Below, one piece after another: positions 1 through 64,000 of a DNA stretch of 64,000 nt. The notes under the pieces were generated by a model. The model worked only from the letters and a program-made list of their open reading frames with translations, had not been told where the DNA came from and did not search any database. Position 1 is the first letter of the stretch. The number at the start of each line of letters is the position of its first letter. The stretch lies in UHGV virus genome UHGV-1351772; one strand, given 5' to 3'. A program made the position numbers and the translations under genes. This stretch comes from a virus.

Positions 1-3000
1 GTTAAGACAGGCGATAAAATGGTGTTAACCTTAACGAAAACCGATTTCGGTATCGATAAGATGGATAACACCATGCCGATCGCTAAACCGGTAACAAAAG
101 CGTTAGCGAATGTGCTGAAAAATAAAAGTGTGAAGGCGCACACGCATACCACTGCCGATTTGGATAATGTCCCGATTGGTAGCGCAACGGTGGACGGTAT
201 CTTACAACTGTGGGATGCGATTGATACCACGAATGATAAAGCCGTCACATCACGCCAAGGGTGGCTGTTCGCAAAAGAGATTAAGAGGGTCTCTGATAAA
301 CTGAATACCCTCTTGCCCGCATGGACAACGGCCGGGAGCAAATATACCAACAATTCGATATTGCCGATCTTGTCGATGGGTAATTACGAAGGTTATGGTA
401 AAAACATGGATGCGCTCCAGATGGTTATAGGGGTACAACAAGGTAAGCTTTATGCTTTAATTAGCTCTAAATCCGCCCTTCCGGGAACTGAGGGTATTTA
501 TTACGCTGTTGCTGGGTTAAAAAACGACAAAAGTCTCGGTGAAATTTACAAAACAACTTTCCGTTATAAGCCGAAAGGGTTAGAGACGAATTATCCGGGG
601 GTGGAATTAAAAGAAATTACCGTTACTGGTACCGAAGCATTTATAGCGAAGGGCAGCGACGATAATTATTATTTAGTTAAACTGAACGGTTCAATGGATT
701 ACAGCAAACATACCGATGTCAGGTTGGTAACTTTCTCAGAATTTGTTTCAGAAACAACATGGGAATTTGTGCCTAATATGTTCATGGATCGTGTGGTCAT
801 AGCCGATAACGGTGTCTATGTTTTGCGTACGATGCTAATGGCCGATCTGAAAAACAATACTCTGGTGGACTACATTAAGGATACCCCACAACCCATGTTC
901 CGTGTTGGGTTATTGCGGCTTAATAAAACCGATCGGTTTGAACAGGTTGATTTAAGGTCTACACGAAAAATCGGTAAGTGTGCCGATTTGGTTGAACCTG
1001 GCGCGTTCGATGTAGATAATCCGAATACGAAGCGCCTTGCCTACTTCACTGCGGAAGGCAAGGCGCTGTGGACAGTGAATTTACAATTAACTAGAGGGTC
1101 GTCAAGATGGATAACGCCCGTTGTTAAGGACGGTCACTTGTTAACCGTCGGCGTGTCTGGCGTTTGTCTTGGTTTTTCTTCAACGAAAGGTACCACGTTC
1201 GGGCCATGGAATGGTGCTTATCGTCTTGACCTATTAACCGGGGAGGTTGGGTTAGAGACAACTAACGTCTTCCCAATCAAAATCGATACTACAGGCTGTT
1301 ACTTAAAAGACGGAACAAAAATAGAGCTGAAATGGAAATGGGCTACTCGAAGTTCTGGCTATATGGCCGACAATAGAATCTGTGTCGGTGATATGGTTTA
1401 TTCTTGCTGCTGTTCGACAGAAAAACAACTCGCACCATCTCTCCATTACCAGAAACTCCCAGAAGGGGTTAGTTATCTGGACTATGTTAAGTTGAGTGTG
1501 GGGTATGAGGGGCAATCTACGTTTGAATATCGGATAAACCCTGTGGTGGGTTCGGTGTGGAAACCGTCTATGACCTTCCCATTGTTCTTCCCAGGAACAA
1601 ACAAAGTATGGCTTAAACATCAAAAAACGGCTTATTTCATTGAAGCCGAATATGATAAAAATACGACTTACGGTTATCCTGGATACGGTGGTTTTGGACC
1701 AACATCCCGCCGTGTTGAAAAAACAGCGAACGAATACGGCATATTGACAAATATACCGCTGGTTGTTACGCCAGACATACCGAAAGGTCTACTAGATGGG
1801 GCTTACTTTATCGGTGCTGAAAGTAAACCATGTAAAGTTGTTTACGGTACCACTACGGTGGCTAGTGATCGGTTGTCTATCGATGCGGCAGAATGGGCGA
1901 AGTTGACTAATATTGTTCAGTCCAGCCAGTTCTCTGGGGCTTCTAACGGCAACGCCTATGAGCGGATTAGCGTAGCTAAGACCAAAAAGAACAACTACAG
2001 TTTGTCCTTTTGGGTGCTTGGTCAAACGATGTCTGGTGGTCCGCTTTGTATCGCGATAGTGAGTCTTATCTATAAAGACACTGACGGGGTAAATAAGTTT
2101 GCTTTTTACTTCTTTCAGGTAAAACCGACTATAACCAACGGGGTCATAAGGTTCGTTAGTTCGGAAGCGAGAATGATGACGTTCAGGGAAAAAGTGGCCA
2201 GTAACGCCATTAATCTCTCACCCACAGCTTTTAATGGTGAACTTAAACAACGCTACGGTCAAGTTTTCCTTTATTCGCAAGACGGACAAAAGTTCAGATT
2301 CTCAATACATAACCTGGTTGGCGGGAATCTTGTAGGATCAGAGATTTCTTTTGCTTTTGGGATAAACTTGACTAAAAAAGGAGAATGGTTTACCGGCGAA
2401 ATTCATCGGGCGCGGGGCTATACGTATACGCTGAATAATACATCTGAAGTCTATATACCCGATCTCTCGGGCATCGCGCTATTGACTTGTAACTCGGAAG
2501 ATTTAAACGAGTTGTATCTCGGTGGCGAACAGTATAGAATCTCTGATTTGTTTAACAAAAAATATACTGTTATCGATAAGATTATTATTGGCGGCGTACA
2601 AACACAGAGCGGTTGGAATTTCTATCTGACGGAGGAAACCGAGTTAAGTTTTGGAAATAAAAGATATACCGTTCCAAGATGGTCCGTTGATTTAAGCGAT
2701 GAATTCCCGACTAATCACGCTAACCAGACATTCTACGTTTATGCTGAAGTGGTCGGTTCTACTGCCCAATACCGCATCGGTTTAGAGCAGTTAGCTGATA
2801 CCTCGTCGAGACTGTTTGTTGGGACAGTAACCACTGATTCGAACCGTATTACGGATATCAGTATCGATAAAGTAAAACGGTTAGGTCGTGTAAAAGAGCT
2901 GGAAAATCATGCCTCGGTTGTTGATCAGCACGATGTGGCGCAGGCGTTCGACAGGAAAACTGGTCCACTATTAACAGTGGTTAATAAACCCGTTAAAGCC

Positions 3001-3876
3001 ATTACAGCATCTGCGAGCAAGGGTGCTGGGTATGTCGATGGTCAGAAATGGAATACGTTGTCCGGGATTACAACACGTTCCAGGTTGCCGGTACAGGAAA
3101 CCTATTCAGGTTATAAAAGTATCAGCAGGGTGGCGTATGAGAACTGCGCTGACCAGTTCTGGCAGAAAGCGGTTGCTGCGAACGTTGCAGCGGCTACTGC
3201 TTCTGAGAACAAACAAGCAGCAACCGCGAACATGAAGTGGTTGGGTGCGTATACGAAACCGACTACCGGCGAGTATGCATATCTGGCATTGAGTCTGCGT
3301 GTTAAAGTACCTGGCGATCCTGGTACTACTAACCGTCGACTGAAAATCAGGCTTGCGGCCCCGACAGGTATAACTCAAGTTCGTTACGGGCTAAATCAGT
3401 CTGGTGGTACGATGACTGAACAGACAGTAACGCTAACTGCTAACAGTTACTTGGAAAAAGAACACGCGGGATTTAAGCCAGCTGAAGAAGTCCGCCTTCA
3501 TGCTACGTTTGTCATTCCAAAAAATGAATACGATAGCTACCGGACCAAATTTGGTGCTGTTCAGCTGATTGACGTTGAGACGAACACTGTCATTAAACAG
3601 ACAGATATCGACACACCGTTTATCGTGTACACCGCCACGGAGTTAGCGGCACAATCTGGTTTGGTGTATAAAGCGGTTAAGGGTCAGTTCCATCAACTCC
3701 CGGCTCAACCTGTCGTCATTGTAACCGATGGACAGACAGGGACTACGCCACCGGTGAAAACCTCGTTTGCTGACGGGACATTAACGGTCTACGTGGCAAC
3801 CACGTACGACGCGGTTAACCCAGCACAAACCCGCGATATCGATAAGCTCCAGTTCAATCTTATGTTTACATCTTAA
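1..3876 (+). CDS. large virion fibre/structural protein, 5' end probably outside the window
   Basis: Frame is open from nt 1 (no stop before the ATG at 19); >1285 aa; lies directly upstream of a coiled-coil fibre gene; no catalytic motif recognised. Confidence 0.5.
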   Translation, partial: VKTGDKMVLTLTKTDFGIDKMDNTMPIAKPVTKALANVLKNKSVKAHTHTTADLDNVPIGSATVDGILQLWDAIDTTNDKAVTSRQGWLFAKEIKRVSDKLNTLLPAWTTAGSKYTNNSILPILSMGNYEGYGKNMDALQMVIGVQQGKLYALISSKSALPGTEGIYYAVAGLKNDKSLGEIYKTTFRYKPKGLETNYPGVELKEITVTGTEAFIAKGSDDNYYLVKLNGSMDYSKHTDVRLVTFSEFVSETTWEFVPNMFMDRVVIADNGVYVLRTMLMADLKNNTLVDYIKDTPQPMFRVGLLRLNKTDRFEQVDLRSTRKIGKCADLVEPGAFDVDNPNTKRLAYFTAEGKALWTVNLQLTRGSSRWITPVVKDGHLLTVGVSGVCLGFSSTKGTTFGPWNGAYRLDLLTGEVGLETTNVFPIKIDTTGCYLKDGTKIELKWKWATRSSGYMADNRICVGDMVYSCCCSTEKQLAPSLHYQKLPEGVSYLDYVKLSVGYEGQSTFEYRINPVVGSVWKPSMTFPLFFPGTNKVWLKHQKTAYFIEAEYDKNTTYGYPGYGGFGPTSRRVEKTANEYGILTNIPLVVTPDIPKGLLDGAYFIGAESKPCKVVYGTTTVASDRLSIDAAEWAKLTNIVQSSQFSGASNGNAYERISVAKTKKNNYSLSFWVLGQTMSGGPLCIAIVSLIYKDTDGVNKFAFYFFQVKPTITNGVIRFVSSEARMMTFREKVASNAINLSPTAFNGELKQRYGQVFLYSQDGQKFRFSIHNLVGGNLVGSEISFAFGINLTKKGEWFTGEIHRARGYTYTLNNTSEVYIPDLSGIALLTCNSEDLNELYLGGEQYRISDLFNKKYTVIDKIIIGGVQTQSGWNFYLTEETELSFGNKRYTVPRWSVDLSDEFPTNHANQTFYVYAEVVGSTAQYRIGLEQLADTSSRLFVGTVTTDSNRITDISIDKVKRLGRVKELENHASVVDQHDVAQAFDRKTGPLLTVVNKPVKAITASASKGAGYVDGQKWNTLSGITTRSRLPVQETYSGYKSISRVAYENCADQFWQKAVAANVAAATASENKQAATANMKWLGAYTKPTTGEYAYLALSLRVKVPGDPGTTNRRLKIRLAAPTGITQVRYGLNQSGGTMTEQTVTLTANSYLEKEHAGFKPAEEVRLHATFVIPKNEYDSYRTKFGAVQLIDVETNTVIKQTDIDTPFIVYTATELAAQSGLVYKAVKGQFHQLPAQPVVIVTDGQTGTTPPVKTSFADGTLTVYVATTYDAVNPAQTRDIDKLQFNLMFTS

Positions 3877-3916
3877 CGCCACGGGACAAGGACGTCTCGG
3901 ATTAAGGAGAGTGGCC

Positions 3917-5116
3917 ATGGCCTCCATTGTATACCAATACCCTTTAGATTTAACGGGAAGCCTAACCTCTAACGCCGTGGAGCGTCAGATTACGTTAGGT
4001 ACAGGTAAAGTTAACCGTGCGTTTGCTTTTCCTGACGGACCGTTTTATGCTGATACGTTCCGCTTGCGGGTTGCTAACCGACCCGATGCGACGTATGAGC
4101 GCGGAACGGACTACGAGTTGATTTTTGCACACCCGGCTTACGAGAAATTGACGAAGAACCGGGAAGTGGTAATGGCGGTTGTTGTAACGAACACCGCGAT
4201 TCCGACCGATATCACGGTATCAGCGCAAGTAGTCGGGGGCCCGCAGTCGGCAAACGTGCCCGCGATAGAACAGGCGATTGCCGAGCTGAATCTCGATAAT
4301 CGAACTGTTGGCTTTAAAGACTTGCGAAATGTTCCTGATACATTTCCTTCGGCACCAACGTATAAAGACGTCGGCGATATTTACGGCTTCGAATACATTA
4401 TTACGGTGCTCGCTGGCATCAAAGATGCGATAACGGCGGGCGATGCTGTACAGCTTGAGAACATCAAAGCGATTCTCGAAAGCCTGAAAAACGATTTCCT
4501 GGACGCGCTGAACGCGCACATTAACGCCACGGGTAACGTCCACCATCTGGATATTCATCAGGTTAACGGGTTAACAGAAACGGAGATCCGTGCACTGATC
4601 CGTGATGTGCAGTCTGCTATCGATGCAACCATTACTGATATTAATGCGTTGAAGAAAGCAGACGAAGCGTTAGGAAAACGTATTGATGCTGTTGTCAAAT
4701 CTTTGGAAGCGTGGAACGACCAACTTAACATCGTTGCCCAAAACTACCAGAAGATGGCACTGGCAATGGCGAATCTAAACTCGCTAGTGTTACAGTTACA
4801 GAAAAATATCAACGATCTGAGCACCAAACTCAACCAAGCGATTCAGCGCATTGCTGCGTTAGAACAACGGGGTAATGAGTCCGATCAGAAAATTGATAAT
4901 CTGCAACAAAACCTGGATGCGCTTAAACAACAGGTTGCGAATAACACGAACGCAATCAGTCAGGCGAATCAGAACCTACAAAACCATATTGCGGCGGATA
5001 ACCCACACACAGGCTATCTCCACAAGAAATACGGTGGTGTGGTTCAGGCTCCGGTGCACGTTAACGCTAACTTGACGTCCCGTGATGACGTTCAGGCAGA
5101 AGCGGGTACGAGATAA
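3917..5116 (+). CDS. fibrous virion protein with a long C-terminal coiled coil (tail-fibre-like)
   Basis: AGGAGA RBS 6 nt before the ATG at 3917 (track start 3911 is GTG flush against the RBS); heptad-like Q/N/L-rich segment (NLQQNLDALKQQVANN...). Confidence 0.5.
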   Translation: MASIVYQYPLDLTGSLTSNAVERQITLGTGKVNRAFAFPDGPFYADTFRLRVANRPDATYERGTDYELIFAHPAYEKLTKNREVVMAVVVTNTAIPTDITVSAQVVGGPQSANVPAIEQAIAELNLDNRTVGFKDLRNVPDTFPSAPTYKDVGDIYGFEYIITVLAGIKDAITAGDAVQLENIKAILESLKNDFLDALNAHINATGNVHHLDIHQVNGLTETEIRALIRDVQSAIDATITDINALKKADEALGKRIDAVVKSLEAWNDQLNIVAQNYQKMALAMANLNSLVLQLQKNINDLSTKLNQAIQRIAALEQRGNESDQKIDNLQQNLDALKQQVANNTNAISQANQNLQNHIAADNPHTGYLHKKYGGVVQAPVHVNANLTSRDDVQAEAGTR

Positions 5117-5183
5117 CTTTATTACAGGAGGAACTATGCTTATGGGCGTAGTCCTCCATTCTTTTTTATTTTAAGGATACGTG

Positions 5184-5579
5184 ATGGCGATCAGTGTTAA
5201 AAATGTACGTGACCGAATCACCAACGTAGAGAACCAAATGGCAACTGGCCCACGTGTTGATCCGCAAGTTGCGTCGAAAGCACATAATGCCGCCGACACT
5301 TTTTCGGGTTGGACGCCAAGTCGGTTAGACTGCGGGGGGAGTTGCAGCTGGACGTGCTCAAACGGTTGTACGCATGGCTGTACGAGTTGTTCGGGCACCT
5401 GTACGTCAGTGTGTGTAGGTAGCTGCTCCTCTGCGTGCGGTAACCAGTGTACTGGATGTAGTTCAACATGTTCCGGTGGGTGTTCTGGTTGCAGTGGGAC
5501 CTGTGGGGGCGCTTGCTCGGGCCGTTGTTCTACGGGTTGTTCTGGTGCTTGCTCTGGTGGCTGTTCTGGCCCAACCTAA
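5184..5579 (+). CDS. Cys-rich precursor-like peptide 1 (leader plus about 80-aa Cys-periodic core)
   Basis: AAGGA RBS then ATG at 5184; about 50-aa Cys-free leader, then DCGGSCSWTCS followed by C-x3-C repeats of small residues (about 21 Cys). Confidence 0.6.
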   Translation: MAISVKNVRDRITNVENQMATGPRVDPQVASKAHNAADTFSGWTPSRLDCGGSCSWTCSNGCTHGCTSCSGTCTSVCVGSCSSACGNQCTGCSSTCSGGCSGCSGTCGGACSGRCSTGCSGACSGGCSGPT

Positions 5580-5589
5580 GAGGTGAAAA

Positions 5590-5988
5590 ATGGCAATTGG
5601 ATTACCTGCGCTACAAGCGCGGCTAAATAACATTGACAACACTGCATTGAAGAATACGGGTGCAGTACAAAACTATATTCGTGGGAAAGCGACGAACAAC
5701 GCAGACTTATTCGGTGGGCAAGCTCGCAACCACTATGACTGTGGTGGGAGCTGTAGCTGGACCTGTTCGAGCTGTTCTGGTGGTTGTACAGGGAACGCAT
5801 CAGGCGGCTGTGGTTCTTCCTGTTCTGCAAACTGTGTATCAGGTTGTAGTGCAGGCTGTAGTGGATGTTCGAATACCTGTTCTGGTGGGTGTTCAGGAAG
5901 CTGTACGGGGAGTTGTTCTAACTCGTGTGTAGGAAACTGTTCTGCAGGCTGCTCAGGTAGTTGTTCTGGTGGGTGTTCTGGGAGGTAA
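5590..5988 (+). CDS. Cys-rich precursor-like peptide 2 (paralog of peptide 1)
   Basis: AAGAGGTGA RBS; same architecture with conserved DCGGSCSWTCS junction and CSGx repeats. Confidence 0.6.
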   Translation: MAIGLPALQARLNNIDNTALKNTGAVQNYIRGKATNNADLFGGQARNHYDCGGSCSWTCSSCSGGCTGNASGGCGSSCSANCVSGCSAGCSGCSNTCSGGCSGSCTGSCSNSCVGNCSAGCSGSCSGGCSGR

Positions 5989-5990
5989 TT

Positions 5991-6197
5991 GTGATTAGCC
6001 TTAAGAACCTTCGTGATCGGTTAGTAACAGCGGAAGGGTATATTACGACCGCTAACGCAAACAACTATATTGCAAACCAGGGCACCGTGTCCTCAACCAA
6101 CAACCTTGCCGGTTTACCTTTAAGCCATTATAACTGTAACGGCGGATGTAGCTGGTCGTGCAGTGGTAGCTGTAGTAAAGGTGCGGGGGGAAGGTAA
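5991..6197 (+). CDS. Cys-rich precursor-like peptide 3 (short paralog, GTG start)
   Basis: GGAGGT RBS overlapping the stop of peptide 2; in-frame GTG at 5991; leader ISLKNLRDRL resembles peptide 1 leader ISVKNVRDRI; core NCNGGCSWSCSGSCS. Confidence 0.45.
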   Translation: MISLKNLRDRLVTAEGYITTANANNYIANQGTVSSTNNLAGLPLSHYNCNGGCSWSCSGSCSKGAGGR

Positions 6198-6346
6198 CTA
6201 AGCCCTCCAGTGGTAGTATGTCTATTACGCAATACCCGAGTTAATCGTACGGGTTTACTGCTGAGTTTCAAGTCACCGGTAGGCAATGGCGCGGTGGGTT
6301 CTATACCCTGAATGTCCGTTTGACCGTGAAATAAATGGAGCAATCA

Positions 6347-7234
6347 ATGAAGAATGATTTACATTTAGCGTACAAAACAATTTTCAATCATCCACTTCAC
6401 ATTTCTTCCCCTGATTCCGTACGTGCACACTTAGCAGATGAAGTTCGTCTGCTGACTCAGTTGCCGGGCGAATGGCCTAAAGTGCGCGGACGTTTCTTTA
6501 CCGATCGTAAAAACTATCGTGTAGAAAATACGTTTAAGATTCGTGATCTGACGGCAGAAAGTGTAGTGGTCTTTACCGGTGACTCCGAGTTGCGTGGTAA
6601 ACTGGTTGCGGGTAAATATTTCTTTAGTGACGGGATTTTGAATAACTCCGTAGATATGGAATTGTTCTTTACCCCATTTGAAGAAATGGGCGCAAAACCG
6701 GTTGCCCGTCGTTGGTGGTCACCGGATTACTTAGGCTCGTTCCCGTATTTCTTTACCCTGGTAACACCAGAAACGAAGAACTATTTCGATACGGAATCGT
6801 ATATCGAAATTGAAGGGTACGAAGCGTTAGGGATTAATTGCTTAGCGGATTTAATGGCGTATAGCTATAAGTTCGTGTGGGATCGTGAACGTTCCGTGTG
6901 GGTTGCCCTGACGGATGAACACGAAATCACAAAACGCATCCGTAAGCCTTGGATGCAGCATTTGATTCAAACACGTATTGGCGAGCATCCGTCAACAGAA
7001 GCGGATCTGGCAAAACTCGTTAGTTTCTTAATGACGAAAGTCACGTTAACTGACGAAGAGAAAGCAGCAGTGTCGGCGGTGTTGGACCGTAACGTAACGT
7101 TAGCGGATTTAGAACGTTTAAATGTCCGTTATAAAGACCTTAACCGTATTTTGGAAGCGTATAACTCTCCATTTTTGTTAACCCCTGGTGCTAACGTAGA
7201 CGACGATCCTTTGTTCGCCATTGATTATATTTAA
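6347..7234 (+). CDS. hypothetical protein, member of the Cys-peptide/radical-SAM operon
   Basis: GGAG RBS before the ATG at 6347 (track start 6335); co-oriented between precursors and rSAM genes; no motif recognised. Confidence 0.55.
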   Translation: MKNDLHLAYKTIFNHPLHISSPDSVRAHLADEVRLLTQLPGEWPKVRGRFFTDRKNYRVENTFKIRDLTAESVVVFTGDSELRGKLVAGKYFFSDGILNNSVDMELFFTPFEEMGAKPVARRWWSPDYLGSFPYFFTLVTPETKNYFDTESYIEIEGYEALGINCLADLMAYSYKFVWDRERSVWVALTDEHEITKRIRKPWMQHLIQTRIGEHPSTEADLAKLVSFLMTKVTLTDEEKAAVSAVLDRNVTLADLERLNVRYKDLNRILEAYNSPFLLTPGANVDDDPLFAIDYI

Positions 7235-7255
7235 AAACGACCGGAGTCACCTGCA

Positions 7256-8179
7256 ATGACAACCAATGCAGAACCAAGGTTATCGAATCGTTTATACGAT
7301 AAACCCACCGTATTGTCCGTAGTCGCTACGTCCAAGTGTAACCTGGACTGTAGCTTCTGCGGTGGAGCCTATTACATGAATCGTGAAGATTCTCCGCGAG
7401 AGTTTCAACGTGAGCGAATTTTGGAAGCGCTGGAAGCTAATCCAACCATTACCGAAATTCAGTGGACGGGTGGTGAGCCATTACTGGCAACCCGTAAAAT
7501 TGAGGCGTTTGTTGACGAATTAAAAGTGATTCGTCCAGAACTCAAACACCAGTTGTATACCAATGGCTTAAAGATGCGTAAATCGCATCTCCCGTTGCTA
7601 AAACAGTTTGACAATGTCTACGTTAGCATCGATGGGTTTAAGTCGTCTGAGCGCCCGTTTATGCGCTTTATTGACGAAGGCTGTTACGAAGCACTGGAAA
7701 CGATCTACGAGCTGGATAATGTCCAGACTTGGGGTGTCCTGACACGGGACCGTTTAGGGGATAAACGCTGGCACGAAGATATTATTCAGCTGCACAGCGC
7801 GATTTACCATTACGGTTTCCGTGCAATGACGTTACTCTTAGATGCGAAAATGCCAAAACCTTTATCGCCCGACCACGTCATGAACTTTATTTACGGCTAC
7901 TATCAGGTTCAGGACAACATTGAACGACTGAATGTAGTAAATGGTCGTGAATGCGGCTTTACAGTAAGTAAAGTGTTTGAAGAAGGGTGTAACGTTTGCA
8001 GCGAAAGTCTTTGGATTAATGCAGACGGTGGTGAGCACCAACTCCAGAATGCACCTAACGTTCTGGAATCGGGGTGTAACCAACTGGCCTTCTCTATCGG
8101 TGTAGAAGCGTACGAATATATTCGTCGCGTAGTGATGGCAGGGCGTAATAGAGGGGCGGCAAATGAGTCAAGTAAATGA
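7256..8179 (+). CDS. radical SAM enzyme (putative peptide maturase)
   Basis: C-x3-C-x2-C (CNLDCSFC) near the N-terminus, GGEPLL SAM-binding motif, extra C-terminal Cys (CGF...C-x2-C...C) suggesting a twitch/SPASM-like auxiliary cluster. Confidence 0.8.
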   Translation: MTTNAEPRLSNRLYDKPTVLSVVATSKCNLDCSFCGGAYYMNREDSPREFQRERILEALEANPTITEIQWTGGEPLLATRKIEAFVDELKVIRPELKHQLYTNGLKMRKSHLPLLKQFDNVYVSIDGFKSSERPFMRFIDEGCYEALETIYELDNVQTWGVLTRDRLGDKRWHEDIIQLHSAIYHYGFRAMTLLLDAKMPKPLSPDHVMNFIYGYYQVQDNIERLNVVNGRECGFTVSKVFEEGCNVCSESLWINADGGEHQLQNAPNVLESGCNQLAFSIGVEAYEYIRRVVMAGRNRGAANESSK

Positions 8180-9485
8180 ATTCCCTAAGCAGTTAACGTA
8201 TCAGATCGTAACCAACCTTTCGTGTAACCTGGACTGCGAATATTGTTACGAACGTAAGTACCCACGTAACAACAAAGCAGCGGATATTGTTGATTTCTTG
8301 CACGCCTGTTTTGAACGTGATAAAAACGAACCGAATGTTGAAGTTATTATCGACATTATCGGTGGTGAACCGTTCATGCAGCCTAAACTGCTGCTGGCTG
8401 CGTTCGAAACCGCTGAGCAGTTGTGCAAAGAACACAACCGTCCGTTTATGTTTAGTATCTCCACGAACGGGACCTTGTTAGATCGTCCGTTGAACCGTGA
8501 GATTGTAGAACGATGGAAAGACAAACTTTCGGTTGGGGTTTCGATTGACGGCTTACCGGAATCCCATGACCGTTATCGTATCTTCACAACGACACGCCAG
8601 GGTTCTTACGAAGCCGCTGTACGTGGCTATAACTACTTAAAAGAGGTTGGCATTGCAGAACTCGGCGTAAAGGCGACCTTTACGTTAGAAACGCTTCCGT
8701 TCTATGCTGCGGGGATGAAGTCATTAATTGACATTACTGGCGGTGGGACAATTTCTGGAAACGTAACTTTCGAAGACGTTATGCCACGTAGCATGGCGAC
8801 GTCAATCGCTTTACAGATGATGGATGTGATAGATTATTGGGTTGAGAAAGGATTACACACCAACCCACGTAATATCTTATCGCACATCATTCCAGAAGGG
8901 TTGGATTTCGATACGATTTGGGAACCGAACTGGCGTGACCAGTTACTGTATAATGACACCGTACGGTTGAACCCAGAACGTTTACGTCCGTTCTGTGGGA
9001 CGTTAACGCACATGACGTGCTTAGGATTTGACCGTAAGATCTTTGGCTGTAACCGCTTTATGTCAACGGTAACGTCGCGTTCTGCGGTGTTTGAGTTGGT
9101 AGGTCGGGAATTCGTCAGTCTGGACAACGGTAAATTGTTAGAAGAGATTCAAACGCAATATACCAACTACCCAGAGACCTGTTTAGGTTGTCCGATGAAA
9201 CACGCTTGTGGTAGCTGCGCGGCGGCTTCTTACGAGAACGGGGAAGGAACGTTAGAAGACCGTAAAGCGTATCACGCTGAACGACGTCAGTGTGGCTGGA
9301 CGACAGCGAAACTGATGGTGGCGGAATACTGGAAACAGAAGATGGGTACGACGTCAGCAAAAGCGTTCCACGACACGAGTATGTGTTATTGTCCACGCTG
9401 TGTTCGTGAACGTGCCCAAAAGGAAAAATTATTAAGAGAAGCCAAAGATGAAACCAATTCTGATCAACAATATTACGAAGCGTAG
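8163..9485 (+). CDS. radical SAM enzyme with C-terminal SPASM-type domain (putative peptide maturase)
   Basis: CNLDCEYC (C-x3-C-x2-C), GGEPF motif, C-terminal CLGCPMKHACGSC (C-x2-C-x5-C-x2-C) plus further Cys; start overlaps the stop of the preceding rSAM gene. Confidence 0.85.
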   Translation: MSQVNEFPKQLTYQIVTNLSCNLDCEYCYERKYPRNNKAADIVDFLHACFERDKNEPNVEVIIDIIGGEPFMQPKLLLAAFETAEQLCKEHNRPFMFSISTNGTLLDRPLNREIVERWKDKLSVGVSIDGLPESHDRYRIFTTTRQGSYEAAVRGYNYLKEVGIAELGVKATFTLETLPFYAAGMKSLIDITGGGTISGNVTFEDVMPRSMATSIALQMMDVIDYWVEKGLHTNPRNILSHIIPEGLDFDTIWEPNWRDQLLYNDTVRLNPERLRPFCGTLTHMTCLGFDRKIFGCNRFMSTVTSRSAVFELVGREFVSLDNGKLLEEIQTQYTNYPETCLGCPMKHACGSCAAASYENGEGTLEDRKAYHAERRQCGWTTAKLMVAEYWKQKMGTTSAKAFHDTSMCYCPRCVRERAQKEKLLREAKDETNSDQQYYEA

Positions 9486-10020
9486 AATTCGACTTCTGGA
9501 TAAGTTTCTGGAAAACAGTAAGCTATTCGGTTGCTATGTGGTGATTAACGGTGAAGATTTTACCGATGACGTAAAACGCTTGCTGATTCGTCACGGTGTG
9601 ACTGTAATCATCCCAATGTACTGCACCGAACTTACTGACCTGTCGGTCGCGGAAATTGAAAAACGTAACCCAGGGTTTGAAGAACGGGTATTGGATTTCC
9701 CACGTCACAAAATTGCGTTTCTACGCCGCTCTTTAAGCGAACCCAGCGCAGAATCTATCACTGTGTTGGCATTGTCCTTCCCCGGCATTACTATCTTCGC
9801 AACACGTAACCCGAACTCACCGATTGATGGGTTTTACGATGAGCGAGAGAAATTTAATACCGTGATTTTTCCTGAGCTAACGCCAGAAGAATGCCAGGGT
9901 ATCCGTATCGATTGGGAATCGGATTTCGACACAAGATTCCGTCATATCGATTTTGAACTGTTAATCGAATTAGGGTTGATTAAAGGAGACGATGAATGTC
10001 TGCTACTGGTGAAGGCTTAA
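9448..10020 (+). CDS. hypothetical protein (operon member)
   Basis: Long ORF whose start overlaps the rSAM-SPASM gene end; no motif recognised. Confidence 0.5.
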   Translation: MKPILINNITKRRIRLLDKFLENSKLFGCYVVINGEDFTDDVKRLLIRHGVTVIIPMYCTELTDLSVAEIEKRNPGFEERVLDFPRHKIAFLRRSLSEPSAESITVLALSFPGITIFATRNPNSPIDGFYDEREKFNTVIFPELTPEECQGIRIDWESDFDTRFRHIDFELLIELGLIKGDDECLLLVKA

Positions 10021-10667
10021 CGAAAGAAGAAATCCGTCGTCGTTATTTTGCGCACGATTTACCGATTGACCGTCATGGTAACTACATGGAGAAAATCGGT
10101 AGCGAAGATCACGGCCGTACAGGGTTTTGTGCGTTACTGCACTATAAGTTGATTGATGGGATGTCTGATCGCGAAGCATTGGAACAAATGCGTAACTACG
10201 ACATGTCTGAAATCGAAGCACGGTTTACGCTACAGAAAGCGAAAGACTTTGTTAACGACACGTTGGGGATTGACCTGGAAGAAATTCGTACAGGTTTACG
10301 TTCCACAGTGCGGTACATCTTTACCGATGTTCAGAAAATTCTAAGCGCTTTGGAATTCCGTTATCAGGATGCACGCTATGCTGAGATTCAGGTAGGTGAT
10401 TTCACTTTCCAGGCAGATGAGAAGTCACAGGTAGCACTGAGTCGTTATATCCAGTCAGAAACTGCGCCAGCGTATTGGTTAACGGCTAACAACACCCGTA
10501 TCGAACCGTTTACGTTAGAACAGTGCAAGACGTTGCTGGCAGCAATCGTTGAGCGCGATCAAAGACTACACCACGCAATGTCTGAGCAGAAAAGAGAAGT
10601 CAGAGCTTGGGCTGAAGCACGTGATTACGATTCAATTAAAGCGTTTGCGTTAGAGCAAGGGCTGTAA
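9996..10667 (+). CDS. hypothetical protein (operon member)
   Basis: AAAGGAG RBS 7 nt upstream; last gene before a bidirectional terminator. Confidence 0.55.
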   Translation: MSATGEGLTKEEIRRRYFAHDLPIDRHGNYMEKIGSEDHGRTGFCALLHYKLIDGMSDREALEQMRNYDMSEIEARFTLQKAKDFVNDTLGIDLEEIRTGLRSTVRYIFTDVQKILSALEFRYQDARYAEIQVGDFTFQADEKSQVALSRYIQSETAPAYWLTANNTRIEPFTLEQCKTLLAAIVERDQRLHHAMSEQKREVRAWAEARDYDSIKAFALEQGL

Positions 10668-10688
10668 TCGACAGCGAAAAAAAATAGT

Positions 10689-10725
10689 ATACCTACCTCC
10701 TATTACGGGAGGTAGGTATTTTTTC
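10689..10725. terminator. bidirectional rho-independent terminator between convergent genes
   Basis: Perfect 11-bp stem TACCTACCTCC / GGAGGTAGGTA flanked by an A-run upstream and a T-run downstream. Confidence 0.7.
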
Positions 10726-11256
10726 TTAGGACGTAAAACCGTCCAGCTCACCGTTGGTGGTGGCCAGGTCAATACGATTATCAACAACTTTCGGCGTAAT
10801 TACGAAAGTTGCCATTACACCCGGTTTATATCGGAGGTTCTTTTCAGTAACGGTACACGTTACCGTACGCAGAGTGACGTTATCATGTTCGTCTTTCTGG
10901 TCTTCGGTGTTGTACACAACGTCGCCTGGTGCGATAGCATCGTTCGGTTTAACTTTATTGATGTAATATTGTAACCAAGCGCGCAGTTCATTTTCTTGAA
11001 CCCAGCGAGACAGATCGTCAGTTAGTTCAATACGGCCTACAACACCCGGTTCCAGACGATCGTAATGCAGTTCGATTGCGCCTTTGAAATTCTCAGAACC
11101 CGGTAGTGCAGTCATGGTAACTTTGGTATTCTTACCTTCGCCTTCCAGCGCAGTAGGGAGACCAAAGGACACTTCTTTATCAGTTACCTGATGTGGTAGC
11201 TCAGTGTTAGCAGCATTATAAAGCGCGACCAACATCATCTGGTTAGTAGCTGCCAT
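10726..11256 (-). CDS. hypothetical protein, small-protein paralog family (member 1 of 6)
   Basis: 176 aa; shares with 11323..11853 the pattern NTK(V/I)T(M/L)TA...(S/Q)NFKG...HY.RL and the C-terminal ELDGFT. Confidence 0.6.
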   Translation of the reverse strand: MAATNQMMLVALYNAANTELPHQVTDKEVSFGLPTALEGEGKNTKVTMTALPGSENFKGAIELHYDRLEPGVVGRIELTDDLSRWVQENELRAWLQYYINKVKPNDAIAPGDVVYNTEDQKDEHDNVTLRTVTCTVTEKNLRYKPGVMATFVITPKVVDNRIDLATTNGELDGFTS

Positions 11257-11304
11257 TATCTTAAATCCTCAATAGTACGAGTTAAAGAAATATCGGGGAG
11301 GTTA

Positions 11305-11314
11305 CCCCCCCCCC
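11305..11314. repeat. homopolymeric C10 tract (G10 on the minus strand), intergenic
   Basis: Ten consecutive C read directly; lies about 50 nt upstream of the minus-strand start at 11256. Confidence 0.9.
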
Positions 11315-11322
11315 GACTTTAA

Positions 11323-11853
11323 TTATTCTTTAGGAGACGGTGCGGTGAAGCCATCCAGTTCACCTTCCAAACCGCTCAGTGCTACTTTCTCAGGAGCCGG
11401 AGGAGTAACTTTATACGTCGCGACAGTACCAGGCAGGAACTTCAAGTGGCCAGCCACAACCGTTACCACGTAAATGGTTTTGCCTTCTTCTTCACGGGAA
11501 ATAGTTTGCAGGTCGTTTTCACCGAACTCGTCATCGGTGTACCCTTTCTCAGCCATGGCTGCGTTAACTTTCGCCAGGATCTTCGTTGGTGAATCGAAAT
11601 CGGTAGTAGGTGCAGTTACTTCAACTTCACCAACGATGTCGCAGGAAAGACGAGTATAGTGGAATTCTTTCTCGCCTTTGAAGTTCTGGCTTTCTGCCTT
11701 GGCGGTCAGAGTAATTTTAGTGTTGCGGCCAGCTTCTCCGGTGAACTCAGCGACAGCACTAAAATTAACATCATTTACAGTCAGCTTAGAAGCAGTTTGG
11801 TTGTTTTTAGCAATTACAATCTCGATAAGCTGCTGTTGAAAAGTTTTAGCCAT
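11323..11853 (-). CDS. hypothetical protein, small-protein paralog family (member 2 of 6)
   Basis: 176 aa tandem paralog of 10726..11256. Confidence 0.6.
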   Translation of the reverse strand: MAKTFQQQLIEIVIAKNNQTASKLTVNDVNFSAVAEFTGEAGRNTKITLTAKAESQNFKGEKEFHYTRLSCDIVGEVEVTAPTTDFDSPTKILAKVNAAMAEKGYTDDEFGENDLQTISREEEGKTIYVVTVVAGHLKFLPGTVATYKVTPPAPEKVALSGLEGELDGFTAPSPKE

Positions 11854-11992
11854 TGTTTTACCTCGTAAGTAGTATGGGTGGTTTGCATAGTATTGTTCGG
11901 ATTATAGAAGTGTTGTTAATAGTTATGACAGACAGCAGTAAGGGTTGTCTGTAAAATTATTATTTTTTAACTTTTTATAGAAGGGTGAAAAC

Positions 11993-12472
11993 ATGCTAAA
12001 ACGTTTTCTACTTGTTGTAACTGCAGCACTTTCGTTGGCAAGCTGTGCCCTACAACCCACCGCTAACGGTCAATTCTCGACTGTACCCGTAGAGCCACAC
12101 GACATGGTTATTTACACCTGTATGGGTGTAGAGCAAGATTTTGTAAATTATAAACCTGTCGTCAATTCGACTAACCTAATGTTAGGCTCAGTAACTGTAA
12201 TCGATACTGGTGCTAACTGGGTAGCCACCTGGCCAAATGGTAAGATTGAGTCACCCCAACTTTATAAAGATCTATTAGGTAAAGTTAATGGGAATATCGA
12301 TCCTATCACGGGACAACGTTACTACCGTGTAAATGGGTTACTTTCAAAAACACCAACATTTGCGTATTCTACTTTAGAATATAAAACGGGTGATGGTAAA
12401 GGCATTACTTTCTTCCACTGTAAGGAAGGTGTAGCTCCTGACACTGGAACAATGCTCCATCCTGCGGAATAA
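11993..12472 (+). CDS. putative lipoprotein (moron-like; candidate superinfection-exclusion factor)
   Basis: Signal peptide with lipobox LASC (MLKRFLLVVTAALSLASC); isolated plus-strand gene with AT-rich upstream region and its own terminator. Confidence 0.6.
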   Translation: MLKRFLLVVTAALSLASCALQPTANGQFSTVPVEPHDMVIYTCMGVEQDFVNYKPVVNSTNLMLGSVTVIDTGANWVATWPNGKIESPQLYKDLLGKVNGNIDPITGQRYYRVNGLLSKTPTFAYSTLEYKTGDGKGITFFHCKEGVAPDTGTMLHPAE

Positions 12473-12480
12473 TAAAAACT

Positions 12481-12520
12481 ACCCTACTCCTTATCGGGAG
12501 TAGGGTATATTCATTTTAAC
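12481..12520 (+). terminator. rho-independent terminator after the lipoprotein gene
   Basis: Stem ACCCTACTCC / GGAGTAGGGT followed by a T-rich stretch. Confidence 0.5.
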
Positions 12521-12590
12521 CGCTAAATCGTGCGTAAAACGCGTTCTAAGCGTCTTTATACAAATTAAGGTATAAACACCTTAGAAATAG

Positions 12591-13106
12591 TTAAATCTCG
12601 ACTAAGGCGCTCCAATCGATTGGTTTTTGCTTAACAACCTTCACAGTGCCACGATTTGGTGACCAGAAAGTAATGTTAGGCTGGTTACGAACGTCGATGT
12701 GTAACCAACTGATGTCACATTCAATAAAGTGAATGAACGGAAACTCGTCGGGGTTAGCAGCGATATAGTCGTGAACCTGTTTTACGGTGCTATCCAACAA
12801 CGTTGCATCAATGGCGTTACCGAATTTGTGCTGACTTCCTGAATCGGCGTAAAGCTGTAACGCACGTTGTTTATAACTACCACCCTTAGGCTTTTCTTGA
12901 TTAATAAAGAAATCTAAGGTTCTTAGTCCGCGTTGTTGTGAAGCGGTTGAGTTAATCACCATTCTACCGAAACGATTACGAATCTGTTGTAGCGAAATCA
13001 TTAACAACGGGTTCATAAACCGGATTGCAGAATCGCCGTATTTGGCAATATAAGACTGTGGTACTAACTCTCTGAGTTTAAAATTACTCGGATTTGGATG
13101 AAACAT
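12591..13106 (-). CDS. peptidase M15-like peptidoglycan hydrolase (L-Ala-D-Glu endopeptidase-type lysin)
   Basis: Zn-binding signature SQHKFGNAID (S-x-H-x-x-G-x-A-x-D) and downstream WLHID, as in M15 phage endolysins. Confidence 0.65.
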   Translation of the reverse strand: MFHPNPSNFKLRELVPQSYIAKYGDSAIRFMNPLLMISLQQIRNRFGRMVINSTASQQRGLRTLDFFINQEKPKGGSYKQRALQLYADSGSQHKFGNAIDATLLDSTVKQVHDYIAANPDEFPFIHFIECDISWLHIDVRNQPNITFWSPNRGTVKVVKQKPIDWSALVEI

Positions 13107-13758
13107 CTTCCCTCCCTGACAGAAAAGCGCGTTTGATGTTCAGGTATTTGACATTAACGGGTTGTTCTGTGGTGATATCAATACGTTCGTGGTTAGGGAT
13201 TGCAGGTTCCTTAAACTCGCGAACGAATAAATAGTTTCGATTGTAATCTAACGTACGAAACGCGTTAGTGCTGTAGGATGGTTTTGCATTAGGATCTACG
13301 TAGGCATCCCAGCCGAATTCAACAACGGCCTTATAAAATGTTTGGCAGATATAAGGCGAGATTTCCAACGACTGCATAATACGCAGGAATGTTAAGTCAG
13401 AGAACTCTTTATCGATAATACGCGAAACGTTACCACCCGGTGTCATGGGATAGCTACGCTCCGTGTTACATTTTTGATAGAGTAAGTCGTGAATACACGC
13501 AGCCGGTGCCCAAGGCCCGTCAGGATGGAAAATTCCCTGTAAGCGTTCGGGTATCGACGCTAAGTCCGTTACGAACCCTTTCGGAGCGGTTAACCACAGT
13601 TGCGTGTCAGGTAATACACCGGTTAAATAAACCGCACGGTCTAAGTGTACGTGGTCGTGATAAATCTCACGTAACGTAAACGGATAATGGTAATCCTCCG
13701 TTAATACAAACCACTTATTATCTAAACGTTTATATTGAAGCTTTTCCATTACCCACAC
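13084..13758 (-). CDS. DUF1353-like protein
   Basis: Motifs GFVTDLASIP and IHDLLY recalled as typical of DUF1353. Confidence 0.45.
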   Translation of the reverse strand: MWVMEKLQYKRLDNKWFVLTEDYHYPFTLREIYHDHVHLDRAVYLTGVLPDTQLWLTAPKGFVTDLASIPERLQGIFHPDGPWAPAACIHDLLYQKCNTERSYPMTPGGNVSRIIDKEFSDLTFLRIMQSLEISPYICQTFYKAVVEFGWDAYVDPNAKPSYSTNAFRTLDYNRNYLFVREFKEPAIPNHERIDITTEQPVNVKYLNIKRAFLSGREDVSSKSE

Positions 13759-13865
13759 CTTTCCTTACAAAAACCAGAAGAATTCTTGCCCACGTTTTTC
13801 GTCTTTACGTTTTCGACCAGACGTTAACGCTTTCCACAATAACACTAAGAGTTTAGCAAACCAGT

Positions 13866-14456
13866 TCATTTTACTAACCCCGCTTTCACCGCATAATCTG
13901 CCATTTCTCTGAACACGCGGCCGTACCAGCCGTAGGTGTATTTCTCGTTTCTCTTACGTTTTTCGGAGATTTCCGTGTAGTAAGTTACTTGGTGCGAGAT
14001 TAACGCAAAGATTAAAATGCTTAACCCTTTATCTTTACGGTATTTCAGATACGCGTTCAACGCGCCCAGCGTTTTAGGCCCCATTCCACCGTCAGCATCG
14101 ATGTCCGCGTAGAGTTTACCTTCGTTGTTCAACACGTTGAGAATACGCTGGAGCGATTTCACGCAGTTGGCACGACCTGCGTTAATTCCGAAATCAAACA
14201 TCCGGTCAGCCAGTAAAGGCGAGATAGCAAAAATCTCATCGAGTTTGAGTTTCTTCCACCAACCACGATCGTAAATGTCAAAAGCTTGAACACGGGTAAG
14301 GTCTTTCATTTTCCCTTTATAACCATACTCACGTGCAGTCGTTACCGTGATACCGTGGTTCGTTTCTGCACCTAAGTCGTCAGGGTCGTTGACGTACCCG
14401 CCTTCTAAATCCGTTTTGGATTCAATAATACCTTCTTTAGTCCAACGTTCAGCCAT
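13866..14456 (-). CDS. GH108-family lysozyme-like protein with C-terminal peptidoglycan-binding domain
   Basis: N-terminal EGGYVNDPDD...ETNHGIT signature (GH108-like); C-terminal region resembles PG_binding_3. Confidence 0.65.
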   Translation of the reverse strand: MAERWTKEGIIESKTDLEGGYVNDPDDLGAETNHGITVTTAREYGYKGKMKDLTRVQAFDIYDRGWWKKLKLDEIFAISPLLADRMFDFGINAGRANCVKSLQRILNVLNNEGKLYADIDADGGMGPKTLGALNAYLKYRKDKGLSILIFALISHQVTYYTEISEKRKRNEKYTYGWYGRVFREMADYAVKAGLVK

Positions 14457-14474
14457 TTTGTTTAACTCCCATTT

Positions 14475-14517
14475 TACACAAAAAAGAAAAACGTTGGGTG
14501 GGTTTTACCCCACCCAA
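14475..14517 (-). terminator. rho-independent terminator (minus strand)
   Basis: Stem GGGTGGG / CCCACCC followed on the minus strand by a T-run. Confidence 0.6.
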
Positions 14518-14520
14518 ATC

Positions 14521-15018
14521 TTACTTGGATTTTCGTGCACGAGTTGTACGTGCTTTAGCTGCTTTTGGCGCAGGTTCAGCATCTTCAGCAGTTTTACGTG
14601 CAACGCGCACCGTAAAACCGCCTACCCAGGTTAAACATTCAGGGCGGAAGAAAATACCGTGTTCGATTGCGCTACCGTCTAACGGTAACTCGCCGACCTG
14701 CTCTACCCACACGTCGTCTTCTGTAAGGGTTAGGCTGTACTGCTCGTTAATGACGGGCAGTAAGTCAGCGGTAGTCGTTGCAGATTCTACCAACAGCTTC
14801 GGTAATACGTTCAGGAAATATAAACCTGCGTCAATGCGGTTATACTGGAACGTTTGTTCGTTAGTGTAACCGAGATTCTTAATTGACGCAACCGTAATTT
14901 CGGTATTGTAAGTACCGGTGGTCACAACCGGATCGCCCAGCGTGACTTTGGCGGTGTCAAGCTCAGCGTCTGGGTTAGCCTTTTTAATAAGGTCGAAGAT
15001 AGTTTCTTGACTGGTCAT
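14521..15018 (-). CDS. hypothetical protein, small-protein paralog family (member 3 of 6)
   Basis: 165 aa; N-terminal (I/L)xxLI(K/N)...TxxDV pattern and ADLL..IN..Y.L block shared with 15032..15880. Confidence 0.55.
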   Translation of the reverse strand: MTSQETIFDLIKKANPDAELDTAKVTLGDPVVTTGTYNTEITVASIKNLGYTNEQTFQYNRIDAGLYFLNVLPKLLVESATTTADLLPVINEQYSLTLTEDDVWVEQVGELPLDGSAIEHGIFFRPECLTWVGGFTVRVARKTAEDAEPAPKAAKARTTRARKSK

Positions 15019-15031
15019 TACTGTAATCCTC

Positions 15032-15880
15032 TTAATCTAAGAATCCCGGTAAGACCGAATTAGTTTTAGCTAATTCAATCTTCGACTTTGGACGATCGGT
15101 ACCGTTAAAATGGATTAACAGATTACCGGTCAGGTTAGAACACAACGGGCTGAGCGTCAGCACCAACACACGTGTGAACTTCGTATTTGCGCCTTCGAAA
15201 CCTGCGGTAGGACCATCGTAGATAACCTTAGCACCGTACAGGTTATTAGCAGCGTTCTTAGGTACACTTACCCATTTCTCGTCAACGACGTTATCCAGCT
15301 TAGTAGCTAACTCAGCCAGGTCGACGGTGTCGTTAATGGTAATCGGATCGAGGTAATCTTTTTCTGCGGTGAAGTCAATTGGGTAAGAATAAACTGCAGC
15401 GTTACCTTTCTTAGTGGACGGATACTCTACCAGGTTTTCTAATTGAGTAACAGGTAACAATTTAGCCAGATCAATAGGGTCGCGTAGCGTGAGTGTCACC
15501 TCGCCACACCATTCGTAGGATTTCTCGTTAGCGGTAAGCTGATGGGTTTCACCTTCAACTTTCGCATCAATGATATCCGACGGCAGAATATTTAAATCGT
15601 ATTTTGCGTTGATTGCATTAAGCAAATCTGCAGCGGTTACAACACCGTCGTTACCGAATACCAACTCACCTGTTAGGTATTCGGGCAAATTACGACGATG
15701 ATAAGTCACAGTTAAAGTAGTAGACTCATCGCCTTTGAGTTTAGAAGTCAGAACCACCTGGGTATCAACCCCAGTACCAGTAGGTTCGCCGATATCAACA
15801 TCACTGAAGGTCAATGGCGGAACAATATTGTTTTCAGTGTTGATGAGTTTTAGCAGTTTCTGTTTTGACGTAAGAGACAT
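15032..15880 (-). CDS. hypothetical protein, small-protein paralog family (member 4 of 6, extended)
   Basis: 282 aa; LTFSDVDIG and AADLLNAINAKYDL blocks. Confidence 0.55.
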   Translation of the reverse strand: MSLTSKQKLLKLINTENNIVPPLTFSDVDIGEPTGTGVDTQVVLTSKLKGDESTTLTVTYHRRNLPEYLTGELVFGNDGVVTAADLLNAINAKYDLNILPSDIIDAKVEGETHQLTANEKSYEWCGEVTLTLRDPIDLAKLLPVTQLENLVEYPSTKKGNAAVYSYPIDFTAEKDYLDPITINDTVDLAELATKLDNVVDEKWVSVPKNAANNLYGAKVIYDGPTAGFEGANTKFTRVLVLTLSPLCSNLTGNLLIHFNGTDRPKSKIELAKTNSVLPGFLD

Positions 15881-15984
15881 CGCGTTAACTCACAATAAGT
15901 AAAAAGGTTTAAGAGGTTGTTTTACATCCCTCAGCCAGCATAGGAATAGTCGAGTAGAGAGTAAGCAAAGTAGTGTCAAAATAA

Positions 15985-16040
15985 CAAAAAAGAAAAGGGA
16001 AAGAAAATTAATTCCGCTATAGACCGAAGCCTATAGCGGA
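15985..16040 (-). terminator. rho-independent terminator (minus strand)
   Basis: Inverted repeat TCCGCTATAG / CTATAGCGGA followed on the minus strand by a T-rich run. Confidence 0.55.
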
Positions 16041-16046
16041 GTGAGA

Positions 16047-16478
16047 TTAACGAACGTTGTGTGCTAAGTACATCAGGGTCCGGGTGTCGATATCACGAGA
16101 AGTTTGCGACATCTGACTCAGTAGAGTGCTGGCAGTAGGATCGTTGTAAACACGACTTAACCATTCGTCAACCATTTCTGGTACAGTGTCGACCAGAAGC
16201 GGATAGTTAAGATTTTCCAGTGTGTATTCAACGAATTCGTGCATCAGATTCTGGTCACGATGCATAGTGTCACCTAACTCACCTACAGGGTACTCTTCGC
16301 GAGGACGTTTACCCCAGCTACAGATGTGCATGTAGTTAGTATTCACAATTTCCTGATATTCTTCTAACTTAACTAAATCGAAATCAGTATTTGGACGACA
16401 GAAACCTGCTAAAACGCCCAGAGCAATAGGGTTGTTACGAATGTAGTTACGGATATCATCTTTTAATACGAAAAACAT
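16047..16478 (-). CDS. hypothetical protein (paralog of 17698..18126)
   Basis: 143 aa; N-terminus L.DDIRNYIR..P..VLA resembles 17698..18126 (LRDYIRQYPASIPVLA). Confidence 0.55.
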   Translation of the reverse strand: MFFVLKDDIRNYIRNNPIALGVLAGFCRPNTDFDLVKLEEYQEIVNTNYMHICSWGKRPREEYPVGELGDTMHRDQNLMHEFVEYTLENLNYPLLVDTVPEMVDEWLSRVYNDPTASTLLSQMSQTSRDIDTRTLMYLAHNVR

Positions 16479-16494
16479 TTTAATACTCCTTTAG

Positions 16495-16530
16495 GTAAAA
16501 ACAATAATAGAGGGGTGAATTGTCACCCCT
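16495..16530 (-). terminator. rho-independent terminator (minus strand)
   Basis: Stem AGGGGTGA / TCACCCCT plus T-rich tail on the minus strand. Confidence 0.55.
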
Positions 16531-16554
16531 TAGATGAATTTAGAAAGTCATCAA

Positions 16555-17676
16555 TTAACGAAATTTTTGACAAGCAGGGCAATCGCAGCCTGCGCCAGAA
16601 GATATTTCTCTAAAGAGAGCATCGAACGAATGCTCATTATTTTTAAGAAAACGAACTGACCACAAGTCACGCAGATGAGTTTTTAACTTTCCGATAATAC
16701 CGGGTTCATAGTTGAGTAGAATGGTAAGTGTATTGTCTGTGTAAGTCCACTGACGGACTTTCTCAGGAAACCAACGAGCGATATCACGCATAAACGTATC
16801 GGCATCTTCTTTCCCAATAGTAGTGATTGTCAGAAGACGTAGACGATTGTCAACAATCTCATTAATGAGGTTGCTAATTTCTTCGTCAAGAGCAGCGTCC
16901 CACCATTTCCATTTAATGGTGAGTTTTTCGCCCTCGAGTTTAGTCTCTACTTTGGTAGGATAGAAAGCTGTCAAGGTATCATTAATCGCTTCGGCTTCTG
17001 GACCAGTGTAAGTAAAGGAATACGGTTCTTCGAACCATTTAATAACGTCAGGATCATTATCAACAAGCACAGTTAGAGTGCCGTCGACATAATTAGACCC
17101 ACGAATTTTCTCTTTGTATTCGTGAACAGCACTACGCATGACTGCATCTGCGTCTTCTTTTCCGATATCACGAACCGAAATAAGTCGAACGGCGTCTTTG
17201 ACGATCAGAGCAACGACGATGCGAATAGCTTTCATGATCTTAGGATCGAATTCCTTCATCCTGAAAGCTAACATGTCGTATTTTTGACTAATGTATAAGG
17301 CATCGGGATAGAGGATATTTAATGCCTCTTTAATTTTCTCGATCGTTTCAACATCATATTGATTTACGTATGTCGAGTCTTCATTGTTTATAGACCACTG
17401 CTGCTCTTCGACTTTCGGTTGCTCTGTCTCGGCCGCTTTTACCTTGGCGTTCTCGGCTACCGGGTTGAGTAACTCACCGATTTCCACCGCAATAGTGTCG
17501 CAAAGATAATCGTTGCAGTGAGTCCAGTAGAACACGATGCTTTCATCGTTGACCTGCTCTACACGGAAATGTACACCTTTATCCAGGAATATGCGATAAA
17601 GTTGATCAAGTAACTGTGCTTCAGGAACCGGACGGATTTCAGTTTTAACGAGCGGAGTAATTTCGATATTAAACAT
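16555..17676 (-). CDS. hypothetical protein with internal repeats and C-terminal Cys cluster
   Basis: Two internal repeats (IGKEDADAVMR... / IGKEDADTFMR...); C-terminal GAGCDCPACQKF. Confidence 0.55.
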   Translation of the reverse strand: MFNIEITPLVKTEIRPVPEAQLLDQLYRIFLDKGVHFRVEQVNDESIVFYWTHCNDYLCDTIAVEIGELLNPVAENAKVKAAETEQPKVEEQQWSINNEDSTYVNQYDVETIEKIKEALNILYPDALYISQKYDMLAFRMKEFDPKIMKAIRIVVALIVKDAVRLISVRDIGKEDADAVMRSAVHEYKEKIRGSNYVDGTLTVLVDNDPDVIKWFEEPYSFTYTGPEAEAINDTLTAFYPTKVETKLEGEKLTIKWKWWDAALDEEISNLINEIVDNRLRLLTITTIGKEDADTFMRDIARWFPEKVRQWTYTDNTLTILLNYEPGIIGKLKTHLRDLWSVRFLKNNEHSFDALFREISSGAGCDCPACQKFR

Positions 17677-17697
17677 GTCATTTTTCCTTTTGGTAAA

Positions 17698-18126
17698 TTA
17701 GCTGTAATTGTGCTTAAAGAACTCTAAAGCACGCTGGTCGTTTGTAATCGCCGTTGTGGACATTCGTTTTAACGCCTGTCGGCAGTAAGCGTCGCTCAGA
17801 ATACGTTGCTGCCAAGCGTTGACTATTTCCGTCACTGTTTCCCCTTCTACAGCAGTGTTAAGTTTATCGAGGCAGTGTCGCCCTAACAGAAATGCAACCG
17901 CATAATCTGTAAACATCTCGGTGCCGAAATCCCCGTCGGGATAATCGCAACGTTTACGTACTGACGTTGCGGTAATGGAGTTATAAGCGGTTTTTATTAT
18001 CTCGTGGAACTGTTCCACCGTTAAGATGTTAACGTCAGTACCTGAAAGCGTAAGCGAAGCCAGTACAGGAATACTGGCTGGGTACTGACGGATGTAATCA
18101 CGCAAATCTGAATTGAGCGTTTTCAT
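17698..18126 (-). CDS. hypothetical protein (paralog of 16047..16478)
   Basis: 142 aa; N-terminal similarity to 16047..16478. Confidence 0.55.
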   Translation of the reverse strand: MKTLNSDLRDYIRQYPASIPVLASLTLSGTDVNILTVEQFHEIIKTAYNSITATSVRKRCDYPDGDFGTEMFTDYAVAFLLGRHCLDKLNTAVEGETVTEIVNAWQQRILSDAYCRQALKRMSTTAITNDQRALEFFKHNYS

Positions 18127-18874
18127 TCATGAACCCTTTTGTTTTTATCCAATATAAGCAATTTGCACCAACCTGAACTGGCTCGATCCTATCAAGTTCT
18201 TCCATCAGAGCCAGATAAGTTTGCCAAACGGTTTGACGTTCGAAGAAAAATGATGTTGTGCCATTAGACCTAAGACATGCACGTACTAAGTGCTCGGTTT
18301 GTGAAAACTGAATATTAACGTTGTTCAGGACACGTTGAATAGTATCAGAATCGTAATGCGCGAAACGATCTTTGTGTACCAGAACCATCTCTATAGGCGT
18401 GGAATCGTCATTGACTGAAAAAGGTTCGTCAATGCGAATAAGGTTATTCCGGTGAGGTACTCCATCGTAACCGAGCGTATAGACATCCATACCTTCCCCC
18501 GGGTTACAGTCGAAATACTCCAGAATTTTATCAGCGTTTTTCTCCGCCGAACGTTTAAAGTAAACAATATAAACGGTATGACTAATCTTCTCAACTTCGT
18601 ATACTTTTTCGGAGAACGATCTGAAAATTGCCATGACGTTTAATCTTCCTTTGTCTTTAGCAACGTAACATGCAACTAAACACGTTGCTTCACCACGAAG
18701 AACATCGTCAATGAACTCTTTTGCTCGTTTTAATTCATCCTCGTTAAAACCACCGATAGTGAGCTCATTCCCATAAATCTGATAAGCAAGATGTGGAGTA
18801 ACGTTTTTCAGGAAACTCGTAATGATGTGCGTGTATGCCCAAAGACTACTATTCTTAAACTCGATAGTTTTCAT
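18098..18874 (-). CDS. hypothetical protein
   Basis: 258-aa ORF overlapping the downstream gene start by 29 nt. Confidence 0.5.
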   Translation of the reverse strand: MKTIEFKNSSLWAYTHIITSFLKNVTPHLAYQIYGNELTIGGFNEDELKRAKEFIDDVLRGEATCLVACYVAKDKGRLNVMAIFRSFSEKVYEVEKISHTVYIVYFKRSAEKNADKILEYFDCNPGEGMDVYTLGYDGVPHRNNLIRIDEPFSVNDDSTPIEMVLVHKDRFAHYDSDTIQRVLNNVNIQFSQTEHLVRACLRSNGTTSFFFERQTVWQTYLALMEELDRIEPVQVGANCLYWIKTKGFMNENAQFRFA

Positions 18875-18918
18875 TTTATTTTCCTTTTGGTTTTACAAGC
18901 TGAAGCGTTAATTTACGC

Positions 18919-19413
18919 TTAGAGGTGTTTTCCGATAACTTCCGAAACTAATTCGTAAAGGTCATCGTCACTGCACACGTCTACGCTAATTCCGATATCG
19001 ATACTACGACTGCGGAACCCTACTTTGAGCGTTTTACCGAATTCGGTTTGTAGGGCTTTATAGAGTCTATTCTTATCTTCTTTAAAGAGAGGAACAGGTA
19101 GTCTAACAGTGAACTTGTAATGTTCTTTCGAAACAAGTTCGTTAGAATAATTAAAACGTTTAGCCACACGAGTTCCGATAATCTGTGTTATCAGCTTAAA
19201 CATTTCTTCGTCGCTATACGGTGTTGCACCATAACCGATATCAATAGAATTTCTACGGAATCCTGCGCAGAATAATGCACCGAATTGCTCACGGAATTCT
19301 TTGTGTAGAATATCTTTTTCTACGTCCCACAGCCCGTAACCCAAGTCAATCGTGAATTTGTATTTTTCTTTGTCGACTAATTCGTTAGTGTAATCAAGTC
19401 TAGTGAAGTTCAT
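18919..19413 (-). CDS. hypothetical protein with internal tandem duplication
   Basis: AGGAGA RBS before the ATG at 19413 (track start 19464 is GTG inside the upstream hairpin); two homologous halves (YTNELVDKEKYKFT / YSNELVSKEHYKFT). Confidence 0.55.
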   Translation of the reverse strand: MNFTRLDYTNELVDKEKYKFTIDLGYGLWDVEKDILHKEFREQFGALFCAGFRRNSIDIGYGATPYSDEEMFKLITQIIGTRVAKRFNYSNELVSKEHYKFTVRLPVPLFKEDKNRLYKALQTEFGKTLKVGFRSRSIDIGISVDVCSDDDLYELVSEVIGKHL

Positions 19414-19442
19414 GGTATATTCTCCTAAAATGGTTTCGTTAA

Positions 19443-19490
19443 GTGAGAGTAACTGAACTCTCACCTAGGTAATATATATCTGAAAATATT
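19443..19490 (-). promoter_or_regulatory. conserved promoter-like motif with 5' hairpin (copy 1 of 4)
   Basis: Minus-strand reading: AT-rich, CAGATATATATTACCTAGG, then hairpin GTGAGAG/CTCTCAC directly upstream of the RBS of 18919..19413. Confidence 0.5.
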
Positions 19491-19494
19491 TTTA

Positions 19495-19797
19495 TTAAAA
19501 ACCCGCAATAAAACTGCCTAGCGAGACACGCTGTAGGTATTTGGGCTTACGGGCCAGGTAACAGTTCTTAGGATTACCTATTGCCATCTGCGCAACTGCA
19601 CGTTCTAAACGCGGTGCTTCTAAGATGGCACGATAGTTCCCTTCGTAATGCATTAACCACGCACACTCTTCAACGAAACGTTTTGCTTCGCGATAATCTA
19701 ACGTACGAATTAACTTCTTGCCCCGGTATTGTTTTACATCACCGTTTTGACAAAATACAATAGTTTCACGATTCATTGATAATCTCCCAGAATTCAC
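19495..19797 (-). CDS. hypothetical protein
   Basis: 100-aa ORF in a compact minus-strand small-gene array. Confidence 0.45.
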   Translation of the reverse strand: MNSGRLSMNRETIVFCQNGDVKQYRGKKLIRTLDYREAKRFVEECAWLMHYEGNYRAILEAPRLERAVAQMAIGNPKNCYLARKPKYLQRVSLGSFIAGF

Positions 19798-20107
19798 GTA
19801 CTAAATTACTTTTATAGCCTTCAACCTCGGCACGACAACCTTTTGAGATTTTCTCAAGCAGTGCCAGGCCACCCTCTTTAGATAGCTTACCTTCGCAGAT
19901 CAATTCAGATATTGCACAGAGCTTGTAATAAAGTTCCCATTGTTCGGAGATTGATTTCGACTGTACCTTGATCAGTTCATCTTGCGTAGCAATAAGTTTT
20001 TCACTGATCTCGCAGACATCGCATTTCTTACGTTTAAAGAATTCTATTAGTTTAAAAACCACTGTCACCTCCTCTGGCAATCCAGGTCGCCACACGCACA
20101 TGGGCAT
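19766..20107 (-). CDS. hypothetical protein
   Basis: 113-aa ORF in the small-gene array. Confidence 0.45.
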   Translation of the reverse strand: MPMCVWRPGLPEEVTVVFKLIEFFKRKKCDVCEISEKLIATQDELIKVQSKSISEQWELYYKLCAISELICEGKLSKEGGLALLEKISKGCRAEVEGYKSNLVREFWEIINES

Positions 20108-20363
20108 CTTGAAAAGATGAGATTAATAAGATCACACCACCTAACGTACGAGGTACGCGTAAGGCTTCGAAACGTCGGCAGTAAGAGCGTACACAATACT
20201 CGGAACCTAAGATAACGATTTCGCAGTATTCTGAACGAATAGGCAGTAGTTGAGAAACGAGTTTATCGCACGTTTCTTTGTTGTCTTCTAATAACCCGCC
20301 TCTGAGAATATAATTGACAATGTTCTCAGGTACCGATGTGTTCGCGATTTTATTTTCCATCAT
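20052..20363 (-). CDS. hypothetical protein
   Basis: 103-aa ORF in the small-gene array. Confidence 0.45.
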   Translation of the reverse strand: MMENKIANTSVPENIVNYILRGGLLEDNKETCDKLVSQLLPIRSEYCEIVILGSEYCVRSYCRRFEALRVPRTLGGVILLISSFQDAHVRVATWIARGGDSGF

Positions 20364-20761
20364 TAAACTCCTATTGTGATCTCCGTAATGTGCATTCTTC
20401 GCATCTCACGGGTCATTCTGTCCATTGCTCGTTGACACTCGAATAAATTGTCGTAGTATTTCTGGGCGGTAACATTGAATAAAACTCGACCATCTTTCAA
20501 TTGTTTAGCAGCGACTCTTATAGTTTCCGATTCAAACAACCGACCGCCACCCCTACCAACCTTAACCATAACGTCACGAATAGTAACGTTTATAAGTTCA
20601 CCGTTAGGGGAAGTCACAACCTCCGTATACCAGTCGCCTTCTTTAACGACATATTGTACCCTTTTACCGCACAGCCAGTTTTTAACTTTCTCGTTAACAA
20701 ACAGTTGGACTTTTAATGACAAACGCCTTTTTAAGTAAACTAAACGTATCATGTAAATCAC
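20363..20761 (-). CDS. hypothetical protein
   Basis: 132-aa ORF. Confidence 0.5.
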   Translation of the reverse strand: MIYMIRLVYLKRRLSLKVQLFVNEKVKNWLCGKRVQYVVKEGDWYTEVVTSPNGELINVTIRDVMVKVGRGGGRLFESETIRVAAKQLKDGRVLFNVTAQKYYDNLFECQRAMDRMTREMRRMHITEITIGV

Positions 20762-20795
20762 CTTATCTCCCTCGGTGTTCCCGAGGGAGAGCTAA

Positions 20796-21077
20796 TCACA
20801 GTTTCTCTTCTATTGTATCTAATCGAACTAACGCATCGTGACTGACTTTCCGTGCGTGTCCGATTGTCCCACCGAGGGCTTTTGTTGTTGGGTCTAAGGT
20901 ATTCAGACGGTGATACTGATAATCGATATCACGTATACAACGCGCCTGTTGTTTTACCATCCGAATTAATTGTCGTTTGGTTTGACGATTGTTACTAAGC
21001 TCCTGCCGTAATCGCGTGTTTTCTTTATAAAGCTCCTGTTGACGTGAGTTAATTAAACCCAACAACCAATCTAACAT
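20796..21077 (-). CDS. hypothetical protein
   Basis: 93-aa ORF, basic, predicted helical. Confidence 0.45.
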   Translation of the reverse strand: MLDWLLGLINSRQQELYKENTRLRQELSNNRQTKRQLIRMVKQQARCIRDIDYQYHRLNTLDPTTKALGGTIGHARKVSHDALVRLDTIEEKL

Positions 21078-21079
21078 TT

Positions 21080-21595
21080 TTACCCCCGGTGCAAGAAAAT
21101 ACGGTTAGTGTTTTCGAATTTCGGTTCTGTCCACTCCAGTTCCCAGTAAGCCTGGTTAATATCGCGAGACGTGAGTTTCAAATTCGAAACGCCGGGGATT
21201 TCGATCTGCTGCAGTAAATTAATAATCGTCACCAGCTCTTTACGAGGACGGTTCCAGATAACTTCAAGATACTCTTTCAGACGCTCTGGGTAAGCAACGG
21301 GGCGAATATAAACTAGCCCAGTGGGATACTCAATTGCTGAGGGTGTTCTTGGCACTAACCAAACCCAGTCTTTTAATAGCGGCCCTGAGTGGTAGTTAGA
21401 GAGTTGAGTAAGCGCATTTGCGACCGAACAACAACGGAAGTAGGTGATATCCCAATCGTGTTCATGGCAATTTCGCGCAACGATAACTTTTAAACGGTCA
21501 ATAGGTTTACCGTCGATGGTCGTAACACCAGGTTGATTCGCCAGAATCTGACGTTCACGTTTAGTATAAAGATTCATGTTAATATTTACTGACAT
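21080..21595 (-). CDS. hypothetical protein
   Basis: 171-aa ORF; GGAG RBS upstream of the start. Confidence 0.5.
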   Translation of the reverse strand: MSVNINMNLYTKRERQILANQPGVTTIDGKPIDRLKVIVARNCHEHDWDITYFRCCSVANALTQLSNYHSGPLLKDWVWLVPRTPSAIEYPTGLVYIRPVAYPERLKEYLEVIWNRPRKELVTIINLLQQIEIPGVSNLKLTSRDINQAYWELEWTEPKFENTNRIFLHRG

Positions 21596-21621
21596 TTAAT
21601 GCTCCTTTAGGTAAATGGTGT

Positions 21622-21631
21622 GGGGGGGGGG
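21622..21631. repeat. homopolymeric G10 tract (C10 on the minus strand), intergenic
   Basis: Ten consecutive G read directly; about 27 nt upstream of the minus-strand start at 21595. Confidence 0.9.
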
Positions 21632-21646
21632 TAGGTTAATGCTTCG

Positions 21647-22489
21647 TTATTTAAGATTCTGAATTTCTCTCATCTCGTTACAAAACTTATCAAACAACTG
21701 GGCGTATTTGTCAATGTGATTTTCGAACTCCCCAAAAAGGTGGCGTGAAAGGCGTTCGCTGACTTCCTTTTCGTATTTCTCGAGAACGTGTTTAAAAGAT
21801 TCACTGTCTCTCTTAATTTTCTTCGCATGGGTTTCCAAAGTTTTAAGAAGTCGTGGTTCGTTTTTGATCAGGAGATGCAAGTCACCTTTAAGATATCTGC
21901 TTTGATAAATCATTATTTTGGCGAGCTTGTATTCACCTTTCACAACACTGATAAGCTCATCAGCACCGGCTTCTGTAATGTTTTCAACGGTAAATAGCAG
22001 AATATTTTCGCCCTCTATATCTTTCAATAGTTGATTTATAGGAGCTCGATAAGCAGTATATTCATTGCTCACTTTAAGCATGTTGTCTTCAATCACATAC
22101 GTGAATTTATCGCTGAAAAAATGGTATAGTATTGGTCCAATTTTATCTGCTTGTTTGGGGGTAAGTGGGAACTCCTTTGTGTAGTAAGCGTTGCCTTTCG
22201 TAGTTGGCTTGTCCTTTAGCCCACAAGTCGACTGTTCTGGTAATTCTGGATCTTTAGACACCTCAACAGATCGTACTAAAATATCCGTAATCGCACTAAT
22301 GAGTTTGTTAGGAAAATCGACATCACCTTCTACCCAGAAAATGTTAAATGATTCTGATTTAACTTTATAGTAAAAGGTGTACGTTTTTTGTAGTTCAGCG
22401 ATTTCCTTAATTTGTTTTTCAGTAGGGATAGGGGAGATCTTAAACCTGCTGATGACTTTTTCTTCTTCGGTGAGTTCGAACTGTAACAT
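21647..22489 (-). CDS. hypothetical protein
   Basis: 280-aa ORF. Confidence 0.5.
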   Translation of the reverse strand: MLQFELTEEEKVISRFKISPIPTEKQIKEIAELQKTYTFYYKVKSESFNIFWVEGDVDFPNKLISAITDILVRSVEVSKDPELPEQSTCGLKDKPTTKGNAYYTKEFPLTPKQADKIGPILYHFFSDKFTYVIEDNMLKVSNEYTAYRAPINQLLKDIEGENILLFTVENITEAGADELISVVKGEYKLAKIMIYQSRYLKGDLHLLIKNEPRLLKTLETHAKKIKRDSESFKHVLEKYEKEVSERLSRHLFGEFENHIDKYAQLFDKFCNEMREIQNLK

Positions 22490-22500
22490 GTTATAGTTCC

Positions 22501-22944
22501 TTAAATCATACCTGGGAATTCGAAATCGATTTTATCTAAAAGTTTGTAGTCGTCTTTTAGTTGAAGCATTAGCGTATTCTTAAACAGTTCAAGTGAACCG
22601 ATAAAGTAAGCCGTATAGCAGCTACCACGAACAGAAGAGGAAAGACCCAAGTCTCTTAAACACTGTTTCAAGATTTCATGTTCTTCAGCGGTACCGAAAA
22701 GTTGGAAATTGATAACGGTAATCTGTTTATTAATGATTGCCGATAACCATTCTTTAATTCTTCTCGTGGTTATACGTTCTTTGAAATCACTAGCTTCTGG
22801 CAACCAGGTAATGTGAACAAACGGTGCATCGTAATCCACGAGAACTTTCTGCTGCCAACGTACTTGCATCAAACCACGAATACGATTTGCTAACGTTTCA
22901 GAATCACAAAGTAACATAATGCCGTTGGTAGTATTTGGTTTCAT
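22501..22944 (-). CDS. hypothetical protein
   Basis: 147-aa ORF. Confidence 0.5.
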   Translation of the reverse strand: MKPNTTNGIMLLCDSETLANRIRGLMQVRWQQKVLVDYDAPFVHITWLPEASDFKERITTRRIKEWLSAIINKQITVINFQLFGTAEEHEILKQCLRDLGLSSSVRGSCYTAYFIGSLELFKNTLMLQLKDDYKLLDKIDFEFPGMI

Positions 22945-23792
22945 AATTGTCCTTCCTTCTTAATGTAATCTTCAACCAACTTATCAAACACGATTTTTAT
23001 CTTCTCGCGTTCTTCTTCACCCAATTCACCGGAACAGGTTAGTCCGTTTATCTTCCCATACCGTAACTCCAACACATATTTCAACCGATGACGTAAGGCT
23101 TGATCAAAATGCGTTGGAATATAGATCGGTTCGAAATTGTGCAATAAAATAAAATTGTCTTCGGTGTGTTTAGGGGGTTCGAATTTTACTTTATCTAAGA
23201 TAGTAAGCCAGCGTTGTCTGTCGACTAACCGATCGTCCCAATAAACAGGTTTTGTTTTAGAGGGGGTAAATGTGTTGTAGTTACTGGAATCGGAGATACG
23301 GAAATTTGCTGTGACATAAGTCTTCGTGAGTAACGAGAGAAGACAAATCGTTCCTTCTTCGGAGTAACTTAAACCCTCGTCGAGTATGTCCTTAGCTTTC
23401 TTGAAGTAGTCCTCAATATAGTTTTCAGCAATTGGTTGAATCTCTACTTCTATAGCGCTAATTTGAGGCCCGTCTATCCGTAAAGGAAATTTTAGTTCAC
23501 CAATATATTGCCTATCCGATGTATAAGCACGCGTAACAATAGGGTACGTAACAGGCTTAGCCAAATGACGATATTCACCAACCCTAATGACTGCGGAACG
23601 TCCAAAGTCACCTTTATTCGATTTTGAAAAACCGTAAAGGTCTTTTAGATACTCTAGATACTGACCATCCGTCATTTCATCGGTATTAAATTCACGAATG
23701 TATAGTCGATTAAAAGATCCTTCTGTTTGTTCGTAGTAATAACCAGGGTCCCTATTTGCTAGAATGTGCGGGAGATAATACGGGTGATACAT
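22941..23792 (-). CDS. hypothetical protein
   Basis: 283-aa ORF; AAAGGAGGA RBS upstream of the start. Confidence 0.55.
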   Translation of the reverse strand: MYHPYYLPHILANRDPGYYYEQTEGSFNRLYIREFNTDEMTDGQYLEYLKDLYGFSKSNKGDFGRSAVIRVGEYRHLAKPVTYPIVTRAYTSDRQYIGELKFPLRIDGPQISAIEVEIQPIAENYIEDYFKKAKDILDEGLSYSEEGTICLLSLLTKTYVTANFRISDSSNYNTFTPSKTKPVYWDDRLVDRQRWLTILDKVKFEPPKHTEDNFILLHNFEPIYIPTHFDQALRHRLKYVLELRYGKINGLTCSGELGEEEREKIKIVFDKLVEDYIKKEGQL

Positions 23793-23820
23793 CTAATCCT
23801 CCTTTAGGCTATAACTAATG

Positions 23821-23870
23821 GAGTGAATGTAAATTTCACTCTCTCCTAGGTAATATATATCTGAGAAAAA
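23821..23870 (-). promoter_or_regulatory. conserved promoter-like motif with 5' hairpin (copy 2 of 4)
   Basis: CAGATATATATTACCTAGG on the minus strand followed by hairpin GAGTGAA/TTCACTC; sits between a terminator and the gene start at 23792. Confidence 0.5.
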
Positions 23871-23908
23871 ATATAAAAACCGTAGGATGGACTAAGTCCA
23901 TCCTACGG
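23871..23908 (-). terminator. rho-independent terminator of the tailspike transcript (minus strand)
   Basis: 12-bp stem CCGTAGGATGGA / TCCATCCTACGG followed on the minus strand by a T-run. Confidence 0.7.
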
Positions 23909-23914
23909 TTTAAA

Positions 23915-26041
23915 TTAAATAACTACCCAGCTTTTACCATCAGAGCCAATCTGCATTAGCGTAATACTTTCATTGGTCTCAATGGGTTTGGCAAGACCTT
24001 CCGTCCCACTCTTTGGAGTGATGAGAACGTTTGAGTTTTCCGGTTTAACGATGATCTTACCAGCCTTATTTGCCACGATCTGTATATTTCTACCCACACT
24101 ATATTCTAGATCAGGAATAGTAAGTTGGCCGCCACGGTTGGTGGCTGGGAAATACACATAAGACGACACATCTTCCTCAGATAACACTATACCACCAGAA
24201 TCACGATTGACCGAGATCTCAAACTTAGAAATATCGATATCGTAGGCAGTAACTTTCGTAATATCCGTCAGAACCAATTCGTTCAAATTGGTCTTAGCTG
24301 TACTGTTCGCCAGATCAAATGGGGTACCTTCCGTACCGTCAAGCACAGGCGTGACTTTGATTTTATTGTCACCCGGATAAATGATTTCAAACGTATGCCA
24401 GTTATTATCGTACGCACCAAAAGATCCTAATTGCACATTCTGCTTTTTATGATGCATCAGATAAAGATTCGTACCGTCGGTCTGTAAGAAAAAAGACATT
24501 AAGTACGGGTTCGTATCAGCCACACCAGCGTCAGCAAGTGTAGTACCAGAAGGTAGGTCGGACGCGGAAATACGCCAATAAAGTCCTAATCCGAAACGAT
24601 CTGCTGCTAAATCACCTTTTAGTCTAAAAGTAACGGTCAGACGTCCACCGTAACGTATCATGTCCGCAGCAGATGTCATTGACTTAGTTACATTCCAAGG
24701 TTTCATCGTTACAGCCTTTCTTAATTCGACGAAATGCCCGTTTCCATCCTCAGAATCTTGCACGGTTACGTTACAATCAACGATATTGTTCCAACCCTGC
24801 CCTTTCAGGGAACCATCTCCACGACGTCCGTTATAACCCACAGACTCTACTAATGGGGTATAGCTTCTTACCACATTCATATTGTCTTTGAGCTCTTTAG
24901 TGTCGTTCTTCGTCAGGAGCATTGCACCATTCGCTGTTCTTGATAATATCTCAGCAGCTATTCTCTCTGAGATAATACCGCGTCGTGCCCAAGAACTGAA
25001 ATGGCTATTCCTTGTTTCAGACGTCCAGTTTTTATTACTACGGGTGGCAGCACCGTAGTAGGCAGCACCAGCGATATCAGGATCGTCAGTGGGATCATTA
25101 GTCGGTACACGTTGGCCATTATCGTCGTACATGAATGGAACAAAAAAGATATTTTTTTGTTCATTGTTACGATAATTACCGTATATGGTTTCATATTGAA
25201 CAGGATATTTTTCCTTCCAATAGTAGGTAGTGTCCCCGCAGATCCATGGTACTTCGGCGGTGTCGTACTCGGGCATCTGAGAGAGATGGTCAGAGAGATC
25301 AGTTCGGAAACGCTCTACCATTGCCATAAATAACGCTGGTTGTTGTGCGTAACCTACTTTAGTCAGATCATACTCCCCCTGCATCCACACTACAGCCAAG
25401 AGTTTATTTTTAGGATTAACGTCCAGAGCTTTTTTGGTCCGGCTAACTAAATCTTTATAAAGAGGTTTTTCCACCCCCCATACCGATGACGTCGCAGAGG
25501 CTCCTGTGGCTTCATCGAAGGTACCTTCTGCACCACCCGTGAAAGCAGAACCGCCGCGTGCGCAGGGTACTAGTAAGATACCAGCGTTGCTAGGAATATA
25601 CGGGAGAAGACGCTTCGCGATGTGTAGACCTTGACCCACACATCCGTATTCACCTTTGTCCAAATTGGCTTTGGGGTGCGAGAATACGGACATATCTTGC
25701 ACGTCGTGCAGACAGTGATCCGCTGGAATGACGTCGTTATACTTACAATCAGCACCATTAGGCGTTACCTTCGCACGGCGCGCCATTTGTTTAATCCGCG
25801 GATCGGGAGCGTCCAACGTCGCTGGTAAAGGCAATCCTTCACCATAACTCATCGCATTAGATTGCCCGGCTATAGGGATCACGAAGTAATAATCCGGTTC
25901 CGTCACCCCCCCCCCTTGAAGTTCTGCAATATCAATTTTATATTCTTTTTCTTCCTTAGAAAGGAGAACTACCGCACCTTTGAGATCGCCAGAGAAATTG
26001 TCGAGTTCATGGATACGTTTCTTTCCAATTGGTTGAACCAT
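23915..26041 (-). CDS. tailspike/tail-fibre protein with sialate-O-acetylesterase-like (SASA/SGNH) domain
   Basis: GGAGGT RBS before the ATG at 26041 (track start 26053 is TTG); N-terminal 40 aa homologous to the N-terminus of the 1519-aa fibre; GQSNAM esterase motif. Confidence 0.65.
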   Translation of the reverse strand: MVQPIGKKRIHELDNFSGDLKGAVVLLSKEEKEYKIDIAELQGGGVTEPDYYFVIPIAGQSNAMSYGEGLPLPATLDAPDPRIKQMARRAKVTPNGADCKYNDVIPADHCLHDVQDMSVFSHPKANLDKGEYGCVGQGLHIAKRLLPYIPSNAGILLVPCARGGSAFTGGAEGTFDEATGASATSSVWGVEKPLYKDLVSRTKKALDVNPKNKLLAVVWMQGEYDLTKVGYAQQPALFMAMVERFRTDLSDHLSQMPEYDTAEVPWICGDTTYYWKEKYPVQYETIYGNYRNNEQKNIFFVPFMYDDNGQRVPTNDPTDDPDIAGAAYYGAATRSNKNWTSETRNSHFSSWARRGIISERIAAEILSRTANGAMLLTKNDTKELKDNMNVVRSYTPLVESVGYNGRRGDGSLKGQGWNNIVDCNVTVQDSEDGNGHFVELRKAVTMKPWNVTKSMTSAADMIRYGGRLTVTFRLKGDLAADRFGLGLYWRISASDLPSGTTLADAGVADTNPYLMSFFLQTDGTNLYLMHHKKQNVQLGSFGAYDNNWHTFEIIYPGDNKIKVTPVLDGTEGTPFDLANSTAKTNLNELVLTDITKVTAYDIDISKFEISVNRDSGGIVLSEEDVSSYVYFPATNRGGQLTIPDLEYSVGRNIQIVANKAGKIIVKPENSNVLITPKSGTEGLAKPIETNESITLMQIGSDGKSWVVI
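25906..25915. repeat. homopolymeric C10 tract (G10 in the mRNA) inside the tailspike coding sequence
   Basis: Ten consecutive C read directly; encodes GGG plus the first base of Val at codons 43-46, at the junction between anchor and enzymatic domain. Confidence 0.9.
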
Positions 26042-26076
26042 TGTAACCTCCAATTTTTAAACCAATACTCTTCCGG

Positions 26077-26349
26077 TTAGCGCGACATACCGTTCTGTGA
26101 TAAGGCAGTACCAACGATAAGTTTAACCGGGGTTTGTTCTTCCGTAATAGGGATTTCATCGAGATTGTTGATATCAATAGTAACATCATGGACTTTAGGC
26201 ATTGTTACCAAGATAGTCAACATTACCACCGATGCTTTTGTGGAAGTATCCGCAACGTGATATTTAACGTCCAGTAATTCGTTACTTTCAGATAAGTAGA
26301 GCATTTGCGGATAGATTGTTATCGATGTAAAAAAAAATACCAACACCAC
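26077..26349 (-). CDS. hypothetical protein
   Basis: 90-aa ORF between fibre-module genes. Confidence 0.4.
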   Translation of the reverse strand: MVLVFFFTSITIYPQMLYLSESNELLDVKYHVADTSTKASVVMLTILVTMPKVHDVTIDINNLDEIPITEEQTPVKLIVGTALSQNGMSR

Positions 26350-26363
26350 TTAAGTTTTAGCCA

Positions 26364-26879
26364 TTAATGATCTCCGAAGGTTAATGCACAATTATCTGCG
26401 GTAACGATTAAATCGTCGTCTTTTGTTACTGCGGCTTCTTCACCGTTACCGAAAACCAGAACAGAGAATTGACCTTTATAACCTAATGAACCAGGCGATA
26501 CCTGCAACGTTACCGCGTCTTTTCCTACAGTAAATGAATCATCTGTTAGATCTTCAGCTTGTAAGTTACTGCCACAAGCTGCGTTAATCGCTTCGATTAA
26601 ATCGTGTGTGGTAAACCCTTCCCCGGCTACTTTTACCAGAATAGGTTGCTGGTTTAACCACCGCTCTGCGGTTAAACGGTTGTAATAGATCTGCAACGTT
26701 CTGTTTCCAGGACGCTTAATCTTTACAACGGCAGTGGTGTCACGATTCATCTCTTCAGTAGGATTTACGTTGCTGAACTCAACCTCGTTTTCTTGCAGAT
26801 CGAGCTGAAGGTCGTGGTTGATCAGCGATATAACCATGTTAGTTGAAGTTAATGATAAATCTGGTGTGAATTGCCCCAT
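26364..26879 (-). CDS. hypothetical protein, small-protein paralog family (member 5 of 6)
   Basis: GGAGGT RBS before the ATG at 26879 (track start 26894 lies in the RBS); N-terminus FTPDLSLTS...ISLINHD parallels 33100..33660. Confidence 0.55.
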   Translation of the reverse strand: MGQFTPDLSLTSTNMVISLINHDLQLDLQENEVEFSNVNPTEEMNRDTTAVVKIKRPGNRTLQIYYNRLTAERWLNQQPILVKVAGEGFTTHDLIEAINAACGSNLQAEDLTDDSFTVGKDAVTLQVSPGSLGYKGQFSVLVFGNGEEAAVTKDDDLIVTADNCALTFGDH

Positions 26880-26977
26880 AAAGTTTACCTCCAACGGTTA
26901 GGGGAGTCATAAAATGTTGGCTAAAACATTTCACCCCTCCCCCGATTATGTTTTCAAGCACTATGACTTGAAAATAA

Positions 26978-27481
26978 TTAGCTAATTCTCAAATCACGTA
27001 GTGCGCCTGTTGACTTCATCACGTTTTGGAACGCAGCGCTGATGTTATTAGTCCAGTAATAATGCTGACCGTTAATAACTTGCTGGTAAGACAGCGCGCA
27101 GGTGTTGCCACCTAAGTTTACAGTGATGTTAGAGGCTCTGCCGCCTTGTAAGTAAACCGCTAAAGTAGGCTTTGCGTTAGCAACTACCGTCGTTAACTGT
27201 AACTCGATACCTACTAAAGTTCCCACCCCGCAGTTACCAGCGTTTTGAATGGTTCCCTGATTTTTCTGGTTTAACGGCCAGCTTGGTCCTACTGCGCCCC
27301 ATTTCTTACCTAAAGAATCGCTATATGCAGCGGTTGCAATTTTACAGCCCATAGATCGTCCCACCATTTGACTCATCATAAAAGGTCTACCCAATCCTAA
27401 TTTACTACCCGCAGCGCTCATCCATTGTTGGCCAGTTTCATTCCTAGCTGAAGATCCGACCCATCCTGACGCTACCCCCAT
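26978..27481 (-). CDS. glycine-rich protein (short paralog of 27498..28280)
   Basis: GGAGGG RBS; N-terminus GWVGSSARNETGQQWMS matches GWIGSSAKAEAGNGWMS of the neighbour. Confidence 0.55.
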   Translation of the reverse strand: MGVASGWVGSSARNETGQQWMSAAGSKLGLGRPFMMSQMVGRSMGCKIATAAYSDSLGKKWGAVGPSWPLNQKNQGTIQNAGNCGVGTLVGIELQLTTVVANAKPTLAVYLQGGRASNITVNLGGNTCALSYQQVINGQHYYWTNNISAAFQNVMKSTGALRDLRIS

Positions 27482-27497
27482 CTACCCTCCTTTTTAA

Positions 27498-28280
27498 TTA
27501 AACACGTGAACCGTATATTGCACCTACTGCGTCCCATCTTGGCGCATTACCAGTAACAGCTGCACCAGCTGCTCCGCCGTTATATTCTGTACCGTTACCT
27601 TGAGTATTACATCTTCCTCCACCAGCACCGACATTACCACCCGAACCGCCTGTATATGCACTAAGAGACCCCTCACCAACAGATCCTCTACCAGGAGCGG
27701 AAATAGTACCAGCAGCCGCACCGGAACTCATATGAGAGGAAGACCCACCAGCACCGAATGGGCGACCACCGCCACCACCAAATATTAGTCTACCCCTGTT
27801 ACCGCCGCCACCGCCACCACCGCCTCCGGCAATAGCGCCACGGTTGGTTATACGCAGTCTGTTTCCTATTCCGTTCTGTATTGCGGTTCCACCTGCACCG
27901 CCTGGTGAGTTAGAACCGCCGTTGCCTCCTCTGCCGTATACTGTAACCCCAGGATTGATGATGAGGGTAATATACGAATTTGGAAGATTGCTAGGGAACT
28001 CTAAACAAGGAACCCCGCTACTATAAGACACTAAATCCCCTGTAATGGTCACAACGACAGCAGTAGAGCCTATGGAACGTAAATAGTTAATAAGCGTATC
28101 TTTATTGTAATTGTGATTAGCCCCGATCGAATACTGAGCCTCTTTTGATTTTCCCGCCAATTGCGACATCCAGCCTGGGACCGGCACACCAAGTGTGCGC
28201 ATCGCGCCAGACATCCAACCGTTACCAGCTTCAGCTTTTGCTGAAGAACCAATCCATCCGGGAGTCGCTGATACAGACAA
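27498..28280 (-). CDS. glycine-rich protein with poly-Gly segments (possible fibre-associated structural protein)
   Basis: Probable TTG start at 28280 after AGGTGG RBS (the track ORF runs to 28331 with no RBS); G9 and G5 runs plus GGxGG repeats. Confidence 0.5.
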   Translation of the reverse strand: MSVSATPGWIGSSAKAEAGNGWMSGAMRTLGVPVPGWMSQLAGKSKEAQYSIGANHNYNKDTLINYLRSIGSTAVVVTITGDLVSYSSGVPCLEFPSNLPNSYITLIINPGVTVYGRGGNGGSNSPGGAGGTAIQNGIGNRLRITNRGAIAGGGGGGGGGNRGRLIFGGGGGRPFGAGGSSSHMSSGAAAGTISAPGRGSVGEGSLSAYTGGSGGNVGAGGGRCNTQGNGTEYNGGAAGAAVTGNAPRWDAVGAIYGSRV

Positions 28281-28337
28281 AATAACCACCTTATAACGTA
28301 CTTGTGAGTCAGTGAGGGGGTTTCCCCTCACTGATAA

Positions 28338-31300
28338 TTATAACTTGGTCTCAATTATCTCCGACAACTCCTTTATTGCCTCAATAAGTAGAGCTATTTG
28401 GGCAGAGTTAGAGACCGTCAAAACGTCCTCACCATTAGCGTCTTTATAAGTAGAAACTGCTTCAGGTAACACTTTTTGTAAGGTCTGCGCTACAACACCA
28501 GCCTCACGATGAACATTAGTGGATTTAAAGTTCTCCTTTTTGTCGTATATTAAACCTGACAATTTCTTTACCTTCTCCAATGCATTAGTTATTGGAGAGA
28601 AATTACTTTTCAGTCGGGCGTCTGATCGTATATAAACGTCGTTAAAGTTACCGTTTCCACCACAAACCCAAGTACCGTCGTTTTGCAAATAAGCATTACC
28701 GTCAGTGCCATTATCAGTACGTGAGTTGTTTATCATGTAAAAGCCAAATTGACTGTTACCTAAACCACCAACAAAATATTTCCTATCAGCATGGTCTTGT
28801 CTTAACAATGCCTGAGCAGAACTAGTTCCTACCTTATTAAGACCAAAAATAACGTTATGGTCTCTCATGCTAATCCAAGAACCTGAGTTGCTGTTAATAG
28901 AATATCTATTTGCATAAACCCAAGTATTGGTTCTTATATCTCCGGTAACGTTGAGAGGTTTATTGCTTTGAACAGCCCCACTCGTAAAGCGTAAAACATG
29001 AGCATTATTGGCGTAAACATCTAGAACACCATCCCCGTTCTGCTTAAGGCCGGTGTCATTATCCCCTAAAACTATAGAGTTCCCGCCTAAAGCATTAGGG
29101 GTTCCAATACCCAATGCCCCATTCAATTGACCGCCAGATAATGGCAACGCCCCAACATCCGCAGCAGTTGGCTTGTTTCTCGTATTGTACACGCGACGCC
29201 AACCTGGTGAGTAAGCATCGCCGTTAAATACGTAGATAAACTCCGCATTAGTGAGTGCGCCGGAGACGCTCGTCGTTGTGGCGGTCGTTATACGGATCGT
29301 GTAGTTGTTTGTGCTATTGCCATTACTAATCACTTCTATAACGGCCCCAGCTAACGGAATAGCCCCACAACCCGTCTCGCTGTGTGGTATGTGCGCACTA
29401 GCGGCATAAGCCCACGCACAACGAGCAACCCACGATCTTGTGGTAAACGCGCCGTTATTTTTCAATAACGTCACTAGCTGTGCTGTAGTTATTGCAGCGC
29501 CATCAGCGCCAGTTTCTAACCAACCACTAGGCGATGCCGGGCAACCTATATCGGCAGGCCCTAACGATATATTTCTAGTGCCGTCAAATGCGATACCGTT
29601 AATGGTACGAGCTGTCTGCAACTTTGTGGCCGTGGCTGCGTTTCCGGTAGTCGACTGATTACCCGTCTGGTTTACACCAGGTAAACTGATGTCTTTAGTA
29701 CCATCAAAAGCCACACCGCCTATATTTCGCGCAGTCTGAAGTTTAGTCGCTGTCGCAGCATTACCTGTCGTATTCTGGTTGCCTTGCTGGTTAACCCCCG
29801 GTAAATTGATATCCCCAGTACCGTCAAACGTAACCCCACCAATTCTGCGAGCGGTTTTCAGTTTCGTCGCGGTAGCGGCGTTGCCGGTAGTATCTTGATT
29901 ACCTGTGGTATTTACGCCAGGAATGCTGTCACGGGCAGTATAAACTTGTGCCCAATCTGACCACGGCGCATCCGCTGTATCACGTCGACTACGAATATAA
30001 ACGGGTGCGTGCGCACCACTCGTCCCCGACCATCCGATTAACAACTCACCTTCACCTAGCGCAGTAGCGCCACCCAAATGCAGTAAGTTACCATAAGCGG
30101 TAGGATAACCGTTATTGTAAACTTCGTACATCTGAATACCAGGCGTACCTTTGTTTGAACCGGTTAGTGCAGTAACCCGACCACGACCCACCAAGGTGTT
30201 GATATTGATGTCAGCAGAACCATCGAATCTCACACCGTTAATATTTCTGGCAGTTTGAAGTTTAGTGGCTGTACCGGCATTACCCGTGGTGTTTTGATTA
30301 CCTTGTTGGTTAACACCCGGGAGGTTAATATCACCACTGCCGTCGAAAGCGACTCCACCAATTCTACGTGCGGTCTTTAATTTCGTTGCGGTTGAAGCAT
30401 TGCCGGTTAACTCGCCTGCTAACCCTTTTGCAAAGGTCTGTTTTTCTGCCCAGGTGTGTGCTGCATTCAATACAGGCATCTGGCGCGGTGTAATCGTACG
30501 ACTACCTTTCTCACCAGCGATACGTACTGCAAAGAATCGATAGTTGGCAGTAGACACCGTACTACGCCAAACCAACATACTCCGGGCTGAGGATGCGCCA
30601 TCTGATGGACCAACCAGAATGCTAACTAGGTTACCGTCAATAACACCCCAATCCATTCCCGTAGGAATGTTTTTCATGGTGTTAAGCGGCGTACAGATTA
30701 ACTCACCTGGTTTAAAGTCATAGGTTTGCCAGTCTAAAGGATCAACATTCGCACGTTCACCGCCGATACCTAATACCAGCGGAAGCGAATACGATGTGAA
30801 AACCTCACGCCAATCGCTCCAAGCGTTACCCGTACGGATACGTTGGAATTTACGACCTTTAGTTTCTACACCCGTACCGTATGTAGTATAATTCTGTTCG
30901 ACCCCTGTACCGTCTAAGCGTAAGGTAACTTCACAAACACCTAATATGGTTTCACCAGAAGAACCGGTAAGTGGGCCATTAGTTGCTTCACCAGTGACAC
31001 TGAAACGTCCCGGTTTAACGAGATCGTTAAAATTGGCTTTAAAGAAAGCACCGTCAGTCTGATAACCAACCTGAATCCAATCTTCCCATTGCGGGTTTGA
31101 TGAATCCCACGTTGCGGTCAAACCACGAACATACATCGTACCACGACGTGTGGTGTATCGTTGCAACCGTCCGAAAAGACCACCTTCCATTACTTCTAGT
31201 ACGCCTTGCGCGCCACCACCTTCTTCAGGGTAATGTCTGCTAAAAACAGCCAGCGAACTGGACGAGTTTCGCCAGTTACCCATATGCTCAGCGCCACCCA

Positions 31301-32897
31301 GAGAGTTCAAGTCTATAGAGGTAGATAACGGACGTACACCAGTAGTTACCATTCTCCACGGTGACCAGGGTCCATTGGCACCATTCCACGCACCTGACAA
31401 CATACGGTTGTACACGTTACCATTACGACAGGTAAAACGTTGCGCACCGCTGTAATTACCGGCTTTATACACTTCCAGATAACCGACCGCACCGTCTTCT
31501 GGGAAGTGTTTTGCCATCGACGCATTGGTTGACGTCGACTTAGCCCACGTTCCTGTGTAATTGGCATCTGGAGCAAATGTGTTAATATCGGCATCCGCAG
31601 GCATTTCACCACGGAAACGCAGATAGGTGTCAGGCGATAGACCGATATTGCGGGCAAACGTTTCTTTATCTGGGATATCAGCGCCGTTAGAGTTTTTCTG
31701 TAACGCGCTATTCGCTTTATCTACAGTGGCTTTTAATCCCAAGAAATTGATGATATCCGCAGTTGTCCCTTTCGCTAACAGGGTTCTGGCTGTTTCTGTA
31801 AAGTCAGTTAATCCGACTTTATTAGCACCGGTGAAATAGGGGAGCTTGTTTGCTGCGGATGTGACTGCGGCAATAGCGGTGAGTAGCGGACTGATAGGTT
31901 GCTTCTGCGCAAGTTTCTCAGTAATCGTAGTCGCGAAGTTAGGGTCATTACCTAACGCCTCGGCTAATTCCGCTAAGGTATCTAACGTTTCAGGTGAAGA
32001 CCCAACCAATTCCGCAATCGCGGCACGCACCCAAGCCGTTGTGGAGATGCTCGTGTCGTTTGAATCTTTCGGGGGTGTTGGTGACGTCGGCTTACCCGTA
32101 AAATTCGGCGAATGTTTGTTAGCCTTTAACTGTAGTTCGTCATTCAACTGCTTAACTGTAGACGGTGTAGCAGCCTCCGTCACGGATTCGCTAGTCAGGG
32201 TATTGTTAAGTTTAACGATACCTTTACCAGTCGTACTAGCGTCGATTAAGCCCTGTGCAGCGATTTTCTCCGCACGCAGTGCAGCTGATTCCGAGCGCGT
32301 AGCTGCGCCTTCTGAGCTTTCTTTATCTTTCGTGACCTGCGCAGCAACCTTTTCCACTGCGCCCTTACTGGCCTCAACTGAAGCTGCGGTATTTGCGATA
32401 CTGGTAGCCGTCTGTTGTACTTGCCCGGCTTTTTGCGTAACCGTTTCTGCTTTCTTAGTTACATCAGCCGCTGCAGCCGTCACCGATTGTTCGCTTGTAG
32501 CGATAGCTTGAGCTTTCTCATTTACCGACTGTAATACAGTATCTACGGCAGTTTTCGCGGCTAAAACTTCAGCGTGTTTTTTGCTAACCTCAGCAGTTTT
32601 AGTGGCAACGGTTCCCGCTTGCTCGCTAACTGTGGAAGCTAACGTGTCAGTTTGTTGCTTCGCTGTTTCTGCTAAGTCTTTTGCTTGTGTGGCTTCTGTT
32701 GCAGACTGTTGCGATTTGGCCGCCGCCGTTTGTGCGTCAGCAACCGCGTTTCTGACGGTGTCAATATCCGCAACAATCTCGCGGACAGGTAACTGATAAT
32801 CCCTTTCGTCTTTCGAAAAAAGTAAAACGCCTTCACCGATATCCCCGGTGTATGGACGTAAATCGTGTAAACGAATTTTCTTTACCGCTTTAGCCAT
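28338..32897 (-). CDS. long tail fibre protein with C-terminal intramolecular-chaperone (peptidase S74-like) domain
   Basis: 1519 aa; repeated TGNAxTATKLxTAR(N/R)I(G/N)GVxFDG units; C-terminal SDARLKSNF motif typical of self-cleaving chaperone domains. Confidence 0.75.
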   Translation of the reverse strand: MAKAVKKIRLHDLRPYTGDIGEGVLLFSKDERDYQLPVREIVADIDTVRNAVADAQTAAAKSQQSATEATQAKDLAETAKQQTDTLASTVSEQAGTVATKTAEVSKKHAEVLAAKTAVDTVLQSVNEKAQAIATSEQSVTAAAADVTKKAETVTQKAGQVQQTATSIANTAASVEASKGAVEKVAAQVTKDKESSEGAATRSESAALRAEKIAAQGLIDASTTGKGIVKLNNTLTSESVTEAATPSTVKQLNDELQLKANKHSPNFTGKPTSPTPPKDSNDTSISTTAWVRAAIAELVGSSPETLDTLAELAEALGNDPNFATTITEKLAQKQPISPLLTAIAAVTSAANKLPYFTGANKVGLTDFTETARTLLAKGTTADIINFLGLKATVDKANSALQKNSNGADIPDKETFARNIGLSPDTYLRFRGEMPADADINTFAPDANYTGTWAKSTSTNASMAKHFPEDGAVGYLEVYKAGNYSGAQRFTCRNGNVYNRMLSGAWNGANGPWSPWRMVTTGVRPLSTSIDLNSLGGAEHMGNWRNSSSSLAVFSRHYPEEGGGAQGVLEVMEGGLFGRLQRYTTRRGTMYVRGLTATWDSSNPQWEDWIQVGYQTDGAFFKANFNDLVKPGRFSVTGEATNGPLTGSSGETILGVCEVTLRLDGTGVEQNYTTYGTGVETKGRKFQRIRTGNAWSDWREVFTSYSLPLVLGIGGERANVDPLDWQTYDFKPGELICTPLNTMKNIPTGMDWGVIDGNLVSILVGPSDGASSARSMLVWRSTVSTANYRFFAVRIAGEKGSRTITPRQMPVLNAAHTWAEKQTFAKGLAGELTGNASTATKLKTARRIGGVAFDGSGDINLPGVNQQGNQNTTGNAGTATKLQTARNINGVRFDGSADININTLVGRGRVTALTGSNKGTPGIQMYEVYNNGYPTAYGNLLHLGGATALGEGELLIGWSGTSGAHAPVYIRSRRDTADAPWSDWAQVYTARDSIPGVNTTGNQDTTGNAATATKLKTARRIGGVTFDGTGDINLPGVNQQGNQNTTGNAATATKLQTARNIGGVAFDGTKDISLPGVNQTGNQSTTGNAATATKLQTARTINGIAFDGTRNISLGPADIGCPASPSGWLETGADGAAITTAQLVTLLKNNGAFTTRSWVARCAWAYAASAHIPHSETGCGAIPLAGAVIEVISNGNSTNNYTIRITTATTTSVSGALTNAEFIYVFNGDAYSPGWRRVYNTRNKPTAADVGALPLSGGQLNGALGIGTPNALGGNSIVLGDNDTGLKQNGDGVLDVYANNAHVLRFTSGAVQSNKPLNVTGDIRTNTWVYANRYSINSNSGSWISMRDHNVIFGLNKVGTSSAQALLRQDHADRKYFVGGLGNSQFGFYMINNSRTDNGTDGNAYLQNDGTWVCGGNGNFNDVYIRSDARLKSNFSPITNALEKVKKLSGLIYDKKENFKSTNVHREAGVVAQTLQKVLPEAVSTYKDANGEDVLTVSNSAQIALLIEAIKELSEIIETKL
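29560..29940 (-). repeat. tandem about 120-nt coding repeats within the fibre gene (three copies)
   Basis: Nucleotide and protein repeats (TATKLQTAR..NG..FDG) read directly. Confidence 0.7.
30180..30410 (-). repeat. second block of the same fibre repeat (two copies)
   Basis: Same repeat unit as 29560..29940, separated by about 240 nt of unique sequence. Confidence 0.65.
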
Positions 32898-33099
32898 GAT
32901 ATTTAATTCTCTATCGGGAGCTAAAAGATCTGAGGAAGTGTTTTACCCCTCAACATTTTTATAAGCGGATTATTATACTGGTTTTAATCCATCATCTTCT
33001 AACGTGAAAGTGATGCCCAACTCCGCGCTTCATGATTTGGGATTGTTAAGTTTTGATAAAAGTTTGCTTTGGCCTCCATTACCGGTAAAACGGTCAAGT

Positions 33100-33660
33100 T
33101 CATGTAGCCGGGTTTTCTTCAACTGAGTCGTCATCTGGAACCTCAAAGGTAAGAACAGCATCATCACCAATACAGAAGATCGCATCATCTTCGTTTGCTA
33201 ATGCTCGTTCTGTTGTATCGAATAACGTTACCATAAACGCATTCATCCACGCAGGAGAATCGTCAGCAACGTTAACAGCAATGGGTTCGTTACCTAAGGT
33301 GATATCTGCAGCACGTAAATCTTCGGGTTGTAAGTTCGTTCCGCAGAATTCATTTACAACACCTAAAATGTCACGAAGGTTGTCTTCAGTACCGTCTAAC
33401 GAAATCAAAATAGGTTCAGACGCTAACACTTCGTCCGCATCCAAACGGTCGTAATAAACAACCACAGAAGCACCATCAGGTTTCCTGATTTTTGTAATCT
33501 CTGTCAGTGTGTTACGACGCGAAGTGGTCGGGGACGGGTTTGCCATAGTGTTGCTAATACGGATTTCGTTTAGAGACAACCGTGAACCGTTATCGTGGTT
33601 GATTAAAGCGACCACCAATTCGGCTGAGGCCAGACTTAAATCAGGTACGTAAGTAGTCAC
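33100..33660 (-). CDS. hypothetical protein, small-protein paralog family (member 6 of 6)
   Basis: Probable GTG start at 33660 after GGGAGG RBS (track start 33693 runs into the terminator hairpin); paralog of 26364..26879. Confidence 0.5.
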   Translation of the reverse strand: MTTYVPDLSLASAELVVALINHDNGSRLSLNEIRISNTMANPSPTTSRRNTLTEITKIRKPDGASVVVYYDRLDADEVLASEPILISLDGTEDNLRDILGVVNEFCGTNLQPEDLRAADITLGNEPIAVNVADDSPAWMNAFMVTLFDTTERALANEDDAIFCIGDDAVLTFEVPDDDSVEENPAT

Positions 33661-33671
33661 TAAAACCTCCC

Positions 33672-33720
33672 AGATCAAAAAAAAATAAAACACCTACCGC
33701 CCATAGAATCGGGCGGTAGG
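33672..33720 (-). terminator. rho-independent terminator (minus strand)
   Basis: Stem CCTACCGCCC / GGGCGGTAGG followed by T9 on the minus strand. Confidence 0.65.
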
Positions 33721-33746
33721 CGGTCATTTTACAGCTAAATATCAAA

Positions 33747-34121
33747 TCAGACCGTTAGTTCTCCACATAACTCAACGTCGATACCGAACGTCATTCCCAC
33801 TTCTTGAAGTTTGTTCGCCAGTAGGTGACGATGACAAAACTTACCTGCGGGACAATAGCACATCAAAACCAAATCTTCGTGTCTAAGCAACGAGACCAAC
33901 GTTTCGGCATCGGTATCTAACAGTCGTTCGAGTTTGTACAAATACTTTACCGTGTATTCACGCTCAGCGGCAGCGTCTTGGGCAGAATTTTTATACGCCA
34001 TTAAGAAATCCCAGTCGGGGGCGAGTTCCTTTCGCCCTGACTTCACAGTGATATCCACTGCGTGAAATCCTTTTTGCTTAGCTAACCGCCACTTAGCGAG
34101 TTGTAGCGTCCAGATACGCAT
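33747..34121 (-). CDS. DUF488-like protein
   Basis: C-terminal CYCPAGKFCHRHLLA resembles the conserved C-x-C...CHR motif recalled for DUF488; low certainty. Confidence 0.4.
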   Translation of the reverse strand: MRIWTLQLAKWRLAKQKGFHAVDITVKSGRKELAPDWDFLMAYKNSAQDAAAEREYTVKYLYKLERLLDTDAETLVSLLRHEDLVLMCYCPAGKFCHRHLLANKLQEVGMTFGIDVELCGELTV

Positions 34122-34321
34122 TAGGAACGAGTCTGCGATTCAGCCATCAGCGCACAACTTTTTACAGCCTGTGCATGAAGCTCTGTACCTGGTGTGTAAT
34201 CCTTTATACAATCCTGATACAATTCACGTTTTGTTTCTAGAACACGATTATCGTACTCAGCACTTGCTAGTGCACCTGCGATAAGGATAAAAACTAGAAT
34301 CGGCAACCAAATTTTCATCAT
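34121..34321 (-). CDS. small membrane protein
   Basis: 66 aa with N-terminal hydrophobic helix (IWLPILVFILIAGALASA). Confidence 0.45.
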   Translation of the reverse strand: MMKIWLPILVFILIAGALASAEYDNRVLETKRELYQDCIKDYTPGTELHAQAVKSCALMAESQTRS

Positions 34322-34527
34322 CCATCTCCCATACGTTTAGCGTATTCCGTACACGCCATTACTAATTCGGCGTAACGTGGATTATCTACAGTAGTACCTG
34401 ACATACATTCACGGTAAAGGGTCTCTCTACGTGATTCGTCAGACGTCTTAACGTAGAACATCAGCATCGATACAATCAGCGCAGTTGAAACAATTGCCGA
34501 GATGATATATCCGTCATTTATTTTCAT
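34318..34527 (-). CDS. small membrane protein
   Basis: 69 aa with hydrophobic helix (YIISAIVSTALIVSMLMFYV). Confidence 0.45.
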   Translation of the reverse strand: MKINDGYIISAIVSTALIVSMLMFYVKTSDESRRETLYRECMSGTTVDNPRYAELVMACTEYAKRMGDG

Positions 34528-35044
34528 CTATAAAACACCATGGTTCTGGATAAAACTCTGTAAGTAAATCAACGTAAAAACTATGTAAATTTGTTAGTGT
34601 TATAACGCACCCTAACAAATCATGCTCAGTATGGTGATAAATCACTACAGATGTTTCTGATACCCGTTTAACATGTATATGGCCCACGTCTTTAATGCTC
34701 TGATACAATCGTCCGAAATCGACCGTACCGACAGCATCAGATGAATCCGTAACCGAGTACCGTATACGTGGGGTTTCATTATTTACTAACGAAAGAAATT
34801 TCTCCACACTTTCAGCATGGATTTGTTCCATAAAGGATAAGTGTGGGAACACTTCTTTACGTAACGCGCTGCTTGAAATCTTAGCAAAAACCTGACGTTC
34901 CGTTAAGCGCATTAACTCGCCCAATTTCTTCAAGTCTTTGTTATAATTCAGAAAAGCAACCACCTTTTCATCGTGCGTAATAGGCGGCCATTCGACCGCC
35001 TTTGCCCGACGTTGCTTAAACCAACTCGCAAGTCGCGCTATCAC
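34514..35044 (-). CDS. hypothetical protein
   Basis: 176-aa ORF. Confidence 0.5.
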   Translation of the reverse strand: MIARLASWFKQRRAKAVEWPPITHDEKVVAFLNYNKDLKKLGELMRLTERQVFAKISSSALRKEVFPHLSFMEQIHAESVEKFLSLVNNETPRIRYSVTDSSDAVGTVDFGRLYQSIKDVGHIHVKRVSETSVVIYHHTEHDLLGCVITLTNLHSFYVDLLTEFYPEPWCFIDENK

Positions 35045-35046
35045 GC

Positions 35047-35739
35047 TTAGTAATCCTCTTCCTGATTCACTACCGATTGGATACGGGATGCGACTTCGTT
35101 AGTGTCCAGGTCAGTTTCGTCTACCTTATCCACAAGTTTCTGTACTTTACGTACATGTGATTCGGTAATATCAAAACGACCACGATCAGCTAACAGCAAC
35201 GTTACCATGTCCTTACGTGTAACCATCAGTTCTTCTTCAGGTAAGTGTAAGGATTTGTCTAACAGACCCGAATGCATGAAGTTTTCCAGTAAGCGTTCTT
35301 CTCCCTGGTCAAAATCATAACGTTCATTAGGTGCAGCAACGAAAGCATAACCGAAGTAGTTTTCTTCCGTCTCACGTAGCGACTTGATGATTTTGTCACC
35401 GTGTTGACAGAAATCACTTAACGTGTAGTCGTCAAGCGTTGCCACGATGGTTTCTGCTTGCACGCCGTTATCTGTTTCGTACAGATGCGCAACCCACAGT
35501 TTCCAGTTACGTGGCTCGTCAAACAAACCACCGATTAACATATCGGTAGCCGCCATGCGCATACGCGGTGACGTTGTAAATTGGAAACCACGACCTGCGT
35601 ACGGACCGATAGGACGAATAGAACTACCGACGAAAGTAATGCGGTTTAGCGCATTTTCAGCAATGGTGTGCGCAGTACGGTTAGCAGCGGCTTTCGGGTT
35701 ATACTTTTTGTTACGCGGTTTCTTTTGTTTGGTAGCCAT
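35047..35739 (-). CDS. hypothetical protein
   Basis: 230-aa ORF with basic N-terminus. Confidence 0.5.
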   Translation of the reverse strand: MATKQKKPRNKKYNPKAAANRTAHTIAENALNRITFVGSSIRPIGPYAGRGFQFTTSPRMRMAATDMLIGGLFDEPRNWKLWVAHLYETDNGVQAETIVATLDDYTLSDFCQHGDKIIKSLRETEENYFGYAFVAAPNERYDFDQGEERLLENFMHSGLLDKSLHLPEEELMVTRKDMVTLLLADRGRFDITESHVRKVQKLVDKVDETDLDTNEVASRIQSVVNQEEDY

Positions 35740-36221
35740 TATTTATTCTCAACTAATACTGTGTGGAATGCTTTATAAAGAGCCTGTCGTGCCTCAATTA
35801 ATACTGGACGATTAATCAAGCACATGTATCCGATTTTCCAAGACCAGTAAGACGTGTCATCGGTATTTAACCCGTAATCAGGTTCAAGATATACCAAATC
35901 AGTGTATGCATCTGGTATATAAAGACGACACAAACTAAGATTCCAGAAATTCGGTAAATCCGATTTTGCAAGTTCACTCATTAGCCGCATTGGAATCTGT
36001 CTTCCAATAGCGTCCGTTGCAAAAACGATATGCAGATTTCCAGGTGACTTAGAATACATACCGTGACCTTCACAACTCCACATTGTCGCCAGGTGCGGAT
36101 GGTCGTTGATTAGTTTACAGGTATCACGAACACCTTTTTCAATATAGCCGTTTTTAACTGCAAACTGAGCACGCTCTTTAAATGACGCTAATCTTTCTGC
36201 GTCAACGGAAAATTGAATCAT
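35739..36221 (-). CDS. hypothetical protein
   Basis: 160-aa ORF. Confidence 0.5.
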   Translation of the reverse strand: MIQFSVDAERLASFKERAQFAVKNGYIEKGVRDTCKLINDHPHLATMWSCEGHGMYSKSPGNLHIVFATDAIGRQIPMRLMSELAKSDLPNFWNLSLCRLYIPDAYTDLVYLEPDYGLNTDDTSYWSWKIGYMCLINRPVLIEARQALYKAFHTVLVENK

Positions 36222-36724
36222 GACGGATTCTTCCCTAAAATTATCTCGCGCATTTCCAGATAGGTGTCAAACGGCACCACGGTGTCTTTATAACGTAGCG
36301 TTACGTAGGTTACAAAATGTTGGGGTGCCAGGAAAGGACGTTTTGGTGACCCGTCGTGATTGTAATACTGCTTCGGACGATATTTGTTGAAAATATCTTC
36401 CCGTGGGAACAATGATTTCTGAATAACCACTTCCCAACGGTGTGGCGTTTCCAAGAGCCCAATACGGATCAGCATACCGTCTACCCACCGGCTCATGTTT
36501 TCGGTTAATACGAAACTGACGTGGTGGTGCTGTACCTCTGCTAACGCGACTTCGGGTTCTTTATCCAGTCGCATTAATACCGCAAACAGTGGGCGATAAT
36601 CAGAATCGTACAAGTCACGGAAAGCAGTTTTCTCACGCTGTTTAAACAACTCAACAATTTCTTTAGATTCGAAGTAATTCATTTTGAAATCCCCAATTCG
36701 TAAGTAACTAAATCGAACAAACAC
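36218..36724 (-). CDS. hypothetical protein
   Basis: 168-aa ORF. Confidence 0.5.
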   Translation of the reverse strand: MFVRFSYLRIGDFKMNYFESKEIVELFKQREKTAFRDLYDSDYRPLFAVLMRLDKEPEVALAEVQHHHVSFVLTENMSRWVDGMLIRIGLLETPHRWEVVIQKSLFPREDIFNKYRPKQYYNHDGSPKRPFLAPQHFVTYVTLRYKDTVVPFDTYLEMREIILGKNPS

Positions 36725-37074
36725 ATTTCCAGCATCGCTTGATACAACGTGTGTTCCCCATTACCCACAAAACCATTGTTCAACATTTTATACGTATCTA
36801 TTCCAAACATCGTCTTTACGTCTATAGGACGTTTTTCGAGAATACGTAATAGCGATATTTCCATTACAATCCAATAAGCAGGCTCAACCTTAATTCTGAA
36901 TAACGGATTGATTTTACTTATTGTTTTATCCCAAATATTAAACCAGCGAACCCATTCTGTGCTATTCTGGGGTTTACGCAATCTAAGACGCGTATACGGT
37001 GAGTTGTTATATTGGTCGATAAATGTCTTAATGACATCAGCTTTTCTTGACATTATACCTATTATTGCGGTCAT
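36679..37074 (-). CDS. hypothetical protein
   Basis: 131-aa ORF. Confidence 0.45.
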   Translation of the reverse strand: MTAIIGIMSRKADVIKTFIDQYNNSPYTRLRLRKPQNSTEWVRWFNIWDKTISKINPLFRIKVEPAYWIVMEISLLRILEKRPIDVKTMFGIDTYKMLNNGFVGNGEHTLYQAMLEMCLFDLVTYELGISK

Positions 37075-37120
37075 CTCTATATTCTCCTAATCATTAAAAT
37101 AGCCGCAGTTGTAAAAAAGA

Positions 37121-37642
37121 CTACGGGTTAAAAGGCAGCGGTTTGCAATCCCGCTTTTTCAACTCCTCTACTAACTCAGGTAATGTACACCAACGTTTAA
37201 ATTGGTTGTTAGCTTTAAAGTGGCTGAGAATCTCCTCAATGCGCTCAATAGACCACTTCCCTTTCCCTACGTTGTCTAGATCCTTACGTACCGAGAGCGT
37301 CTCAATGGTAAACGCTAACTCTGAACTATCCGAGTGGTCGTACAACAATCTTACTGGTGTTGGTTGGTGTAGCGTAACACGCCACCCTGACTCTTTAGCC
37401 CAGTAGACGTCTTTAATTCGACCGCTGACGTCAATTACGGAACTGATATAAGTCCAATCACTATCCAGTTTGTTCTTTTCGGCGGTTAATGCATCTTCTA
37501 ATCGTAATGAGTTAGGAGACGGAATCCACCAACCGTACTTACCGTAATAATCGTCTATTACAGTAATACCTTCGTAATACAGATATTGTGTTTTTGTATT
37601 AACGAATATTTCATCGCCAATTAAGACAGCGTTTATCTTCAT
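37121..37642 (-). CDS. hypothetical protein
   Basis: 173-aa ORF. Confidence 0.5.
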   Translation of the reverse strand: MKINAVLIGDEIFVNTKTQYLYYEGITVIDDYYGKYGWWIPSPNSLRLEDALTAEKNKLDSDWTYISSVIDVSGRIKDVYWAKESGWRVTLHQPTPVRLLYDHSDSSELAFTIETLSVRKDLDNVGKGKWSIERIEEILSHFKANNQFKRWCTLPELVEELKKRDCKPLPFNP

Positions 37643-38130
37643 CGTAAGTGTTTCCTGTAAAATAAGTCGTACGTTTGTGATGAAGCTGTATCAATAGAAC
37701 CTACCAATGGCATAATTTTCTTTTCTGATATTCCGGTTGCCCAAGCAGCTCGCGCAAAACCTCCGCCAGAACCCGTTGTCCAAACCGCATTTTTATTTAT
37801 TACAAACGTTTTAAACTTATCTGCTACTAATGTCAGCCAATGTGTTTCTTTAGCCGTAAAAATGACGATTTGATCGTATATTCGCTCTTTTTCGATAAGA
37901 TCCGCAAGCAAGGGCTCAACCTTCTTACGTTTATCCTCGTCTAAATATTCTTCTATAGCAGCGGTAATCGACATTTTCCAAAACTCGGTGTCCAGTACAC
38001 GTTCGCCCGTGTAGAAAACAAACTTGTTTTTGTGTTTATGCAGTTTGGGCAATTCTTTAACCGTACCAGCATAATCCACAAGTCGGTCAGCTAAAATGTA
38101 ATCCTTTGTTACCAATACCGTTGTCATCAC
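37639..38130 (-). CDS. hypothetical protein
   Basis: 163-aa ORF. Confidence 0.5.
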   Translation of the reverse strand: MMTTVLVTKDYILADRLVDYAGTVKELPKLHKHKNKFVFYTGERVLDTEFWKMSITAAIEEYLDEDKRKKVEPLLADLIEKERIYDQIVIFTAKETHWLTLVADKFKTFVINKNAVWTTGSGGGFARAAWATGISEKKIMPLVGSIDTASSQTYDLFYRKHLR

Positions 38131-38135
38131 ACACC

Positions 38136-38178
38136 TCGAAGAAAAATAAAAGTACCCTCTCTCCTAACGGAGAGAGGG
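38136..38178 (-). terminator. rho-independent terminator (minus strand)
   Basis: Stem CCCTCTCTCC / GGAGAGAGGG with T-run on the minus strand; identical stem recurs at 39202..39225. Confidence 0.65.
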
Positions 38179-38185
38179 GCACTGC

Positions 38186-38455
38186 TTAAATCTTACGGCT
38201 GCTACCGTAGCAGCCACAACCGGCTGTCGTTTTCGCAGCACTGACAGGCGCTAACGCAGCCATCGTACCATCGGCCTTAACAATGTGTAAGTTATTTACG
38301 CGAGTCAGACCTTTAAAGGTAATCTTCACACCCTTACGTAAACTCTTCACATCAAATCCGTCGAGTTTGAGTGTTTTAACTTTTTCAGGTTTACCTTCTT
38401 CGTAATAGGAAAGAACATTACCTGTACGTTTTTCAACAATATAAATCTTACCCAT
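38186..38455 (-). CDS. hypothetical protein
   Basis: 89-aa ORF downstream of promoter-motif copy 4. Confidence 0.5.
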   Translation of the reverse strand: MGKIYIVEKRTGNVLSYYEEGKPEKVKTLKLDGFDVKSLRKGVKITFKGLTRVNNLHIVKADGTMAALAPVSAAKTTAGCGCYGSSRKI

Positions 38456-38478
38456 TTTAGATTACACCATTTAGTTAA

Positions 38479-38515
38479 GTGAGAACTCTCACATAGATGA
38501 AATATATCTTAAAAT
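38479..38515 (-). promoter_or_regulatory. conserved promoter-like motif with 5' hairpin (copy 4 of 4, diverged)
   Basis: AAGATATATTTCATCTATG followed by short hairpin GTGAG/CTCAC on the minus strand, upstream of 38186..38455. Confidence 0.4.
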
Positions 38516-38525
38516 TTTTAAACCG

Positions 38526-38948
38526 TTAACTGAACAAAGCAATGTTAACCGACTTACCAGGTAGCGGGAAATGCTGTAGTTCTATTGACTGAAGTTTCCT
38601 GTCAATAGTCAGTATTTCATCAACGTTGGGCGTAAGACGGAATACGGCGCGTGGTAGCGTGAAAGGTACGTTCGTCGAGCAGTTGTTTAACAGTAACTGA
38701 TCCTGAGAATAGTCAATTTCTACCACCCTCGCAATTACCCAACGTTCGTGAATCTCGCCACCCAGCGGTGCAGTTAGTGCCCGTTGCAAGCGCTGTGAAT
38801 TCGTTTCATCGGTATTAGTGTGGTTTTGGTTCGACATAAGTTTCCCCAAACACGTACGCAGATTCTGTTTCAAGCGTCGGTTTAGCGACACGCCACTTCC
38901 ATGCACCGGTTTCAGGATCTTGCCAGGACAACAAAAGAGAACCCTCAC
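38526..38948 (-). CDS. hypothetical protein (true start possibly 38837)
   Basis: 140-aa ORF overlapping 38815..39132 by 134 nt; an internal ATG at 38837 would cut the overlap to about 23 nt. Confidence 0.4.
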   Translation of the reverse strand: MRVLFCCPGKILKPVHGSGVSLNRRLKQNLRTCLGKLMSNQNHTNTDETNSQRLQRALTAPLGGEIHERWVIARVVEIDYSQDQLLLNNCSTNVPFTLPRAVFRLTPNVDEILTIDRKLQSIELQHFPLPGKSVNIALFS

Positions 38949-39132
38949 AGATTTCAGAGGTATCGACCTCAGGGTGGAACAGCATGAATTCGTTTTCGTT
39001 GTCGTCCACTACGACGAATTGACCTTCTTCTACCCTTTCGAACTTAGCAACGCCTACTACAGTTGCTGGCTCGCCAACAGTAAATACCATTTCTTGTTTT
39101 GGTAAATCACGGTGAATCGCACTTAACCACAT
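38815..39132 (-). CDS. hypothetical protein
   Basis: 105-aa ORF. Confidence 0.45.
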   Translation of the reverse strand: MWLSAIHRDLPKQEMVFTVGEPATVVGVAKFERVEEGQFVVVDDNENEFMLFHPEVDTSEICEGSLLLSWQDPETGAWKWRVAKPTLETESAYVFGETYVEPKPH

Positions 39133-39185
39133 TTAAGCTGTTCCTCAATTAATTTTGTTTACGTGTGCATAATTAGACACGAAAC

Positions 39186-39225
39186 CGTAAAAATAAATAC
39201 TCCCTCTCTCCGTTTGGAGAGAGGG
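39186..39225 (-). terminator. rho-independent terminator (minus strand)
   Basis: Stem CCCTCTCTCC / GGAGAGAGGG, loop GTTT, T-run on the minus strand. Confidence 0.65.
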
Positions 39226-39230
39226 TAAGT

Positions 39231-39737
39231 TTACAGTACGTTTTCTTCTCGATCGTCTACTAAAATCGAAGTAATCACATAACGCGCTAAACGACTGCGT
39301 GCTTCTTCCGTTTCTTCTTCAGAAGGTAACTGTTCGCCCGCAGGTGCACACAACGTTAGCCCAGACTCACGAAGCTGCTCGGTATAGTCTTCCACAGCGC
39401 TGTCGAACGTACCACGAATACCTGCTACCGCATCCATAATTTCGTCGTTCGGAATAATGGATTCTTTTAGCACGGCGTGAGCATCCGTAGGCTCCACCAT
39501 TTGCAGGTTCTGTTCTACCAACAACGCCTGTTTCGCTAAGCTGTCGGTGATAAAGCAAGATAGAATCTTTTCGAAATCGTCTAACGAGAATTCGGTGTCT
39601 TCAGATGCCCCGGTAATCAATTGCCCGTAGCGATTAAAGAATTCTTTACAACGTGTTTCGTAGTCAGCTTCTAAGTCGCGAACACCGAGATCAAAATCGT
39701 GCTGCTCCAGCTGATTAAAATCCAGAGTCTCTTTCAT
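39231..39737 (-). CDS. hypothetical acidic protein
   Basis: 168-aa ORF. Confidence 0.5.
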   Translation of the reverse strand: MKETLDFNQLEQHDFDLGVRDLEADYETRCKEFFNRYGQLITGASEDTEFSLDDFEKILSCFITDSLAKQALLVEQNLQMVEPTDAHAVLKESIIPNDEIMDAVAGIRGTFDSAVEDYTEQLRESGLTLCAPAGEQLPSEEETEEARSRLARYVITSILVDDREENVL

Positions 39738-39775
39738 CTCTAAGTCTCCAGTTAAGAGGTCATATTACCTGCTGG

Positions 39776-40003
39776 TTAGAGTGCCAACGTTAACCCGGTA
39801 TGGGTTTCTACTGAACCAACACCGTCACGCGCTTTTGCTTTGGCGATGAGTTTGTCAATCACGCGCTGATGGCTACGAGTAATGACTTTACCTGGATAAC
39901 CGATAATCAGCACGTTCTCAGTATTAATAACCGCCGAGAATTCGTTATCACCTGCGACGTAAGTAATCTTTTTGTCTTTGGTTACAATACGTTTGATTTC
40001 CAT
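39776..40003 (-). CDS. hypothetical protein
   Basis: 75-aa ORF. Confidence 0.45.
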   Translation of the reverse strand: MEIKRIVTKDKKITYVAGDNEFSAVINTENVLIIGYPGKVITRSHQRVIDKLIAKAKARDGVGSVETHTGLTLAL

Positions 40004-40012
40004 TCAATGTCC

Positions 40013-40786
40013 TTAAAAGATAAAATGGCCAGTTAATGCTTCTACTTCAACACCAGGCATCGCCGGTGGTGCTGAGTATGGAAAAGTAAGACGCACGGCT
40101 GCACCCTTTAAATACGCAATACGGCAGTATGTGGTTAAGAGTGCATTCCCGTAAGTACAGTCGTTATAGAAGAAACCTTCGGTGGCAAACGTCTTTTCGT
40201 TGATTTTCGAATAGACTAAGATACCTTCAACTTTACCGTCTTTACGACAGCACAGCCCTTCGGCAGCCCCAATCGCTAACAAACCCAGGCAGTACGTATC
40301 CAAGCTGACATTAGCCACCTTAGGAATCGTAAACGTTTCTTCTAATGTTAGAGATTCAATATCATCTACATCAGGTAAATCGGTACGAACTTCAGGTTTT
40401 TCAGTAAACGTCAGCTCATAGTCGATAGACGTCGGTTGCATACTCAAAAACGCCATTAACTGATCGCGACGTTTTAGGTCGTTGGCAGGGTAGGTGATAT
40501 CAAACACCTCCACACTTAACAAACGTTTGAGTTGTGCGAAATTGATGTTCTTCTTCGCAAACACAACGATTGCTGACATGTAGAAAATCTTACCGTCAGT
40601 GCGGCCGGAGAAGATTCCTTGTAGCTGATTCGTGTTCGAAAGAATAATAAAGGTCGGATCTTCAGATTCGCGAATGACGTCCTTTTCCAGTAACCCTTTC
40701 CGTACACGGGTTAGCGAAACCATTTTGCCATCCACACCAATTGCTAAATGGTCATTACGATAATCGTGGATATCCACTATGCGCAT
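40013..40786 (-). CDS. hypothetical protein
   Basis: 257-aa ORF; start abuts the dam stop. Confidence 0.5.
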   Translation of the reverse strand: MRIVDIHDYRNDHLAIGVDGKMVSLTRVRKGLLEKDVIRESEDPTFIILSNTNQLQGIFSGRTDGKIFYMSAIVVFAKKNINFAQLKRLLSVEVFDITYPANDLKRRDQLMAFLSMQPTSIDYELTFTEKPEVRTDLPDVDDIESLTLEETFTIPKVANVSLDTYCLGLLAIGAAEGLCCRKDGKVEGILVYSKINEKTFATEGFFYNDCTYGNALLTTYCRIAYLKGAAVRLTFPYSAPPAMPGVEVEALTGHFIF

Positions 40787-41601
40787 TAGAGCACTCCCAG
40801 TAATTCAGTCACCGTTTTCCGAGCGGCACCAGACGCACCCATATAGCGACCAACCTCAATACTGCGCCACTCAAAACCGTAATAAATTTCTCGGGTGAGT
40901 AGGGTGTCTGCATTTGACAGCACGACGCTGTTGCCACGTTCCACCTGCTGCTGTAGTAACTTGGCTAATTCCCGATGATCCGTTTGTGAGAATTCTTTAC
41001 GGTGGTATTGCGCATGTTTCGCGGTATCCGATAACGGAATATAAGGAGGATCAGCATAAATCACGGCATCCTCAGGTGTCCGCGCTAAGACAGAACGAAA
41101 GTCCTCACAAACAATTTCCAGATACTCAACTTCTGTGCAACGTTTAGCCCAATCCCGAATTTCTTCTAATGGATAATAAACGCCGTTCGGGTAACGTCCA
41201 AACGGAACATTGAACCCACCACTACTGTTATAGCGACACATCCCATTATAACCATGACGCATTAAGTATAAAAACATCGCGGCACGTTCAACCTCGGTCA
41301 TCGTTTTACCGCTATTAAACAGTTCACGACGTTCCATATACTTTACAGTGGCATTACCGTCTAAGAACAACGGTTGCGATGCAGCGATCAGTTCTTCAGG
41401 CTGTTCACGCGCAACACAAAGTAAGCGTATCAAATCGGGGTTAGAATCCGATAGAATATACCGGCTGTAATTCGTATTTAGGAAAACAGACCCTGCGCCC
41501 ACAAACGGTTCTACAAAGGTTGTACGTTTAGGTAAGACCTTCTGTAATTCACCCAAAACGCGTGTTTTCCCACCCATCCATTTAATTATCGGTTTCCGCA
41601 T
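40786..41601 (-). CDS. dam: DNA adenine methyltransferase (Dam-type, GATC-specific N6-adenine MTase)
   Basis: Near full-length colinearity with E. coli Dam as recalled: KWxGGK, VEPFVGAGSVFLNT (SAM binding), LYLxRxGYNGxCRYN, catalytic DPPY, LxSNxDTxLTRExY. Confidence 0.9.
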   Translation of the reverse strand: MRKPIIKWMGGKTRVLGELQKVLPKRTTFVEPFVGAGSVFLNTNYSRYILSDSNPDLIRLLCVAREQPEELIAASQPLFLDGNATVKYMERRELFNSGKTMTEVERAAMFLYLMRHGYNGMCRYNSSGGFNVPFGRYPNGVYYPLEEIRDWAKRCTEVEYLEIVCEDFRSVLARTPEDAVIYADPPYIPLSDTAKHAQYHRKEFSQTDHRELAKLLQQQVERGNSVVLSNADTLLTREIYYGFEWRSIEVGRYMGASGAARKTVTELLGVL

Positions 41602-42580
41602 TATATCCGCCTTGTAACGATGACACTTCGTCGACTAACACCAATTTGACATGATTTTTCTGACGCTCCCAACTGACGACGTTTTCGTCACGCACTAAAA
41701 CAAATTCGTATTCGTAGGGGCGAAATTTAAATAATTCGACGGCCAGGTGCCTGAATGCAGGGTTGTTATTGAAACACCCTATCTCTAATGGTGCCGCTGT
41801 TGTCGATGCAATTTGTAGGGCACGATACAACAAAGTCCGTCCGATACCACGACCCCGATGTGTCTCACTTACCGCAATGGCTTTTAATTCACATTCGTTA
41901 AGATTACGCAATTTAACTTGCACCGCGCCCACAATATCGTTGCCGTCCATCCAAACGTAAGTATGGTGGTTGACATGACGTACTAACTCCACCAACGTTT
42001 CGACTTGTGGCATGATTTGACGTGAGCGACTCACAGGGTCAGCGTTGATGTTTTCAACGACACTCGTACCCAAAAGCAACATAAGCTGTTCGCGTTGTGT
42101 GGCGGTTAACTCTTTATAAAAATCACCGGAGATGTTCTTCACGTTTGTTGGTAGAGCGATATCCAACAACGAGCGTGTACCTAAACGATACGTAGTGTGG
42201 GTGTGTCTAAATCCTAAGTCATTAAGCTCAGCGATTTCTTCTACACCACTGGCGATTCGATTAAGGTACGTAAAACCGGTATAGTCGAGTACCAGTAGCA
42301 GGTTCAGTTTGTTCAAACAACCCGGTACAATTTCATGCATGTACAAGCAGTGTAACGTTGGGTCGCCGTAAATGTGTTTTGTGATGATAAACCCTTGGAT
42401 TGTTTTTCCTTTTTGTAAAGAGAACGTATTCAGTTCACTATTGCACAACGCCTCACGAATCACCGCGCCGTTAGGGCCCGATAAACATGCCTGAAGTTGA
42501 GGGTTGCGAATATCTCTACGTGCTAACCGACCTACTGTTAAATCCGTGGCGGTATGTTTTATAATCTTCATAAAAGCCAT
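41582..42580 (-). CDS. GNAT-family N-acetyltransferase with N-terminal extension
   Basis: C-terminal acetyl-CoA-binding motif IAVSETHRGRGIGRTLL (R-x-x-G-x-G). Confidence 0.55.
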   Translation of the reverse strand: MAFMKIIKHTATDLTVGRLARRDIRNPQLQACLSGPNGAVIREALCNSELNTFSLQKGKTIQGFIITKHIYGDPTLHCLYMHEIVPGCLNKLNLLLVLDYTGFTYLNRIASGVEEIAELNDLGFRHTHTTYRLGTRSLLDIALPTNVKNISGDFYKELTATQREQLMLLLGTSVVENINADPVSRSRQIMPQVETLVELVRHVNHHTYVWMDGNDIVGAVQVKLRNLNECELKAIAVSETHRGRGIGRTLLYRALQIASTTAAPLEIGCFNNNPAFRHLAVELFKFRPYEYEFVLVRDENVVSWERQKNHVKLVLVDEVSSLQGGYNAETDN

Positions 42581-42625
42581 GTTAATTACTCCTTAAAAGG
42601 TCGTCTCAAAACAATACGCTAAAGT

Positions 42626-42662
42626 TGTAAAAACAAAAAAGAAAGGGGAACCGAAGTTCCCC
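42626..42662 (-). terminator. rho-independent terminator (minus strand)
   Basis: Stem GGGGAAC / GTTCCCC, loop CGAA, T-run on the minus strand. Confidence 0.6.
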
Positions 42663-42674
42663 AATTATTAAACA

Positions 42675-43346
42675 TCATGCAGAAGGGGCAGAGTTTGTAA
42701 AAGCAAGATTGGGTGTCAAGCCAGCTTTCCCTAATTTTTCATACAGGTAGTTGAAAAATCTGAGATGGGCATCGTAGTGGCCAGCCGCTACTCGCTGGCC
42801 GTAAACTTCTACCAAGTCAGGCGAAAACTTAATATGGCAGTTTTGTCTAGAGAACAAAGGTTGTTGCACCCCACCCTTAATTAAGATGCGATACTTTTTA
42901 CCGTCGTCTGTTACGGCGTGAAGAATATTTGTACTGAAATGGAAATAGATAGAAGGGTTAAAACACAACCAGGTGGCGGCATTGATTAGCAAGTCAGCTA
43001 ACTTAACAGCGATTTTGTCAAGTTCAGGCCCTTCAAACTTATGCATTAACCGCAGAAGAATTTCAGTAATAACCGTGCCTGTAAGTAATTTGTCTCTATT
43101 GAGACCAGGTGCAACCGCCAAAACATCACCATTATAAGTGCAGACAAGTGTGAATAAGTTGAAAGGCTGGTCTTGATAAAGTTCGAAAACCAGGTCAGTA
43201 TACGGGCTAAAAGTTAAGAATTTCACCCCGAGTATTTCATTAACGCAGGGTAAAAGCTCAACTTTCACAGGCGGTTGTGCTTCGTTAACTTTAGTCTCGT
43301 TCTTTACAGTTTCTTCAATTACGGTTTTACCAATTTTCGGTGGCAT
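42675..43346 (-). CDS. hypothetical protein
   Basis: 223-aa ORF. Confidence 0.5.
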   Translation of the reverse strand: MPPKIGKTVIEETVKNETKVNEAQPPVKVELLPCVNEILGVKFLTFSPYTDLVFELYQDQPFNLFTLVCTYNGDVLAVAPGLNRDKLLTGTVITEILLRLMHKFEGPELDKIAVKLADLLINAATWLCFNPSIYFHFSTNILHAVTDDGKKYRILIKGGVQQPLFSRQNCHIKFSPDLVEVYGQRVAAGHYDAHLRFFNYLYEKLGKAGLTPNLAFTNSAPSA

Positions 43347-43367
43347 GATAATACTCCTTCAGGTTGA

Positions 43368-43727
43368 TTAGTGCGTTGCGGTGTTAGTGATAAAACGCAC
43401 ATTCTTCGTGGTGCGTTTAATGGACGTGTTTGCAACGTAGTCCAACGCTGATTCTACGTGAACGGTTACTGAGCAACGACCCTTAACGGAATTAAAACTA
43501 ATCTGGTATTTCAGACGAATCGCATCAGCAACTTTCATCATAATCGGCAAACTTAAACGTTCTGAGTGATCGTTCTTAATAGACGAGATAACAGGTTGTG
43601 AAACTTTCGCAAGCTGGGCAAGTTCACGCTGAGTAATGTCTTTTGTGGTCAAATGACGAATTACGTAAGACAAGTGAAGACCGAATTTACGTTTTGCCAG
43701 AACGATGGAATTGTGATTGTAAGCCAT
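43368..43727 (-). CDS. helix-turn-helix DNA-binding protein (putative transcriptional regulator)
   Basis: HTH-like segment ITQRELAQLAKVSQPVISSI; first gene after promoter-motif copy 3. Confidence 0.5.
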   Translation of the reverse strand: MAYNHNSIVLAKRKFGLHLSYVIRHLTTKDITQRELAQLAKVSQPVISSIKNDHSERLSLPIMMKVADAIRLKYQISFNSVKGRCSVTVHVESALDYVANTSIKRTTKNVRFITNTATH

Positions 43728-43762
43728 TGTAAATACTCCTTTAGGTTAACAAGTCGGTGTAA

Positions 43763-43810
43763 AGAGTTAATCATAACTCTCACCTAAGTAAAATATATCT
43801 GAGAAAAAAT
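43763..43810 (-). promoter_or_regulatory. conserved promoter-like motif with 5' hairpin (copy 3 of 4)
   Basis: CAGATATATTTTACTTAGG on the minus strand then hairpin AGAGTTA/TAACTCT; immediately downstream of the terminator at 43818..43841. Confidence 0.5.
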
Positions 43811-43817
43811 AAAATAT

Positions 43818-43841
43818 AGGTACCACCGTTGGGTGGTACCT
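43818..43841 (-). terminator. rho-independent terminator hairpin (minus strand; T-tract runs into the promoter motif)
   Basis: Stem AGGTACCACC / GGTGGTACCT, loop GTTG, followed by T-rich run on the minus strand. Confidence 0.65.
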
Positions 43842-43847
43842 AAGCGG

Positions 43848-44471
43848 TTAGTTTGCTAAAATGTGCGTAACAATCTCAGCGGCTTTCAAACGGTAATCGT
43901 CATTCTGCGTTACTGGTAATAATGCGTGAAGACAACCACCTTCTGTTAAGATGTGATGCGCGAAACGATAATGGTCGCGTAGGCCATCCCAACATTGATT
44001 GTCCATTAGATACTTAACCGTAAGTACCTCATCGTCCCAATTCTTACCTTGTTCTTCTACACGTTTCTTAAATCGCGCTAACGCTGTTGGGTAATCAACA
44101 TCAGTCCAAACATAAAGGTCGGGTGCGTGGAAATGACGAGTTAGCTTACGTTGGAAAACTACGTCCTTGCCATCTGTCCCCTGATAAACAATCGTTGAAG
44201 GGCAAAAACGATCGAAAATGACGACATCGTACTCGTCAACAACATGGTCTAACGTGTGAAGGAAGTCATCACACATTGCTTCAGCAATTTTTGTTTTCGA
44301 AGCAGACTGTACAACCAAGCTACGTGCACGAATACCCGCCTCGGTTTCAGACGTCGGATGGTTCCGAATACACACTTTTAATCCTGCGGACTCCAACATC
44401 GCTTTTACCATTTTACACAACGTTGATTTCCCAGAAAAATCAGGACCATCAATAGACACGGTCTTAAGCAT
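43848..44471 (-). CDS. tmk: thymidylate kinase-like dNMP kinase
   Basis: P-loop IDGPDFSGKSTL and DRF..S..YQG motif resembling the Tmk DR(Y/H) and YQG signatures. Confidence 0.6.
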   Translation of the reverse strand: MLKTVSIDGPDFSGKSTLCKMVKAMLESAGLKVCIRNHPTSETEAGIRARSLVVQSASKTKIAEAMCDDFLHTLDHVVDEYDVVIFDRFCPSTIVYQGTDGKDVVFQRKLTRHFHAPDLYVWTDVDYPTALARFKKRVEEQGKNWDDEVLTVKYLMDNQCWDGLRDHYRFAHHILTEGGCLHALLPVTQNDDYRLKAAEIVTHILAN

Positions 44472-44502
44472 TATTGTTTTACCTTTACGCGCTTTTAGAT
44501 AA

Positions 44503-44525
44503 AAGGGGTGTAAAAAACACCCCTT
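44503..44525 (-). terminator. possible terminator hairpin
   Basis: Stem AAGGGGTGT / ACACCCCTT with moderately T-rich flanks. Confidence 0.4.
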
Positions 44526-44533
44526 AGTTTTAC

Positions 44534-45148
44534 TTACAATTCAAAATATGTGGAAATTAAGCTCTCAAGGTTACGTTCTTCGTACACTTCCTTACTCGTA
44601 GGGTAACCGACGGTATGGTATTTCGCTGTAAAAGAAATGGCCTTGTTTGCAACGACGTACCGGTCATCGATACTCACCTTTTCAGGATGCTTGAGGCTGA
44701 GCGTGACGGTACGTATATGGGTCACCTCAAAATCTTTGATGATAACGCGATCTCTGTGTCGTGAGATAGCAAAATTGCTACTGCCCGCCACGAACTCCTC
44801 ATAACCGCCGACCAATTTAAGAGCTGCTAAACATGCAGTATAAGCGGGATATTTATCAGCCAATAGTTGTTCTTTTGTTACAAAGAGTTTATAGTCTTCC
44901 TCATCGCGAAGGTATCTCAGCAATAATTGGGAACGGAATTTCGACAACAGTCTTTCGTACTGCGATTCCCAGAGTTTTCCATTTTCAGTGAAGAGATGAC
45001 CAACGGTATACTTTAATTTCTCACCTTCATAAATCAAAAGCGAATTTTTCGAGACAAAGCCCGCATTCTTTCTATTTTCGCCAATTTCATTTTCAGCAAC
45101 TTCAACTAAAGTGTAGTTGTTAGGGAGTTCAAAGCGCTTAATTTCCAT
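44534..45148 (-). CDS. hypothetical protein
   Basis: 204-aa ORF. Confidence 0.5.
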   Translation of the reverse strand: MEIKRFELPNNYTLVEVAENEIGENRKNAGFVSKNSLLIYEGEKLKYTVGHLFTENGKLWESQYERLLSKFRSQLLLRYLRDEEDYKLFVTKEQLLADKYPAYTACLAALKLVGGYEEFVAGSSNFAISRHRDRVIIKDFEVTHIRTVTLSLKHPEKVSIDDRYVVANKAISFTAKYHTVGYPTSKEVYEERNLESLISTYFEL

Positions 45149-45227
45149 AATTTATCTCTCTTTAAATTGGTGAGTTACCGACTCACTACGGTTGTCACAT
45201 TGATAATATCAATCTGTAATAAAATTT

Positions 45228-45268
45228 AGGGTAAAAAAAAGAAACCCGCCCCTACCGTTAAGTAGGGG
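45228..45268 (-). terminator. rho-independent terminator (minus strand)
   Basis: Stem CCCCTAC / GTAGGGG followed by T8 on the minus strand. Confidence 0.55.
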
Positions 45269-45275
45269 TAAGGTT

Positions 45276-45881
45276 TTATTGGTGATCAACAATCGGACCA
45301 CTCCACACTTCTGACGTTTGTGGTGCGGTGAGGTTAGCAGCCTGTGCAGACGTTACGCACAGCAAGACTAACCCTTGTTTAGCAAGATAGTGTTGCATTC
45401 TTGCTGCCTCCACGGAGGTGTCCACAATAACGAGCTCAGCGCCACGTAGAAGCGTTAGAGCCGCTTGTCCCTCCTGTGGCGTGGTTAAAGCATCACTGTC
45501 GTCCAGAATGCGTTTAAGGCGGTTATACGCCAACCCAGTTACATTACTCCGACCTGCACGAAGATCGACAACCATATTGTTGTATTCCCCCACCACTTGT
45601 TGCGTCGAATTGGGATAAAATCGAAACGCGGCACGGCGGCGTTTACGACGCACCTCAGAAATCGCGCGTTGTAAAACTAGTAAAACGTATTTCGGTGCCG
45701 CTTCGCTATTCGGACGACGCATCTTGGCTAAACGTGCAGCTAAATCCAAAATTTTCGTTAAGGGATAGCGATGTTTAAACCCGTCGCGTTCAATAGTAAC
45801 GCCACGCTTAGGCAACTTGCCCGTTTTGTTGATATACGATACTGTAATCAATAGTAATGAATCGAGAATCATCTCTGACAT
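45276..45881 (-). CDS. hypothetical protein
   Basis: 201-aa ORF. Confidence 0.5.
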   Translation of the reverse strand: MSEMILDSLLLITVSYINKTGKLPKRGVTIERDGFKHRYPLTKILDLAARLAKMRRPNSEAAPKYVLLVLQRAISEVRRKRRRAAFRFYPNSTQQVVGEYNNMVVDLRAGRSNVTGLAYNRLKRILDDSDALTTPQEGQAALTLLRGAELVIVDTSVEAARMQHYLAKQGLVLLCVTSAQAANLTAPQTSEVWSGPIVDHQ

Positions 45882-45895
45882 TACAAGGCCCTCTC

Positions 45896-46267
45896 TTAGA
45901 ACCCCTCAAGAACAGCTTTCACAAATTCATAAACTGTGCGTCGGTGTTCTTCAAGCGGATAAACAAACTTAGAATAATCGTTGTTCCAGACAACCGGATA
46001 GAGGTCGCCATCACAACTTAAATAGCTCTTACGAACCATGTAATAATCTAAACCTACACGGAAGTTTAACGACAGACTACCGTGTTTACTACAAACGTGT
46101 AGCTGGAGCGATTTCACACCGTCTTGAGTTGGTGATTCAATCGTTTCCGCATACAATACATCCGAACACTGTTCTATAGCGCTAACGACATCTCTGAGGT
46201 TGTTGTCTGCATCGATGGTCGCTTTTCGGAGAGCGTCGGTGTATTGCTGAAGTTCTCGATAGAACAT
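45896..46267 (-). CDS. hypothetical protein
   Basis: 123-aa ORF; AGGAG RBS lies inside the 3' end of the upstream ORF (94-nt overlap). Confidence 0.5.
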   Translation of the reverse strand: MFYRELQQYTDALRKATIDADNNLRDVVSAIEQCSDVLYAETIESPTQDGVKSLQLHVCSKHGSLSLNFRVGLDYYMVRKSYLSCDGDLYPVVWNNDYSKFVYPLEEHRRTVYEFVKAVLEGF

Positions 46268-46806
46268 CCTGCTAATCTCCTGTCTCTACCGTATGGCAGA
46301 GGAAATGCTTTGTGTTCAAATTCTGCAACGACATACGCAGGATAGAACAAAAGGTATTTATAGAACGTAGACAACGTAACGTTTTTCTGGGTGGCTAAAA
46401 AGTAATTAAGATCGGGGTTGTCTGGAAAAGCAAAATGCAACCCTGTGTATACCTGACCTTTATACTCCCCATTAAAGGGTGTGACTGCACATCGTGGGTG
46501 TGTCGGCTCGACGTGTAACCAACGACTTCTTACGTGATAAACGCCACGGACTGTCGCGTTTCGTGTTTTACCCAAATAACGGCAACGGATATTCTTTTCC
46601 CACGCCGCACGTTGAGTGGGTGAACCCAGAGAAACAAACCGCGTTAAAGCTTCAGGTGTAAAGTAATCAAAAATGCCGGTCGGTAAACACCAACACGCTT
46701 TATCGATTCGTACCACTCTCCAACCAGGACGAAAACCCACAGCGTAACGCTCTACACCAAAAGTATATCTAGACCCGTCATGAAACGGTACTAATCTTGC
46801 AGCCAT
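46174..46806 (-). CDS. hypothetical protein
   Basis: 210-aa ORF. Confidence 0.5.
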   Translation of the reverse strand: MAARLVPFHDGSRYTFGVERYAVGFRPGWRVVRIDKACWCLPTGIFDYFTPEALTRFVSLGSPTQRAAWEKNIRCRYLGKTRNATVRGVYHVRSRWLHVEPTHPRCAVTPFNGEYKGQVYTGLHFAFPDNPDLNYFLATQKNVTLSTFYKYLLFYPAYVVAEFEHKAFPLPYGRDRRLAGCSIENFSNTPTLSEKRPSMQTTTSEMSLAL

Positions 46807-46807
46807 T

Positions 46808-47275
46808 TTAGATTTCCTTTATCATTTCCCTGCATTCGGTACGGAATCCCATTTTCTCATACAAGGAGATAGCTTTAACGTTGTTGTCTAACACATCCAG
46901 ACTCATCCAACCACAACCTTTGGACTTTCCGTATTCACGAACTTTGTCCATAAGCGCACGTCCTACCCCTTGAGAACGTGCTTCGGGAATCACATAGTAG
47001 TTCCCAATATAAACAAATGTGTCCTTCGAGCAAGAACCTATTGAGAACGTCATGAAACCCAGAAGTTGTTCGTTGTCATCCACGGCACACGCACAGAGAT
47101 AATCTTGGGGCCAAATCTCTTCTAAGTGTTCAATTGGGTTGAACGTGTCGCGACCGGTTAACTGACTAATACGCACTTTCTCTTCTGCGAACAACATGTT
47201 GTGCAGTTTGAGTACCTGGTCGCCGTATAACTTTCCGTATTTACTGTCGGGTTTGAGAATAATAGTGATACGCAT
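46808..47275 (-). CDS. GNAT-family N-acetyltransferase
   Basis: Motif ARSQGVGRALMDKV (R-x-x-G-x-G-x-x-L) and ISLYEKMGF; 155 aa, typical GNAT size. Confidence 0.65.
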   Translation of the reverse strand: MRITIILKPDSKYGKLYGDQVLKLHNMLFAEEKVRISQLTGRDTFNPIEHLEEIWPQDYLCACAVDDNEQLLGFMTFSIGSCSKDTFVYIGNYYVIPEARSQGVGRALMDKVREYGKSKGCGWMSLDVLDNNVKAISLYEKMGFRTECREMIKEI

Positions 47276-48408
47276 TATTTAACCTCAATCAGTGACAACC
47301 TGCACCACTCCAGTAACCCTTCCGCAACGCGCACTAACGAGGTAGTAAACGCATCTTCTAAACGCAGTGCGTTTTTATAACGTACGGTAGCGTCGCGTAA
47401 CTCCCGCCCTTCAAGCGACTTAAGTTCCTTACGCATACGCTGAATTTCGTCATAAATTCCTGTATACCCTACACTACGTCGTTTCGCACCACGCTGACGT
47501 AACGCTCGGATAATGTTTCTAACGGCGTCGAGTGCTGAACCGATTTCGTGCAAGTTCAGAGATTTGATTGTGTGGCCAAAATCACCATCGCGAGCAATCG
47601 CCCATTCAATCTTACCGCTGTCGTGTTCAACGACCACCACGTTACCTGGCCACGGATATGCTTTCACCGTTTTAAACGGATCGATAATACCAAACAACCC
47701 TGCGCTTCGTTTAATCGCCCAGTTCGTTGACCGACCCACTTTCTCCAAACCGCTCTCGGTAACTTTCTTGCTCTTACCGATTAACGTACGTGTTTTAACG
47801 GTATACTCGTTGACCATCGCATCCATTGCACTCAGGTTCTTACTGAACTCAATACATGCTTTTACGTTAGGCTTGTCTTCTAAACAAACTTTGGTTGTCC
47901 AACTTCCCGTGTCACAGTCAACCGGTTCTAAAGTGTCCTTGATACCGAGTAAACTTAAACGTGCTTCTAACTTCTGTAGCTTGCGCTCTAACGACGATGC
48001 TTTGGACGTCGCTTCTTTCAGTTCATTAATAACTTCTTTACCGGCGGCTTCCGCGAAGTCGATAAAACGTAAGGCCAATTGCTTAGAATGTTTACCTGCG
48101 AATTTTCCAGACGCTTTGGCTCCCGCCACTGCTGCTTTTCCAGCAACGCGTCCAACTCCCTTAACCGCTCTGCCGGTCGCACGCGCGACCGCTTTACCTA
48201 CCCCTGCGTAAGGCTCGGTGTCCGCAACAAATTGCGCGCGTTCCATCATCGCTGCAGACTCCAACGCAACGTGGACATCATCTAAAGCCCACCGTTTTCG
48301 GATAGCGACAACCGCCGGATAATTGTCTTTAACATTAAGCGATTCTAACTCGACCAAACGATCGTAGTCATCGCAAAGGACTTCTAAATCGGAATCTAAT
48401 GTTGACAT
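47275..48408 (-). CDS. hypothetical protein with Ala/Gly/Lys-rich segment
   Basis: 377-aa ORF; low-complexity GKAVARATGRAVKGVGRVAGKAAVAGAK region. Confidence 0.5.
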   Translation of the reverse strand: MSTLDSDLEVLCDDYDRLVELESLNVKDNYPAVVAIRKRWALDDVHVALESAAMMERAQFVADTEPYAGVGKAVARATGRAVKGVGRVAGKAAVAGAKASGKFAGKHSKQLALRFIDFAEAAGKEVINELKEATSKASSLERKLQKLEARLSLLGIKDTLEPVDCDTGSWTTKVCLEDKPNVKACIEFSKNLSAMDAMVNEYTVKTRTLIGKSKKVTESGLEKVGRSTNWAIKRSAGLFGIIDPFKTVKAYPWPGNVVVVEHDSGKIEWAIARDGDFGHTIKSLNLHEIGSALDAVRNIIRALRQRGAKRRSVGYTGIYDEIQRMRKELKSLEGRELRDATVRYKNALRLEDAFTTSLVRVAEGLLEWCRLSLIEVK

Positions 48409-48458
48409 CCTTTACCCCATTTTAAGCTAAAGCGGGGAGAAGCCCGCCCTGACTAACT

Positions 48459-49007
48459 TCATAATAAGCGTAGGTCTTCTAACCACTTAGATGCATCCGT
48501 AACATGATAATAACAAGGGATGTTCAGTGACTGTGCGTAGCGGACACCCATCGCCGTACCCCCTTTTGGATTTCCCTTTTTATCATGCTCAGCGTAATAA
48601 TAGACGGCGTCTACATGATCGTCCAAAGAATCACCGGATACAATATTTAAGTTTCGTCCATGCAACGCCCAAGCTATTTCCGATAGCTTATCAGGATTAG
48701 GGTGAAGCGATGCCACAATCCCACGATAACGGACGTCTTGTGGAATAACGCGAAAATCCACATTCGGATGTAACTTACGTAACCACAACTTACGTTCGTC
48801 AGGCAAATAGCAAATATGTGGACCTGGTTCAGTACGTGCTAACATAAACTGTAATTGGTCTGGTCCTTTGTAACAACCGCCTGACCGCGTTTCGATACTG
48901 TGCTGTTTATTACGAAGAATTTTGAACCCGCGTTGCAACACATCCAACATTTCATGCATCGTATCTTCGGGCGTTTCTCGAGAACCAATAATAGCAATTT
49001 TATACAT
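48459..49007 (-). CDS. hypothetical protein, possibly Rossmann-fold SLOG/DprA-like
   Basis: N-terminal IAIIGSRE resembles the start of DprA/LOG-type Rossmann folds; weak. Confidence 0.35.
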   Translation of the reverse strand: MYKIAIIGSRETPEDTMHEMLDVLQRGFKILRNKQHSIETRSGGCYKGPDQLQFMLARTEPGPHICYLPDERKLWLRKLHPNVDFRVIPQDVRYRGIVASLHPNPDKLSEIAWALHGRNLNIVSGDSLDDHVDAVYYYAEHDKKGNPKGGTAMGVRYAQSLNIPCYYHVTDASKWLEDLRLL

Positions 49008-49035
49008 TTGTCACCTCCATACTGAAGTTGTGAAG

Positions 49036-49081
49036 TGAAAAAAAAAGAAAGCAGGAGAGAACCTTTTCAGGGTTCTCTCCT
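49036..49081 (-). terminator. rho-independent terminator (minus strand)
   Basis: Stem AGGAGAGAACC / GGTTCTCTCCT followed by T9 on the minus strand. Confidence 0.65.
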
Positions 49082-49094
49082 ATCGGTGATGTTA

Positions 49095-49757
49095 TCACGC
49101 TTCTAAACCACTTAAAACGACGGTCTCGAGTAACGCTTTGCCCATCCAGACGTCCAACTCACCATCTAAGCCCCCTAAAGGACGTTTATTCAGTTCGTTG
49201 TTGTAATTAAGTCCGTCAAGGGTTTTATTCGTAATAATTTGCCCAATATGAAGCGGTAGAATAAATCGATTTCGTGCGCTATAAATAAACGAATCACATT
49301 CGTAAATTACCACATAGCGCTCGAGATCCTCATCATACTCAACGTGACACTGCGAGCCCGTGTCCCATGCACGCGACAAAACCATACCACGGTCTTGACA
49401 CATCTTCTCCACCGACACTTTCGCGGACTCTGCCCATTTATCGTAATTTTTAGGTTGGCCGTTTTCGAAATCGAACCAATCCAGATACTTACCGGGAATA
49501 TCAAGAAAGTCGTTCAATTGAAGTTTCGTGTAAGATATCATCACCGCGTCGTTAATATCATTGCGGTTAGTTAACTTTACTCGATACCGACCTTCCGGTG
49601 TGGGTGCGCCTATTAAAGAAACATCCACTTTCTCAGCCGAAAGCTTTTTACGTACACTGCCGCTATTACAGTAACTAACGAGGTTGAGTAAGTTCTGTCT
49701 ATGACCAACTTCAAAATCAATTACAAAAGACATACAAACTCCGCGGGGGTTAATCAC
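49095..49757 (-). CDS. hypothetical protein
   Basis: 220-aa ORF. Confidence 0.5.
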   Translation of the reverse strand: MINPRGVCMSFVIDFEVGHRQNLLNLVSYCNSGSVRKKLSAEKVDVSLIGAPTPEGRYRVKLTNRNDINDAVMISYTKLQLNDFLDIPGKYLDWFDFENGQPKNYDKWAESAKVSVEKMCQDRGMVLSRAWDTGSQCHVEYDEDLERYVVIYECDSFIYSARNRFILPLHIGQIITNKTLDGLNYNNELNKRPLGGLDGELDVWMGKALLETVVLSGLEA

Positions 49758-50149
49758 TAATACCCGTATAACGGGTACCGTGCGGTGATCTCATCACCAA
49801 CATAGAAAGTTAAACGTTGAACATTAATACTTTTATTTGCGTAGGGTACAGTTTCTAACGTTACCTTTACACTGGCAGAGCAACTACCCGGATCAACAAA
49901 CTGATATGTACGCCGTTTGATGTTTACCAAATAGTAGCCGCCTGCCGGGCACAATTCGGTTTTACCGTAATTTACCGTGGCGAACTCATCGTTTTGAACT
50001 GCAACAACTGGCTGGTCGGTAGATTTAAAAACGACGGGTTTATCGCCCGGCACTGTAGGTTCAAAACGACTAATATCGTGCGGTTTAAATTCCGCGAACG
50101 CGGAAAATGAAAGTAACGTTAGAAATAGGGTAATGACAGTTCGTTTCAT
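49757..50149 (-). CDS. secreted/periplasmic hypothetical protein
   Basis: N-terminal signal peptide MKRTVITLFLTLLSFSAFA. Confidence 0.5.
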   Translation of the reverse strand: MKRTVITLFLTLLSFSAFAEFKPHDISRFEPTVPGDKPVVFKSTDQPVVAVQNDEFATVNYGKTELCPAGGYYLVNIKRRTYQFVDPGSCSASVKVTLETVPYANKSINVQRLTFYVGDEITARYPLYGY

Positions 50150-50625
50150 CGGTCTACCTCATCAAGATGATCGCGTAGCCATGGCATCGACTCTAAGCGC
50201 GGAATCATATTCCGTGTGTTCGGCGAAAACCATAGCGCTTCACGATATTTCTTTTTGAAACGTTCCCAGTGATACGAGAAAGGTTTGGGTGTAAAACCGC
50301 GCTCTTTTAGCACCTCCTCCCAAACCAAGTCTTTAATAAAATCGTCCACTAAAATTAATACCAACACTTTCCATTTACTGCGTCGGTAGTGCCGTGTAAA
50401 AGATTTGCGGAGATCAGAAAAGTCCTCTCGACGACGAGAACGTACTGCTGGAGTTGCCTTCTCTTTAAATTGCGAACAAGGATTATGTTGTAGTATCGTT
50501 ACAGGAACTCCCCGAACACGGCCTGTACGTAAATCAACCTCGTGTGCGGGGATAACTTCAACGCAACGTAACACTTTTGCTTTATTGCCTTCCAAGCACC
50601 GCGTCTCATATTCGACACGAATCAT
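50146..50625 (-). CDS. hypothetical basic protein
   Basis: 159-aa ORF. Confidence 0.45.
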   Translation of the reverse strand: MIRVEYETRCLEGNKAKVLRCVEVIPAHEVDLRTGRVRGVPVTILQHNPCSQFKEKATPAVRSRRREDFSDLRKSFTRHYRRSKWKVLVLILVDDFIKDLVWEEVLKERGFTPKPFSYHWERFKKKYREALWFSPNTRNMIPRLESMPWLRDHLDEVDR

Positions 50626-50644
50626 TTTGGGCTCTCAACTGTTT

Positions 50645-51121
50645 CTAATAAATCTTATCCGCAACAGAGAGAAAGATGGGGGTGTTTTCAATAAAATCCA
50701 CCAAATATCCTTCTTCCGGCGGGGCGTATGACGAATCAACGTTACTGTTCGTCATACGAAAATACCGACGGGAGTCACTGGCAATAAACCATCGGTCTAT
50801 TTGGAAGCCTTTTTTGGAAAAGAAACACAGTCCGTCAATGTTTGAGGGATGCACACGACACATCACCATTTGACGATCTGAATTAAGTTGAACGTATTTC
50901 AGTAAAAAGGAACCTACACCGCTACGGCGAGAACCTTCGGCCACTACCAGATAGATAAGATTCCCCGGCTCCCAGATTGCAACCCCATGTGTAATATCAT
51001 CTTCAACGGCCAACGTGATTCTAACTGGCGTTTCCCGAATCGAATTTAAGTCTTTGACGTATTCACGTAATTCAGGAAATTTAGCGGAAATTTTGTCTTC
51101 GGTAATATCTAACTGCTGCAT
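50645..51121 (-). CDS. GNAT-family N-acetyltransferase (probable)
   Basis: Motif SRRSGVGSFLLKYV (R-x-x-G-x-G); 158 aa. Confidence 0.5.
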   Translation of the reverse strand: MQQLDITEDKISAKFPELREYVKDLNSIRETPVRITLAVEDDITHGVAIWEPGNLIYLVVAEGSRRSGVGSFLLKYVQLNSDRQMVMCRVHPSNIDGLCFFSKKGFQIDRWFIASDSRRYFRMTNSNVDSSYAPPEEGYLVDFIENTPIFLSVADKIY

Positions 51122-51801
51122 TATTGTTCCCCTATCGATAAAACGTTTTTAACAAATTCATCCCACGTGGTGTTCCCACCAGAAGTAAATAAACTGCTAA
51201 GTGGAACGTTTCGATGCTGTGGAATAATCGCATCGAGCTTCGTTACTGGAACTTCGCTCCATAAAGCCCAACCGTACAACCCTTCCACCGTTTTTCTCTC
51301 ACCTCGTAGGGATGGCACCCACCAGGTAAACTGTATGAATCTTTTACCACGACAGATTTTAAGGCTGGTAGTAAAACCGTGGTCTAACATCCGAACGTCG
51401 TCAAACTTACAATTAATCGAGAAAAGACCATAACGGGCAAGCAATCTCCTTATCTGTAACATTAGGTCGTTTTGGTATTTGTTCAGTGTGACAGTGTCTA
51501 CAAAAACCTGTCCCTTCCCGACCCCAAACCCTTTCTTTTCTAAATGCTCCGCCATTAAGGCAGACGTACTCCCCTCTACACCCGGACAATCTAGACTGCC
51601 GGATAAAGGTACTGCACGATAATAGCGATGGAGCGTCTCTTGAAAAGCCGCCGTAACAATTTTTTCCTCTTTAACGAAATCAACAATTTCCCCATTGGAG
51701 GTGACCAACGGTCCAACCTTCAGGTCCTGAATAGGTATCAGTAACGTTCTGGTCATTAAGCGTAATGGTTCCACAATAGCACTCCTTCTTTTAAGTCTCA
51801 C
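51121..51801 (-). CDS. hypothetical protein
   Basis: 226-aa ORF. Confidence 0.5.
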   Translation of the reverse strand: MRLKRRSAIVEPLRLMTRTLLIPIQDLKVGPLVTSNGEIVDFVKEEKIVTAAFQETLHRYYRAVPLSGSLDCPGVEGSTSALMAEHLEKKGFGVGKGQVFVDTVTLNKYQNDLMLQIRRLLARYGLFSINCKFDDVRMLDHGFTTSLKICRGKRFIQFTWWVPSLRGERKTVEGLYGWALWSEVPVTKLDAIIPQHRNVPLSSLFTSGGNTTWDEFVKNVLSIGEQ

Positions 51802-51815
51802 AGTATGTTTAAAAA

Positions 51816-51860
51816 TTGTAAAAATAAAAAGAAGTAACCTCTACCCGAAGGTAGAGGTTA
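51816..51860 (-). terminator. rho-independent terminator (minus strand)
   Basis: Stem TAACCTCTACC / GGTAGAGGTTA, loop CGAA, T-rich run on the minus strand. Confidence 0.6.
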
Positions 51861-51863
51861 ATG

Positions 51864-52442
51864 TTATTTCGTTGTTGGGCTTTCTGTCTTCGACTTAAGC
51901 TGGCCTGATTTCTCAAGCTTCTTCTCAACAACTTTTGTGGCTATCTCAAGAGACTTATAAGCCAACGTTTTAATCGGCCAAGTCGCAAAAACAACCAACG
52001 CAAAGAACGGTACCAACGTCACAATCAGAACATCTAAACTGTCTTCTGGAAAATGTTGATGCGTGTCATAACCCAGGAAACCGGTTACAACAACCGTCGC
52101 TAACGTCAGGAGGGCAATAATGAACTTCTGGGGAGCGGATAATTTCGGCCATAAGGTTAGCATGGTTTCTTTGCTAATCTCATCCCCTAGAGATTCCACA
52201 GCGTCAGTTGCCTGCTGATGGAATTGTTCTGATATTTTGCCTAAGTTATCGATTAGCGTCGGGCGTAAGTCGGAAAGAATCTTTGTTCCCGAACGGGTAA
52301 CGTCAACGTCGACGTCATCCCCATACGCCGCTTTCAAGAGTTTCGTTAACTGTTCAGACTGTTCTTTACTTAACTTTCTGTTTCCAGCTTGGATCAATAA
52401 GTCAAGTATTTCAGTGGGTAGTGCTTGTGTGCTCGGTTCCAT
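51864..52442 (-). CDS. membrane protein
   Basis: Two hydrophobic helices (FIIALLTLATVVVTGFLGY; LIVTLVPFFALVVFATWPI). Confidence 0.5.
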   Translation of the reverse strand: MEPSTQALPTEILDLLIQAGNRKLSKEQSEQLTKLLKAAYGDDVDVDVTRSGTKILSDLRPTLIDNLGKISEQFHQQATDAVESLGDEISKETMLTLWPKLSAPQKFIIALLTLATVVVTGFLGYDTHQHFPEDSLDVLIVTLVPFFALVVFATWPIKTLAYKSLEIATKVVEKKLEKSGQLKSKTESPTTK

Positions 52443-53086
52443 TATCGTTTTCTCCGACGCCTTCTCCGCCTGGAGGTCTTAGTCGACTTTTGTTTAGGCG
52501 GTAGCAGGCTGTTTAAGTTTAACAGATTTACCCTGACGAAAATATTTCCCACCGCCACAGCATCAATACTGTGCTCATCTAACGTTGTAATATCAAACAA
52601 AGCATGTTCGCGATAGAGCTTGGTCACGGCCCGAAACATATCGGTTTTATCCGTCCCCTTCGCTTCCACCCCAACGAATGATTTTACAATGATAGGATTG
52701 AAGCCGTGTAAAATTTTCTCCGGGTAAACGTCCCACAAAGTACGTCGCAACATTAATTGTAGTTCGACACCAGATTCATAAGCGGAGAGTTTTGCTCTCC
52801 GCATAAACGGTGTCTCTGTTGCAACGAAAGTTGGGCAGGCAATCCGAAGAAATTCACGGTAACAAGCTTCGAGCTTAACTAAACGATCGTCACGTTTACC
52901 GACACACTCTGCAAACGCATTTGGATGCGTTGGGTCTAATACATGCATGGTATCAGCCCAAACCACTTCGGCTTGATCGCTGCCGTATTCCCAATCCAAT
53001 ACTGCCATACCAAGATGGCTAGTACCGGGGTCTATTGCCGCGATTCTTACCATCTTATCTGGAAGTCTCGGCTCGGGTATCAACAT
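52442..53086 (-). CDS. RuvC-like Holliday-junction resolvase with poly-Arg C-terminal tail
   Basis: IAAIDPGTSHLGMAVLD (RuvC N-terminal Asp), FVATETPFM (catalytic Glu region), EHSIDAVAVG (C-terminal acidic/His region); C-terminal RRRRRRRKR. Confidence 0.55.
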   Translation of the reverse strand: MLIPEPRLPDKMVRIAAIDPGTSHLGMAVLDWEYGSDQAEVVWADTMHVLDPTHPNAFAECVGKRDDRLVKLEACYREFLRIACPTFVATETPFMRRAKLSAYESGVELQLMLRRTLWDVYPEKILHGFNPIIVKSFVGVEAKGTDKTDMFRAVTKLYREHALFDITTLDEHSIDAVAVGNIFVRVNLLNLNSLLPPKQKSTKTSRRRRRRRKR

Positions 53087-53973
53087 CAGTTAGCTGTCCC
53101 CAGGAAGAACGGTGCAGGCTGTCCGATACGAATGGTCAAAGACAATTTGTCATTCGTCTGTGCCAGGTTGGTAAACATCGAAATATAGTACAACGCCTGA
53201 ACACCGATCGCCTCGTTATAGCTGAATTTAGACCCAGTTGCAGAATCCCCGGACGCGACCTGGTCTAACCCTGAGCAGAGTGCCAGTTCAGAGATAATTG
53301 AACTACGCGGGCTACCACGCATAATGCTCGTTACGTTCATATATTCCTGAACATCAAAGTCTGTCCACGGAATAACCAGGTCAGCACCTGACTCCACATA
53401 ACGGCCATCTGGGATTGCAACGGTACCATCGTCGTCGTAATCGTAGTCCGGCAATACTTTCGGTACGGGGTTTAATTCCGTGTCTGTGTACACAAAGTCT
53501 TCGACGGTCTCAACACCGTTCTCACGCCTGATATCGTAATCGGTGGTTTTTACAGCGCGCATGTCGATGCGTTTTAAATAATACGCCCAGTATTCGCGTT
53601 TGTTAAACGTTTCCAAAGTACGAAAAGCGTAGTTCTTACGTTGTTCGTCAGACAGATCATTGTCTTTTGTACGCAGGACAAACGGAACGCGGGAAAACAT
53701 CCCGGAAGCAATAGGTTCTTTACCTACAGGCACAACGTCAGCCACCACATCAGAGGTGTCGACCATATGACCACGGTTGCCAATTGCCATGTACTGCAAA
53801 TGAGGACGCGCTTTACCGTCCGGCACTGGTGTTTGCATGAGTTTATAAAACTCATTCAGTGTGGATTTTTGCGGGTATTGCACGTCAGCACCGGTAATTA
53901 ATGCGGTAGCCAAACGCATCGCATTAAGCGTTACCGTCGAGAGTTTACCGTCGTAAACTTTGACATTAGACAT
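53086..53973 (-). CDS. hypothetical protein
   Basis: 295-aa ORF. Confidence 0.5.
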   Translation of the reverse strand: MSNVKVYDGKLSTVTLNAMRLATALITGADVQYPQKSTLNEFYKLMQTPVPDGKARPHLQYMAIGNRGHMVDTSDVVADVVPVGKEPIASGMFSRVPFVLRTKDNDLSDEQRKNYAFRTLETFNKREYWAYYLKRIDMRAVKTTDYDIRRENGVETVEDFVYTDTELNPVPKVLPDYDYDDDGTVAIPDGRYVESGADLVIPWTDFDVQEYMNVTSIMRGSPRSSIISELALCSGLDQVASGDSATGSKFSYNEAIGVQALYYISMFTNLAQTNDKLSLTIRIGQPAPFFLGTAN

Positions 53974-54493
53974 TGATTAATTCTCCTGGGCGGAACCCAT
54001 CCAACGCTAATTTCGTCACAAGAGACGCCAATTTGCGTGGGGTGGAATCAGTAAATACGACCGGAATCGTTCCTTTAAAAGACAAATGATTCGGGACGAG
54101 ACGAACATCATAAGAATCCAGCTCCTCTGAAATCGGCTCAATCATAATGTCGTCAGCACGCAGGTCAATCCCTGTTTGTGCAACGATATAATCAGCCAAC
54201 TCTTCGCTGGACGTTACTGCGCCTTTCGGTACACTCACCGGTTCATCGGCCAGGAACGTTGCCAAATCAACGCGAGTTAAAATGAATTCCTGGTTACCGA
54301 CAACGCCGTTACGGAAGACGGCAGCAACCTTTGATTCTAGTCCGTAACGTTGACGTTCTGCTAAAGTTAGTGGTTGAACGCCGTTTGCGTTAAACTCGAT
54401 GTTATCAGCAGTATAGGATAGACTAAATACGTAGTTAATCCGGTCTACTAAAATTTGTTTAGGTGCTTTCGTTAAATCGACACGATATGCCAT
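53966..54493 (-). CDS. hypothetical protein
   Basis: 175-aa ORF. Confidence 0.5.
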   Translation of the reverse strand: MAYRVDLTKAPKQILVDRINYVFSLSYTADNIEFNANGVQPLTLAERQRYGLESKVAAVFRNGVVGNQEFILTRVDLATFLADEPVSVPKGAVTSSEELADYIVAQTGIDLRADDIMIEPISEELDSYDVRLVPNHLSFKGTIPVVFTDSTPRKLASLVTKLALDGFRPGELINV

Positions 54494-54500
54494 GATTCTC

Positions 54501-56684
54501 TCACTTAGGTAGCTGGTCTAACGTAAACCCTTCGAGATCGTTAATTTTCACCTGTTCGTTTAACGCCCAGTCGTCAAGTGAAGACTTGACCTTAACAACC
54601 CCGGTGGTCGGTTCATTAATATCCACCACGACTTGCTGATTCACTCTCACACGGATACCCATGTAAATGTTCATCCGTAGTTTGATGTGTTGCGGCATGG
54701 ACAGCTCTTTAATCACCGGCGCTGCGGGAAGCACTTTGTCCGTCGTCATGTATTGGTGTCGCGTAACTGACTGTACGCCTAAGAGAGGTTCAATGATGGT
54801 AACTGTACCCTCCCCACTCATAGGGATATCCCCTAAGATTGGACAAAGCGGGTCCATAACGTCGTAAGAATCTGACCCCATCCGTGCAGCAAAATGTACG
54901 GTATACGACGAAAGCGTGGTCATTAATCGAACCATCGCGCGCTGTATTTCAGATTGCGAAATGGTTGCACGCGTTTCAAGGTTTGTTGCGGTGTTCAATG
55001 CATCGACTGCAATATCTTGCCACGTCTCTGCAGAGACCAACGTATAGTCTAACCCAAAGGTCTTAAAGAACTCGTCATAGTTACGATACTTTAACTTTAA
55101 ATCACAGCGATAATCACGATAATGGTAATCGAACAGCATTAAGCCCGCAGCACGATCGGGAATCTTACGCCGGTTTTGGCTGTAACGCCAACGGCGTCGC
55201 TTCTGTAAGATAATTTCATTAATCGTATCGTAAAGTTCGTCGGCACTGAGAATGGTCCCGACCACCTCGGTGTGGGTGTCGGTGTAGTAGTTAATCAGCG
55301 CATCGAAACGGTGTTCCCAACTCGGGATAAGATGTTGTTCCATTTCATCGAAGGGCACCCAACGTTTAATCAACACATCAAAAACGTTAAATACGGGGAT
55401 TTCTTCAAGGGCAACATCGGAGTAACCTTTATACGCCGCGTACAAAAACAGTGCCAACAGTTCTTTCGAACTTAACTTTAATGTATCGCCGTTCGTTGGG
55501 TTAAGAATCTCGTGGTAGATGTTGTATTTTCCCTTCGCTACCAAATGTACCCATTCATTAAAGAGGTTATGTGTGTATTCAAAACGCTCAATAGCTTCTG
55601 GGTCAACGGCGGTTACTTCTACGAGCTTCGTCGTTAAGTTAGGATATTGTGTCAGACTCAGTCGCGTGTCTAAGTCTTCTTGGTACTCTGGTTCGTACGC
55701 CGGGTTGTTATACGCTAACCCCACCTCTTTTTGGATTATGTCCGTAGTGGTAACAATATCCAAATCGCGTCCAGAGTCTTTCTCTGTGTAGTTTAAAGAT
55801 TGCTGATAACCGATAGGCAACGGTGTTAAGGTTGAATCGTCATCATCTTTCGGTTCGTGAATCTGCTGCGCAACATTATACCCAACCGCAGGCATTCCCC
55901 AGCCTGTCAGTAGCGCATCGATTTGCCAATCGAAGATCTCCTCTTTCCCTGAATTGCGTTCCCAGTATCGAATATTTCGATAAAGAATGAATTTTTGTTT
56001 CTGAGTCAGGTACGGCATAAACTCATGCAGTTCCTGGTGCGAAGCTAAAAATTCGGTAACGAAGAAAGAGTGTGTTTCTGTCGTATGCTGTAAAGAAGAA
56101 CGAATATAACCAATTATGCCCGGTAGCTGCGGAAACAACATGCAGTAGAAAGCTAACACAAACGCATCGTTGTGGACCTTCCAACCCTCAGCCATGTACC
56201 GGACGTGGGCTGCACGAATTCTCGCTTCCAGTCGGCTAATCAATGACGTCTCTTGTGATTCTACTAACGAACTGTCGTAGTACAAAATAGAACAATCGTC
56301 TACACGTAACGCGTAATTTAAATCGATTGGCGTAAAGACGCCGCGAATATAAACCGCGTATTCGGGATAAGTTGCGATCAACGCCTCGATATACTCGACA
56401 TTCGAACGAAAAACGTTAGAGGTCTTTTTATGACGGGACAGGTTGGCTGTCGTTAATTCTATCTGCTCTTGCGTGTCGAGCGACGTGATGTAAATGGGTT
56501 TATCCATTTCGTGACGTTGTCCTGCTAAATGCAGGTAGTATCGCCACGTACTACGGTTATCGGAAACGAAACCGCCGTTCTCGGTTATTGCCAGATTCAT
56601 CTGTTGTGCGATTGATTCTGATTTAATAATCAGCGATTTCGCCAACGCGATGTTCTGATCACGAAATATGTTAAATCTCTGCAT
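54501..56684 (-). CDS. large hypothetical protein
   Basis: About 727 aa from the ATG at 56684; the track start at 56741 would overlap the divergent plus-strand gene start. Confidence 0.5.
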   Translation of the reverse strand: MQRFNIFRDQNIALAKSLIIKSESIAQQMNLAITENGGFVSDNRSTWRYYLHLAGQRHEMDKPIYITSLDTQEQIELTTANLSRHKKTSNVFRSNVEYIEALIATYPEYAVYIRGVFTPIDLNYALRVDDCSILYYDSSLVESQETSLISRLEARIRAAHVRYMAEGWKVHNDAFVLAFYCMLFPQLPGIIGYIRSSLQHTTETHSFFVTEFLASHQELHEFMPYLTQKQKFILYRNIRYWERNSGKEEIFDWQIDALLTGWGMPAVGYNVAQQIHEPKDDDDSTLTPLPIGYQQSLNYTEKDSGRDLDIVTTTDIIQKEVGLAYNNPAYEPEYQEDLDTRLSLTQYPNLTTKLVEVTAVDPEAIERFEYTHNLFNEWVHLVAKGKYNIYHEILNPTNGDTLKLSSKELLALFLYAAYKGYSDVALEEIPVFNVFDVLIKRWVPFDEMEQHLIPSWEHRFDALINYYTDTHTEVVGTILSADELYDTINEIILQKRRRWRYSQNRRKIPDRAAGLMLFDYHYRDYRCDLKLKYRNYDEFFKTFGLDYTLVSAETWQDIAVDALNTATNLETRATISQSEIQRAMVRLMTTLSSYTVHFAARMGSDSYDVMDPLCPILGDIPMSGEGTVTIIEPLLGVQSVTRHQYMTTDKVLPAAPVIKELSMPQHIKLRMNIYMGIRVRVNQQVVVDINEPTTGVVKVKSSLDDWALNEQVKINDLEGFTLDQLPK

Positions 56685-56695
56685 CGGAGACCCCA

Positions 56696-59413
56696 ATGGA
56701 CGATATTTGTAAATTAACGGGCGACCCCGCCGTAGCTGCAATTCTTCGTAAAACTACGGGCCCAGCACCCCAGCAACAACGCGGTACGCGTAGCGAGGGT
56801 GGTTCTACGCCAACACGTCAGGAACTTGCAGGAATTGTAAGTTCGCGTATTCGTACTATCAAAAATGCGGAACGTATCTTTGATGCGTTACCTGAACTCG
56901 AAACGATTGTTACCATTGCAACTTCGAGCTTGCTGTCGACAAAAGACTTAATCAACACCACGTTGATTTACGACAACATCGCAGACATTCCAATTGACTT
57001 ACGCAATGACCTACTGACACCAACGCGTGATTATCATGATAACGTACGTCAATTACCTAAGAAATTATATCAGTGGATTTACGACGCGTTAAAAACAAAA
57101 GGCGCAAGTCCAGTGATGATAATCTCGGACAACGGATTTGACCAGTTGTTCGGTTTAGACGCCAAAGTCGCTACCGAGTCCGTACGTCATTCTCAAGCTG
57201 CCTTTTTCGAAGACCAGCTCGGTATTCTCGGCCCAATCAACGGGCAAGAAGACGGGCAACGCGTAGGTGTGGAATCTATACTGAGTCGTGTTCGTGGCCC
57301 TGTTAAAGGACCACAGTCGCTGAAAATCAATTTCAGTAACCACGATAAGATGTTCTCAGATAAGTTCGAAATGGACATCTCGATCACCGACAACCCACGT
57401 ATCACGTTACTACCCCATGCTTATCGTCGAATCGCTCATGAGAACGCACGTACTGGTCTCTACGGCCAATTAGAGCAAGCCGCATATGAAAAGCCTGCCA
57501 CACCGACAGGTGCTACGCCGTATGAAGTTAATCAACAGTTTAACGATCGTCAGCGTGACGCGGCTGAAAAAGGCTTCATTAACTTAGGCGATCTGAACGA
57601 AGCGTACAAAGGTACACCAAAAACTCAGACTTATGGTGATATTCCGATTATTTCGATGAATGAAAACAACCAAATCGAATATTTCGAATGTCTATTGCCT
57701 GCTGAGTCTACCGCACCGTTGGTTATCGGCGACGACGTTCGTAACCCTATTGGGTTTCTGACCATTATTGACGATATGGGTAACTTCATCAACTCACGTT
57801 CTTCACTTTACGGGGACGCGAACTTTATGAACTACCTTAATAACGACGGCATGACGGACAGTATTATCAACCGCTCTAATTTAGGTTTGGGTAATACCTC
57901 TCGTATAACGCCAGAGATCGCCAACCGTTTAAGTGCCCGTTGTAGCGAGATTGCTGAGAACGAATTTACCCGTGCGTTAAGCCAGGCATTGGGTGGAGCT
58001 GAAATCAGCATGAAAATTACCGAAACTTTCGGTCGTATTCTGCTGGCACGTCACCTCGCAAAACGTCACACACAGGTTGTCTATATCCCGGCTAATAACT
58101 TGTGCTACTTTGCAACGGACTTTAACGAAGATGGTATTGGGGTGTCTATCACCGAACGTTCCTTTATCATCTCTACGGTCAGGATGGCACTGTTGTTCGC
58201 AACGATGAACTCCTCAGTGTTGAACTCAGCACGTCACATGCAATACGACATTGAGTTATCGCCAGACGATATGAACGGTCAGAAAACGGTTGACCAAGTT
58301 AAATCAGATATTCTCAACTCCTATAACCGTCGTTTACCGATGTGGGGTGATATCAATGACGCTTGGTCAATGGGGGCTAATGCCGGGATTGCATTTAACG
58401 TGACGGGTAATGAATACTACGCCAGTCATAAAGTGTCGGTTTCGGACACAACGCCTGAGTATAAAGTGCCCGATCAACAAATCGATGAAAACTTACTCCG
58501 TCGTACTTGTCACATCGCGTGTGTAGACCCGGATCTTGTTTTGACGCCGGAAAACCTGGAATTTGCTTCACAGATTTATTCCAAGTCACTGCTGGTGACT
58601 CAGCAAATCGTGAAAAAACAAGAAATCCTATCTACGCCGTTAACACGCTACGTGACAAACAGTTTGCAAGCCTCTCCTAAGTTACAAGCAGAACTGATTC
58701 GTGTTATCGTTGAATATATTCGCAATCAGAATCCTAATGTAACAGGTGAAGACTTGACCAAACAGACGTCAGAGTATCTGGCGAAGTTCATCAATGGCAT
58801 GAAAGTCACCTTACCACCACCAGACACATCAGCTTCTTCTTCACAAGCGGATCTGTTTGATAAACGCTATGAGTTCATTGAGAAACTGGCGGATCTGGTT
58901 GTTACCGACGACATTTCGAATATGCTTCAGAATGAAGGTATCGAAATGCAGCCTGATGATCTCAAGACGATGATTAAATCGTTCTATACGCGTAACTGGC
59001 TGCGTAATCAAGGTATCGAAACCGATCTGTTTGATTTGATCTACGACGAAGATAAACGTGGTGAAAACGTCAAGATGATTTCTGATGAAATCGCAGCAGC
59101 ATCGAAGACGCTGATTCAGTTAGCTAAACGCACAACAGGTAAAGTTGAAACCTTAGCAAAAGCGGCTGATTTGAATCCTGAGGACGCCAATAGCTTCGGC
59201 GGGGGTAGCGACTTCGGTGGCGGCTCTGAAGACGACGGTGGCTTAGGGGGCGATGAGGACTTAGGTGGCGACGATATGGGCGGTGATGAAGACTTGGACA
59301 TGTCTGATGATGAAACGACGGAAACCGATACGACAACGGAAGAAGACGTTTCTGCTGAAGACACAGACGAGACGGATACCGGTACAGACGACAACGCCGA
59401 CGAAACTCTCTAA
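56696..59413 (+). CDS. large hypothetical protein with poly-acidic C-terminal tail (possible virion protein)
   Basis: 905 aa; GGAGA RBS; last about 80 aa are D/E/G/T-rich repeats; followed by a strong terminator. Confidence 0.55.
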   Translation: MDDICKLTGDPAVAAILRKTTGPAPQQQRGTRSEGGSTPTRQELAGIVSSRIRTIKNAERIFDALPELETIVTIATSSLLSTKDLINTTLIYDNIADIPIDLRNDLLTPTRDYHDNVRQLPKKLYQWIYDALKTKGASPVMIISDNGFDQLFGLDAKVATESVRHSQAAFFEDQLGILGPINGQEDGQRVGVESILSRVRGPVKGPQSLKINFSNHDKMFSDKFEMDISITDNPRITLLPHAYRRIAHENARTGLYGQLEQAAYEKPATPTGATPYEVNQQFNDRQRDAAEKGFINLGDLNEAYKGTPKTQTYGDIPIISMNENNQIEYFECLLPAESTAPLVIGDDVRNPIGFLTIIDDMGNFINSRSSLYGDANFMNYLNNDGMTDSIINRSNLGLGNTSRITPEIANRLSARCSEIAENEFTRALSQALGGAEISMKITETFGRILLARHLAKRHTQVVYIPANNLCYFATDFNEDGIGVSITERSFIISTVRMALLFATMNSSVLNSARHMQYDIELSPDDMNGQKTVDQVKSDILNSYNRRLPMWGDINDAWSMGANAGIAFNVTGNEYYASHKVSVSDTTPEYKVPDQQIDENLLRRTCHIACVDPDLVLTPENLEFASQIYSKSLLVTQQIVKKQEILSTPLTRYVTNSLQASPKLQAELIRVIVEYIRNQNPNVTGEDLTKQTSEYLAKFINGMKVTLPPPDTSASSSQADLFDKRYEFIEKLADLVVTDDISNMLQNEGIEMQPDDLKTMIKSFYTRNWLRNQGIETDLFDLIYDEDKRGENVKMISDEIAAASKTLIQLAKRTTGKVETLAKAADLNPEDANSFGGGSDFGGGSEDDGGLGGDEDLGGDDMGGDEDLDMSDDETTETDTTTEEDVSAEDTDETDTGTDDNADETL

Positions 59414-59438
59414 ATAGCAAAAAAAATAATTCGAGCTT

Positions 59439-59479
59439 ACTCCGACCCCAGAAGGGTCGGAGTGGCTTTTCTTTTTTTC
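59439..59479. terminator. bidirectional rho-independent terminator
   Basis: Stem ACTCCGACCC / GGGTCGGAGT, T-run downstream on plus strand and A8 upstream. Confidence 0.7.
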
Positions 59480-59777
59480 ACCACGCTATCTCGTCTTTCT
59501 TAATAGCAAGGTCTAGCATCACTCCTATTGCTAAGGGATCGTTATCGTACGCCGTCAGTTTCGCTAACAGTTCCGACTGACCTGATTTCTTGACGGCTTT
59601 CAGTAGCTCATTGCGGGCATTATAGTAGATAAGCCAGTATCTACCGTGATTGATTTTGGTGTTTGAATGCTCTAATAAGTAGCGATTAAACTCCATGGTT
59701 GCTTTGGTTTCAGGTAACTCAAAACGAAAACGTGGGCTACGTTCGTAGTCTACATTAATAACGACATATTTAATCAT
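59478..59777 (-). CDS. hypothetical protein
   Basis: 99-aa ORF. Confidence 0.45.
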   Translation of the reverse strand: MIKYVVINVDYERSPRFRFELPETKATMEFNRYLLEHSNTKINHGRYWLIYYNARNELLKAVKKSGQSELLAKLTAYDNDPLAIGVMLDLAIKKDEIAW

Positions 59778-59815
59778 TTCCTCATTCCCTCACTATAGTG
59801 GGCGGCTATAATAAA

Positions 59816-59854
59816 TTGGGGAATAAAAATAAAGGAGGAGAGCCGAAGCTCTCC
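59816..59854 (-). terminator. rho-independent terminator (minus strand)
   Basis: Stem AGGAGAGC / GCTCTCCT, loop CGAA, T-rich run on the minus strand. Confidence 0.55.
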
Positions 59855-59864
59855 TGTGGGGCGA

Positions 59865-60113
59865 TTAGACAATAGCGGCAATACGTTCTTCTAACAACAA
59901 CTTCTCTGCGGCCATTACCTCCAGTTCCGCAGTGATCAGTTTCACTTGGCGATCGTCAATGAAAATTGGGCGTTTTTCAATGAACTGTTCGCGTTCGTGC
60001 ATCCGAACTTGGAGTTGGTATAACTCCAGATTAAGCTGTTGCTTTAAACGAGCGGCGGTATCAATCTCCTTTAACTCAATTTTTGTATTACTGTAATCAA
60101 CATAGGCTGCCAT
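59865..60113 (-). CDS. hypothetical coiled-coil protein
   Basis: 82-aa ORF, helical/charged. Confidence 0.45.
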   Translation of the reverse strand: MAAYVDYSNTKIELKEIDTAARLKQQLNLELYQLQVRMHEREQFIEKRPIFIDDRQVKLITAELEVMAAEKLLLEERIAAIV

Positions 60114-60157
60114 GATACTGTCCTGTGGTGTCTATAGATTAGGGGGCACGAAGCCCC

Positions 60158-61810
60158 TTAGTAACGCACCGGTGCGGTAATTTCACCATTGCTAAGCAGT
60201 GTATAGGATACCGACGGGGTAGCCAGCTTCACAATAGCTTCAGGTGCGCGTTGGTTAATTGCTTCATAGATACCGACAATAGGTTCAAACGCATTACCGA
60301 AGGAGGAAATCTCTACGATATTGCGTCCTTTTGCAGACGGGTAATCCGCAGGCAGCTGGATAGTGTAAGTTACGCGGCAAATTTCAATAGCACGATCGTT
60401 AGATTTCAGACGGAAGTGCAGCTTACGAACAGAACGTGCAACCAGCAAGCACAGTTCGCGGAAGAAATCTGCAGCCGTGGTTACGCCATTTTCACCGATA
60501 GTGCGCGGGAACAGCGTGTCACGGAAGTATTCGAGATCGCTTAAGTTACAATCGAATTGTACAAATTTCGTACCTGGAATTCCTTTACCGTAGTTTGTCG
60601 CAACAGAAATCGCGTTATGAACCAAAACAGTGAGTGTTGCGTTAAACTGCTGACAAAACTCCACACAGCTTTGTTTCAGTGTATCCGGCTCCTCTGCCTG
60701 AGTATTGAAATATTGCAGTAGGCGCTCAGACATTTTACGGATGCGGAACACCTCATCGATCGTACGCTTCAGCATTTCTTCCGGATCGTCAATATCGCGA
60801 ATATCTTCGATACCATCGATTGCCTGGCGGGTGGCAGTATAAAATTCTTGAAGGTAAGTTTTGCTCGAATTCGTACTCACCATCGGGAACAATTTATACT
60901 CGCTTTCGGTTTTCACCATCACATCCGCTTCATCATAAACGCAATAATCGACGTCTTCATTATCGATGATTTCGTCAACCTTTTCTGACCAATTGTGATG
61001 GCTAGAATACGGTGAATTCTTGATGCGTTCATTGAGTTCTTTCGGCGTAAGAATATTTTTCTTAATCTGTTCTCTAAGTTCGTGATCTAAATAGTCTTCC
61101 ACAATTTCCACCCGGAAATGATCGATGATAGGTTTATTGTAACGTTCGACAAGTTCTTCGATAGTTTTCTCGTCGAGCTCACGCGGTTTGTTAGCTTCCA
61201 CCATAGACTGCGAAACAGTCGGTTTAGGCTGTGCCTGTTGCACGGGTTGCTGTGCAGGTTGTTGTGCAGGCTGGCCGAAGTTACCTTGCGGTTGCGGTGA
61301 TTGTTTCTGTGCCGCTGTGCGCGGATCGTAAGTTGACATTGGGATAGAACCCCCTTGTACCGCTGGTGCTGGTTGTGGACTACCATAGCCGCTGCCTGGG
61401 AAGCCAGACGCTGGCATCGCTAAGCTCGGAGACCCACCCATTGCTGGGCCACCAAAAGTGCTCGATTGCGCCATAAGCTGTTTAGCTTGCACCGCATACT
61501 GATTCGCCGTACGGAATTCCTGTTCCAGCTGGCTGTGAATACGCGGGTCCAGTGGCTGCATACCACGTCCCAGTAAGTCACTATACAGCGTCGATTTAAA
61601 AGTTGCCAGAATCGCCGATGCAGTTTCGTTATCTGGACGACGGTTGTATACAAACCACGTGGCGACGGTAACGGCATTATCCATGTATTTGTCGTCATTC
61701 AATCCAGCAGCACGTGCTTGATTACAAAGATACGATAAAAGTTCATCACGACCACTGGAGATCGTGCTATAGATGTGGTTACGAATTACGTCTTTATTGA
61801 CAGTTGCCAT
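60158..61810 (-). CDS. hypothetical protein with Q/P-rich low-complexity linker
   Basis: 550-aa ORF; QPAQQPAQQPVQQAQPKP segment. Confidence 0.55.
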   Translation of the reverse strand: MATVNKDVIRNHIYSTISSGRDELLSYLCNQARAAGLNDDKYMDNAVTVATWFVYNRRPDNETASAILATFKSTLYSDLLGRGMQPLDPRIHSQLEQEFRTANQYAVQAKQLMAQSSTFGGPAMGGSPSLAMPASGFPGSGYGSPQPAPAVQGGSIPMSTYDPRTAAQKQSPQPQGNFGQPAQQPAQQPVQQAQPKPTVSQSMVEANKPRELDEKTIEELVERYNKPIIDHFRVEIVEDYLDHELREQIKKNILTPKELNERIKNSPYSSHHNWSEKVDEIIDNEDVDYCVYDEADVMVKTESEYKLFPMVSTNSSKTYLQEFYTATRQAIDGIEDIRDIDDPEEMLKRTIDEVFRIRKMSERLLQYFNTQAEEPDTLKQSCVEFCQQFNATLTVLVHNAISVATNYGKGIPGTKFVQFDCNLSDLEYFRDTLFPRTIGENGVTTAADFFRELCLLVARSVRKLHFRLKSNDRAIEICRVTYTIQLPADYPSAKGRNIVEISSFGNAFEPIVGIYEAINQRAPEAIVKLATPSVSYTLLSNGEITAPVRY

Positions 61811-61849
61811 TATTATACTCCTGTTACGTCTTTTCTATAATTTAATTCG

Positions 61850-63625
61850 TTAACGGCCAATCTTCGCAATGTCTTCTTCGGTTGCTTGGATCAACTCGTT
61901 GAGTTTTGGATTACGTACCATCACCAGTTGGGTGTTCGTCTTCATATACGGATTGAGAATACCCGATTTGAACGGTGATGATTTCGGAATGTAATACACG
62001 TTACCACATTCCAGATGAGATGCAGAGGCATGTTTTGTCCGGTCATTAAGGTTAACCGTCTTACCGCCCTTGCTGTTACGTTTTGATTCTGTTTCTGTCT
62101 GGCTGATAGCATGGGTTGAAACCCCCAGCACCATAGACTCGGTAGAAGCGTTGAAATAACTTACACCGCCATTGCCGGTAATGTTGCGTAATACCAGGCT
62201 GGTTACAATGTCTTTATTCAACGCACTGCGTATCATGTTCGCACAAGACTCCGGTGTTCGATTTTCCGTTTGTCCCAAGTGGAAACGAATCGCTGCGATG
62301 GTAGGCGTAAAGCCACGCTCACCCAATAACAGGTAATCTGTTACGGTCAGACGTTTTCCATACATTGACGGAATATCACCTTGTTTCGTAAGGCGCGTTC
62401 TCACCATCAACTTCGTCGCGTACCAGAAGAAATCAAACATATCCATATCGTCCGGGATATCGGGATCTGACATCATTAACTCGCCACGGAATGTTGAGTT
62501 AACGTAACGTTCACACTCCGTATAGTGCTTCGTCATGCTGTGTGCCAGTTCAATATCGGACGGTTTAAGTCCAACAATACTTCTCCCCAAAATCTCCCGC
62601 CAAATTGCGGAGGAATTCAGGTTTACAACATCGTCCTCCATTGCAAGTTCGTTAATCGCGGTAAACAACGGCGGTAAAGGAACAACGTTGCCGCTTTTAA
62701 TCGCTTGCTTTCCGCAATAATAGTGCGCTGCTTTAAAGAATGCAGAAATCGCCACGAGTAATAAGTGCTCGTTTTGATCCCATCCCGCTTTATCGAGATT
62801 TGGTAAAGCCTCTGCAGGAACCGTCACTACGTACATAATCGACCGATTATGTTTAGGCTCACCTGAACTGATTACTACTTTTTTATCGAGATCGATTTCA
62901 GGTACTTTGAATGCAGGATATATCTCCACATCCACGCCAGTATAACGTTTGATGGCTTCCTTAAATCCATAACGTCCGAATAGCCAGTACATTAACGGCT
63001 TTTCGTCCGTGTCAGGATGTGTGGCGTTTTTGGCTTTAAACAAATTGTTTGTTCCGGGTAAGAACAACTCTTCTTTCTTCCCATTCACTAAAATCCGTAC
63101 CGGGTGCTTACAGAATTTTAATGACGCTTTACGTTTAAAGTCAAAATTAACAAACACCCCGCCGTGCTCACGACAGATACCCGGCTGATGAATAACAGGT
63201 GCAACATGATACGTTGTTCCGTAATAGTTCATCAACCCACCACGACGAATGAAAGGCAAGTTAATCGGTCTTGAGATTGGTCTTGAGTCTCCAGGAATAC
63301 GGAACGACGACATGACCATATACGCATCGGTATTCGCGATAGACATCACCCCACGACGCTTATCCATCCTGCTGCTCTCTGAACGAGACAGCTTATAGAT
63401 AAAAGTTTCGAACGGCGACATTAAACGAACACCCAACACGGCCAAGCCTTCAGGAACACGAGGGTTCTCTACAGGATGGTAATCTAGCTCACGTTTCAAG
63501 ATACGATGTACACGATCGTGAATACCATCTTTGGCTTGTGTATAACCGACTCCTTCCGCAATCGCACGGTTAAAGGGTACTATTTTACCACTCTCTTTAA
63601 GCTTTTTGATTGCATCTTTAAACAC
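61850..63625 (-). CDS. large hypothetical protein
   Basis: 591-aa ORF; no Walker or other motif recognised. Confidence 0.55.
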   Translation of the reverse strand: MFKDAIKKLKESGKIVPFNRAIAEGVGYTQAKDGIHDRVHRILKRELDYHPVENPRVPEGLAVLGVRLMSPFETFIYKLSRSESSRMDKRRGVMSIANTDAYMVMSSFRIPGDSRPISRPINLPFIRRGGLMNYYGTTYHVAPVIHQPGICREHGGVFVNFDFKRKASLKFCKHPVRILVNGKKEELFLPGTNNLFKAKNATHPDTDEKPLMYWLFGRYGFKEAIKRYTGVDVEIYPAFKVPEIDLDKKVVISSGEPKHNRSIMYVVTVPAEALPNLDKAGWDQNEHLLLVAISAFFKAAHYYCGKQAIKSGNVVPLPPLFTAINELAMEDDVVNLNSSAIWREILGRSIVGLKPSDIELAHSMTKHYTECERYVNSTFRGELMMSDPDIPDDMDMFDFFWYATKLMVRTRLTKQGDIPSMYGKRLTVTDYLLLGERGFTPTIAAIRFHLGQTENRTPESCANMIRSALNKDIVTSLVLRNITGNGGVSYFNASTESMVLGVSTHAISQTETESKRNSKGGKTVNLNDRTKHASASHLECGNVYYIPKSSPFKSGILNPYMKTNTQLVMVRNPKLNELIQATEEDIAKIGR

Positions 63626-63635
63626 GCCATGCTCC

Positions 63636-63878
63636 TTACGTTAGCATCCCTATAAATGCGACACCCGCCGCCAAATACGCAGGGACAGATTTAAATAGGT
63701 CTGAGCCGTCCTTACGAATGTAAGAACGCGTCTCGTAGAATTCTTTACGCGCCTCAGCCCGTGACTTCGCTTCCAATTCCTGTTGCTTGAATGCTAAAGT
63801 CAATCGCTCCTTTTCTAAAGCCATGCTCTGTAGTTGTTTCTTGTGTTCCAATTCTAGCTTGTCTTTTGCCGAATCCAA
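63636..63878 (-). CDS. small protein with C-terminal membrane anchor
   Basis: 80 aa; charged coiled N-terminus, hydrophobic C-terminus (VPAYLAAGVAFIGML). Confidence 0.45.
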   Translation of the reverse strand: MDSAKDKLELEHKKQLQSMALEKERLTLAFKQQELEAKSRAEARKEFYETRSYIRKDGSDLFKSVPAYLAAGVAFIGMLT

Positions 63879-64000
63879 GCTTTCTAATTTTTCTTTGTAC
63901 TGCTCCTCTAAACGCTGCTTAATCTCAAAGAGACCGGGAACTGCTTCTTGCCATCGAAACGCGTCCGCCGCTGCCTCGTCCTTAAATAATCTAAACGGTG

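Follow-up and report, generated by a model that had tools for sequence, protein, structure and literature searches.

A phage gene module that probably produces enzymatically modified fibre proteins lies at positions 5184-10667 of the window, by which we mean the whole stretch of 64,000 nucleotides that was analysed. The linkage of fibre-type proteins, in whose tails every fourth residue is Cys, with a pair of radical-SAM (rSAM) enzymes and a helper suggests that phages enzymatically cross-link parts of their tail fibres. By the sequence comparisons, a cross-linked fibre element of the virion is the most likely product, more so than a secreted peptide. A full-text literature search found no description of such a phage system, in agreement with an earlier note on this DNA, nor any earlier description of what the module would mean if the reading is true, the enzymatic cross-linking of phage tail-fibre parts.

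The phage carrying the locus is an SPN3US-like jumbo phage, SPN3US being a giant Salmonella phage. The locus has eight ORFs, all on the + strand, and ends with a terminator. In order, with the two upstream neighbours, the features are:

19..3876, + strand: gp168 homolog, C-terminal three quarters, the 5' part being lost at the window start
3911..5116, + strand: gp167 homolog, 401-aa coiled-coil virion structural protein with zero Cys (phrog_2163)
5184..5579, + strand: P1, 131 aa, a 49-aa Cys-free N-terminal part and an 82-aa C-x3 tail, 21 Cys
5590..5988, + strand: P2, 132 aa, a 50-aa Cys-free N-terminal part and an 82-aa repeat tail, 20 Cys
5991..6197, + strand: P3, 68 aa, GTG start, Cys-free N-terminal part as in P1 and P2
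6347..7234, + strand: accessory protein, 295 aa, SPN3US gp165 family, conserved partner of the module
7256..8179, + strand: rSAM-A, 307 aa, SPN3US gp164 family (PF04055, 53 bits)
8163..9485, + strand: rSAM-B, 440 aa, radical-SAM/SPASM, SPN3US gp163 family (PF04055, 57 bits)
9448..10020, + strand: unk190, 190 aa, SPN3US gp162 family (phrog_7988)
9996..10667, + strand: DUF4376 protein, 223 aa, SPN3US gp161 family (PF14301, 43.5 bits, cutoff 25)
10689..10719, both strands: terminator-like hairpin, 13-bp stem followed by the T run TTTTTTCTT

The product of 19..3876 aligns with residues 452-1727 of SPN3US gp168 at 31% identity and is, judging by this alignment, a large tail-fibre/baseplate virion protein. 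In SPN3US, gp168 was found in virions and is a baseplate/tail-fibre candidate (PMC5694885); gp167 was found in virions as well. The match of 3911..5116 to phrog_2163, "virion structural protein", has E 4e-103, and the gp167 homolog is the immediate 5' neighbour of the Cys-repeat genes in every jumbo-phage locus. The + strand gene string ends at the hairpin 10689-10719, the first + strand terminator-like site after 3800. The single closing terminator of the earlier note is thus present, and it is readable on both strands. The overlapping stops and starts that the note had ascribed to the string occur at rSAM-A/rSAM-B, rSAM-B/unk190 and unk190/DUF4376 but not elsewhere; the gap between P3 and the 295-aa ORF is 149 nt.

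P1, P2 and P3 are paralogs, each with a Shine-Dalgarno-like sequence 5' of it. P1 and P3 match phrog_6085 (E 1.6e-40 and 2.5e-24, respectively), while P2 scores 20.4 bits against the TIGR04114 Cys-rich repeat (cutoff 20) and its homologs bear PF27846, tSAM_targ_Cxxx_rpt. The three proteins share the junction motif N-x3-L/F-x-G-x5-Y-x-C-x3-C-S-W-T/S-C, which reads NAADTFSGWTPSRLD-CGGSCSWTCS in P1 and NNADLFGGQARNHYD-CGGSCSWTCS in P2. The tails of P1 and P2 consist of C-[S/T]-G-[G/S/T] units. The Cys content of these two proteins is 15-16%, far beyond chance: over the window's 106 open frames of 100 aa or more, the median is 1.7% and the next-highest value 5.4%. P3 has a tail of 20 aa with 4 Cys and holds the first knot alone, YN-CNGGCSWSCSGSC, followed by KGAGGR. 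The claim of three tandem genes for hyper-Cys peptides with a Cys-free part applies to P1 and P2, but not to P3 as regards its Cys; the real start of P3 is the GTG at 5991. Its identity is 81-90% in Seoulvirus and Machinavirus, and of the knot only C-x3-C-S-W is retained in Derbicusvirus and Wellingtonvirus.

In comparisons with five other phages, third-codon-position differences prevail (P2 and SPN3US, for instance, differ at 27/31/76 over the three positions). P1 keeps its 21 Cys wherever all of them are aligned (in Phobos, 20 of the 20 aligned), and P2 retains 20/20 in all five comparisons. Hence the P1-P3 frames are truly coding. The AF2 model of P2 has N-terminal helices at residues 5-22 and 24-33 with pLDDT about 70, and yields nothing usable for the tail (pLDDT 40-46).

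The SPN3US annotation reads gp166 in a wrong frame and lacks P1 and P3. The virion proteomics of SPN3US, which searched this annotation without the true ORFs, reports no P1-P3; it could not find them, because the genes were unannotated or mis-annotated. In purified SPN3US virions gp161-gp165 are absent, while the flanking gp167-gp173 are present. The absence of gp161-gp165 is the expectation for enzymes and helpers.

Profile search confirms both radical-SAM enzymes that the earlier note had read from the letters, each passing the Pfam Radical_SAM cutoff of 29.5 bits. In rSAM-A, the motifs are C28-x3-C-x2-C and GGEP at 72. The CX3CX2C cysteines, GGE and T102-N103 (the TNG/TNA motif) are invariant in nine phage homologs. 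The top PDB match is SkfB, from SkfB residue 111; no SPASM or twitch profile matched rSAM-A, and a family search with its C-terminal part gave no match.

In rSAM-B, the motifs are C21-x3-C-x2-C, GGEP at 67 and C340-x2-C-x5-C-x2-C. A canonical SPASM motif (C-x2-C-x5-C-x3-C) had been claimed for this enzyme; the domain is there, as the C-terminal part scores 27.3 bits against SPASM TIGR04085 (cutoff 27), but the spacing is not canonical, the last gap being x2 rather than x3. The invariant Cys are 21, 25, 28, 278, 286, 296, 340, 343, 349, 352 and 377, among them eight auxiliary ones. Only the two top-scoring families align over almost the entire length, PapB (116.8 bits, 1.2e-33, trusted cutoff 340) and TIGR04115 (114.7 bits, model positions 3-345 of 359, trusted cutoff 350); since both scores are far below the cutoffs, the chemistry is not safely transferable to rSAM-B. 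The top PDB match is CteB (5WGG, 5.8e-14), from CteB residue 105; its family, too, is matched below the cutoff. Judging by these matches, rSAM-B is a likely cross-link-forming maturase. Profile and structure-family searches found no RRE domain, either N-terminal on rSAM-B or anywhere in the cluster.

The accessory ORF is 295 aa long from the ATG at 6347 and 299 aa from 6335. Its predicted fold matched nothing known in structure comparison and is an orphan; substrate handling or chaperoning is our guess at its role. The Pfam search of unk190 gave no match. It has only 12 homolog clusters, including a homolog of 26% identity at the same position in an unrelated contig, and the modules of T7-like phages do not contain it; unk190 belongs specifically to the module type of the jumbo phages. 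The last two ORFs had both been called unknown, which stands for unk190 but not for the DUF4376 protein with its domain match. The latter also has weak matches to the tail-fibre and tail PHROGs 1807 and 2837 and may be a fibre-assembly helper.

The core of the module has four parts, a Cys-repeat protein, the helper and the two enzymes rSAM-A and rSAM-B. It recurs in four genera of jumbo phages, among T7-like podoviruses and within bacterial assemblies, there in phage-like regions. Fibre genes, P1-P3, the accessory gene, rSAM-A and rSAM-B follow in this order in Seoulvirus, Machinavirus, Wellingtonvirus and Derbicusvirus. The four core genes are also found on a 37-kb contig of an unrelated phage (L011, the one with the unk190 homolog) and in contigs of Desulfoluna, Thalassospiraceae and Synergistaceae assemblies. 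In the T7-like podoviruses L009 and L045, rSAM-A and rSAM-B are fused into one 668-aa protein, and the Cys-repeat gene of T7-like genomes directly follows the gene with the T7 tail-fibre N-terminal domain (PF03906). A Cys-repeat ORF is immediately 5' in 24/24 IMG/VR loci holding an rSAM-B relative; thus the tie between the Cys-rich and rSAM genes, on which the earlier note depended, is strict and extends to unrelated phages.

In the relatives, the repeat tail forms the C-terminus of proteins of about 200-570 aa (206-568). The Cys-free part in most other lineages is about 120-450 aa of tail-fibre-type sequence with collagen-like repeats, long coiled coils or HxH repeats. These N-terminal parts match tail-fibre PHROGs 5073, 11011, 3904 and 4120, and the C-terminal parts match phrog_6085, the P1-P3 family. 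No fibre domain is detectable in P1-P3 of the window; the relatives alone have one. Since the relatives' tails end proteins that match tail-fibre families, the "leader" of P1-P3 most likely serves as a fibre or anchor domain that is retained, and not as a RiPP leader that is cleaved.

We propose that P1-P3 are small fibre-type virion proteins, each with a short helical N-terminal anchor. The rSAM pair would modify their tails before assembly, in the reducing cytoplasm, aided by the accessory protein, which may substitute for the missing RRE domain. By its resemblance to CteB, PapB and TIGR04115, rSAM-B should hold three [4Fe-4S] clusters and, most likely via a 5'-deoxyadenosyl radical, would join Cys sulfur to carbon of nearby residues, so that the repeat becomes a series of small thioether rings. 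A second modification, or initiation at the C-x3-C-S-W knot, may be the task of rSAM-A. The N-terminal part would be kept, and the product, mounted on the tail or baseplate beside proteins of the gp167 and gp168 type, would be a fibre element that is stiffened covalently and resists proteases and redox changes.

The earlier note had suggested a sactipeptide/ranthipeptide-type RiPP cluster. In the classical form of this explanation, the Cys-free leader is cut off and the cross-linked Cys-rich peptide acts as an effector, lysis-released or intracellular, with an antibacterial, signalling or anti-defence role. Tandem precursor genes followed by rSAM/SPASM maturases are indeed the gene order of such clusters, P1-P3 are small (68-132 aa), stand-alone Cys-repeat peptides of 76-79 aa exist in two relatives (L042, L043), and the top matches of the enzymes are RiPP maturases; the assignment holds as far as rSAM-B matches the thioether maturases PapB, TIGR04115 and CteB. 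The leader-plus-core picture does not fit, however, given the size and fibre-type sequence of the "leader" elsewhere, the missing RRE and one P3 homolog in which the Cys motif is followed by some 150 aa more, a domain of folded size. Profile searches of the cluster found no peptidase, exporter or immunity gene, as the note had already observed for exporter and leader peptidase, and the module always sits in co-oriented tail-fibre gene blocks with no intervening terminator. The evidence, which is that of sequence, fits a virion component much better than a released effector, and we regard the classical RiPP as improbable.

Somewhat less improbable, though still unlikely, are structural tails that are modified by the rSAM enzymes with a chemistry other than thioether formation, for example conversion of Cys/Ser to formylglycine as by anSME, D-residue epimerisation, or carbon-carbon or Cys-Trp links at the C-S-W knot. 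Indeed, the matches of rSAM-B include the anaerobic sulfatase maturase (TIGR03942, 3.6e-16; PDB 4K37) and, at similar partial scores, many SPASM maturases that form no thioethers. The PapB acceptors Asp and Glu are missing from the window tails and rare in those of the family, a Trp of the first repeat is almost invariant, and the constant presence of two different rSAMs suggests two reactions. On the other hand, of the two families that align over almost the entire length, one is a known thioether former and the other has CXXX-repeat targets, the thioether former CteB is the top PDB match, and a substrate with 25% Cys is a natural thioether donor. The least probable alternative, in our view very unlikely, is that the tails are not rSAM substrates at all but bind metals or form disulfide networks by themselves, like fibre tips that metal ions stabilise, the rSAMs acting elsewhere. 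Cys-rich repeats could bind metals, HxH repeats are combined with the Cys tail in two relatives (L041, L039), and Tat-type leaders and tatA/tatC neighbours of the bacterial CXXX peptides represent a route typical of cofactor-loaded proteins. However, the linkage of Cys-repeat and rSAM genes is strict in unrelated phage lineages, one lineage has an additional rSAM-A copy between P1 and P2, and having CXXX-repeat peptides as targets is the defining feature of the closest enzyme family.

The bacterial CXXX-repeat system was defined by comparative genomics and comprises TIGR04114/TIGR04117 peptides, the TIGR04115 rSAM, a second maturase (TIGR04119), a small protein (TIGR04116) and PF27846; to our knowledge, its chemistry is uncharacterised. 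As in the phage module, the target has Cys at every fourth residue and is rich in Gly, Ser and Thr, and an rSAM/SPASM gene adjoins the target gene; P2 attains the TIGR04114 cutoff and rSAM-B aligns with TIGR04115. However, rSAM-B reaches only 115 bits of the required 350, whereas a bacterial member (L014) scores 388, and instead of TIGR04119/TIGR04116 partners the phage module has a second full rSAM and the orphan-fold accessory protein of about 240-320 aa. The bacterial peptides begin with Tat-type leaders; their phage counterparts begin with fibre-type sequence and contain the C-x3-C-S-W junction motif.

The top-scoring characterised relatives of rSAM-B are PapB (freyrasin) and CteB (SCIFF), SPASM enzymes that form Cys-to-carbon thioether rings within short motifs that are repeated, in the case of PapB Cys-X3-Asp repeats. 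Unlike PapB, rSAM-B is below the family cutoff (117 vs 340 bits), and the window tails contain no acceptor Asp/Glu; unlike CteB, which bears an RRE domain of ~100 residues there, its core starts at residue 20. The substrates of both enzymes are short secreted peptides, whereas the putative ones of the phage enzymes are fibre-type proteins of 68-570 aa. In QhpD/QhpC of quinohemoprotein amine dehydrogenase, an rSAM/SPASM enzyme makes thioether links in a small protein subunit that remains in the complex, so that such rSAM cross-linking has a precedent on a structural polypeptide that is kept and not released. The likeness, TIGR03906, covers only a partial domain (6.4e-17 for rSAM-B, 2.5e-38 for the fused T7-like enzyme). 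Unlike the phage module, the Qhp substrate has Cys-to-Asp/Glu links and a Cys-Trp quinone cofactor, and its place is in a periplasmic enzyme, as a subunit, and not in a virion. Phage virions are reinforced by the HK97 capsid chain-mail of self-catalysed isopeptide bonds and by the metal ions that stabilise T4 fibre tips at HxH motifs. The purpose here would be similar, the stiffening of an exposed virion part, but neither HK97 nor T4 needs a dedicated enzyme for it, whereas the phage module encodes the rSAM pair and the helper beside the putative substrate.

The genes considered here lie at the 5' end of the window, on the plus strand, in the following order (gp numbers are those of Salmonella phage SPN3US):

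19–3876, plus strand: gp168 homolog, virion-protein gene, truncated by the window start
3911–5116, plus strand: gp167 homolog, virion-protein gene immediately 5' of the eight-gene string
5184–5579, plus strand: P1, Cys-repeat protein
5590–5988, plus strand: P2, Cys-repeat protein
5991–6197, plus strand: P3, four-Cys paralog with a GTG start
6347–7234, plus strand: helper, 295-aa ORF
7256–8179, plus strand: rSAM-A, radical-SAM enzyme
8163–9485, plus strand: rSAM-B, radical-SAM/SPASM enzyme
9448–10020, plus strand: 190-aa ORF
9996–10667, plus strand: DUF4376 protein
10689–10719: terminator-like hairpin (13-bp stem and a T run) ending the plus-strand gene string

The P1–P3 genes are situated within the tail-fibre gene block: the gp168 and gp167 homologs immediately precede them, co-oriented and not separated from them by a terminator. 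From position 3800 up to the hairpin the plus strand has no further terminator-like site, in agreement with the earlier note, which had the whole string closed by one terminator. A sigma-70 promoter scan produced matches at chance level only. In the 149 nt separating P3 from the helper gene, folding is no more stable than in shuffled sequence (z = −0.25), and the idea of an attenuator in this spacer was dropped on these grounds.

At the DNA level the region is about 72% identical to SPN3US and its relatives, where the equivalent genes are gp161 to gp167. The 225-kb contig IMGVR_UViG_3300029126_000001 is 100% identical to the window at rSAM-B, and an assembly of Salmonella enterica serovar Kedougou includes, on a contig whose length is at most 226 kb, a protein with 99% identity to the 190-aa ORF. 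Judging by these two matches, the host of the phage is probably Salmonella.

P1 and P2 consist of 49–50 Cys-free residues followed by an 82-residue tail containing 21 (P1) and 20 (P2) cysteines, spaced almost wholly by three residues amid Gly, Ser and Thr. Their Cys content is 15–16%, compared with the window median of 1.7% and with 5.4% in the next-highest open frame. P3 has an N-terminal part of the same kind and only four cysteines; hence of the three hyper-Cys peptides announced in the earlier note two deserve the name. Comparison with five other phages shows that differences in the P1–P3 frames are concentrated at third codon positions and that P1 and P2 have kept all of their aligned cysteines; thus the frames are coding. 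The repeat unit of the family is C-[S/T]-G-[G/S/T], and among 422 Cys–Cys spacings in 27 family tails, 84% are x3 and 14% are x2. Conservation is highest at the junction preceding the tail, N-x3-L/F-x-G-x5-Y-x-C-x3-C-S-W-T/S-C; its N-A-D-x-L-x-G motif is absent from all other proteins of the window. In some genera P3 retains C-x3-C-S-W alone, and we infer that this knot may be a recognition or nucleation site.

P2 passes the TIGR04114 repeat model (20.4 bits, cutoff 20) and P1 does not (14.4 bits). PF27846 is precomputed on several homologs. The sole PHROG match of P1–P3 is phrog_6085, of unknown function, and longer relatives with the same tail match tail-fibre PHROGs in their N-terminal parts. 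An AlphaFold2 model of P2 built on a 20-sequence alignment has pLDDT of 50 overall and 40–46 in the Cys tail, and the tail part of the model is unusable.

Both enzymes belong to the radical SAM superfamily, as had been proposed from the sequence: they score 53 (rSAM-A) and 57 bits (rSAM-B) with PF04055 (cutoff 29.5), and have C-x3-C-x2-C at residues 28 and 21 and GGEP at residues 72 and 67, respectively. The cluster motifs are invariant in homologs of both. The two proteins are only 25% identical over the first 150 residues. The closest solved structures are SkfB for rSAM-A and CteB, the SCIFF thioether maturase, for rSAM-B.

By a SPASM domain we mean a C-terminal domain that scores above the profile cutoff and has 7–8 cysteines to ligate two auxiliary [4Fe-4S] clusters. 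Residues 260–400 of rSAM-B match SPASM TIGR04085 over model positions 1–86 of 93 with a thin margin (27.3 bits, cutoff 27), and a Pfam search of rSAM-B gave no SPASM match. Eight auxiliary cysteines (278, 286, 296, 340, 343, 349, 352 and 377) are invariant among seven homologs, and the earlier assignment of a SPASM domain to the second enzyme stands. The C-terminal 107 residues of rSAM-A have no recognisable SPASM or twitch domain and match no NCBIfam family at E-values up to 1; the cysteines in this part lack conservation beyond the jumbo phages. The cluster motif, GGE and a Thr-Asn pair (in TNG or TNA) of rSAM-A are retained in all nine aligned homologs. A viperin-like antiviral role for rSAM-A was rejected, as the generic match yields 39 bits against a cutoff of 180. 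Two IMG/VR contigs, L016 and L031 (rSAM-B 93% identical), contain an additional 307-aa rSAM-A paralog between P1 and P2 (2563–3483 in L016), making three radical-SAM genes; the extra copy hints that rSAM-A copies may be substrate-specific.

The helper has no PDB match for its fold. It is homologous to a 238–290-aa protein of distant modules (hhalign probability 99.7%, E 1e-25), and direct BLAST matches were observed as well. The 190-aa ORF encodes an orphan protein.

The order of the genes, namely big fibre gene, gp167-like gene, P1, P2, P3, helper, rSAM-A, rSAM-B, 190-aa ORF and DUF4376, is kept in Seoulvirus, Machinavirus, Wellingtonvirus and Derbicusvirus. Scanning IMG/VR with the rSAM-B alignment yielded 25 loci; upstream regions were scored systematically in 24 of them (L015–L038), and in all 24 a Cys-repeat ORF is directly upstream. 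A strict scan of IMG/VR for the DNA repeat pattern returned one contig only, already known. The search with P2 retrieved proteins of about 200 aa whose C-terminal halves bear the junction motif and repeat tail of P2, and contigs were examined for three of these. Two are T7-like podoviruses, where the Cys-repeat gene is situated 3' of the gene for the T7 tail-fibre N-terminal domain (PF03906) and a collagen-like paralog, and is immediately followed by radical-SAM gene(s) and a helper homolog. The third contig, of 37 kb, belongs to a different phage and carries the complete jumbo-type set; a P3-like gene and a 190-aa ORF homolog are among its genes. The arrangement of the enzyme genes varies: loci L009 and L010 have the helper and then a single 668-aa fusion of rSAM-A and rSAM-B, and in L012 rSAM-A is separate and precedes the helper homolog.

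The same core is found in more distant IMG/VR loci and in five contigs from bacterial assemblies (Desulfoluna, Thalassospiraceae, Synergistaceae and others). In these loci and contigs the Cys tail forms the end of 247–568-aa proteins that contain collagen-like repeats, long coiled coils or HxH repeats, the N-terminal parts matching tail-fibre PHROGs and the C-terminal parts matching the P1–P3 family, phrog_6085. Given the gene order, the IMG/VR linkage, the modules of T7-like phages and bacterial assemblies, and the homology of the helpers, the conserved core consists of four parts: a Cys-repeat fibre-type protein, the helper, rSAM-A and rSAM-B. This module is real, conserved and widely distributed, and is very likely functional.

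Several loci have atypical Cys-repeat genes. A Seoulvirus-like P3 homolog (L013, 3402–4064, P0075) has an internal Cys knot, after which comes a domain of about 150 aa that matches no family and could be distal or receptor-binding. In two Thalassospiraceae MAG contigs a stand-alone Cys-repeat ORF of 76–79 aa (L042, 4002–4241; L043, 4003–4233), whose N-terminus spans 13 aa and which lacks the C-S-W motif, is situated just 3' of a 577–607-aa ORF. A split fibre gene, a frameshift and a genuine small peptide are all conceivable explanations. IMGVR_UViG_3300029288_007046 (L039, 5423–5986) encodes a different Cys-repeat protein, fibre-like and 187 aa long, with three HxH motifs and a C-x-C-x tail (CCECECTCTCTCECTCACTCTCECRC). 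Directly 3' of it is a gene for a radical-SAM protein distantly related to rSAM-B (27% identity), and the Cys-repeat protein may represent a second kind of radical-SAM-modified fibre tail.

Among described systems the bacterial CXXX-repeat system comes closest, sharing with the phage module a repeat target and a related maturase. rSAM-B aligns over nearly its full length with the CXXX-repeat target maturase TIGR04115 at 114.7 bits (cutoff 350), and its phage relatives score 135–178 bits, compared with 388 bits for the bacterial control, a metagenome contig (L014, 262–4072) passing the cutoffs of TIGR04115, TIGR04119 and TIGR04116. No ORF of the window matches the companions TIGR04119 (second maturase) or TIGR04116 (small protein), whereas the second radical-SAM enzyme, the helper and the fibre context are the phage module's own. 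Since the family cutoffs are failed, the companions are missing and these own features are present, we do not consider the phage system a member of the CXXX-repeat family. In the control, the best model for the peptide is the CXXX target TIGR04117 (40.1 bits, under the cutoff of 50), the leader is of the Tat type (SRRDFFKKAAK), and tatA and tatC are inside the operon, which suggests that the product may be exported pre-modified or cofactor-loaded. The radical-SAM gene of this contig is apparently split by frameshifts.

We favour, as moderately probable, the reading in which the Cys-repeat proteins are retained and become a radical-SAM-modified element of the virion fibre. In the cytoplasm, the helper would present the Cys-repeat tail; rSAM-B, with three [4Fe-4S] clusters, would form links from Cys sulfur to carbon along the repeats, and rSAM-A might carry out a second modification or a priming one. 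At full length, the product would then be mounted on the tail beside gp167 and gp168, forming a rigid and chemically resistant element of the fibre. The specific version, in which the enzyme pair and the helper turn fibre tails with Cys at every fourth position into poly-thioether rods built into virions of several unrelated lineages, is more tentative, and we put it somewhat short of an even chance. A rival is modification by the same enzymes through a chemistry other than thioether formation. Links of the PapB type, from Cys to Asp, are excluded: Asp and Glu are absent from the window tails and make up about 0.9% of residues each in the 27 family tails, so that the Cys-X3-Asp/Glu acceptors are lacking. 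With the PapB ranthipeptide family NF047865 rSAM-B scores 116.8 bits, below the cutoff of 340.

Another rival is a released RiPP. The earlier note saw here the architecture of a sactipeptide/ranthipeptide cluster, each peptide having a leader and a core, and the leader-and-core picture is not supported. Long fibre-type regions can take the place of the Cys-free part, and the L013 homolog of P3 continues beyond its knot. No PqqD/RRE domain was found in any ORF of the cluster (by sequence searches alone in the case of the 190-aa ORF). The radical-SAM cores begin at residues 20–28 and align from residue 105 of CteB and residue 111 of SkfB; hence rSAM-B lacks an equivalent of the CteB RRE domain. 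Family searches of the eight ORFs matched no peptidase or transporter, and the absence of an exporter and a leader peptidase, remarked on before, is thus upheld. According to the last rival, the tails bind metal or form disulfides and the radical-SAM enzymes act elsewhere. Cys-rich repeats could bind metals; on the other side, the pairing of the enzymes with these substrates is well supported by the gene linkage and the enzyme family.

In purified SPN3US virions gp160 and gp167–gp173 were detected and gp161–gp166 were not (PMC5694885 Supplementary Table 1), which fits the enzymes and helpers being non-structural. The list has no entry for P1–P3; their true ORFs are unannotated in JN641803 and presumably were outside the searched database, so that the list is uninformative on these proteins. 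Tryptic identification would further be hindered, as the tails are almost devoid of Lys and Arg and would be cross-linked. In the SPN3US record (NC_027402/JN641803, 6950–7979 of L001) gp166 is an overlapping wrong-frame ORF and P1 and P3 are unannotated, and in those of the Erwinia and Cronobacter phages pEa_SNUABM_29, Kwan, CR5 and Phobos opposite-strand ORFs are annotated over the Cys-repeat genes. The corrected SPN3US ORFs are encoded on the reverse complement of NC_027402 at 143828–144220, 143413–143817 and 143191–143397 (6950–7342, 7353–7757 and 7773–7979 of L001). The Machina record has all three annotated correctly. This is a systematic annotation gap, the genes being missing, mis-framed or placed on the wrong strand, and it has left proteomic and structural studies blind to them. 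Records of the SPFM group (SPFM5, 6, 7, 9, 14 and 15) give short fragmentary matches with shifted ORF lengths, which looks like an assembly or frameshift problem rather than biology. In the SPFM14 record (LR535912) the region is rearranged and matches poorly, and this record was left out of the comparison.

Nothing on gp161–gp166 turned up in the text of the SPN3US papers searched. A full-text search, with subscription journals thinly covered, gave no paper joining phage fibres, Cys repeats and radical-SAM enzymes; the module is apparently undescribed hitherto, as the earlier note had supposed. If the thioether-rod version is true, no earlier case would be known of a radical cross-link installed by an enzyme in a virus structural protein, and the whole CXXX-repeat/radical-SAM family would gain a first function, concrete and testable. 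Maturation of virion proteins by dedicated radical enzymes would add a new layer to phage assembly biology, and the product would be a protein material of a new type, genetically encoded and densely cross-linked, with a bearing on phage host range and the engineering of virion stability. The module is present in model phages such as SPN3US, already studied genetically and structurally.

Beyond the hairpin, two tandem paralogs of SPN3US gp160 are encoded on the minus strand (10726–11256 and 11323–11853), 33% identical to each other; SPN3US has one gene there, whose product is a head protein present in more than 300 copies per capsid.

Follow-up and report, generated by a model that had tools for sequence, protein, structure and literature searches.

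To our knowledge, radical-SAM (rSAM) thioether chemistry has so far been described for small peptides that are secreted and for a few enzyme cofactors. Two systems come closest to the phage locus described here. The CXXX-repeat system, defined by the models TIGR04114, PF27846 ("tSAM_targ_Cxxx_rpt") and TIGR04115 ("rSAM_Cxxx_rpt"), shares with our locus a Cys at every fourth residue and an adjoining radical-SAM/SPASM maturase. This NCBIfam family is a bioinformatic prediction only, and no paper on it was found in the literature searched. The phage version differs in that its enzymes score 115–155 bits against the TIGR04115 cut-off of 350, in that it adds a small rSAM enzyme and an accessory protein of 240–300 aa, and in its CSW(T/S)C junction and its association with tail-fibre genes.

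The ranthipeptides freyrasin (PapA/PapB) and thermocellin/SCIFF (CteA/CteB) also carry repeated Cys motifs, and their maturases are the closest characterised ones. The freyrasin substrate contains CxxxD six times, whereas the putative phage substrate has no acidic acceptor at i+4 and is 3–5 times more Cys-rich. Unlike in the ranthipeptide systems, no leader, RRE, protease or exporter was found in the phage module, and its putative substrate domain forms the C-terminus of structural fibre proteins.

The Cys repeat also resembles the C-terminal elements that stabilise phage fibres (collagen-like, the metal-binding His-x-His motif as in T4 gp37, the intramolecular chaperone Peptidase_S74) in its distal or C-terminal position after a "(D/N)A-x-x-L-x-G" motif. 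In contrast to these, it is unmatched among solved fibre structures and lacks an AF2 model, and we know of no fibre element that depends on dedicated radical-SAM enzymes. The proteins of the module (three Cys-repeat proteins, the accessory protein and both rSAM enzymes) belong to phrog_6085 and phrog_8030, both of "unknown function", and phrog_1802, "radical SAM domain-containing protein"; PHROGs records no link between them. In the literature searched, we found nothing on these Cys-repeat proteins, on radical SAM in SPN3US or on radical-SAM/SPASM enzymes with tail fibres, and no link between ranthipeptides and bacteriophages.

Three cysteine-repeat genes in a fibre operon

The DNA analysed, called the window here, is a 64,000-nucleotide stretch of the virus genome UHGV-1351772. 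A preliminary description had placed three paralogous, Cys-rich precursor genes near its start. All three were found where they had been placed, in the tail/baseplate-fibre operon of an SPN3US-like jumbo phage:

19..3876, + strand: very large virion protein, C-terminal 1285 aa; SPN3US gp168 ortholog; the ORF extends beyond the window start
3911..5116, + strand: coiled-coil virion structural/fibre protein, 401 aa; SPN3US gp167 ortholog, immediately upstream of p1
5184–5579, + strand: p1, 131 aa, 21 Cys; ATG start, Shine-Dalgarno AAGGA
5590–5988, + strand: p2, 132 aa, 20 Cys; ATG start, Shine-Dalgarno AGAGGTG
5991–6197, + strand: p3, 68 aa, 4 Cys; GTG start, Shine-Dalgarno GGGAGG

The gp168 ortholog is the first gene of a co-directional block, is syntenic with SPN3US gp168 and matches phrog_7449 over profile positions 437–1708 of 1714. 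SPN3US gp168 was described as a "baseplate/tail fiber candidate"; it was found in virions and was missing from a tailless mutant (PMC5694885). The 401-aa protein matched phrog_2163, "virion structural protein" (4e-103), and gave matches of coiled-coil type; its relatives are annotated as "viral fiber protein" or "virion structural protein", and SPN3US gp167 (44.8 kDa) is listed in the SPN3US virion mass-spectrometry tables. The p1–p3 genes, directly downstream of these two orthologs, thus lie in a tail/baseplate-fibre cluster. In SPN3US itself they are unannotated or mis-framed, so they are absent from the proteomics database and were undetectable in the published virion proteomics.

All three proteins matched phrog_6085 (E = 1e-24 to 1e-40; 1.5e-40 for p1). 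In p1, an N-terminal heptad-like helix leads into the motif AHNAADTFSGW; CGGSCSWTCS forms the junction, and a C-[ST]-G-x repeat of 82 residues with 21 Cys follows. The architecture of p2 (KATNNADLFGGQARNHYDCGGSCSWTCSS...) is the same. The most conserved of the paralogs, p3, has the same helix and junction and ends after 4 Cys (NCNGGCSWSCSGSCSKGAGGR), in agreement with its earlier description as a short version. The junctions read LDCGGSCSWTCS in p1, YDCGGSCSWTCS in p2 and YNCNGGCSWSCS in p3, as first written, with the signature C-x3-C-S-W-x-C-S common to all three. The heptad helix probably serves oligomerisation or docking.

The periodicity of the Cys residues had been called strict. It is real, with a Cys-to-Cys gap of four in 17 of 20 cases in p1, 16 of 19 in p2 and 3 of 3 in p3, but "strict" slightly overstates it: the other gaps in p1 and p2 are CxxC, plus a single gap of 8 in p2, so that overall ≈83% of the spacing is CxxxC with some CxxC. 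When the core residues were shuffled 100,000 times, the observed gap-4 count was never reached for p1 or p2 and was reached 188 times for p3. The cores run for ≈80 residues without Lys or Arg, and the residues between the Cys are Ser/Thr, Gly and other small residues, with none acidic at i+4. The NCBIfam repeat model TIGR04114 ("tSAM_targ_Cxxx") scored 20.4 bits on p2 against a cut-off of 20 and gave no match to p1 or p3 at E ≤ 0.01; precomputed PF27846 matches on homologs of the Cys-repeat proteins were mostly weak. An AF2 model of p2 as a monomer, from a 19-sequence alignment, had a pLDDT of 48, with helices at residues 5–20 and 24–37 only and no predicted structure in the Cys region.

Several GenBank records place genes over this DNA in a different frame or on the opposite strand (SPN3US gp100/SPN3US_0166; Huxley gp176/gp177). 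This would fit a reading in which the ORFs are not genes and the Cys frame is a by-product of a GC-rich, low-complexity repeat, an objection that the preliminary description had itself raised, or in which a different frame or strand holds the true genes. The codon-position test refuted it. Compared with a 93%-related phage, the differences at codon positions 1/2/3 were 11/5/74 in p1, 29/17/73 in p2 and 6/3/36 in p3, and across 8–10 lineages the three genes had dN of 0.06–0.49 with saturated dS. The number of Cys was almost invariant: p1 had 21 in 10 of 10 lineages examined, whereas for p2 eight lineages had 20 and the two of the lineage without p3 had 23; the stop-to-stop frames of two close relatives (L005 and L018) gave 21. 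The suggestion that phages might vary the repeat number while keeping the leader was therefore not borne out. Every aligned Cys was retained, also across genera at 65–70% nucleotide identity. Tandem Repeats Finder detected only two weak 12-bp arrays of 2–2.7 copies, and all six Ser codons are used, showing that the periodicity is not an artefact of a DNA repeat. The strong Shine-Dalgarno sites before all three ORFs, and the occurrence of the same protein domain fused to fibre proteins in other phages (see below), also speak against the non-gene reading, which we regard as scarcely credible. The Cys frame is a selected, coding frame, and each Cys is under purifying selection.

Enzymes encoded downstream

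The block continues in the same direction through an accessory gene, two radical-SAM genes and a gene pair, and ends at a terminator-like hairpin:

6347..7234, + strand: accessory protein, 295 aa; ATG at 6347, ORF listing begins at 6335
7256..8179, + strand: small radical-SAM enzyme, 307 aa; Pfam Radical_SAM 6e-14; motif CNLDCSFC
8163..9485, + strand: radical-SAM/SPASM enzyme, 440 aa; motif CNLDCEYC; no N-terminal RRE
9448–10020, + strand: 190-aa protein, jumbo-phage lineage only
9996–10667, + strand: 223-aa DUF4376 protein (Pfam DUF4376 5e-11), jumbo-phage lineage only
10689..10719, no strand assigned: strong bidirectional terminator-like hairpin, 13-pair stem then T-run, ending the + block

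No terminator or promoter of note was found within the + block, and the 150-nt spacer between p3 and the accessory gene showed no excess of folding over shuffled sequence (z = −0.25). The gene pair at 9448..10667 matched phrog_7988 and phrog_8169 and had weak matches to tail-fibre PHROGs.

The accessory protein has no recognised fold; it forms one family across the modules described below (hhalign 99.2%), with sizes of 240–300 aa. The small rSAM enzyme is homologous to the small rSAM enzymes of those modules, and its best solved relative was SkfB (3e-6). Three Cys at its C-terminal end, arranged as C-x2-C ... G-C, point to a site for a twitch-like auxiliary cluster.

The larger enzyme has the CxxxCxxC motif and the auxiliary-cluster Cys of the maturases in ranthipeptide and sactipeptide systems, with seven further invariant Cys in its C-terminal third; the invariant positions recorded are C278, C286, C296, C340, C343, C349, C352 and C377. 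It matched CteB (PDB 5wgg) at 1.2e-38, aligning only to chain residues 104–432; unlike CteB, it has no N-terminal RRE. Full-length matches were obtained to PapB (NF047865; 1.2e-33, 116.8 bits, below the cut-off of 340) and to TIGR04115 (6.5e-33, 114.7 bits, below the cut-off of 350), and the corresponding enzymes of two other modules reached 154.8 (L084) and 143.7 bits (L085) with TIGR04115. These full-length alignments scoring below the cut-off indicate that the phage enzymes form a sister clade of the TIGR04115 maturases. The likeness to ranthipeptide systems noted in the preliminary description holds up: two radical-SAM genes lie 1–2 kb downstream of p1–p3, and the larger product is most similar to PapB, TIGR04115 and CteB.

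Since the larger enzyme scores far below the PapB and TIGR04115 equivalog cut-offs, and indeed below that of every characterised family, its reaction could differ from theirs. The Cys-repeat proteins might then be rSAM substrates for another chemistry, such as Cys-to-formylglycine conversion of the anSME type, epimerisation, C-methylation or the covalent locking of a trimer through cross-links between its chains. The second-best solved relative of the large enzyme was indeed anSME (1e-16), and the presence of two different radical-SAM enzymes makes at least two reactions plausible. On the other hand, its closest full-length similarities are all to maturases that form Cys thioethers (CteB, PapB, SCIFF and QhpD), and the substrate offers little besides Cys, Ser, Thr and Gly. 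We consider another chemistry unlikely.

The module in other phages and in bacteria

A four-gene module, consisting of a Cys-repeat protein, the accessory protein, the small rSAM and the rSAM/SPASM enzyme, follows tail-fibre genes in P2-, lambda- and T7-like phages. Phages of unrelated types have kept it, and its neighbours are always genes for tail fibres. Searches from the enzyme found it in several prophages. In a lambda-like prophage of Deferribacter (L084), GpJ is followed by a 302-aa fibre protein, the accessory protein, the small rSAM and the rSAM/SPASM enzyme; the fibre protein ends in "...KATNADQLGGQAGSYYRCSDCSWTCSS" and ≈28 CxxxC/CxxC units. In a P2-like prophage of Campylobacter (L085/L019), the order is Baseplate_J, Tail_P2_I, a 384-aa Phage_tail_fib protein with CxxxC repeats at its end, the accessory protein and two rSAMs. 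Among the matches listed, a P2-like prophage of Clostridiales (L090) also carries the module. In a reciprocal search from p2, three of three homologs (P0140, P0130 and P0126) adjoined radical-SAM genes, and two of the three lay in T7-like tail-fibre regions. DNA-pattern scans of IMG/VR for the junctions CANGCSWTC and YRCxxGCSWTC gave one chance match and one relevant locus, another myovirus (L171) with the module directly ahead of the sheath gene. The 190-aa and DUF4376 genes of the jumbo phage are absent from the modules of L084, L085 and a further locus, L167. In L167, a single 668-aa protein fuses both radical-SAM domains, and a collagen-like paralog has the same N-terminal domain as the Cys-repeat protein.

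The position of the Cys repeat within proteins varied. It was fused to CBM5/12 and collagen repeats in P0204 and to a T7 tail-fibre N-domain in P0207, it stood at the end of a coiled-coil fibre in P0220 and in mid-protein in P0212, and in P0147, another homolog, the 4-Cys motif was followed by an extra domain of ≈150 aa. The junction itself proved to be the C-terminal end of a common tail-fibre motif, (D/N)A-x-x-L-x-G-Q-x4-Y-Y-x-C-x-x-G-C-S-W-T-C-S, which elsewhere joins full-length Phage_tail_fib, T7 tail-fibre N-domain, collagen-like and coiled-coil fibre proteins to the Cys repeat. The p1–p3 domain thus has sequence modules in common with recognised fibre proteins. The region before the junction varied in length and domain content between phages, and the junction was fixed.

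These observations bear on the original interpretation of p1–p3 as precursors with a leader. Read as a classical RiPP system, the N-terminal 50 residues would be that leader and the product would be a free, bioactive peptide like a ranthipeptide or sactipeptide, acting as a toxin, signal or anti-defence factor. The genes do encode small proteins adjoining homologs of PapB/CteB-like radical-SAM/SPASM maturases, p2 just reaches the "radical SAM target" repeat model, and bacteria have small stand-alone CXXX peptides. The ranthipeptide-type logic and the rSAM genes can accordingly be kept from that interpretation, but the disposable leader and the secreted peptide are not supported. No protease or exporter gene was found beside the module in any phage locus examined, and the combination of leader, RRE, protease and export that marks a RiPP was not found. 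The N-terminal 50 residues are unlike the disposable leader of a secreted peptide: they are variable and are replaced elsewhere by whole tail-fibre proteins, while the junction stays constant. Finally, the module invariably lies among tail-fibre genes, in positions that include those following P2 gpH-like and T7 gp17-like genes. We therefore rejected a stand-alone RiPP product, and find the classical RiPP reading unlikely.

Some bacterial CXXX-repeat loci lie outside phage contexts, so being part of a fibre is not an inherent property of the repeat. Among the matches listed, these were L087, L093, with a small stand-alone CXXX peptide, and L095, with a small CXXX peptide that has a Tat-like signal. 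The matches listed from an enzyme-alignment scan of genome contigs were mostly generic SCIFF-type maturases of Clostridia. In three other loci (L025, L026 and L038), a Cys-rich CxC motif occurs immediately before an S74-type "SDERLK" site, adjoining a radical-SAM gene.

In L005 and L018, an extra paralog of the small rSAM gene is inserted between p1 and p2. Such an arrangement, like the pairing of rSAM genes with Cys-repeat proteins in at least seven independent phage contexts, is left unexplained if the Cys residues form a structural ladder by themselves, through Zn or Fe thiolate clusters or through disulfides formed after lysis, with the rSAM enzymes acting elsewhere. A metal or disulfide ladder would fit the regular Cys spacing among small residues, and the lack of an autonomous fold in the AF2 model is what is expected of a domain that depends on metals or cross-links. 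T4-type fibres have metal ions along their shafts, in line with such a ladder. The CxxxC spacing, however, differs from the CxC and CxxC typical of metallothioneins, and we judge a ladder of this kind to be quite unlikely.

A proposed role in fibre maturation

The explanation that we favour, and consider reasonably probable, is that p1–p3 are fibre subunits with a Cys-repeat tail that is stapled by the radical-SAM pair. We infer that the proteins are present in the virion, that they are the substrates of the enzymes and that the product is a thioether. They would be small subunits of the baseplate/tail-fibre apparatus rather than precursors of a released peptide, with a predicted layout of an N-terminal heptad helix, a motif of tail-fibre type (N-A-x-x-L/F-x-G ... 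H-Y) and a C-terminal Cys-repeat domain, which opens with C-x3-C-S-W-x-C-S and goes on in C-[S/T]-G-x units. In the infected cell, the rSAM/SPASM enzyme, the small rSAM and the 295-aa accessory protein would modify the Cys-repeat tail. By homology, the likeliest reaction would convert Cys thiols to intramolecular thioether cross-links of the sactionine or ranthionine type, giving a ladder of small rings that may form a rigid rod or knob. Such a ladder would need no oxidising environment and would be resistant to reduction and to proteases.

More broadly, and more tentatively, the module may be a portable four-gene cassette with which tailed phages, whatever their morphotype, assemble a fibre rod or tip that is stapled by thioethers and independent of redox conditions, inside the reducing cytoplasm. 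In that case the cassette would represent RiPP chemistry put to use on structural proteins instead of secreted peptides, and virion proteins would mature in a way that has not been recognised before.

If the proposal is true, radical-SAM thioether chemistry builds part of a virus particle, and phages have a means of making covalent cross-links in the cytoplasm, whose reducing conditions keep disulfides from forming. Many deposited genomes omit the Cys-repeat genes or give them in the wrong frame, which has hidden them from proteomics. With its four Cys, p3 would be a minimal substrate, and SPN3US has a genetic system, making the idea directly testable. The proposal would assign a function to phrog_6085 and phrog_8030, to the paired "radical SAM superfamily proteins 1 and 2" of SPN3US-like and Erwinia jumbo phages, and to the uncharacterised NCBIfam/Pfam CXXX-repeat family. 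Unexplained radical-SAM genes were reported from a giant phage, among its structural genes and next to those for tail fibres (PMC12390700), and clusters of such genes in the tail-fibre regions of giant phages have been noted as "highly unusual"; fibre maturation of the kind proposed here may account for them.

Cysteine repeats and the gene block of p1–p3

The three small open reading frames (ORFs) p1, p2 and p3 lie within a single co-directional block:

19–3876 (+): very large protein, truncated by the window edge; ortholog of SPN3US gp168
3911–5116 (+): 401-aa coiled-coil protein; ortholog of SPN3US gp167
5184–5579 (+): p1, 131 aa, 21 Cys, strong Shine–Dalgarno
5590–5988 (+): p2, 132 aa, 20 Cys, strong Shine–Dalgarno
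5991–6197 (+): p3, GTG start, 68 aa, 4 Cys, strong Shine–Dalgarno
6347–7234 (+): accessory protein, 295 aa, 3' of p3
7256–8179 (+): small radical-SAM enzyme, 3' of the accessory gene
8163–9485 (+): radical-SAM/SPASM enzyme, 3' of the small radical-SAM gene
last in the block (+): two lineage-specific genes, one encoding a DUF4376 protein

The block is closed by a strong terminator at 10689–10719, a perfect 13-bp-stem, bidirectional terminator-like hairpin between the + strand fibre/radical-SAM genes and convergent − strand genes. For the accessory gene, the likeliest start is ATG 6347 (MKNDLHL...; a GGAG lies 7 nt before it), the one used in all homologs, rather than the first ATG, 6335.

The preliminary description of three paralogous ORFs with a common junction and a Cys repeat was confirmed. 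The N-termini are alike, with a heptad-like segment M-A-I-S/G-L/V-K-x-L/V-R-x-R-L/I..., and all three proteins have the junction C-(G/N)-G-(S/G)-C-S-W-(T/S)-C-S, which in p1 and p2 is followed by a C-[S/T]-G-[G/S/T] repeat of ~80 residues; p3 is a truncated paralog. The C-x3-C spacing had been called strict; the Cys–Cys gap is four in 17 of 20 cases in p1 and 16 of 19 in p2, counts matched by none of 100,000 residue shuffles, but the rest are CxxC spacings, apart from a single gap of eight in p2. DNA repeats are nearly absent across p1–p3 by Tandem Repeats Finder and all six Ser codons are used in the region, showing that the periodicity is kept up at the protein level. The residue following Cys is Ser or Thr in 66–80% of units, and the next is Gly in about 55%, a bias that may be a pointer to the acceptor residue, though no proof of it.

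A Cys-rich frame could also be a low-complexity artefact that is not conserved as protein, which had been named as the finding that would overturn the description. In codon alignments with a 93%-related contig, differences at codon positions 1/2/3 numbered 11/5/74 for p1, 29/17/73 for p2 and 6/3/36 for p3, and across 8–10 lineages dN was 0.06–0.49 with dS saturated. All the Cys are retained: the count is 21 for p1 in 10 of 10 lineages and, for p2, 20 in eight lineages and 23 in the two belonging to a lineage without p3. The conservation of the Cys and the codon-position bias rule out such an artefact; the Cys frame is constrained. The window comes from a jumbo phage, IMG/VR contig UViG_3300029126_000001 (225 kb), and its DNA is only 65–71% identical to that of Salmonella phage SPN3US and the Erwinia Machinavirus and Erskinevirus phages, in which the genes of the p1–p3 region are all present at a conserved position.

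The p1–p3 family is listed in PHROGs as phrog_6085, 'function unknown'. Several GenBank and RefSeq records place their ORFs over this DNA in different frames or on the complementary strand, and omit p1 and p3. In SPN3US (NC_027402, 5950–6979), the sole ORF annotated over p2 is out of frame (gp100/SPN3US_0166), and p1 and p3 are missing; in phage Huxley (6083–7105), gp176 and gp177 are annotated on the opposite strand over p1 and p2. The small radical-SAM gene of SPN3US (7911–8825) is annotated from an internal Met at 8031, by which CNLDCSFC is lost; its real start is ATG 7911.

The radical-SAM enzymes and the four-gene unit

The 440-aa radical-SAM/SPASM enzyme contains CNLDCEYC and seven more invariant Cys in its SPASM-like C-terminal third. 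Its best family matches, PapB (1.2e-33) and TIGR04115 (6.5e-33, full length), are far under the curated cut-offs, at 115–117 bits versus 340 and 350, respectively. PapB is the freyrasin ranthipeptide maturase, and TIGR04115 is the 'radical SAM peptide maturase, CXXX-repeat target family'. Among solved structures, CteB (5wgg, 1.2e-38), a thioether-forming SCIFF/thermocellin maturase, is the closest relative and anSME the second (1e-16). The CteB alignment spans only CteB residues 104–432; the phage enzyme thus lacks the N-terminal peptide-recognition domain of CteB. In the 307-aa enzyme, the radical-SAM core is generic and three Cys are C-terminal; among solved structures this enzyme is closest to the sactisynthase SkfB (3e-6). 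On the side of the repeat proteins, p2 scored 20.4 bits against TIGR04114 'tSAM_targ_Cxxx' (cut-off 20), and its homologs have precomputed matches to Pfam PF27846 'tSAM_targ_Cxxx_rpt'.

The contigs that encode distant homologs of the 440-aa enzyme (33–40% identity) were located. A Deferribacter lambda-like prophage (L084) encodes, after GpJ, a fibre protein of 302 aa with H-x-H-D-x-R-Y-Y-T-E-T-E repeats and the C-terminal end '...VDKATNADQLGGQAGSYYRCSDCSWTCSSSCTGSC...', and then a protein of 250 aa, one small radical-SAM enzyme and one of the radical-SAM/SPASM type. A Campylobacter P2-like prophage (L085/L086/L019) has Baseplate_J, Tail_P2_I, a 384-aa Phage_tail_fib protein with the C-terminal end '...MGCNGCSGSCSGSCSSGCTACSGCSGSCSGK...', a 250-aa protein, both enzymes and a sheath gene; in a P2-like prophage of Clostridiales (L090), Baseplate_J and Tail_P2_I precede a fibre of 530 aa, a Cys-repeat protein of 205 aa and the enzyme. 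In another myovirus (L171), the module stands directly ahead of the sheath gene. The reverse search, from p2 homologs, found radical-SAM genes in three of three contexts examined: another large phage (L168) and two T7-like podophages (L167, L169), where the gene for a protein with a T7 tail-fibre N-domain precedes those for a short protein and a Cys-repeat protein (206 or 213 aa), and then the radical-SAM gene(s).

In L167 (6921–11336), a 238-aa accessory protein is encoded between the Cys-repeat and radical-SAM genes, and a single 668-aa protein comprises both enzymes as a fusion. L005 (2575–3486) and L018, the phages closest to the window phage (93% identity in the radical-SAM/SPASM protein), carry between p1 and p2 an extra radical-SAM gene, absent from the window, whose product, 303 aa long, is a paralog of the small enzyme. 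The accessory proteins, of 240–300 aa, belong to a single family by hhalign (probability 99.2%, E = 1.1e-19, 247 columns). The genes are thus conserved, linked and, in places, fused. From these comparisons, the conserved unit is one of four genes, encoding a Cys-repeat protein or domain, the accessory protein, the small radical-SAM enzyme and the radical-SAM/SPASM enzyme, and it is attached to tail-fibre genes in every phage examined.

The N-terminal part and its link to tail fibres

The N-terminal part of p1–p3 had been described as a precursor leader, a reading that comparison with the homologs did not support. Only C51, C55, S56 and C59 are invariant across p1–p3 and the distant homologs in the alignment, and W57 nearly so, giving the signature C-x3-C-S-W-x-C. 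Most aligned sequences have '(D/N)-A-x-x-L-x-G-Q-x4-Y-Y-(R/D)' ahead of it (in the homolog P0133, 'GDADTLDGQHGSYYRCESGCSWTCS'). Upstream of this motif, the proteins are wholly unlike, with short helices in jumbo phages and, elsewhere, CBM5/12-like domains, collagen repeats, coiled coils, or Phage_tail_fib or T7-tail domains in place of the supposed leader. In L167, a 118-aa collagen-like (G-X-Y) protein and the neighbouring 206-aa Cys-repeat protein have an N-terminal domain in common. The p3-like homolog P0147 has an additional domain of about 150 aa beyond its four-Cys motif, and in P0212, a 549-aa fibre-like protein, the repeat is in mid-protein. When 1.84 billion representative proteins were searched with a profile, 482 clusters passed E <= 1e-3 and 86 passed E <= 1e-10; most are of 120–300 aa, with some fibres of 400–630 aa and a few very long multi-repeat proteins. 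Such diverse domains, including fibre domains, before a fixed signature argue that the N-terminal part of p1–p3 is a structural module and no disposable leader; the junction, judged in the same way, is where a C-terminal fibre domain begins.

Purified SPN3US virions contain gp167 and gp168, and gp168–170, absent in a tailless mutant, are baseplate/tail-fibre candidates; the virion list does not include gp163–166 (PMC5694885). p1–p3 were undetectable in that study because its protein database lacked them.

Elsewhere in the window, a 277-aa ORF at 27498–28331 (−) has 77–82% nucleotide identity to gp38, the distal long-tail-fibre adhesin/assembly catalyst, of the RB49-like coliphages JSE and Phi1, and adjoins a 1519-aa ORF at 28338–32897 (−). 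Finding such a T-even-type adhesin cassette in a jumbo phage points, tentatively, to an Escherichia host and to fibre tips having been exchanged horizontally.

Related systems and a proposed role

Of the named systems, the CXXX-repeat family in NCBIfam and Pfam comes nearest; we found no experimental paper on it in the literature searched. In characterised chemistry, the ranthipeptides (PapB, CteB) come nearest, and the chemical step may well be alike; however, the window locus is below the equivalog thresholds of both PapB and TIGR04115, making it no member in the curated sense, and differs from RiPPs in having no leader, RRE, protease or exporter logic. The literature searched also held no paper connecting radical-SAM enzymes to phage fibre proteins. 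The giant Aeromonas phage 332-Vera is reported to have eight radical-SAM genes in a large structural-gene cluster with five tail-fibre genes, called 'highly unusual' (PMC12390700), and the Burkholderia jumbo phage S13 has three radical-SAM genes (PMC11898562).

CXXX-repeat proteins also occur outside phages. Two Margulisbacteria/Termititenax loci (L087, 3886–5874; L088, 4387–6405) encode proteins of about 660–670 aa with related maturases adjoining; the L087 protein (662 aa, 112 Cys) has AIR-synthase-type and amidotransferase/phosphoribosyltransferase-type neighbours, likely for purine synthesis. Near related maturases are also a pair of proteins in an Acidobacteria MAG (L095, 5809–6938), each with a Tat-signal-like N-terminus and a tail of CxxxC, and a small stand-alone 88-aa CXXX peptide in a Clostridiaceae MAG (L093, 9461–9745). 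Judged by these loci, the repeat-plus-maturase pair is older than its use in fibres and more widespread.

Cys repeats of other spacing accompany radical-SAM genes in further viral contigs: two proteins of ~200 aa, with repeats of C-x-C-x-C (CSCDCNYACTCNCNY), in the midst of three or more radical-SAM genes (L020, 189–7738); fibre-like proteins with 'CICNSDCACNNVCACHNDC.CNY' immediately ahead of an S74-type 'SDERLK' site (L025, 5557–6240; L026, 8350–8862; L038, 8290–8994); and small peptides in which C-x-x-C recurs at period 3 (L021, 5534–6005; L023, 4069–4543). The pairing of Cys-rich fibre ends with radical-SAM enzymes dedicated to them may thus be a broader theme.

The earlier interpretation finds partial support: the likeness to radical-SAM targets holds up, but a leader-peptide natural product is probably not what p1–p3 are. 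The best explanation, which we hold with moderate confidence, is a Cys-repeat tail-fibre domain matured by radical-SAM enzymes. We infer that p1–p3 are the substrates and are incorporated into the virion. Their N-terminal helices would dock on the fibre/baseplate complex of the gp167 and gp168 orthologs, and the radical-SAM pair and the accessory protein, which may substitute for the missing recognition domain, would modify the Cys-repeat tails in the cytoplasm. The presumed bonds are, as the likeliest reaction by homology, Cys-derived thioether rings, and the product would be a rod or tip made rigid by covalent staples, independent of oxidising conditions.

Follow-up and report, generated by a model that had tools for sequence, protein, structure and literature searches.

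Why should a tailed phage carry two different radical-SAM genes side by side within a tail-fibre operon? The question is raised by a window of 64,000 nucleotides (the whole stretch of DNA analysed here, from the virus genome UHGV-1351772), which derives from an SPN3US-like jumbo phage. The locus shares approximately 72% nucleotide identity and an identical gene order with SPN3US, and its radical-SAM genes are homologues of gp164 and gp163 of that phage. A preliminary description of this DNA took the two products for maturases and proposed either that they make two types of crosslink or that they are specialised for long and short precursors.

Two distinct radical-SAM enzymes

7256-8179, + strand: rSAM1, short radical-SAM enzyme of 307 aa, homologue of SPN3US gp164 (Pfam, motifs, fold matches)
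8163-9485, + strand: rSAM2, radical-SAM/SPASM enzyme of 440 aa, homologue of SPN3US gp163 (Pfam, NCBIfam, Cys motif)

The two open reading frames overlap by 17 nt. Both translations contain the CNLDC(S/E)(F/Y)C and GGEP motifs that had been described: CNLDCSFC at residues 28-35 (C28/C32/C35) and GGEP at 72-75 in rSAM1, CNLDCEYC at 21-28 (C21/C25/C28) and GGEP at 67-70 in rSAM2. Against the Pfam model Radical_SAM (PF04055; gathering cut-off 29.5 bits) they scored 53 and 57 bits, respectively. That they are different enzymes in tandem holds good. Near-identical duplication was rejected both by BLASTP, which found 25% identity across approximately 150 N-terminal residues, and by profile-profile alignment of the two families (hhalign), which was limited to the core (residues 13-205 of rSAM1).

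The rSAM1 family is highly divergent, with close homologues down to approximately 38% identity and distant ones that match as a profile only; the SPN3US-clade counterparts are approximately 68% identical. None of the motifs CX3CX2C, GGE, TNG and S.DG varies among the 24 close homologues, and the 33 distant ones retain them; the invariant SAM-binding residues are G72, G73, E74, T102, N103 and S124/D126. The other cysteines of rSAM1 are at positions 143, 233, 245, 248 and 274. C143 and C233 are not conserved in the family alignments, and rSAM1 does not possess the seven-or-eight-Cys signature of SPASM domains, but it keeps three conserved C-terminal cysteines: C245 (or a neighbouring position), C248 and C274. 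The resulting pattern, C-x(1,2)-C...GC, is conserved together with CX3CX2C and GGE across the 33 diverse members, a few of which vary the spacing. In the predicted structure (pLDDT 89) two strands (251-254 and 260-262) and a helix (275-281) are flanked by C245/C248 and C274. Judged from their position in the sequence, the three cysteines may constitute a twitch-like auxiliary-cluster site. In this short element after the core, a beta-hairpin and then a helix with conserved cysteines on either side, rSAM1 would resemble the twitch enzymes SkfB, BtrN and MoaA. The predicted site of rSAM1 differs from theirs in having only three conserved cysteines, and the score against the N_Twi_rSAM model was 37.7 bits, with a cut-off of 170.

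It might be thought that rSAM1 is a non-catalytic partner of rSAM2, i.e. a pseudo-enzyme, scaffold or chaperone, as it has no full SPASM domain and as the N-terminal domain of P0109, a natural fusion of the two enzymes, is devoid of the C-terminal three-Cys motif. We regard this as very unlikely, since the four core motifs, which a scaffold would not need, are conserved despite the wide divergence of the family, and CX3CX2C and GGEP persist in the fused form too. The pseudo-enzyme hypothesis was rejected on the conservation of these motifs. In both family alignments the SAM-binding motifs are invariant, and both proteins are probably active.

In rSAM2 the invariant SAM-binding residues are G67, G68 and E69, N102/T104 and S127/D129. 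The C-terminal half contains a full set of SPASM-type cysteines, which, as had been claimed, only the second enzyme possesses: C278, C286-x8-G295-C296, C340-x2-C343-x5-C349-x2-C352 and C377. In 38 sequences six of these are invariant and two are conserved in more than 90%. The spacings deviate slightly from the canonical arrangement (C-x9-15-G-x4-C, gap, C-x2-C-x5-C-x3-C, gap, C), and rSAM2 was not among the hits of the Pfam SPASM model (PF13186) at E<=0.01. What supports the assignment is the Cys motif, its conservation in the 38 homologues and the near-full-length alignments with TIGR04115 and CteB. An extra CxCxxC at residues 408-413 lies in a tail carried by the jumbo-phage members.

rSAM2 is 81.5% identical to SPN3US gp163 at the protein level. 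Its best NCBIfam match was PapB (NF047865; 116.8 bits, short of the curated cut-off of 340), closely followed by TIGR04115 (114.7 bits, short of the cut-off of 350), where residues 10-371 aligned with model positions 3-345 of 359. The best solved relative was CteB (E 2e-36, aligned to chain residues 104-429). The first 100 or so residues of CteB were unmatched and the core motif of rSAM2 begins at residue 21, i.e. there is no N-terminal RRE (PqqD-like) domain; rSAM1, whose core starts at residue 28, likewise has no N-terminal recognition domain of approximately 80-100 aa. By these alignments rSAM2 is a member of the thioether-type clade of PapB, CteB and TIGR04115 that does not carry the substrate-recognition domain. 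The scores are, however, far under the PapB and TIGR04115 cut-offs, so the chemistry cannot be transferred with confidence. For rSAM1 the best fold matches of the model were CteB, SkfB (second), SuiB and anSME. With such neighbours, the term maturases is reasonable for both proteins.

The tail-fibre operon and its cysteine-rich proteins

19..3876, + strand: last 1285 aa (C-terminal part) of a giant protein of the baseplate or tail fibre, homologous to SPN3US gp168 (phrog_7449 full-length; synteny with SPN3US_0168)
3911..5116, + strand: coiled-coil structural protein of the virion, 401 aa, homologous to SPN3US gp167 (phrog_2163, E 4e-103)
5184..5579, + strand: pepA, 131 aa with 21 Cys, an N-terminal region of approximately 50 aa followed by a CXXX repeat (phrog_6085)
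5590..5988, + strand: pepB, 132-aa paralogue with 20 Cys (phrog_6085; TIGR04114 weak)
5991..6197, + strand: pepC, short 68-aa paralogue with 5 Cys (sequence; phrog_6085)
6347..7234, + strand: orf299, conserved accessory protein, SPN3US gp165 homologue (conserved start is Met5 of the ORF at 6335)
9448..10020, + strand: orf190, SPN3US gp162 homologue (phrog_7988 only; synteny with SPN3US and an Erwinia phage)
9996..10667, + strand: DUF4376 protein, SPN3US gp161 homologue (PF14301, E 5e-11; phrog_8169 and phrog_1807)
10689..10719, both strands: bidirectional intrinsic terminator ending the + strand operon (13-bp stem and T-run on each strand)

The homologues of gp168 and gp167 lie together with the cassette genes in a single + strand transcription unit closed by one terminator, which is the sole + strand terminator-like site within 3800-10800. 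The 146-nt spacer between pepC and orf299 contains no attenuator or terminator, its folding being no better than that of shuffled sequences (z = -0.08). The first open reading frame was read from the first ATG near the start of the window; the gene itself presumably begins further upstream, outside the window. gp168 of SPN3US is a virion tail protein and a candidate for a baseplate or fibre component (PMC5105663; PMC5694885). phrog_2163 is annotated as 'virion structural protein', and the product of 3911..5116 showed coiled-coil-type matches besides; gp167 is labelled 'putative virion structural protein 20' in the SPN3US annotation.

The three small proteins share a repeat of the form C-(S/T)-G-(S/G/T), with a cysteine at almost every fourth residue; in pepA and pepB taken together 82% of the Cys-Cys spacings are three residues. 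pepB just reached the TIGR04114 'Cys-rich repeat' model (20.4 bits, cut-off 20). pepC starts with GTG after GGGAGG, shows the leader and the CSWSC motif of its paralogues, and was found in 15 of 21 jumbo-phage loci. These are real genes, as a strong third-position bias and invariant cysteines demonstrate. Across 20 phages all 21 cysteines of pepA are kept, every one of them with synonymous switches between TGT and TGC, and third codon positions changed two to three times as often as the first and second; the cysteines of pepB are likewise invariant (20/20). In SPN3US the counterparts either have no annotation or are annotated out of frame. That they are unreported in SPN3US virions is uninformative, because they would be missing from any proteomics search made against the deposited annotation.

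The segment that precedes the repeat may point to the tail. A junction of the form NAD.(L/F)(G/A)G.....Y.C..CSW(T/S)C is common to pepA, pepB and pepC and to the fibres of two unrelated phage loci, L083 and L125, and the pre-repeat segment of pepB matches these Cys-tipped proteins (302 aa, E 3e-7, and 258 aa, E 5e-6, respectively, the E values referring to a small database). The three small proteins are the putative substrates of the cassette and would be components of the virion. The alignment revealed no signal peptide at their N-terminus. A double-glycine leader was considered and rejected, since the two glycines preceding the core are not a conserved feature and neither a C39 peptidase nor an ABC transporter is present. 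The preliminary description had overlooked the resemblance of the substrates to tail-fibre tip proteins rather than free peptides, as well as the fourth conserved protein, orf299.

Distribution of the cassette among phages

The genes pepA, pepB, orf299, rSAM1 and rSAM2 occur in identical order in all 21 SPN3US-type jumbo-phage loci. A four-part set, comprising a CXXX-repeat fibre tip, a protein of approximately 250-300 aa, a short three-Cys radical-SAM enzyme and a SPASM radical-SAM enzyme, is also present in six loci of unrelated phages or prophages (L083, L084, L125, L126, L127 and L128), in which the rSAM2 homologues show approximately 33-40% identity. L083 is a GpJ-type prophage of Deferribacter and L084 a P2-type prophage of Campylobacter. 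In hhalign their short radical-SAM proteins matched the rSAM1 profile over the full length, Cys motif included, with 98.9% and 98.5%. The 250-aa protein of L083 matched orf299 at 97.5% in profile alignment, and that of L084 weakly, at 20%. P0109, in L128, combines rSAM1 and rSAM2 in one polypeptide of 668 aa and adjoins one CXXX-tipped fibre and an orf299-like gene. The set is not universal, as in L129 rSAM1 is missing and there are two enzymes of SPASM type.

In four of these loci (L083, L084, L125 and L128) the Cys repeat forms the C-terminus of a fibre-like protein of 258-406 aa in the tail module, and the Campylobacter protein contains a Phage_tail_fib domain (PF12571). In L126 and L127 the Cys-rich sequence is instead encoded by short ORFs of its own; the one in L127 directly follows a 577-aa protein with a weak match to T7 tail fibres. 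This bears on the question of whether pepA, pepB and pepC are leader-core precursors of a released, non-virion peptide such as a bacteriocin, a signal or an anti-defence agent. An N-terminal region of approximately 50 aa and a Cys-rich core beside a radical-SAM/SPASM enzyme are the classic layout of sactipeptides and ranthipeptides, and among the matches listed there are bacterial TIGR04115 systems with free-standing Cys-rich proteins. Such a free product nevertheless seems unlikely to us. The ORF list and the profile and PHROG matches revealed no peptidase, transporter or immunity gene in the operon, and the missing signal peptide and unconserved GG mentioned above also argue against it. Moreover, the repeat ends tail-module proteins in four unrelated phages, the segment before it is homologous between small proteins and fibres, and the operon is shared with virion fibre and baseplate genes.

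The same loci help to decide whether rSAM1 has anything to do with the peptides. It could be an adjacent small-molecule or nucleotide enzyme of the viperin, MoaA or QueE kind: it gave weak matches to MoaA (44 bits), prokaryotic viperin (39 bits) and QueE (35 bits), all far below cut-off, and viperins were also among the fold matches of the model. These profile matches span only the shared radical-SAM core, however, while the best whole-fold matches are to peptide modifiers. Since homologues of rSAM1 also stand beside rSAM2 and Cys-rich fibres in six unrelated phage types, and in P0109 are even part of the same polypeptide, we consider an unrelated function extremely improbable.

The proposal that one enzyme serves the long pepA and pepB and the other the short pepC is not supported by this comparison. 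In its favour, two different enzymes do accompany two long precursors and one short in the window. However, six jumbo phages without pepC (L096-L101) retain both enzymes. L083, L084, L125 and L128 also retain both types in the presence of a single Cys-rich substrate each, and in L128 the two are fused beside that substrate. Furthermore, L087 and L088 have a third radical-SAM enzyme without any additional precursor class. We therefore think a division of labour by precursor length highly unlikely. The other suggestion, two types of crosslink, is possible in the form of two chemistries on a single substrate.

Outside phages, more distant rSAM2 relatives in bacteria adjoin CXXX-repeat proteins, and among the matches listed, which were mostly remote SPASM enzymes, the L007 member is a true TIGR04115 protein (383 bits); the phage relatives in L083 and L084 scored 155 and 144 bits. 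Among the matches listed, the bacterial CXXX loci examined contained neither a short second radical-SAM enzyme nor a protein of approximately 250-300 aa.

Proposed mechanism and comparison with known systems

We propose, with a probability of roughly 60%, that the locus encodes a four-component cassette that matures tail-fibre tips; from the data above we infer thioether chemistry, a location in the virion and the roles of rSAM1 and orf299. The best reading of the pair is that rSAM1 and rSAM2 jointly modify the same fibre-tip substrates. These would be the upstream-encoded pepA, pepB and pepC, in which a short N-terminal segment of fibre type is followed by the Cys repeat. rSAM2 would most likely abstract hydrogen from backbone or side-chain carbons and link the periodic Cys thiols to them. 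The repeat might thereby become a series of small thioether rings arranged like the rungs of a ladder, and hence a stiff tip that resists proteases and redox changes. rSAM1 may be an obligate partner on the same substrate, carrying out a second radical step, e.g. the formation of a second type of link or an epimerisation. The product of orf299, which has no known fold, is proposed as a putative substrate-binding or scaffold partner. As rSAM2 has no RRE domain of the usual kind, orf299 probably presents the substrate to it or acts as a scaffold.

The Cys repeat might instead be a metal-binding or disulfide-stabilised needle, the radical-SAM enzymes performing oxidation of Cys to formylglycine, the reaction of anSME, or epimerisation in place of thioether formation. 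Fibre needles of other phages contain metal-binding HxH repeats. The strict periodicity of the cysteines would suit metal ligation in a trimer, and for both enzymes the nearest proteins of solved structure include anSME. By score, however, the nearest families are the thioether formers PapB, CteB and the SCIFF maturase rather than anSME, and a needle of this kind appears unlikely. It would differ from the cross-linked tip in the product only and would leave the architecture unchanged.

Three known systems resemble the fibre-tip cassette. In the CXXX-repeat system, defined in silico by its TIGR04114 target and TIGR04115 maturase, a repeat protein is encoded beside a SPASM enzyme, as here. In the phages a second, short radical-SAM enzyme and a protein of approximately 250-300 aa are invariably present as well, and the target would be a tail-fibre tip. 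PapB (freyrasin, a ranthipeptide) and CteB (SCIFF), the thioether-forming radical-SAM/SPASM enzymes closest to rSAM2 by score, act on repeated Cys-containing motifs comparable to the CXXX repeats of the phages. The target of PapB consists of CX3D repeats; in the phage proteins, by contrast, Asp would be replaced as acceptor by Ser, Thr or Gly. The phage substrates are also structural proteins of 68-400 aa, unlike the short secreted peptides of PapB and CteB. The third case, the His-Xaa-Ser system, shares the logic of the cassette in that a repeat peptide (HxsA) is accompanied by a SPASM enzyme (HxsB), a short enzyme (HxsC) and a small accessory protein (HxsD). HxsB was one of the top matches of rSAM2, with 75 bits (cut-off 370), and HxsC one of those of rSAM1, with 39 bits (cut-off 268); for the short enzyme of L083 HxsC was the top match, with 49 bits. 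The phage system differs in its Cys-based repeat and in its setting in a phage tail.

The direct homologues gp163 and gp164 are known as 'putative radical SAM superfamily proteins 1 and 2', and in the open-access literature searched they appeared by name in the annotation and in core-gene tables only. No description of a phage radical-SAM/CXXX fibre-tip system was found in the literature that is searchable as open-access full text, where the apparent hits proved to concern other matters; subscription journals may contain such work. To our knowledge, radical-SAM chemistry of this type has so far been described for small secreted peptides only.

As a tentative generalisation, in which we have somewhat less than even confidence, unrelated tailed phages (jumbo phiKZ-like phages, P2-like myoviruses, GpJ-type siphoviruses and others) may install RiPP-type cross-links in their fibre tips by means of a dedicated radical-SAM pair and a protein of novel fold; the links would probably be thioethers, at tips with a cysteine at every fourth residue. 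If true, this would join RiPP radical-SAM chemistry and phage adsorption machinery, two fields that have so far been separate, and would account for the 'orphan' radical-SAM genes in the tail modules of the jumbo-phage clade and of scattered prophages. Judged by the searchable literature there is apparently no earlier case of a structural or receptor-binding protein of a virion being modified post-translationally by radical-SAM chemistry, and the products would constitute a new class of very large 'ranthipeptide-like' molecules. The finding would furthermore bring to light, in the model phage SPN3US, three genes that the annotation misses or gets wrong. A cross-linked receptor-binding tip resistant to proteases and redox changes would be relevant to host range, to particle stability where phages are used therapeutically against Salmonella, E. 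coli or Erwinia, and to the engineering of rigid peptide scaffolds. Since amber genetics exists for SPN3US, the phage offers a tractable system in which to ask what makes a pair of radical-SAM enzymes necessary in some repeat-peptide systems, a question that applies equally to the His-Xaa-Ser system.

Two further genes lie between rSAM2 and the terminator. The start of orf190 overlaps the end of rSAM2, and the DUF4376 protein encoded by 9996..10667 has tail-fibre PHROG matches that are weak. It is uncertain whether either belongs to the system. In L126, too, a DUF4376 protein comes after the radical-SAM pair.

Two radical-SAM enzymes in tandem

From the window start to 10667 everything lies on the + strand, and a strong bidirectional hairpin at 10689-10719 is the sole terminator-like site for that strand in this stretch. 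The genes are as follows:

19-3876, +, homologue of gp168 of the jumbo phage SPN3US
3911-5116, +, coiled-coil virion protein of 401 aa (homologue of gp167)
5184-5579, +, pepA, 131 aa, 21 Cys
5590-5988, +, pepB, 132 aa, 20 Cys
5991-6197, +, pepC, 68 aa, 5 Cys, GTG start preceded by GGGAGG
6347-7234, +, orf299, homologue of gp165
7256-8179, +, rSAM1
8163-9485, +, rSAM2
9448-10020, +, orf190
9996-10667, +, DUF4376 protein

The region is about 72% identical at the nucleotide level to SPN3US-type jumbo phages (Seoulvirus and relatives) of Salmonella, E. coli, Erwinia, Cronobacter and Proteus, and a 100% identical rSAM1 is recorded in a Salmonella assembly and in a 225-kb IMG/VR contig. rSAM2 and rSAM1 correspond to SPN3US gp163 and gp164, which have carried the annotation 'putative radical SAM superfamily proteins' from the deposition of the genome onward; in the searchable literature, including one supplement, they are mentioned in annotation and core-gene tables only. 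In SPN3US, gp168 belongs to the tail of the virion and resembles phiKZ gp131, and gp168-170 are baseplate/tail-fibre candidates by mass spectrometry that are absent from a tailless mutant (PMC5105663; PMC5694885).

The preliminary description of two different radical-SAM enzymes in tandem proved correct in coordinates, lengths and motifs. rSAM1 (307 aa; CNLDCSFC at residues 28-35, GGEP at 72) and rSAM2 (440 aa; CNLDCEYC at 21-28, GGEP at 67) overlap by 17 nt, exceed the Pfam Radical_SAM threshold and are not chance ORFs. Their identity of 25% is confined to the N-terminal ~150 residues and the profile-profile alignment ends past the radical-SAM core, which rules out near-identical duplicates.

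In close homologues of rSAM1 the elements CX3CX2C, GGE, T102-N103 and S124/D126 are invariant. A 33-member alignment that included very distant relatives showed conservation of CX3CX2C, GGEPLL, TNG and a C-terminal C-x(1,2)-C...GC, and none of C143 or C233. In the AlphaFold model (pLDDT 89) a beta-hairpin and a helix lie between the conserved C-terminal cysteines and following them, and the model's top fold matches were CteB, SkfB, SuiB and anSME, followed by viperins. On these grounds rSAM1 appears to be a catalytically active radical-SAM enzyme whose twitch-like site of three cysteines may bind a cluster. The rSAM1 profile also matched very long proteins, of 600-1300 aa or more (for example P0215, 1287 aa), in which 2-4 radical-SAM-like stretches stand in tandem; these proteins appear unrelated to the phage cassette.

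rSAM2 has C-terminal cysteines at C278, C286, C296, C340-x2-C343-x5-C349-x2-C352 and C377, and a further CxCxxC at 408-413. Its best NCBIfam match was PapB, a ranthipeptide thioether synthase (117 bits), and it aligned nearly end-to-end with the CXXX-repeat maturase family TIGR04115 (115 bits), both far under the curated cut-offs. The nearest solved relative was the SCIFF thioether synthase CteB (E 2e-36). Since the alignment begins at CteB residue 104, rSAM2 has no counterpart to the N-terminal ~100 residues of CteB, reportedly a peptide-recognition (RRE) domain according to the structure paper. Within residues 408-440 the jumbo-phage members share the C-terminal CxCxxC, in many followed by an acidic tail (..QYYEA or ..QFYEA); neither was found in prophage and bacterial relatives, and this segment might provide a further metal site or serve for docking.

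A four-part cassette in phages and prophages

The order pepA, pepB, orf299, rSAM1, rSAM2 was kept in 21 of 21 jumbo-phage loci examined. Two IMG/VR jumbo phages whose rSAM1 is ~80% identical to that of the window have a third radical-SAM gene, a 303-aa paralogue of rSAM1 that separates pepA from pepB (L087, 4483-5394; L088, 4482-5393). Only 41 word-indexed homologues were found for each of the rSAM1 and orf299 families and, where long contigs are on record, these are of jumbo-phage size. Homologues of rSAM2 were far more numerous (812 at E<=0.001). The loci encoding seven of the more distant ones were inspected, and six contained the four-part set.

Distant loci with the four-part set (setting; proposed substrate; orf299-like; rSAM1-like; rSAM2-like; percentages from hhalign)
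L083: Deferribacter abyssi prophage, 3' of GpJ-type tail protein; 302-aa protein, 29 Cys C-terminally; 250 aa (97.5%); 263 aa (98.9%); 385 aa
L084: Campylobacter pinnipediorum P2-type prophage; 384-aa Phage_tail_fib protein, C-terminal CXXX repeat; 250 aa (weak, 20%); 284 aa (98.5%); 400 aa; enzymes swapped in order
L125: GpJ-type tail module; 258-aa protein, CXXX tip; 288 aa; 274 aa plus another rSAM (divergent, 5087-5992); 377 aa
L126: ~170-kb phage contig; separate Cys-rich ORF, 116 aa; 216 aa; 318 aa; 389 aa
L127: 3' of 577-aa protein (weak T7-tail-fibre match); separate CXXX ORF, 76 aa; 291 aa; 293 aa; 426 aa
L128: 8-kb metagenome contig; 406-aa fibre-like protein, CXXX tip; 238 aa; rSAM1 and rSAM2 parts fused in one 668-aa protein (P0109)

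The rSAM1-like gene of L127 (5123-6004, NCBI MAG contig) had been missed by the gene caller and was recovered by six-frame translation with the rSAM1 profile (56 bits). The seventh locus (L129, 824-7251) departs from this pattern: it has two SPASM-type homologues of rSAM2, of 392 and 416 aa, and neither rSAM1 nor orf299; it also encodes a 522-aa protein with the C-terminal end CSDCSDCSDYCSDDHC. More distant bacterial relatives of rSAM2, one of them a bona fide TIGR04115 member, adjoin CXXX-repeat proteins and lack rSAM1 and orf299. In three loci of Margulisiibacteriota/Termititenax (L003-L005) these proteins have 661-667 aa and 112-122 Cys, much bigger than typical RiPP precursors.

The earlier suggestion that both enzymes are maturases is reasonable; the proposed division of labour between long and short precursors fails, because the pair is retained with a single substrate, in loci lacking pepC (L096-L101) and as one fused protein.

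The cysteine-rich proteins and their proposed modification

pepA, pepB and pepC are real genes that are annotated in neither the RefSeq nor the GenBank record of SPN3US (NC_027402). Their SPN3US counterparts lie at 6950-7342, 7353-7757 and 7773-7979 (window equivalent 5184-6197), and the annotated 'gp166' (7426-7761) is an ORF in another frame overlapping pepB. Erwinia phage pEa_SNUABM_29 instead has several short ORFs annotated there, of which two are antisense and one occupies the pepC position. In codon alignments of pepA and pepB from 20 phages, third positions differed 2-3 times as often as positions 1 and 2, and all cysteines were invariant (21/21 in pepA, 20/20 in pepB) with both TGT and TGC in each column. 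The repeat unit is C-(S/T)-G-(S/G/T), with Cys-Cys spacings of 3 residues (82%) or 2 residues (18%), and pepB barely reached the cut-off of the NCBIfam 'Cys-rich repeat' family TIGR04114. Because the pre-repeat segment NAD.(L/F)(G/A)G.....Y.C..CSW(T/S)C is common to pepA-C and the fibres of L083 and L125, the small jumbo-phage proteins resemble, by sequence, a fibre's tip module that has become a separate protein.

The evidence best supports joint action of both enzymes and orf299 on the same Cys-repeat fibre-tip proteins. Judging from family resemblance, rSAM2 would probably produce a ladder of thioether cross-links in the repeat; rSAM1 would add a second radical step and orf299 might stand in for the recognition domain missing from rSAM2. 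We infer in this way the chemistry, the roles of rSAM1 and orf299 and the virion location of pepA-C, and give a tentative probability of about 0.4 that a receptor-binding structure of the virion is indeed cross-linked by radical-SAM chemistry. There are two main alternatives. One, that pepA-C are a free secreted RiPP, is made less likely by the occurrence of the repeat within fibre-like proteins, by the tail-module setting and by the lack of genes for a protease or an exporter. The other, that the repeat forms a metal-binding needle and undergoes some different chemistry, is less likely than the main reading but conceivable.

The in-silico NCBIfam families TIGR04114/TIGR04115 likewise place a CXXX-repeat target beside a SPASM maturase, and the His-Xaa-Ser system (HxsB/HxsC) follows a similar paired radical-SAM logic. 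The phage enzymes fall under the curated cut-offs of the TIGR04115, PapB and HxsB/HxsC families and are therefore not classed as members. No description of this phage system was found in the open-access literature; what seems new is the obligate second enzyme, an accessory protein (orf299) of novel fold, and tail-fibre tips as targets in unrelated phage lineages.

Convergent to the fibre operon is an adjacent pair of 176-aa paralogues (10726-11256 and 11323-11853, both -), each ending ...GELDGFT; by eye, the N-terminal regions of two further proteins (14521-15018, -, 165 aa; 15032-15880, -, 282 aa) resemble them. More adsorption/lysis genes lie nearby (13084-13758, 13866-14456 and 28338-32897, all -). 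Of these - strand genes, one matches phrog_1158 'tail assembly chaperone' and is DUF1353-like by eye; the Campylobacter prophage likewise has a DUF1353 gene 3' of its rSAM pair. The others encode an endolysin and a long tail fibre of 1519 aa whose C-terminus is like that of the T4 distal subunit.
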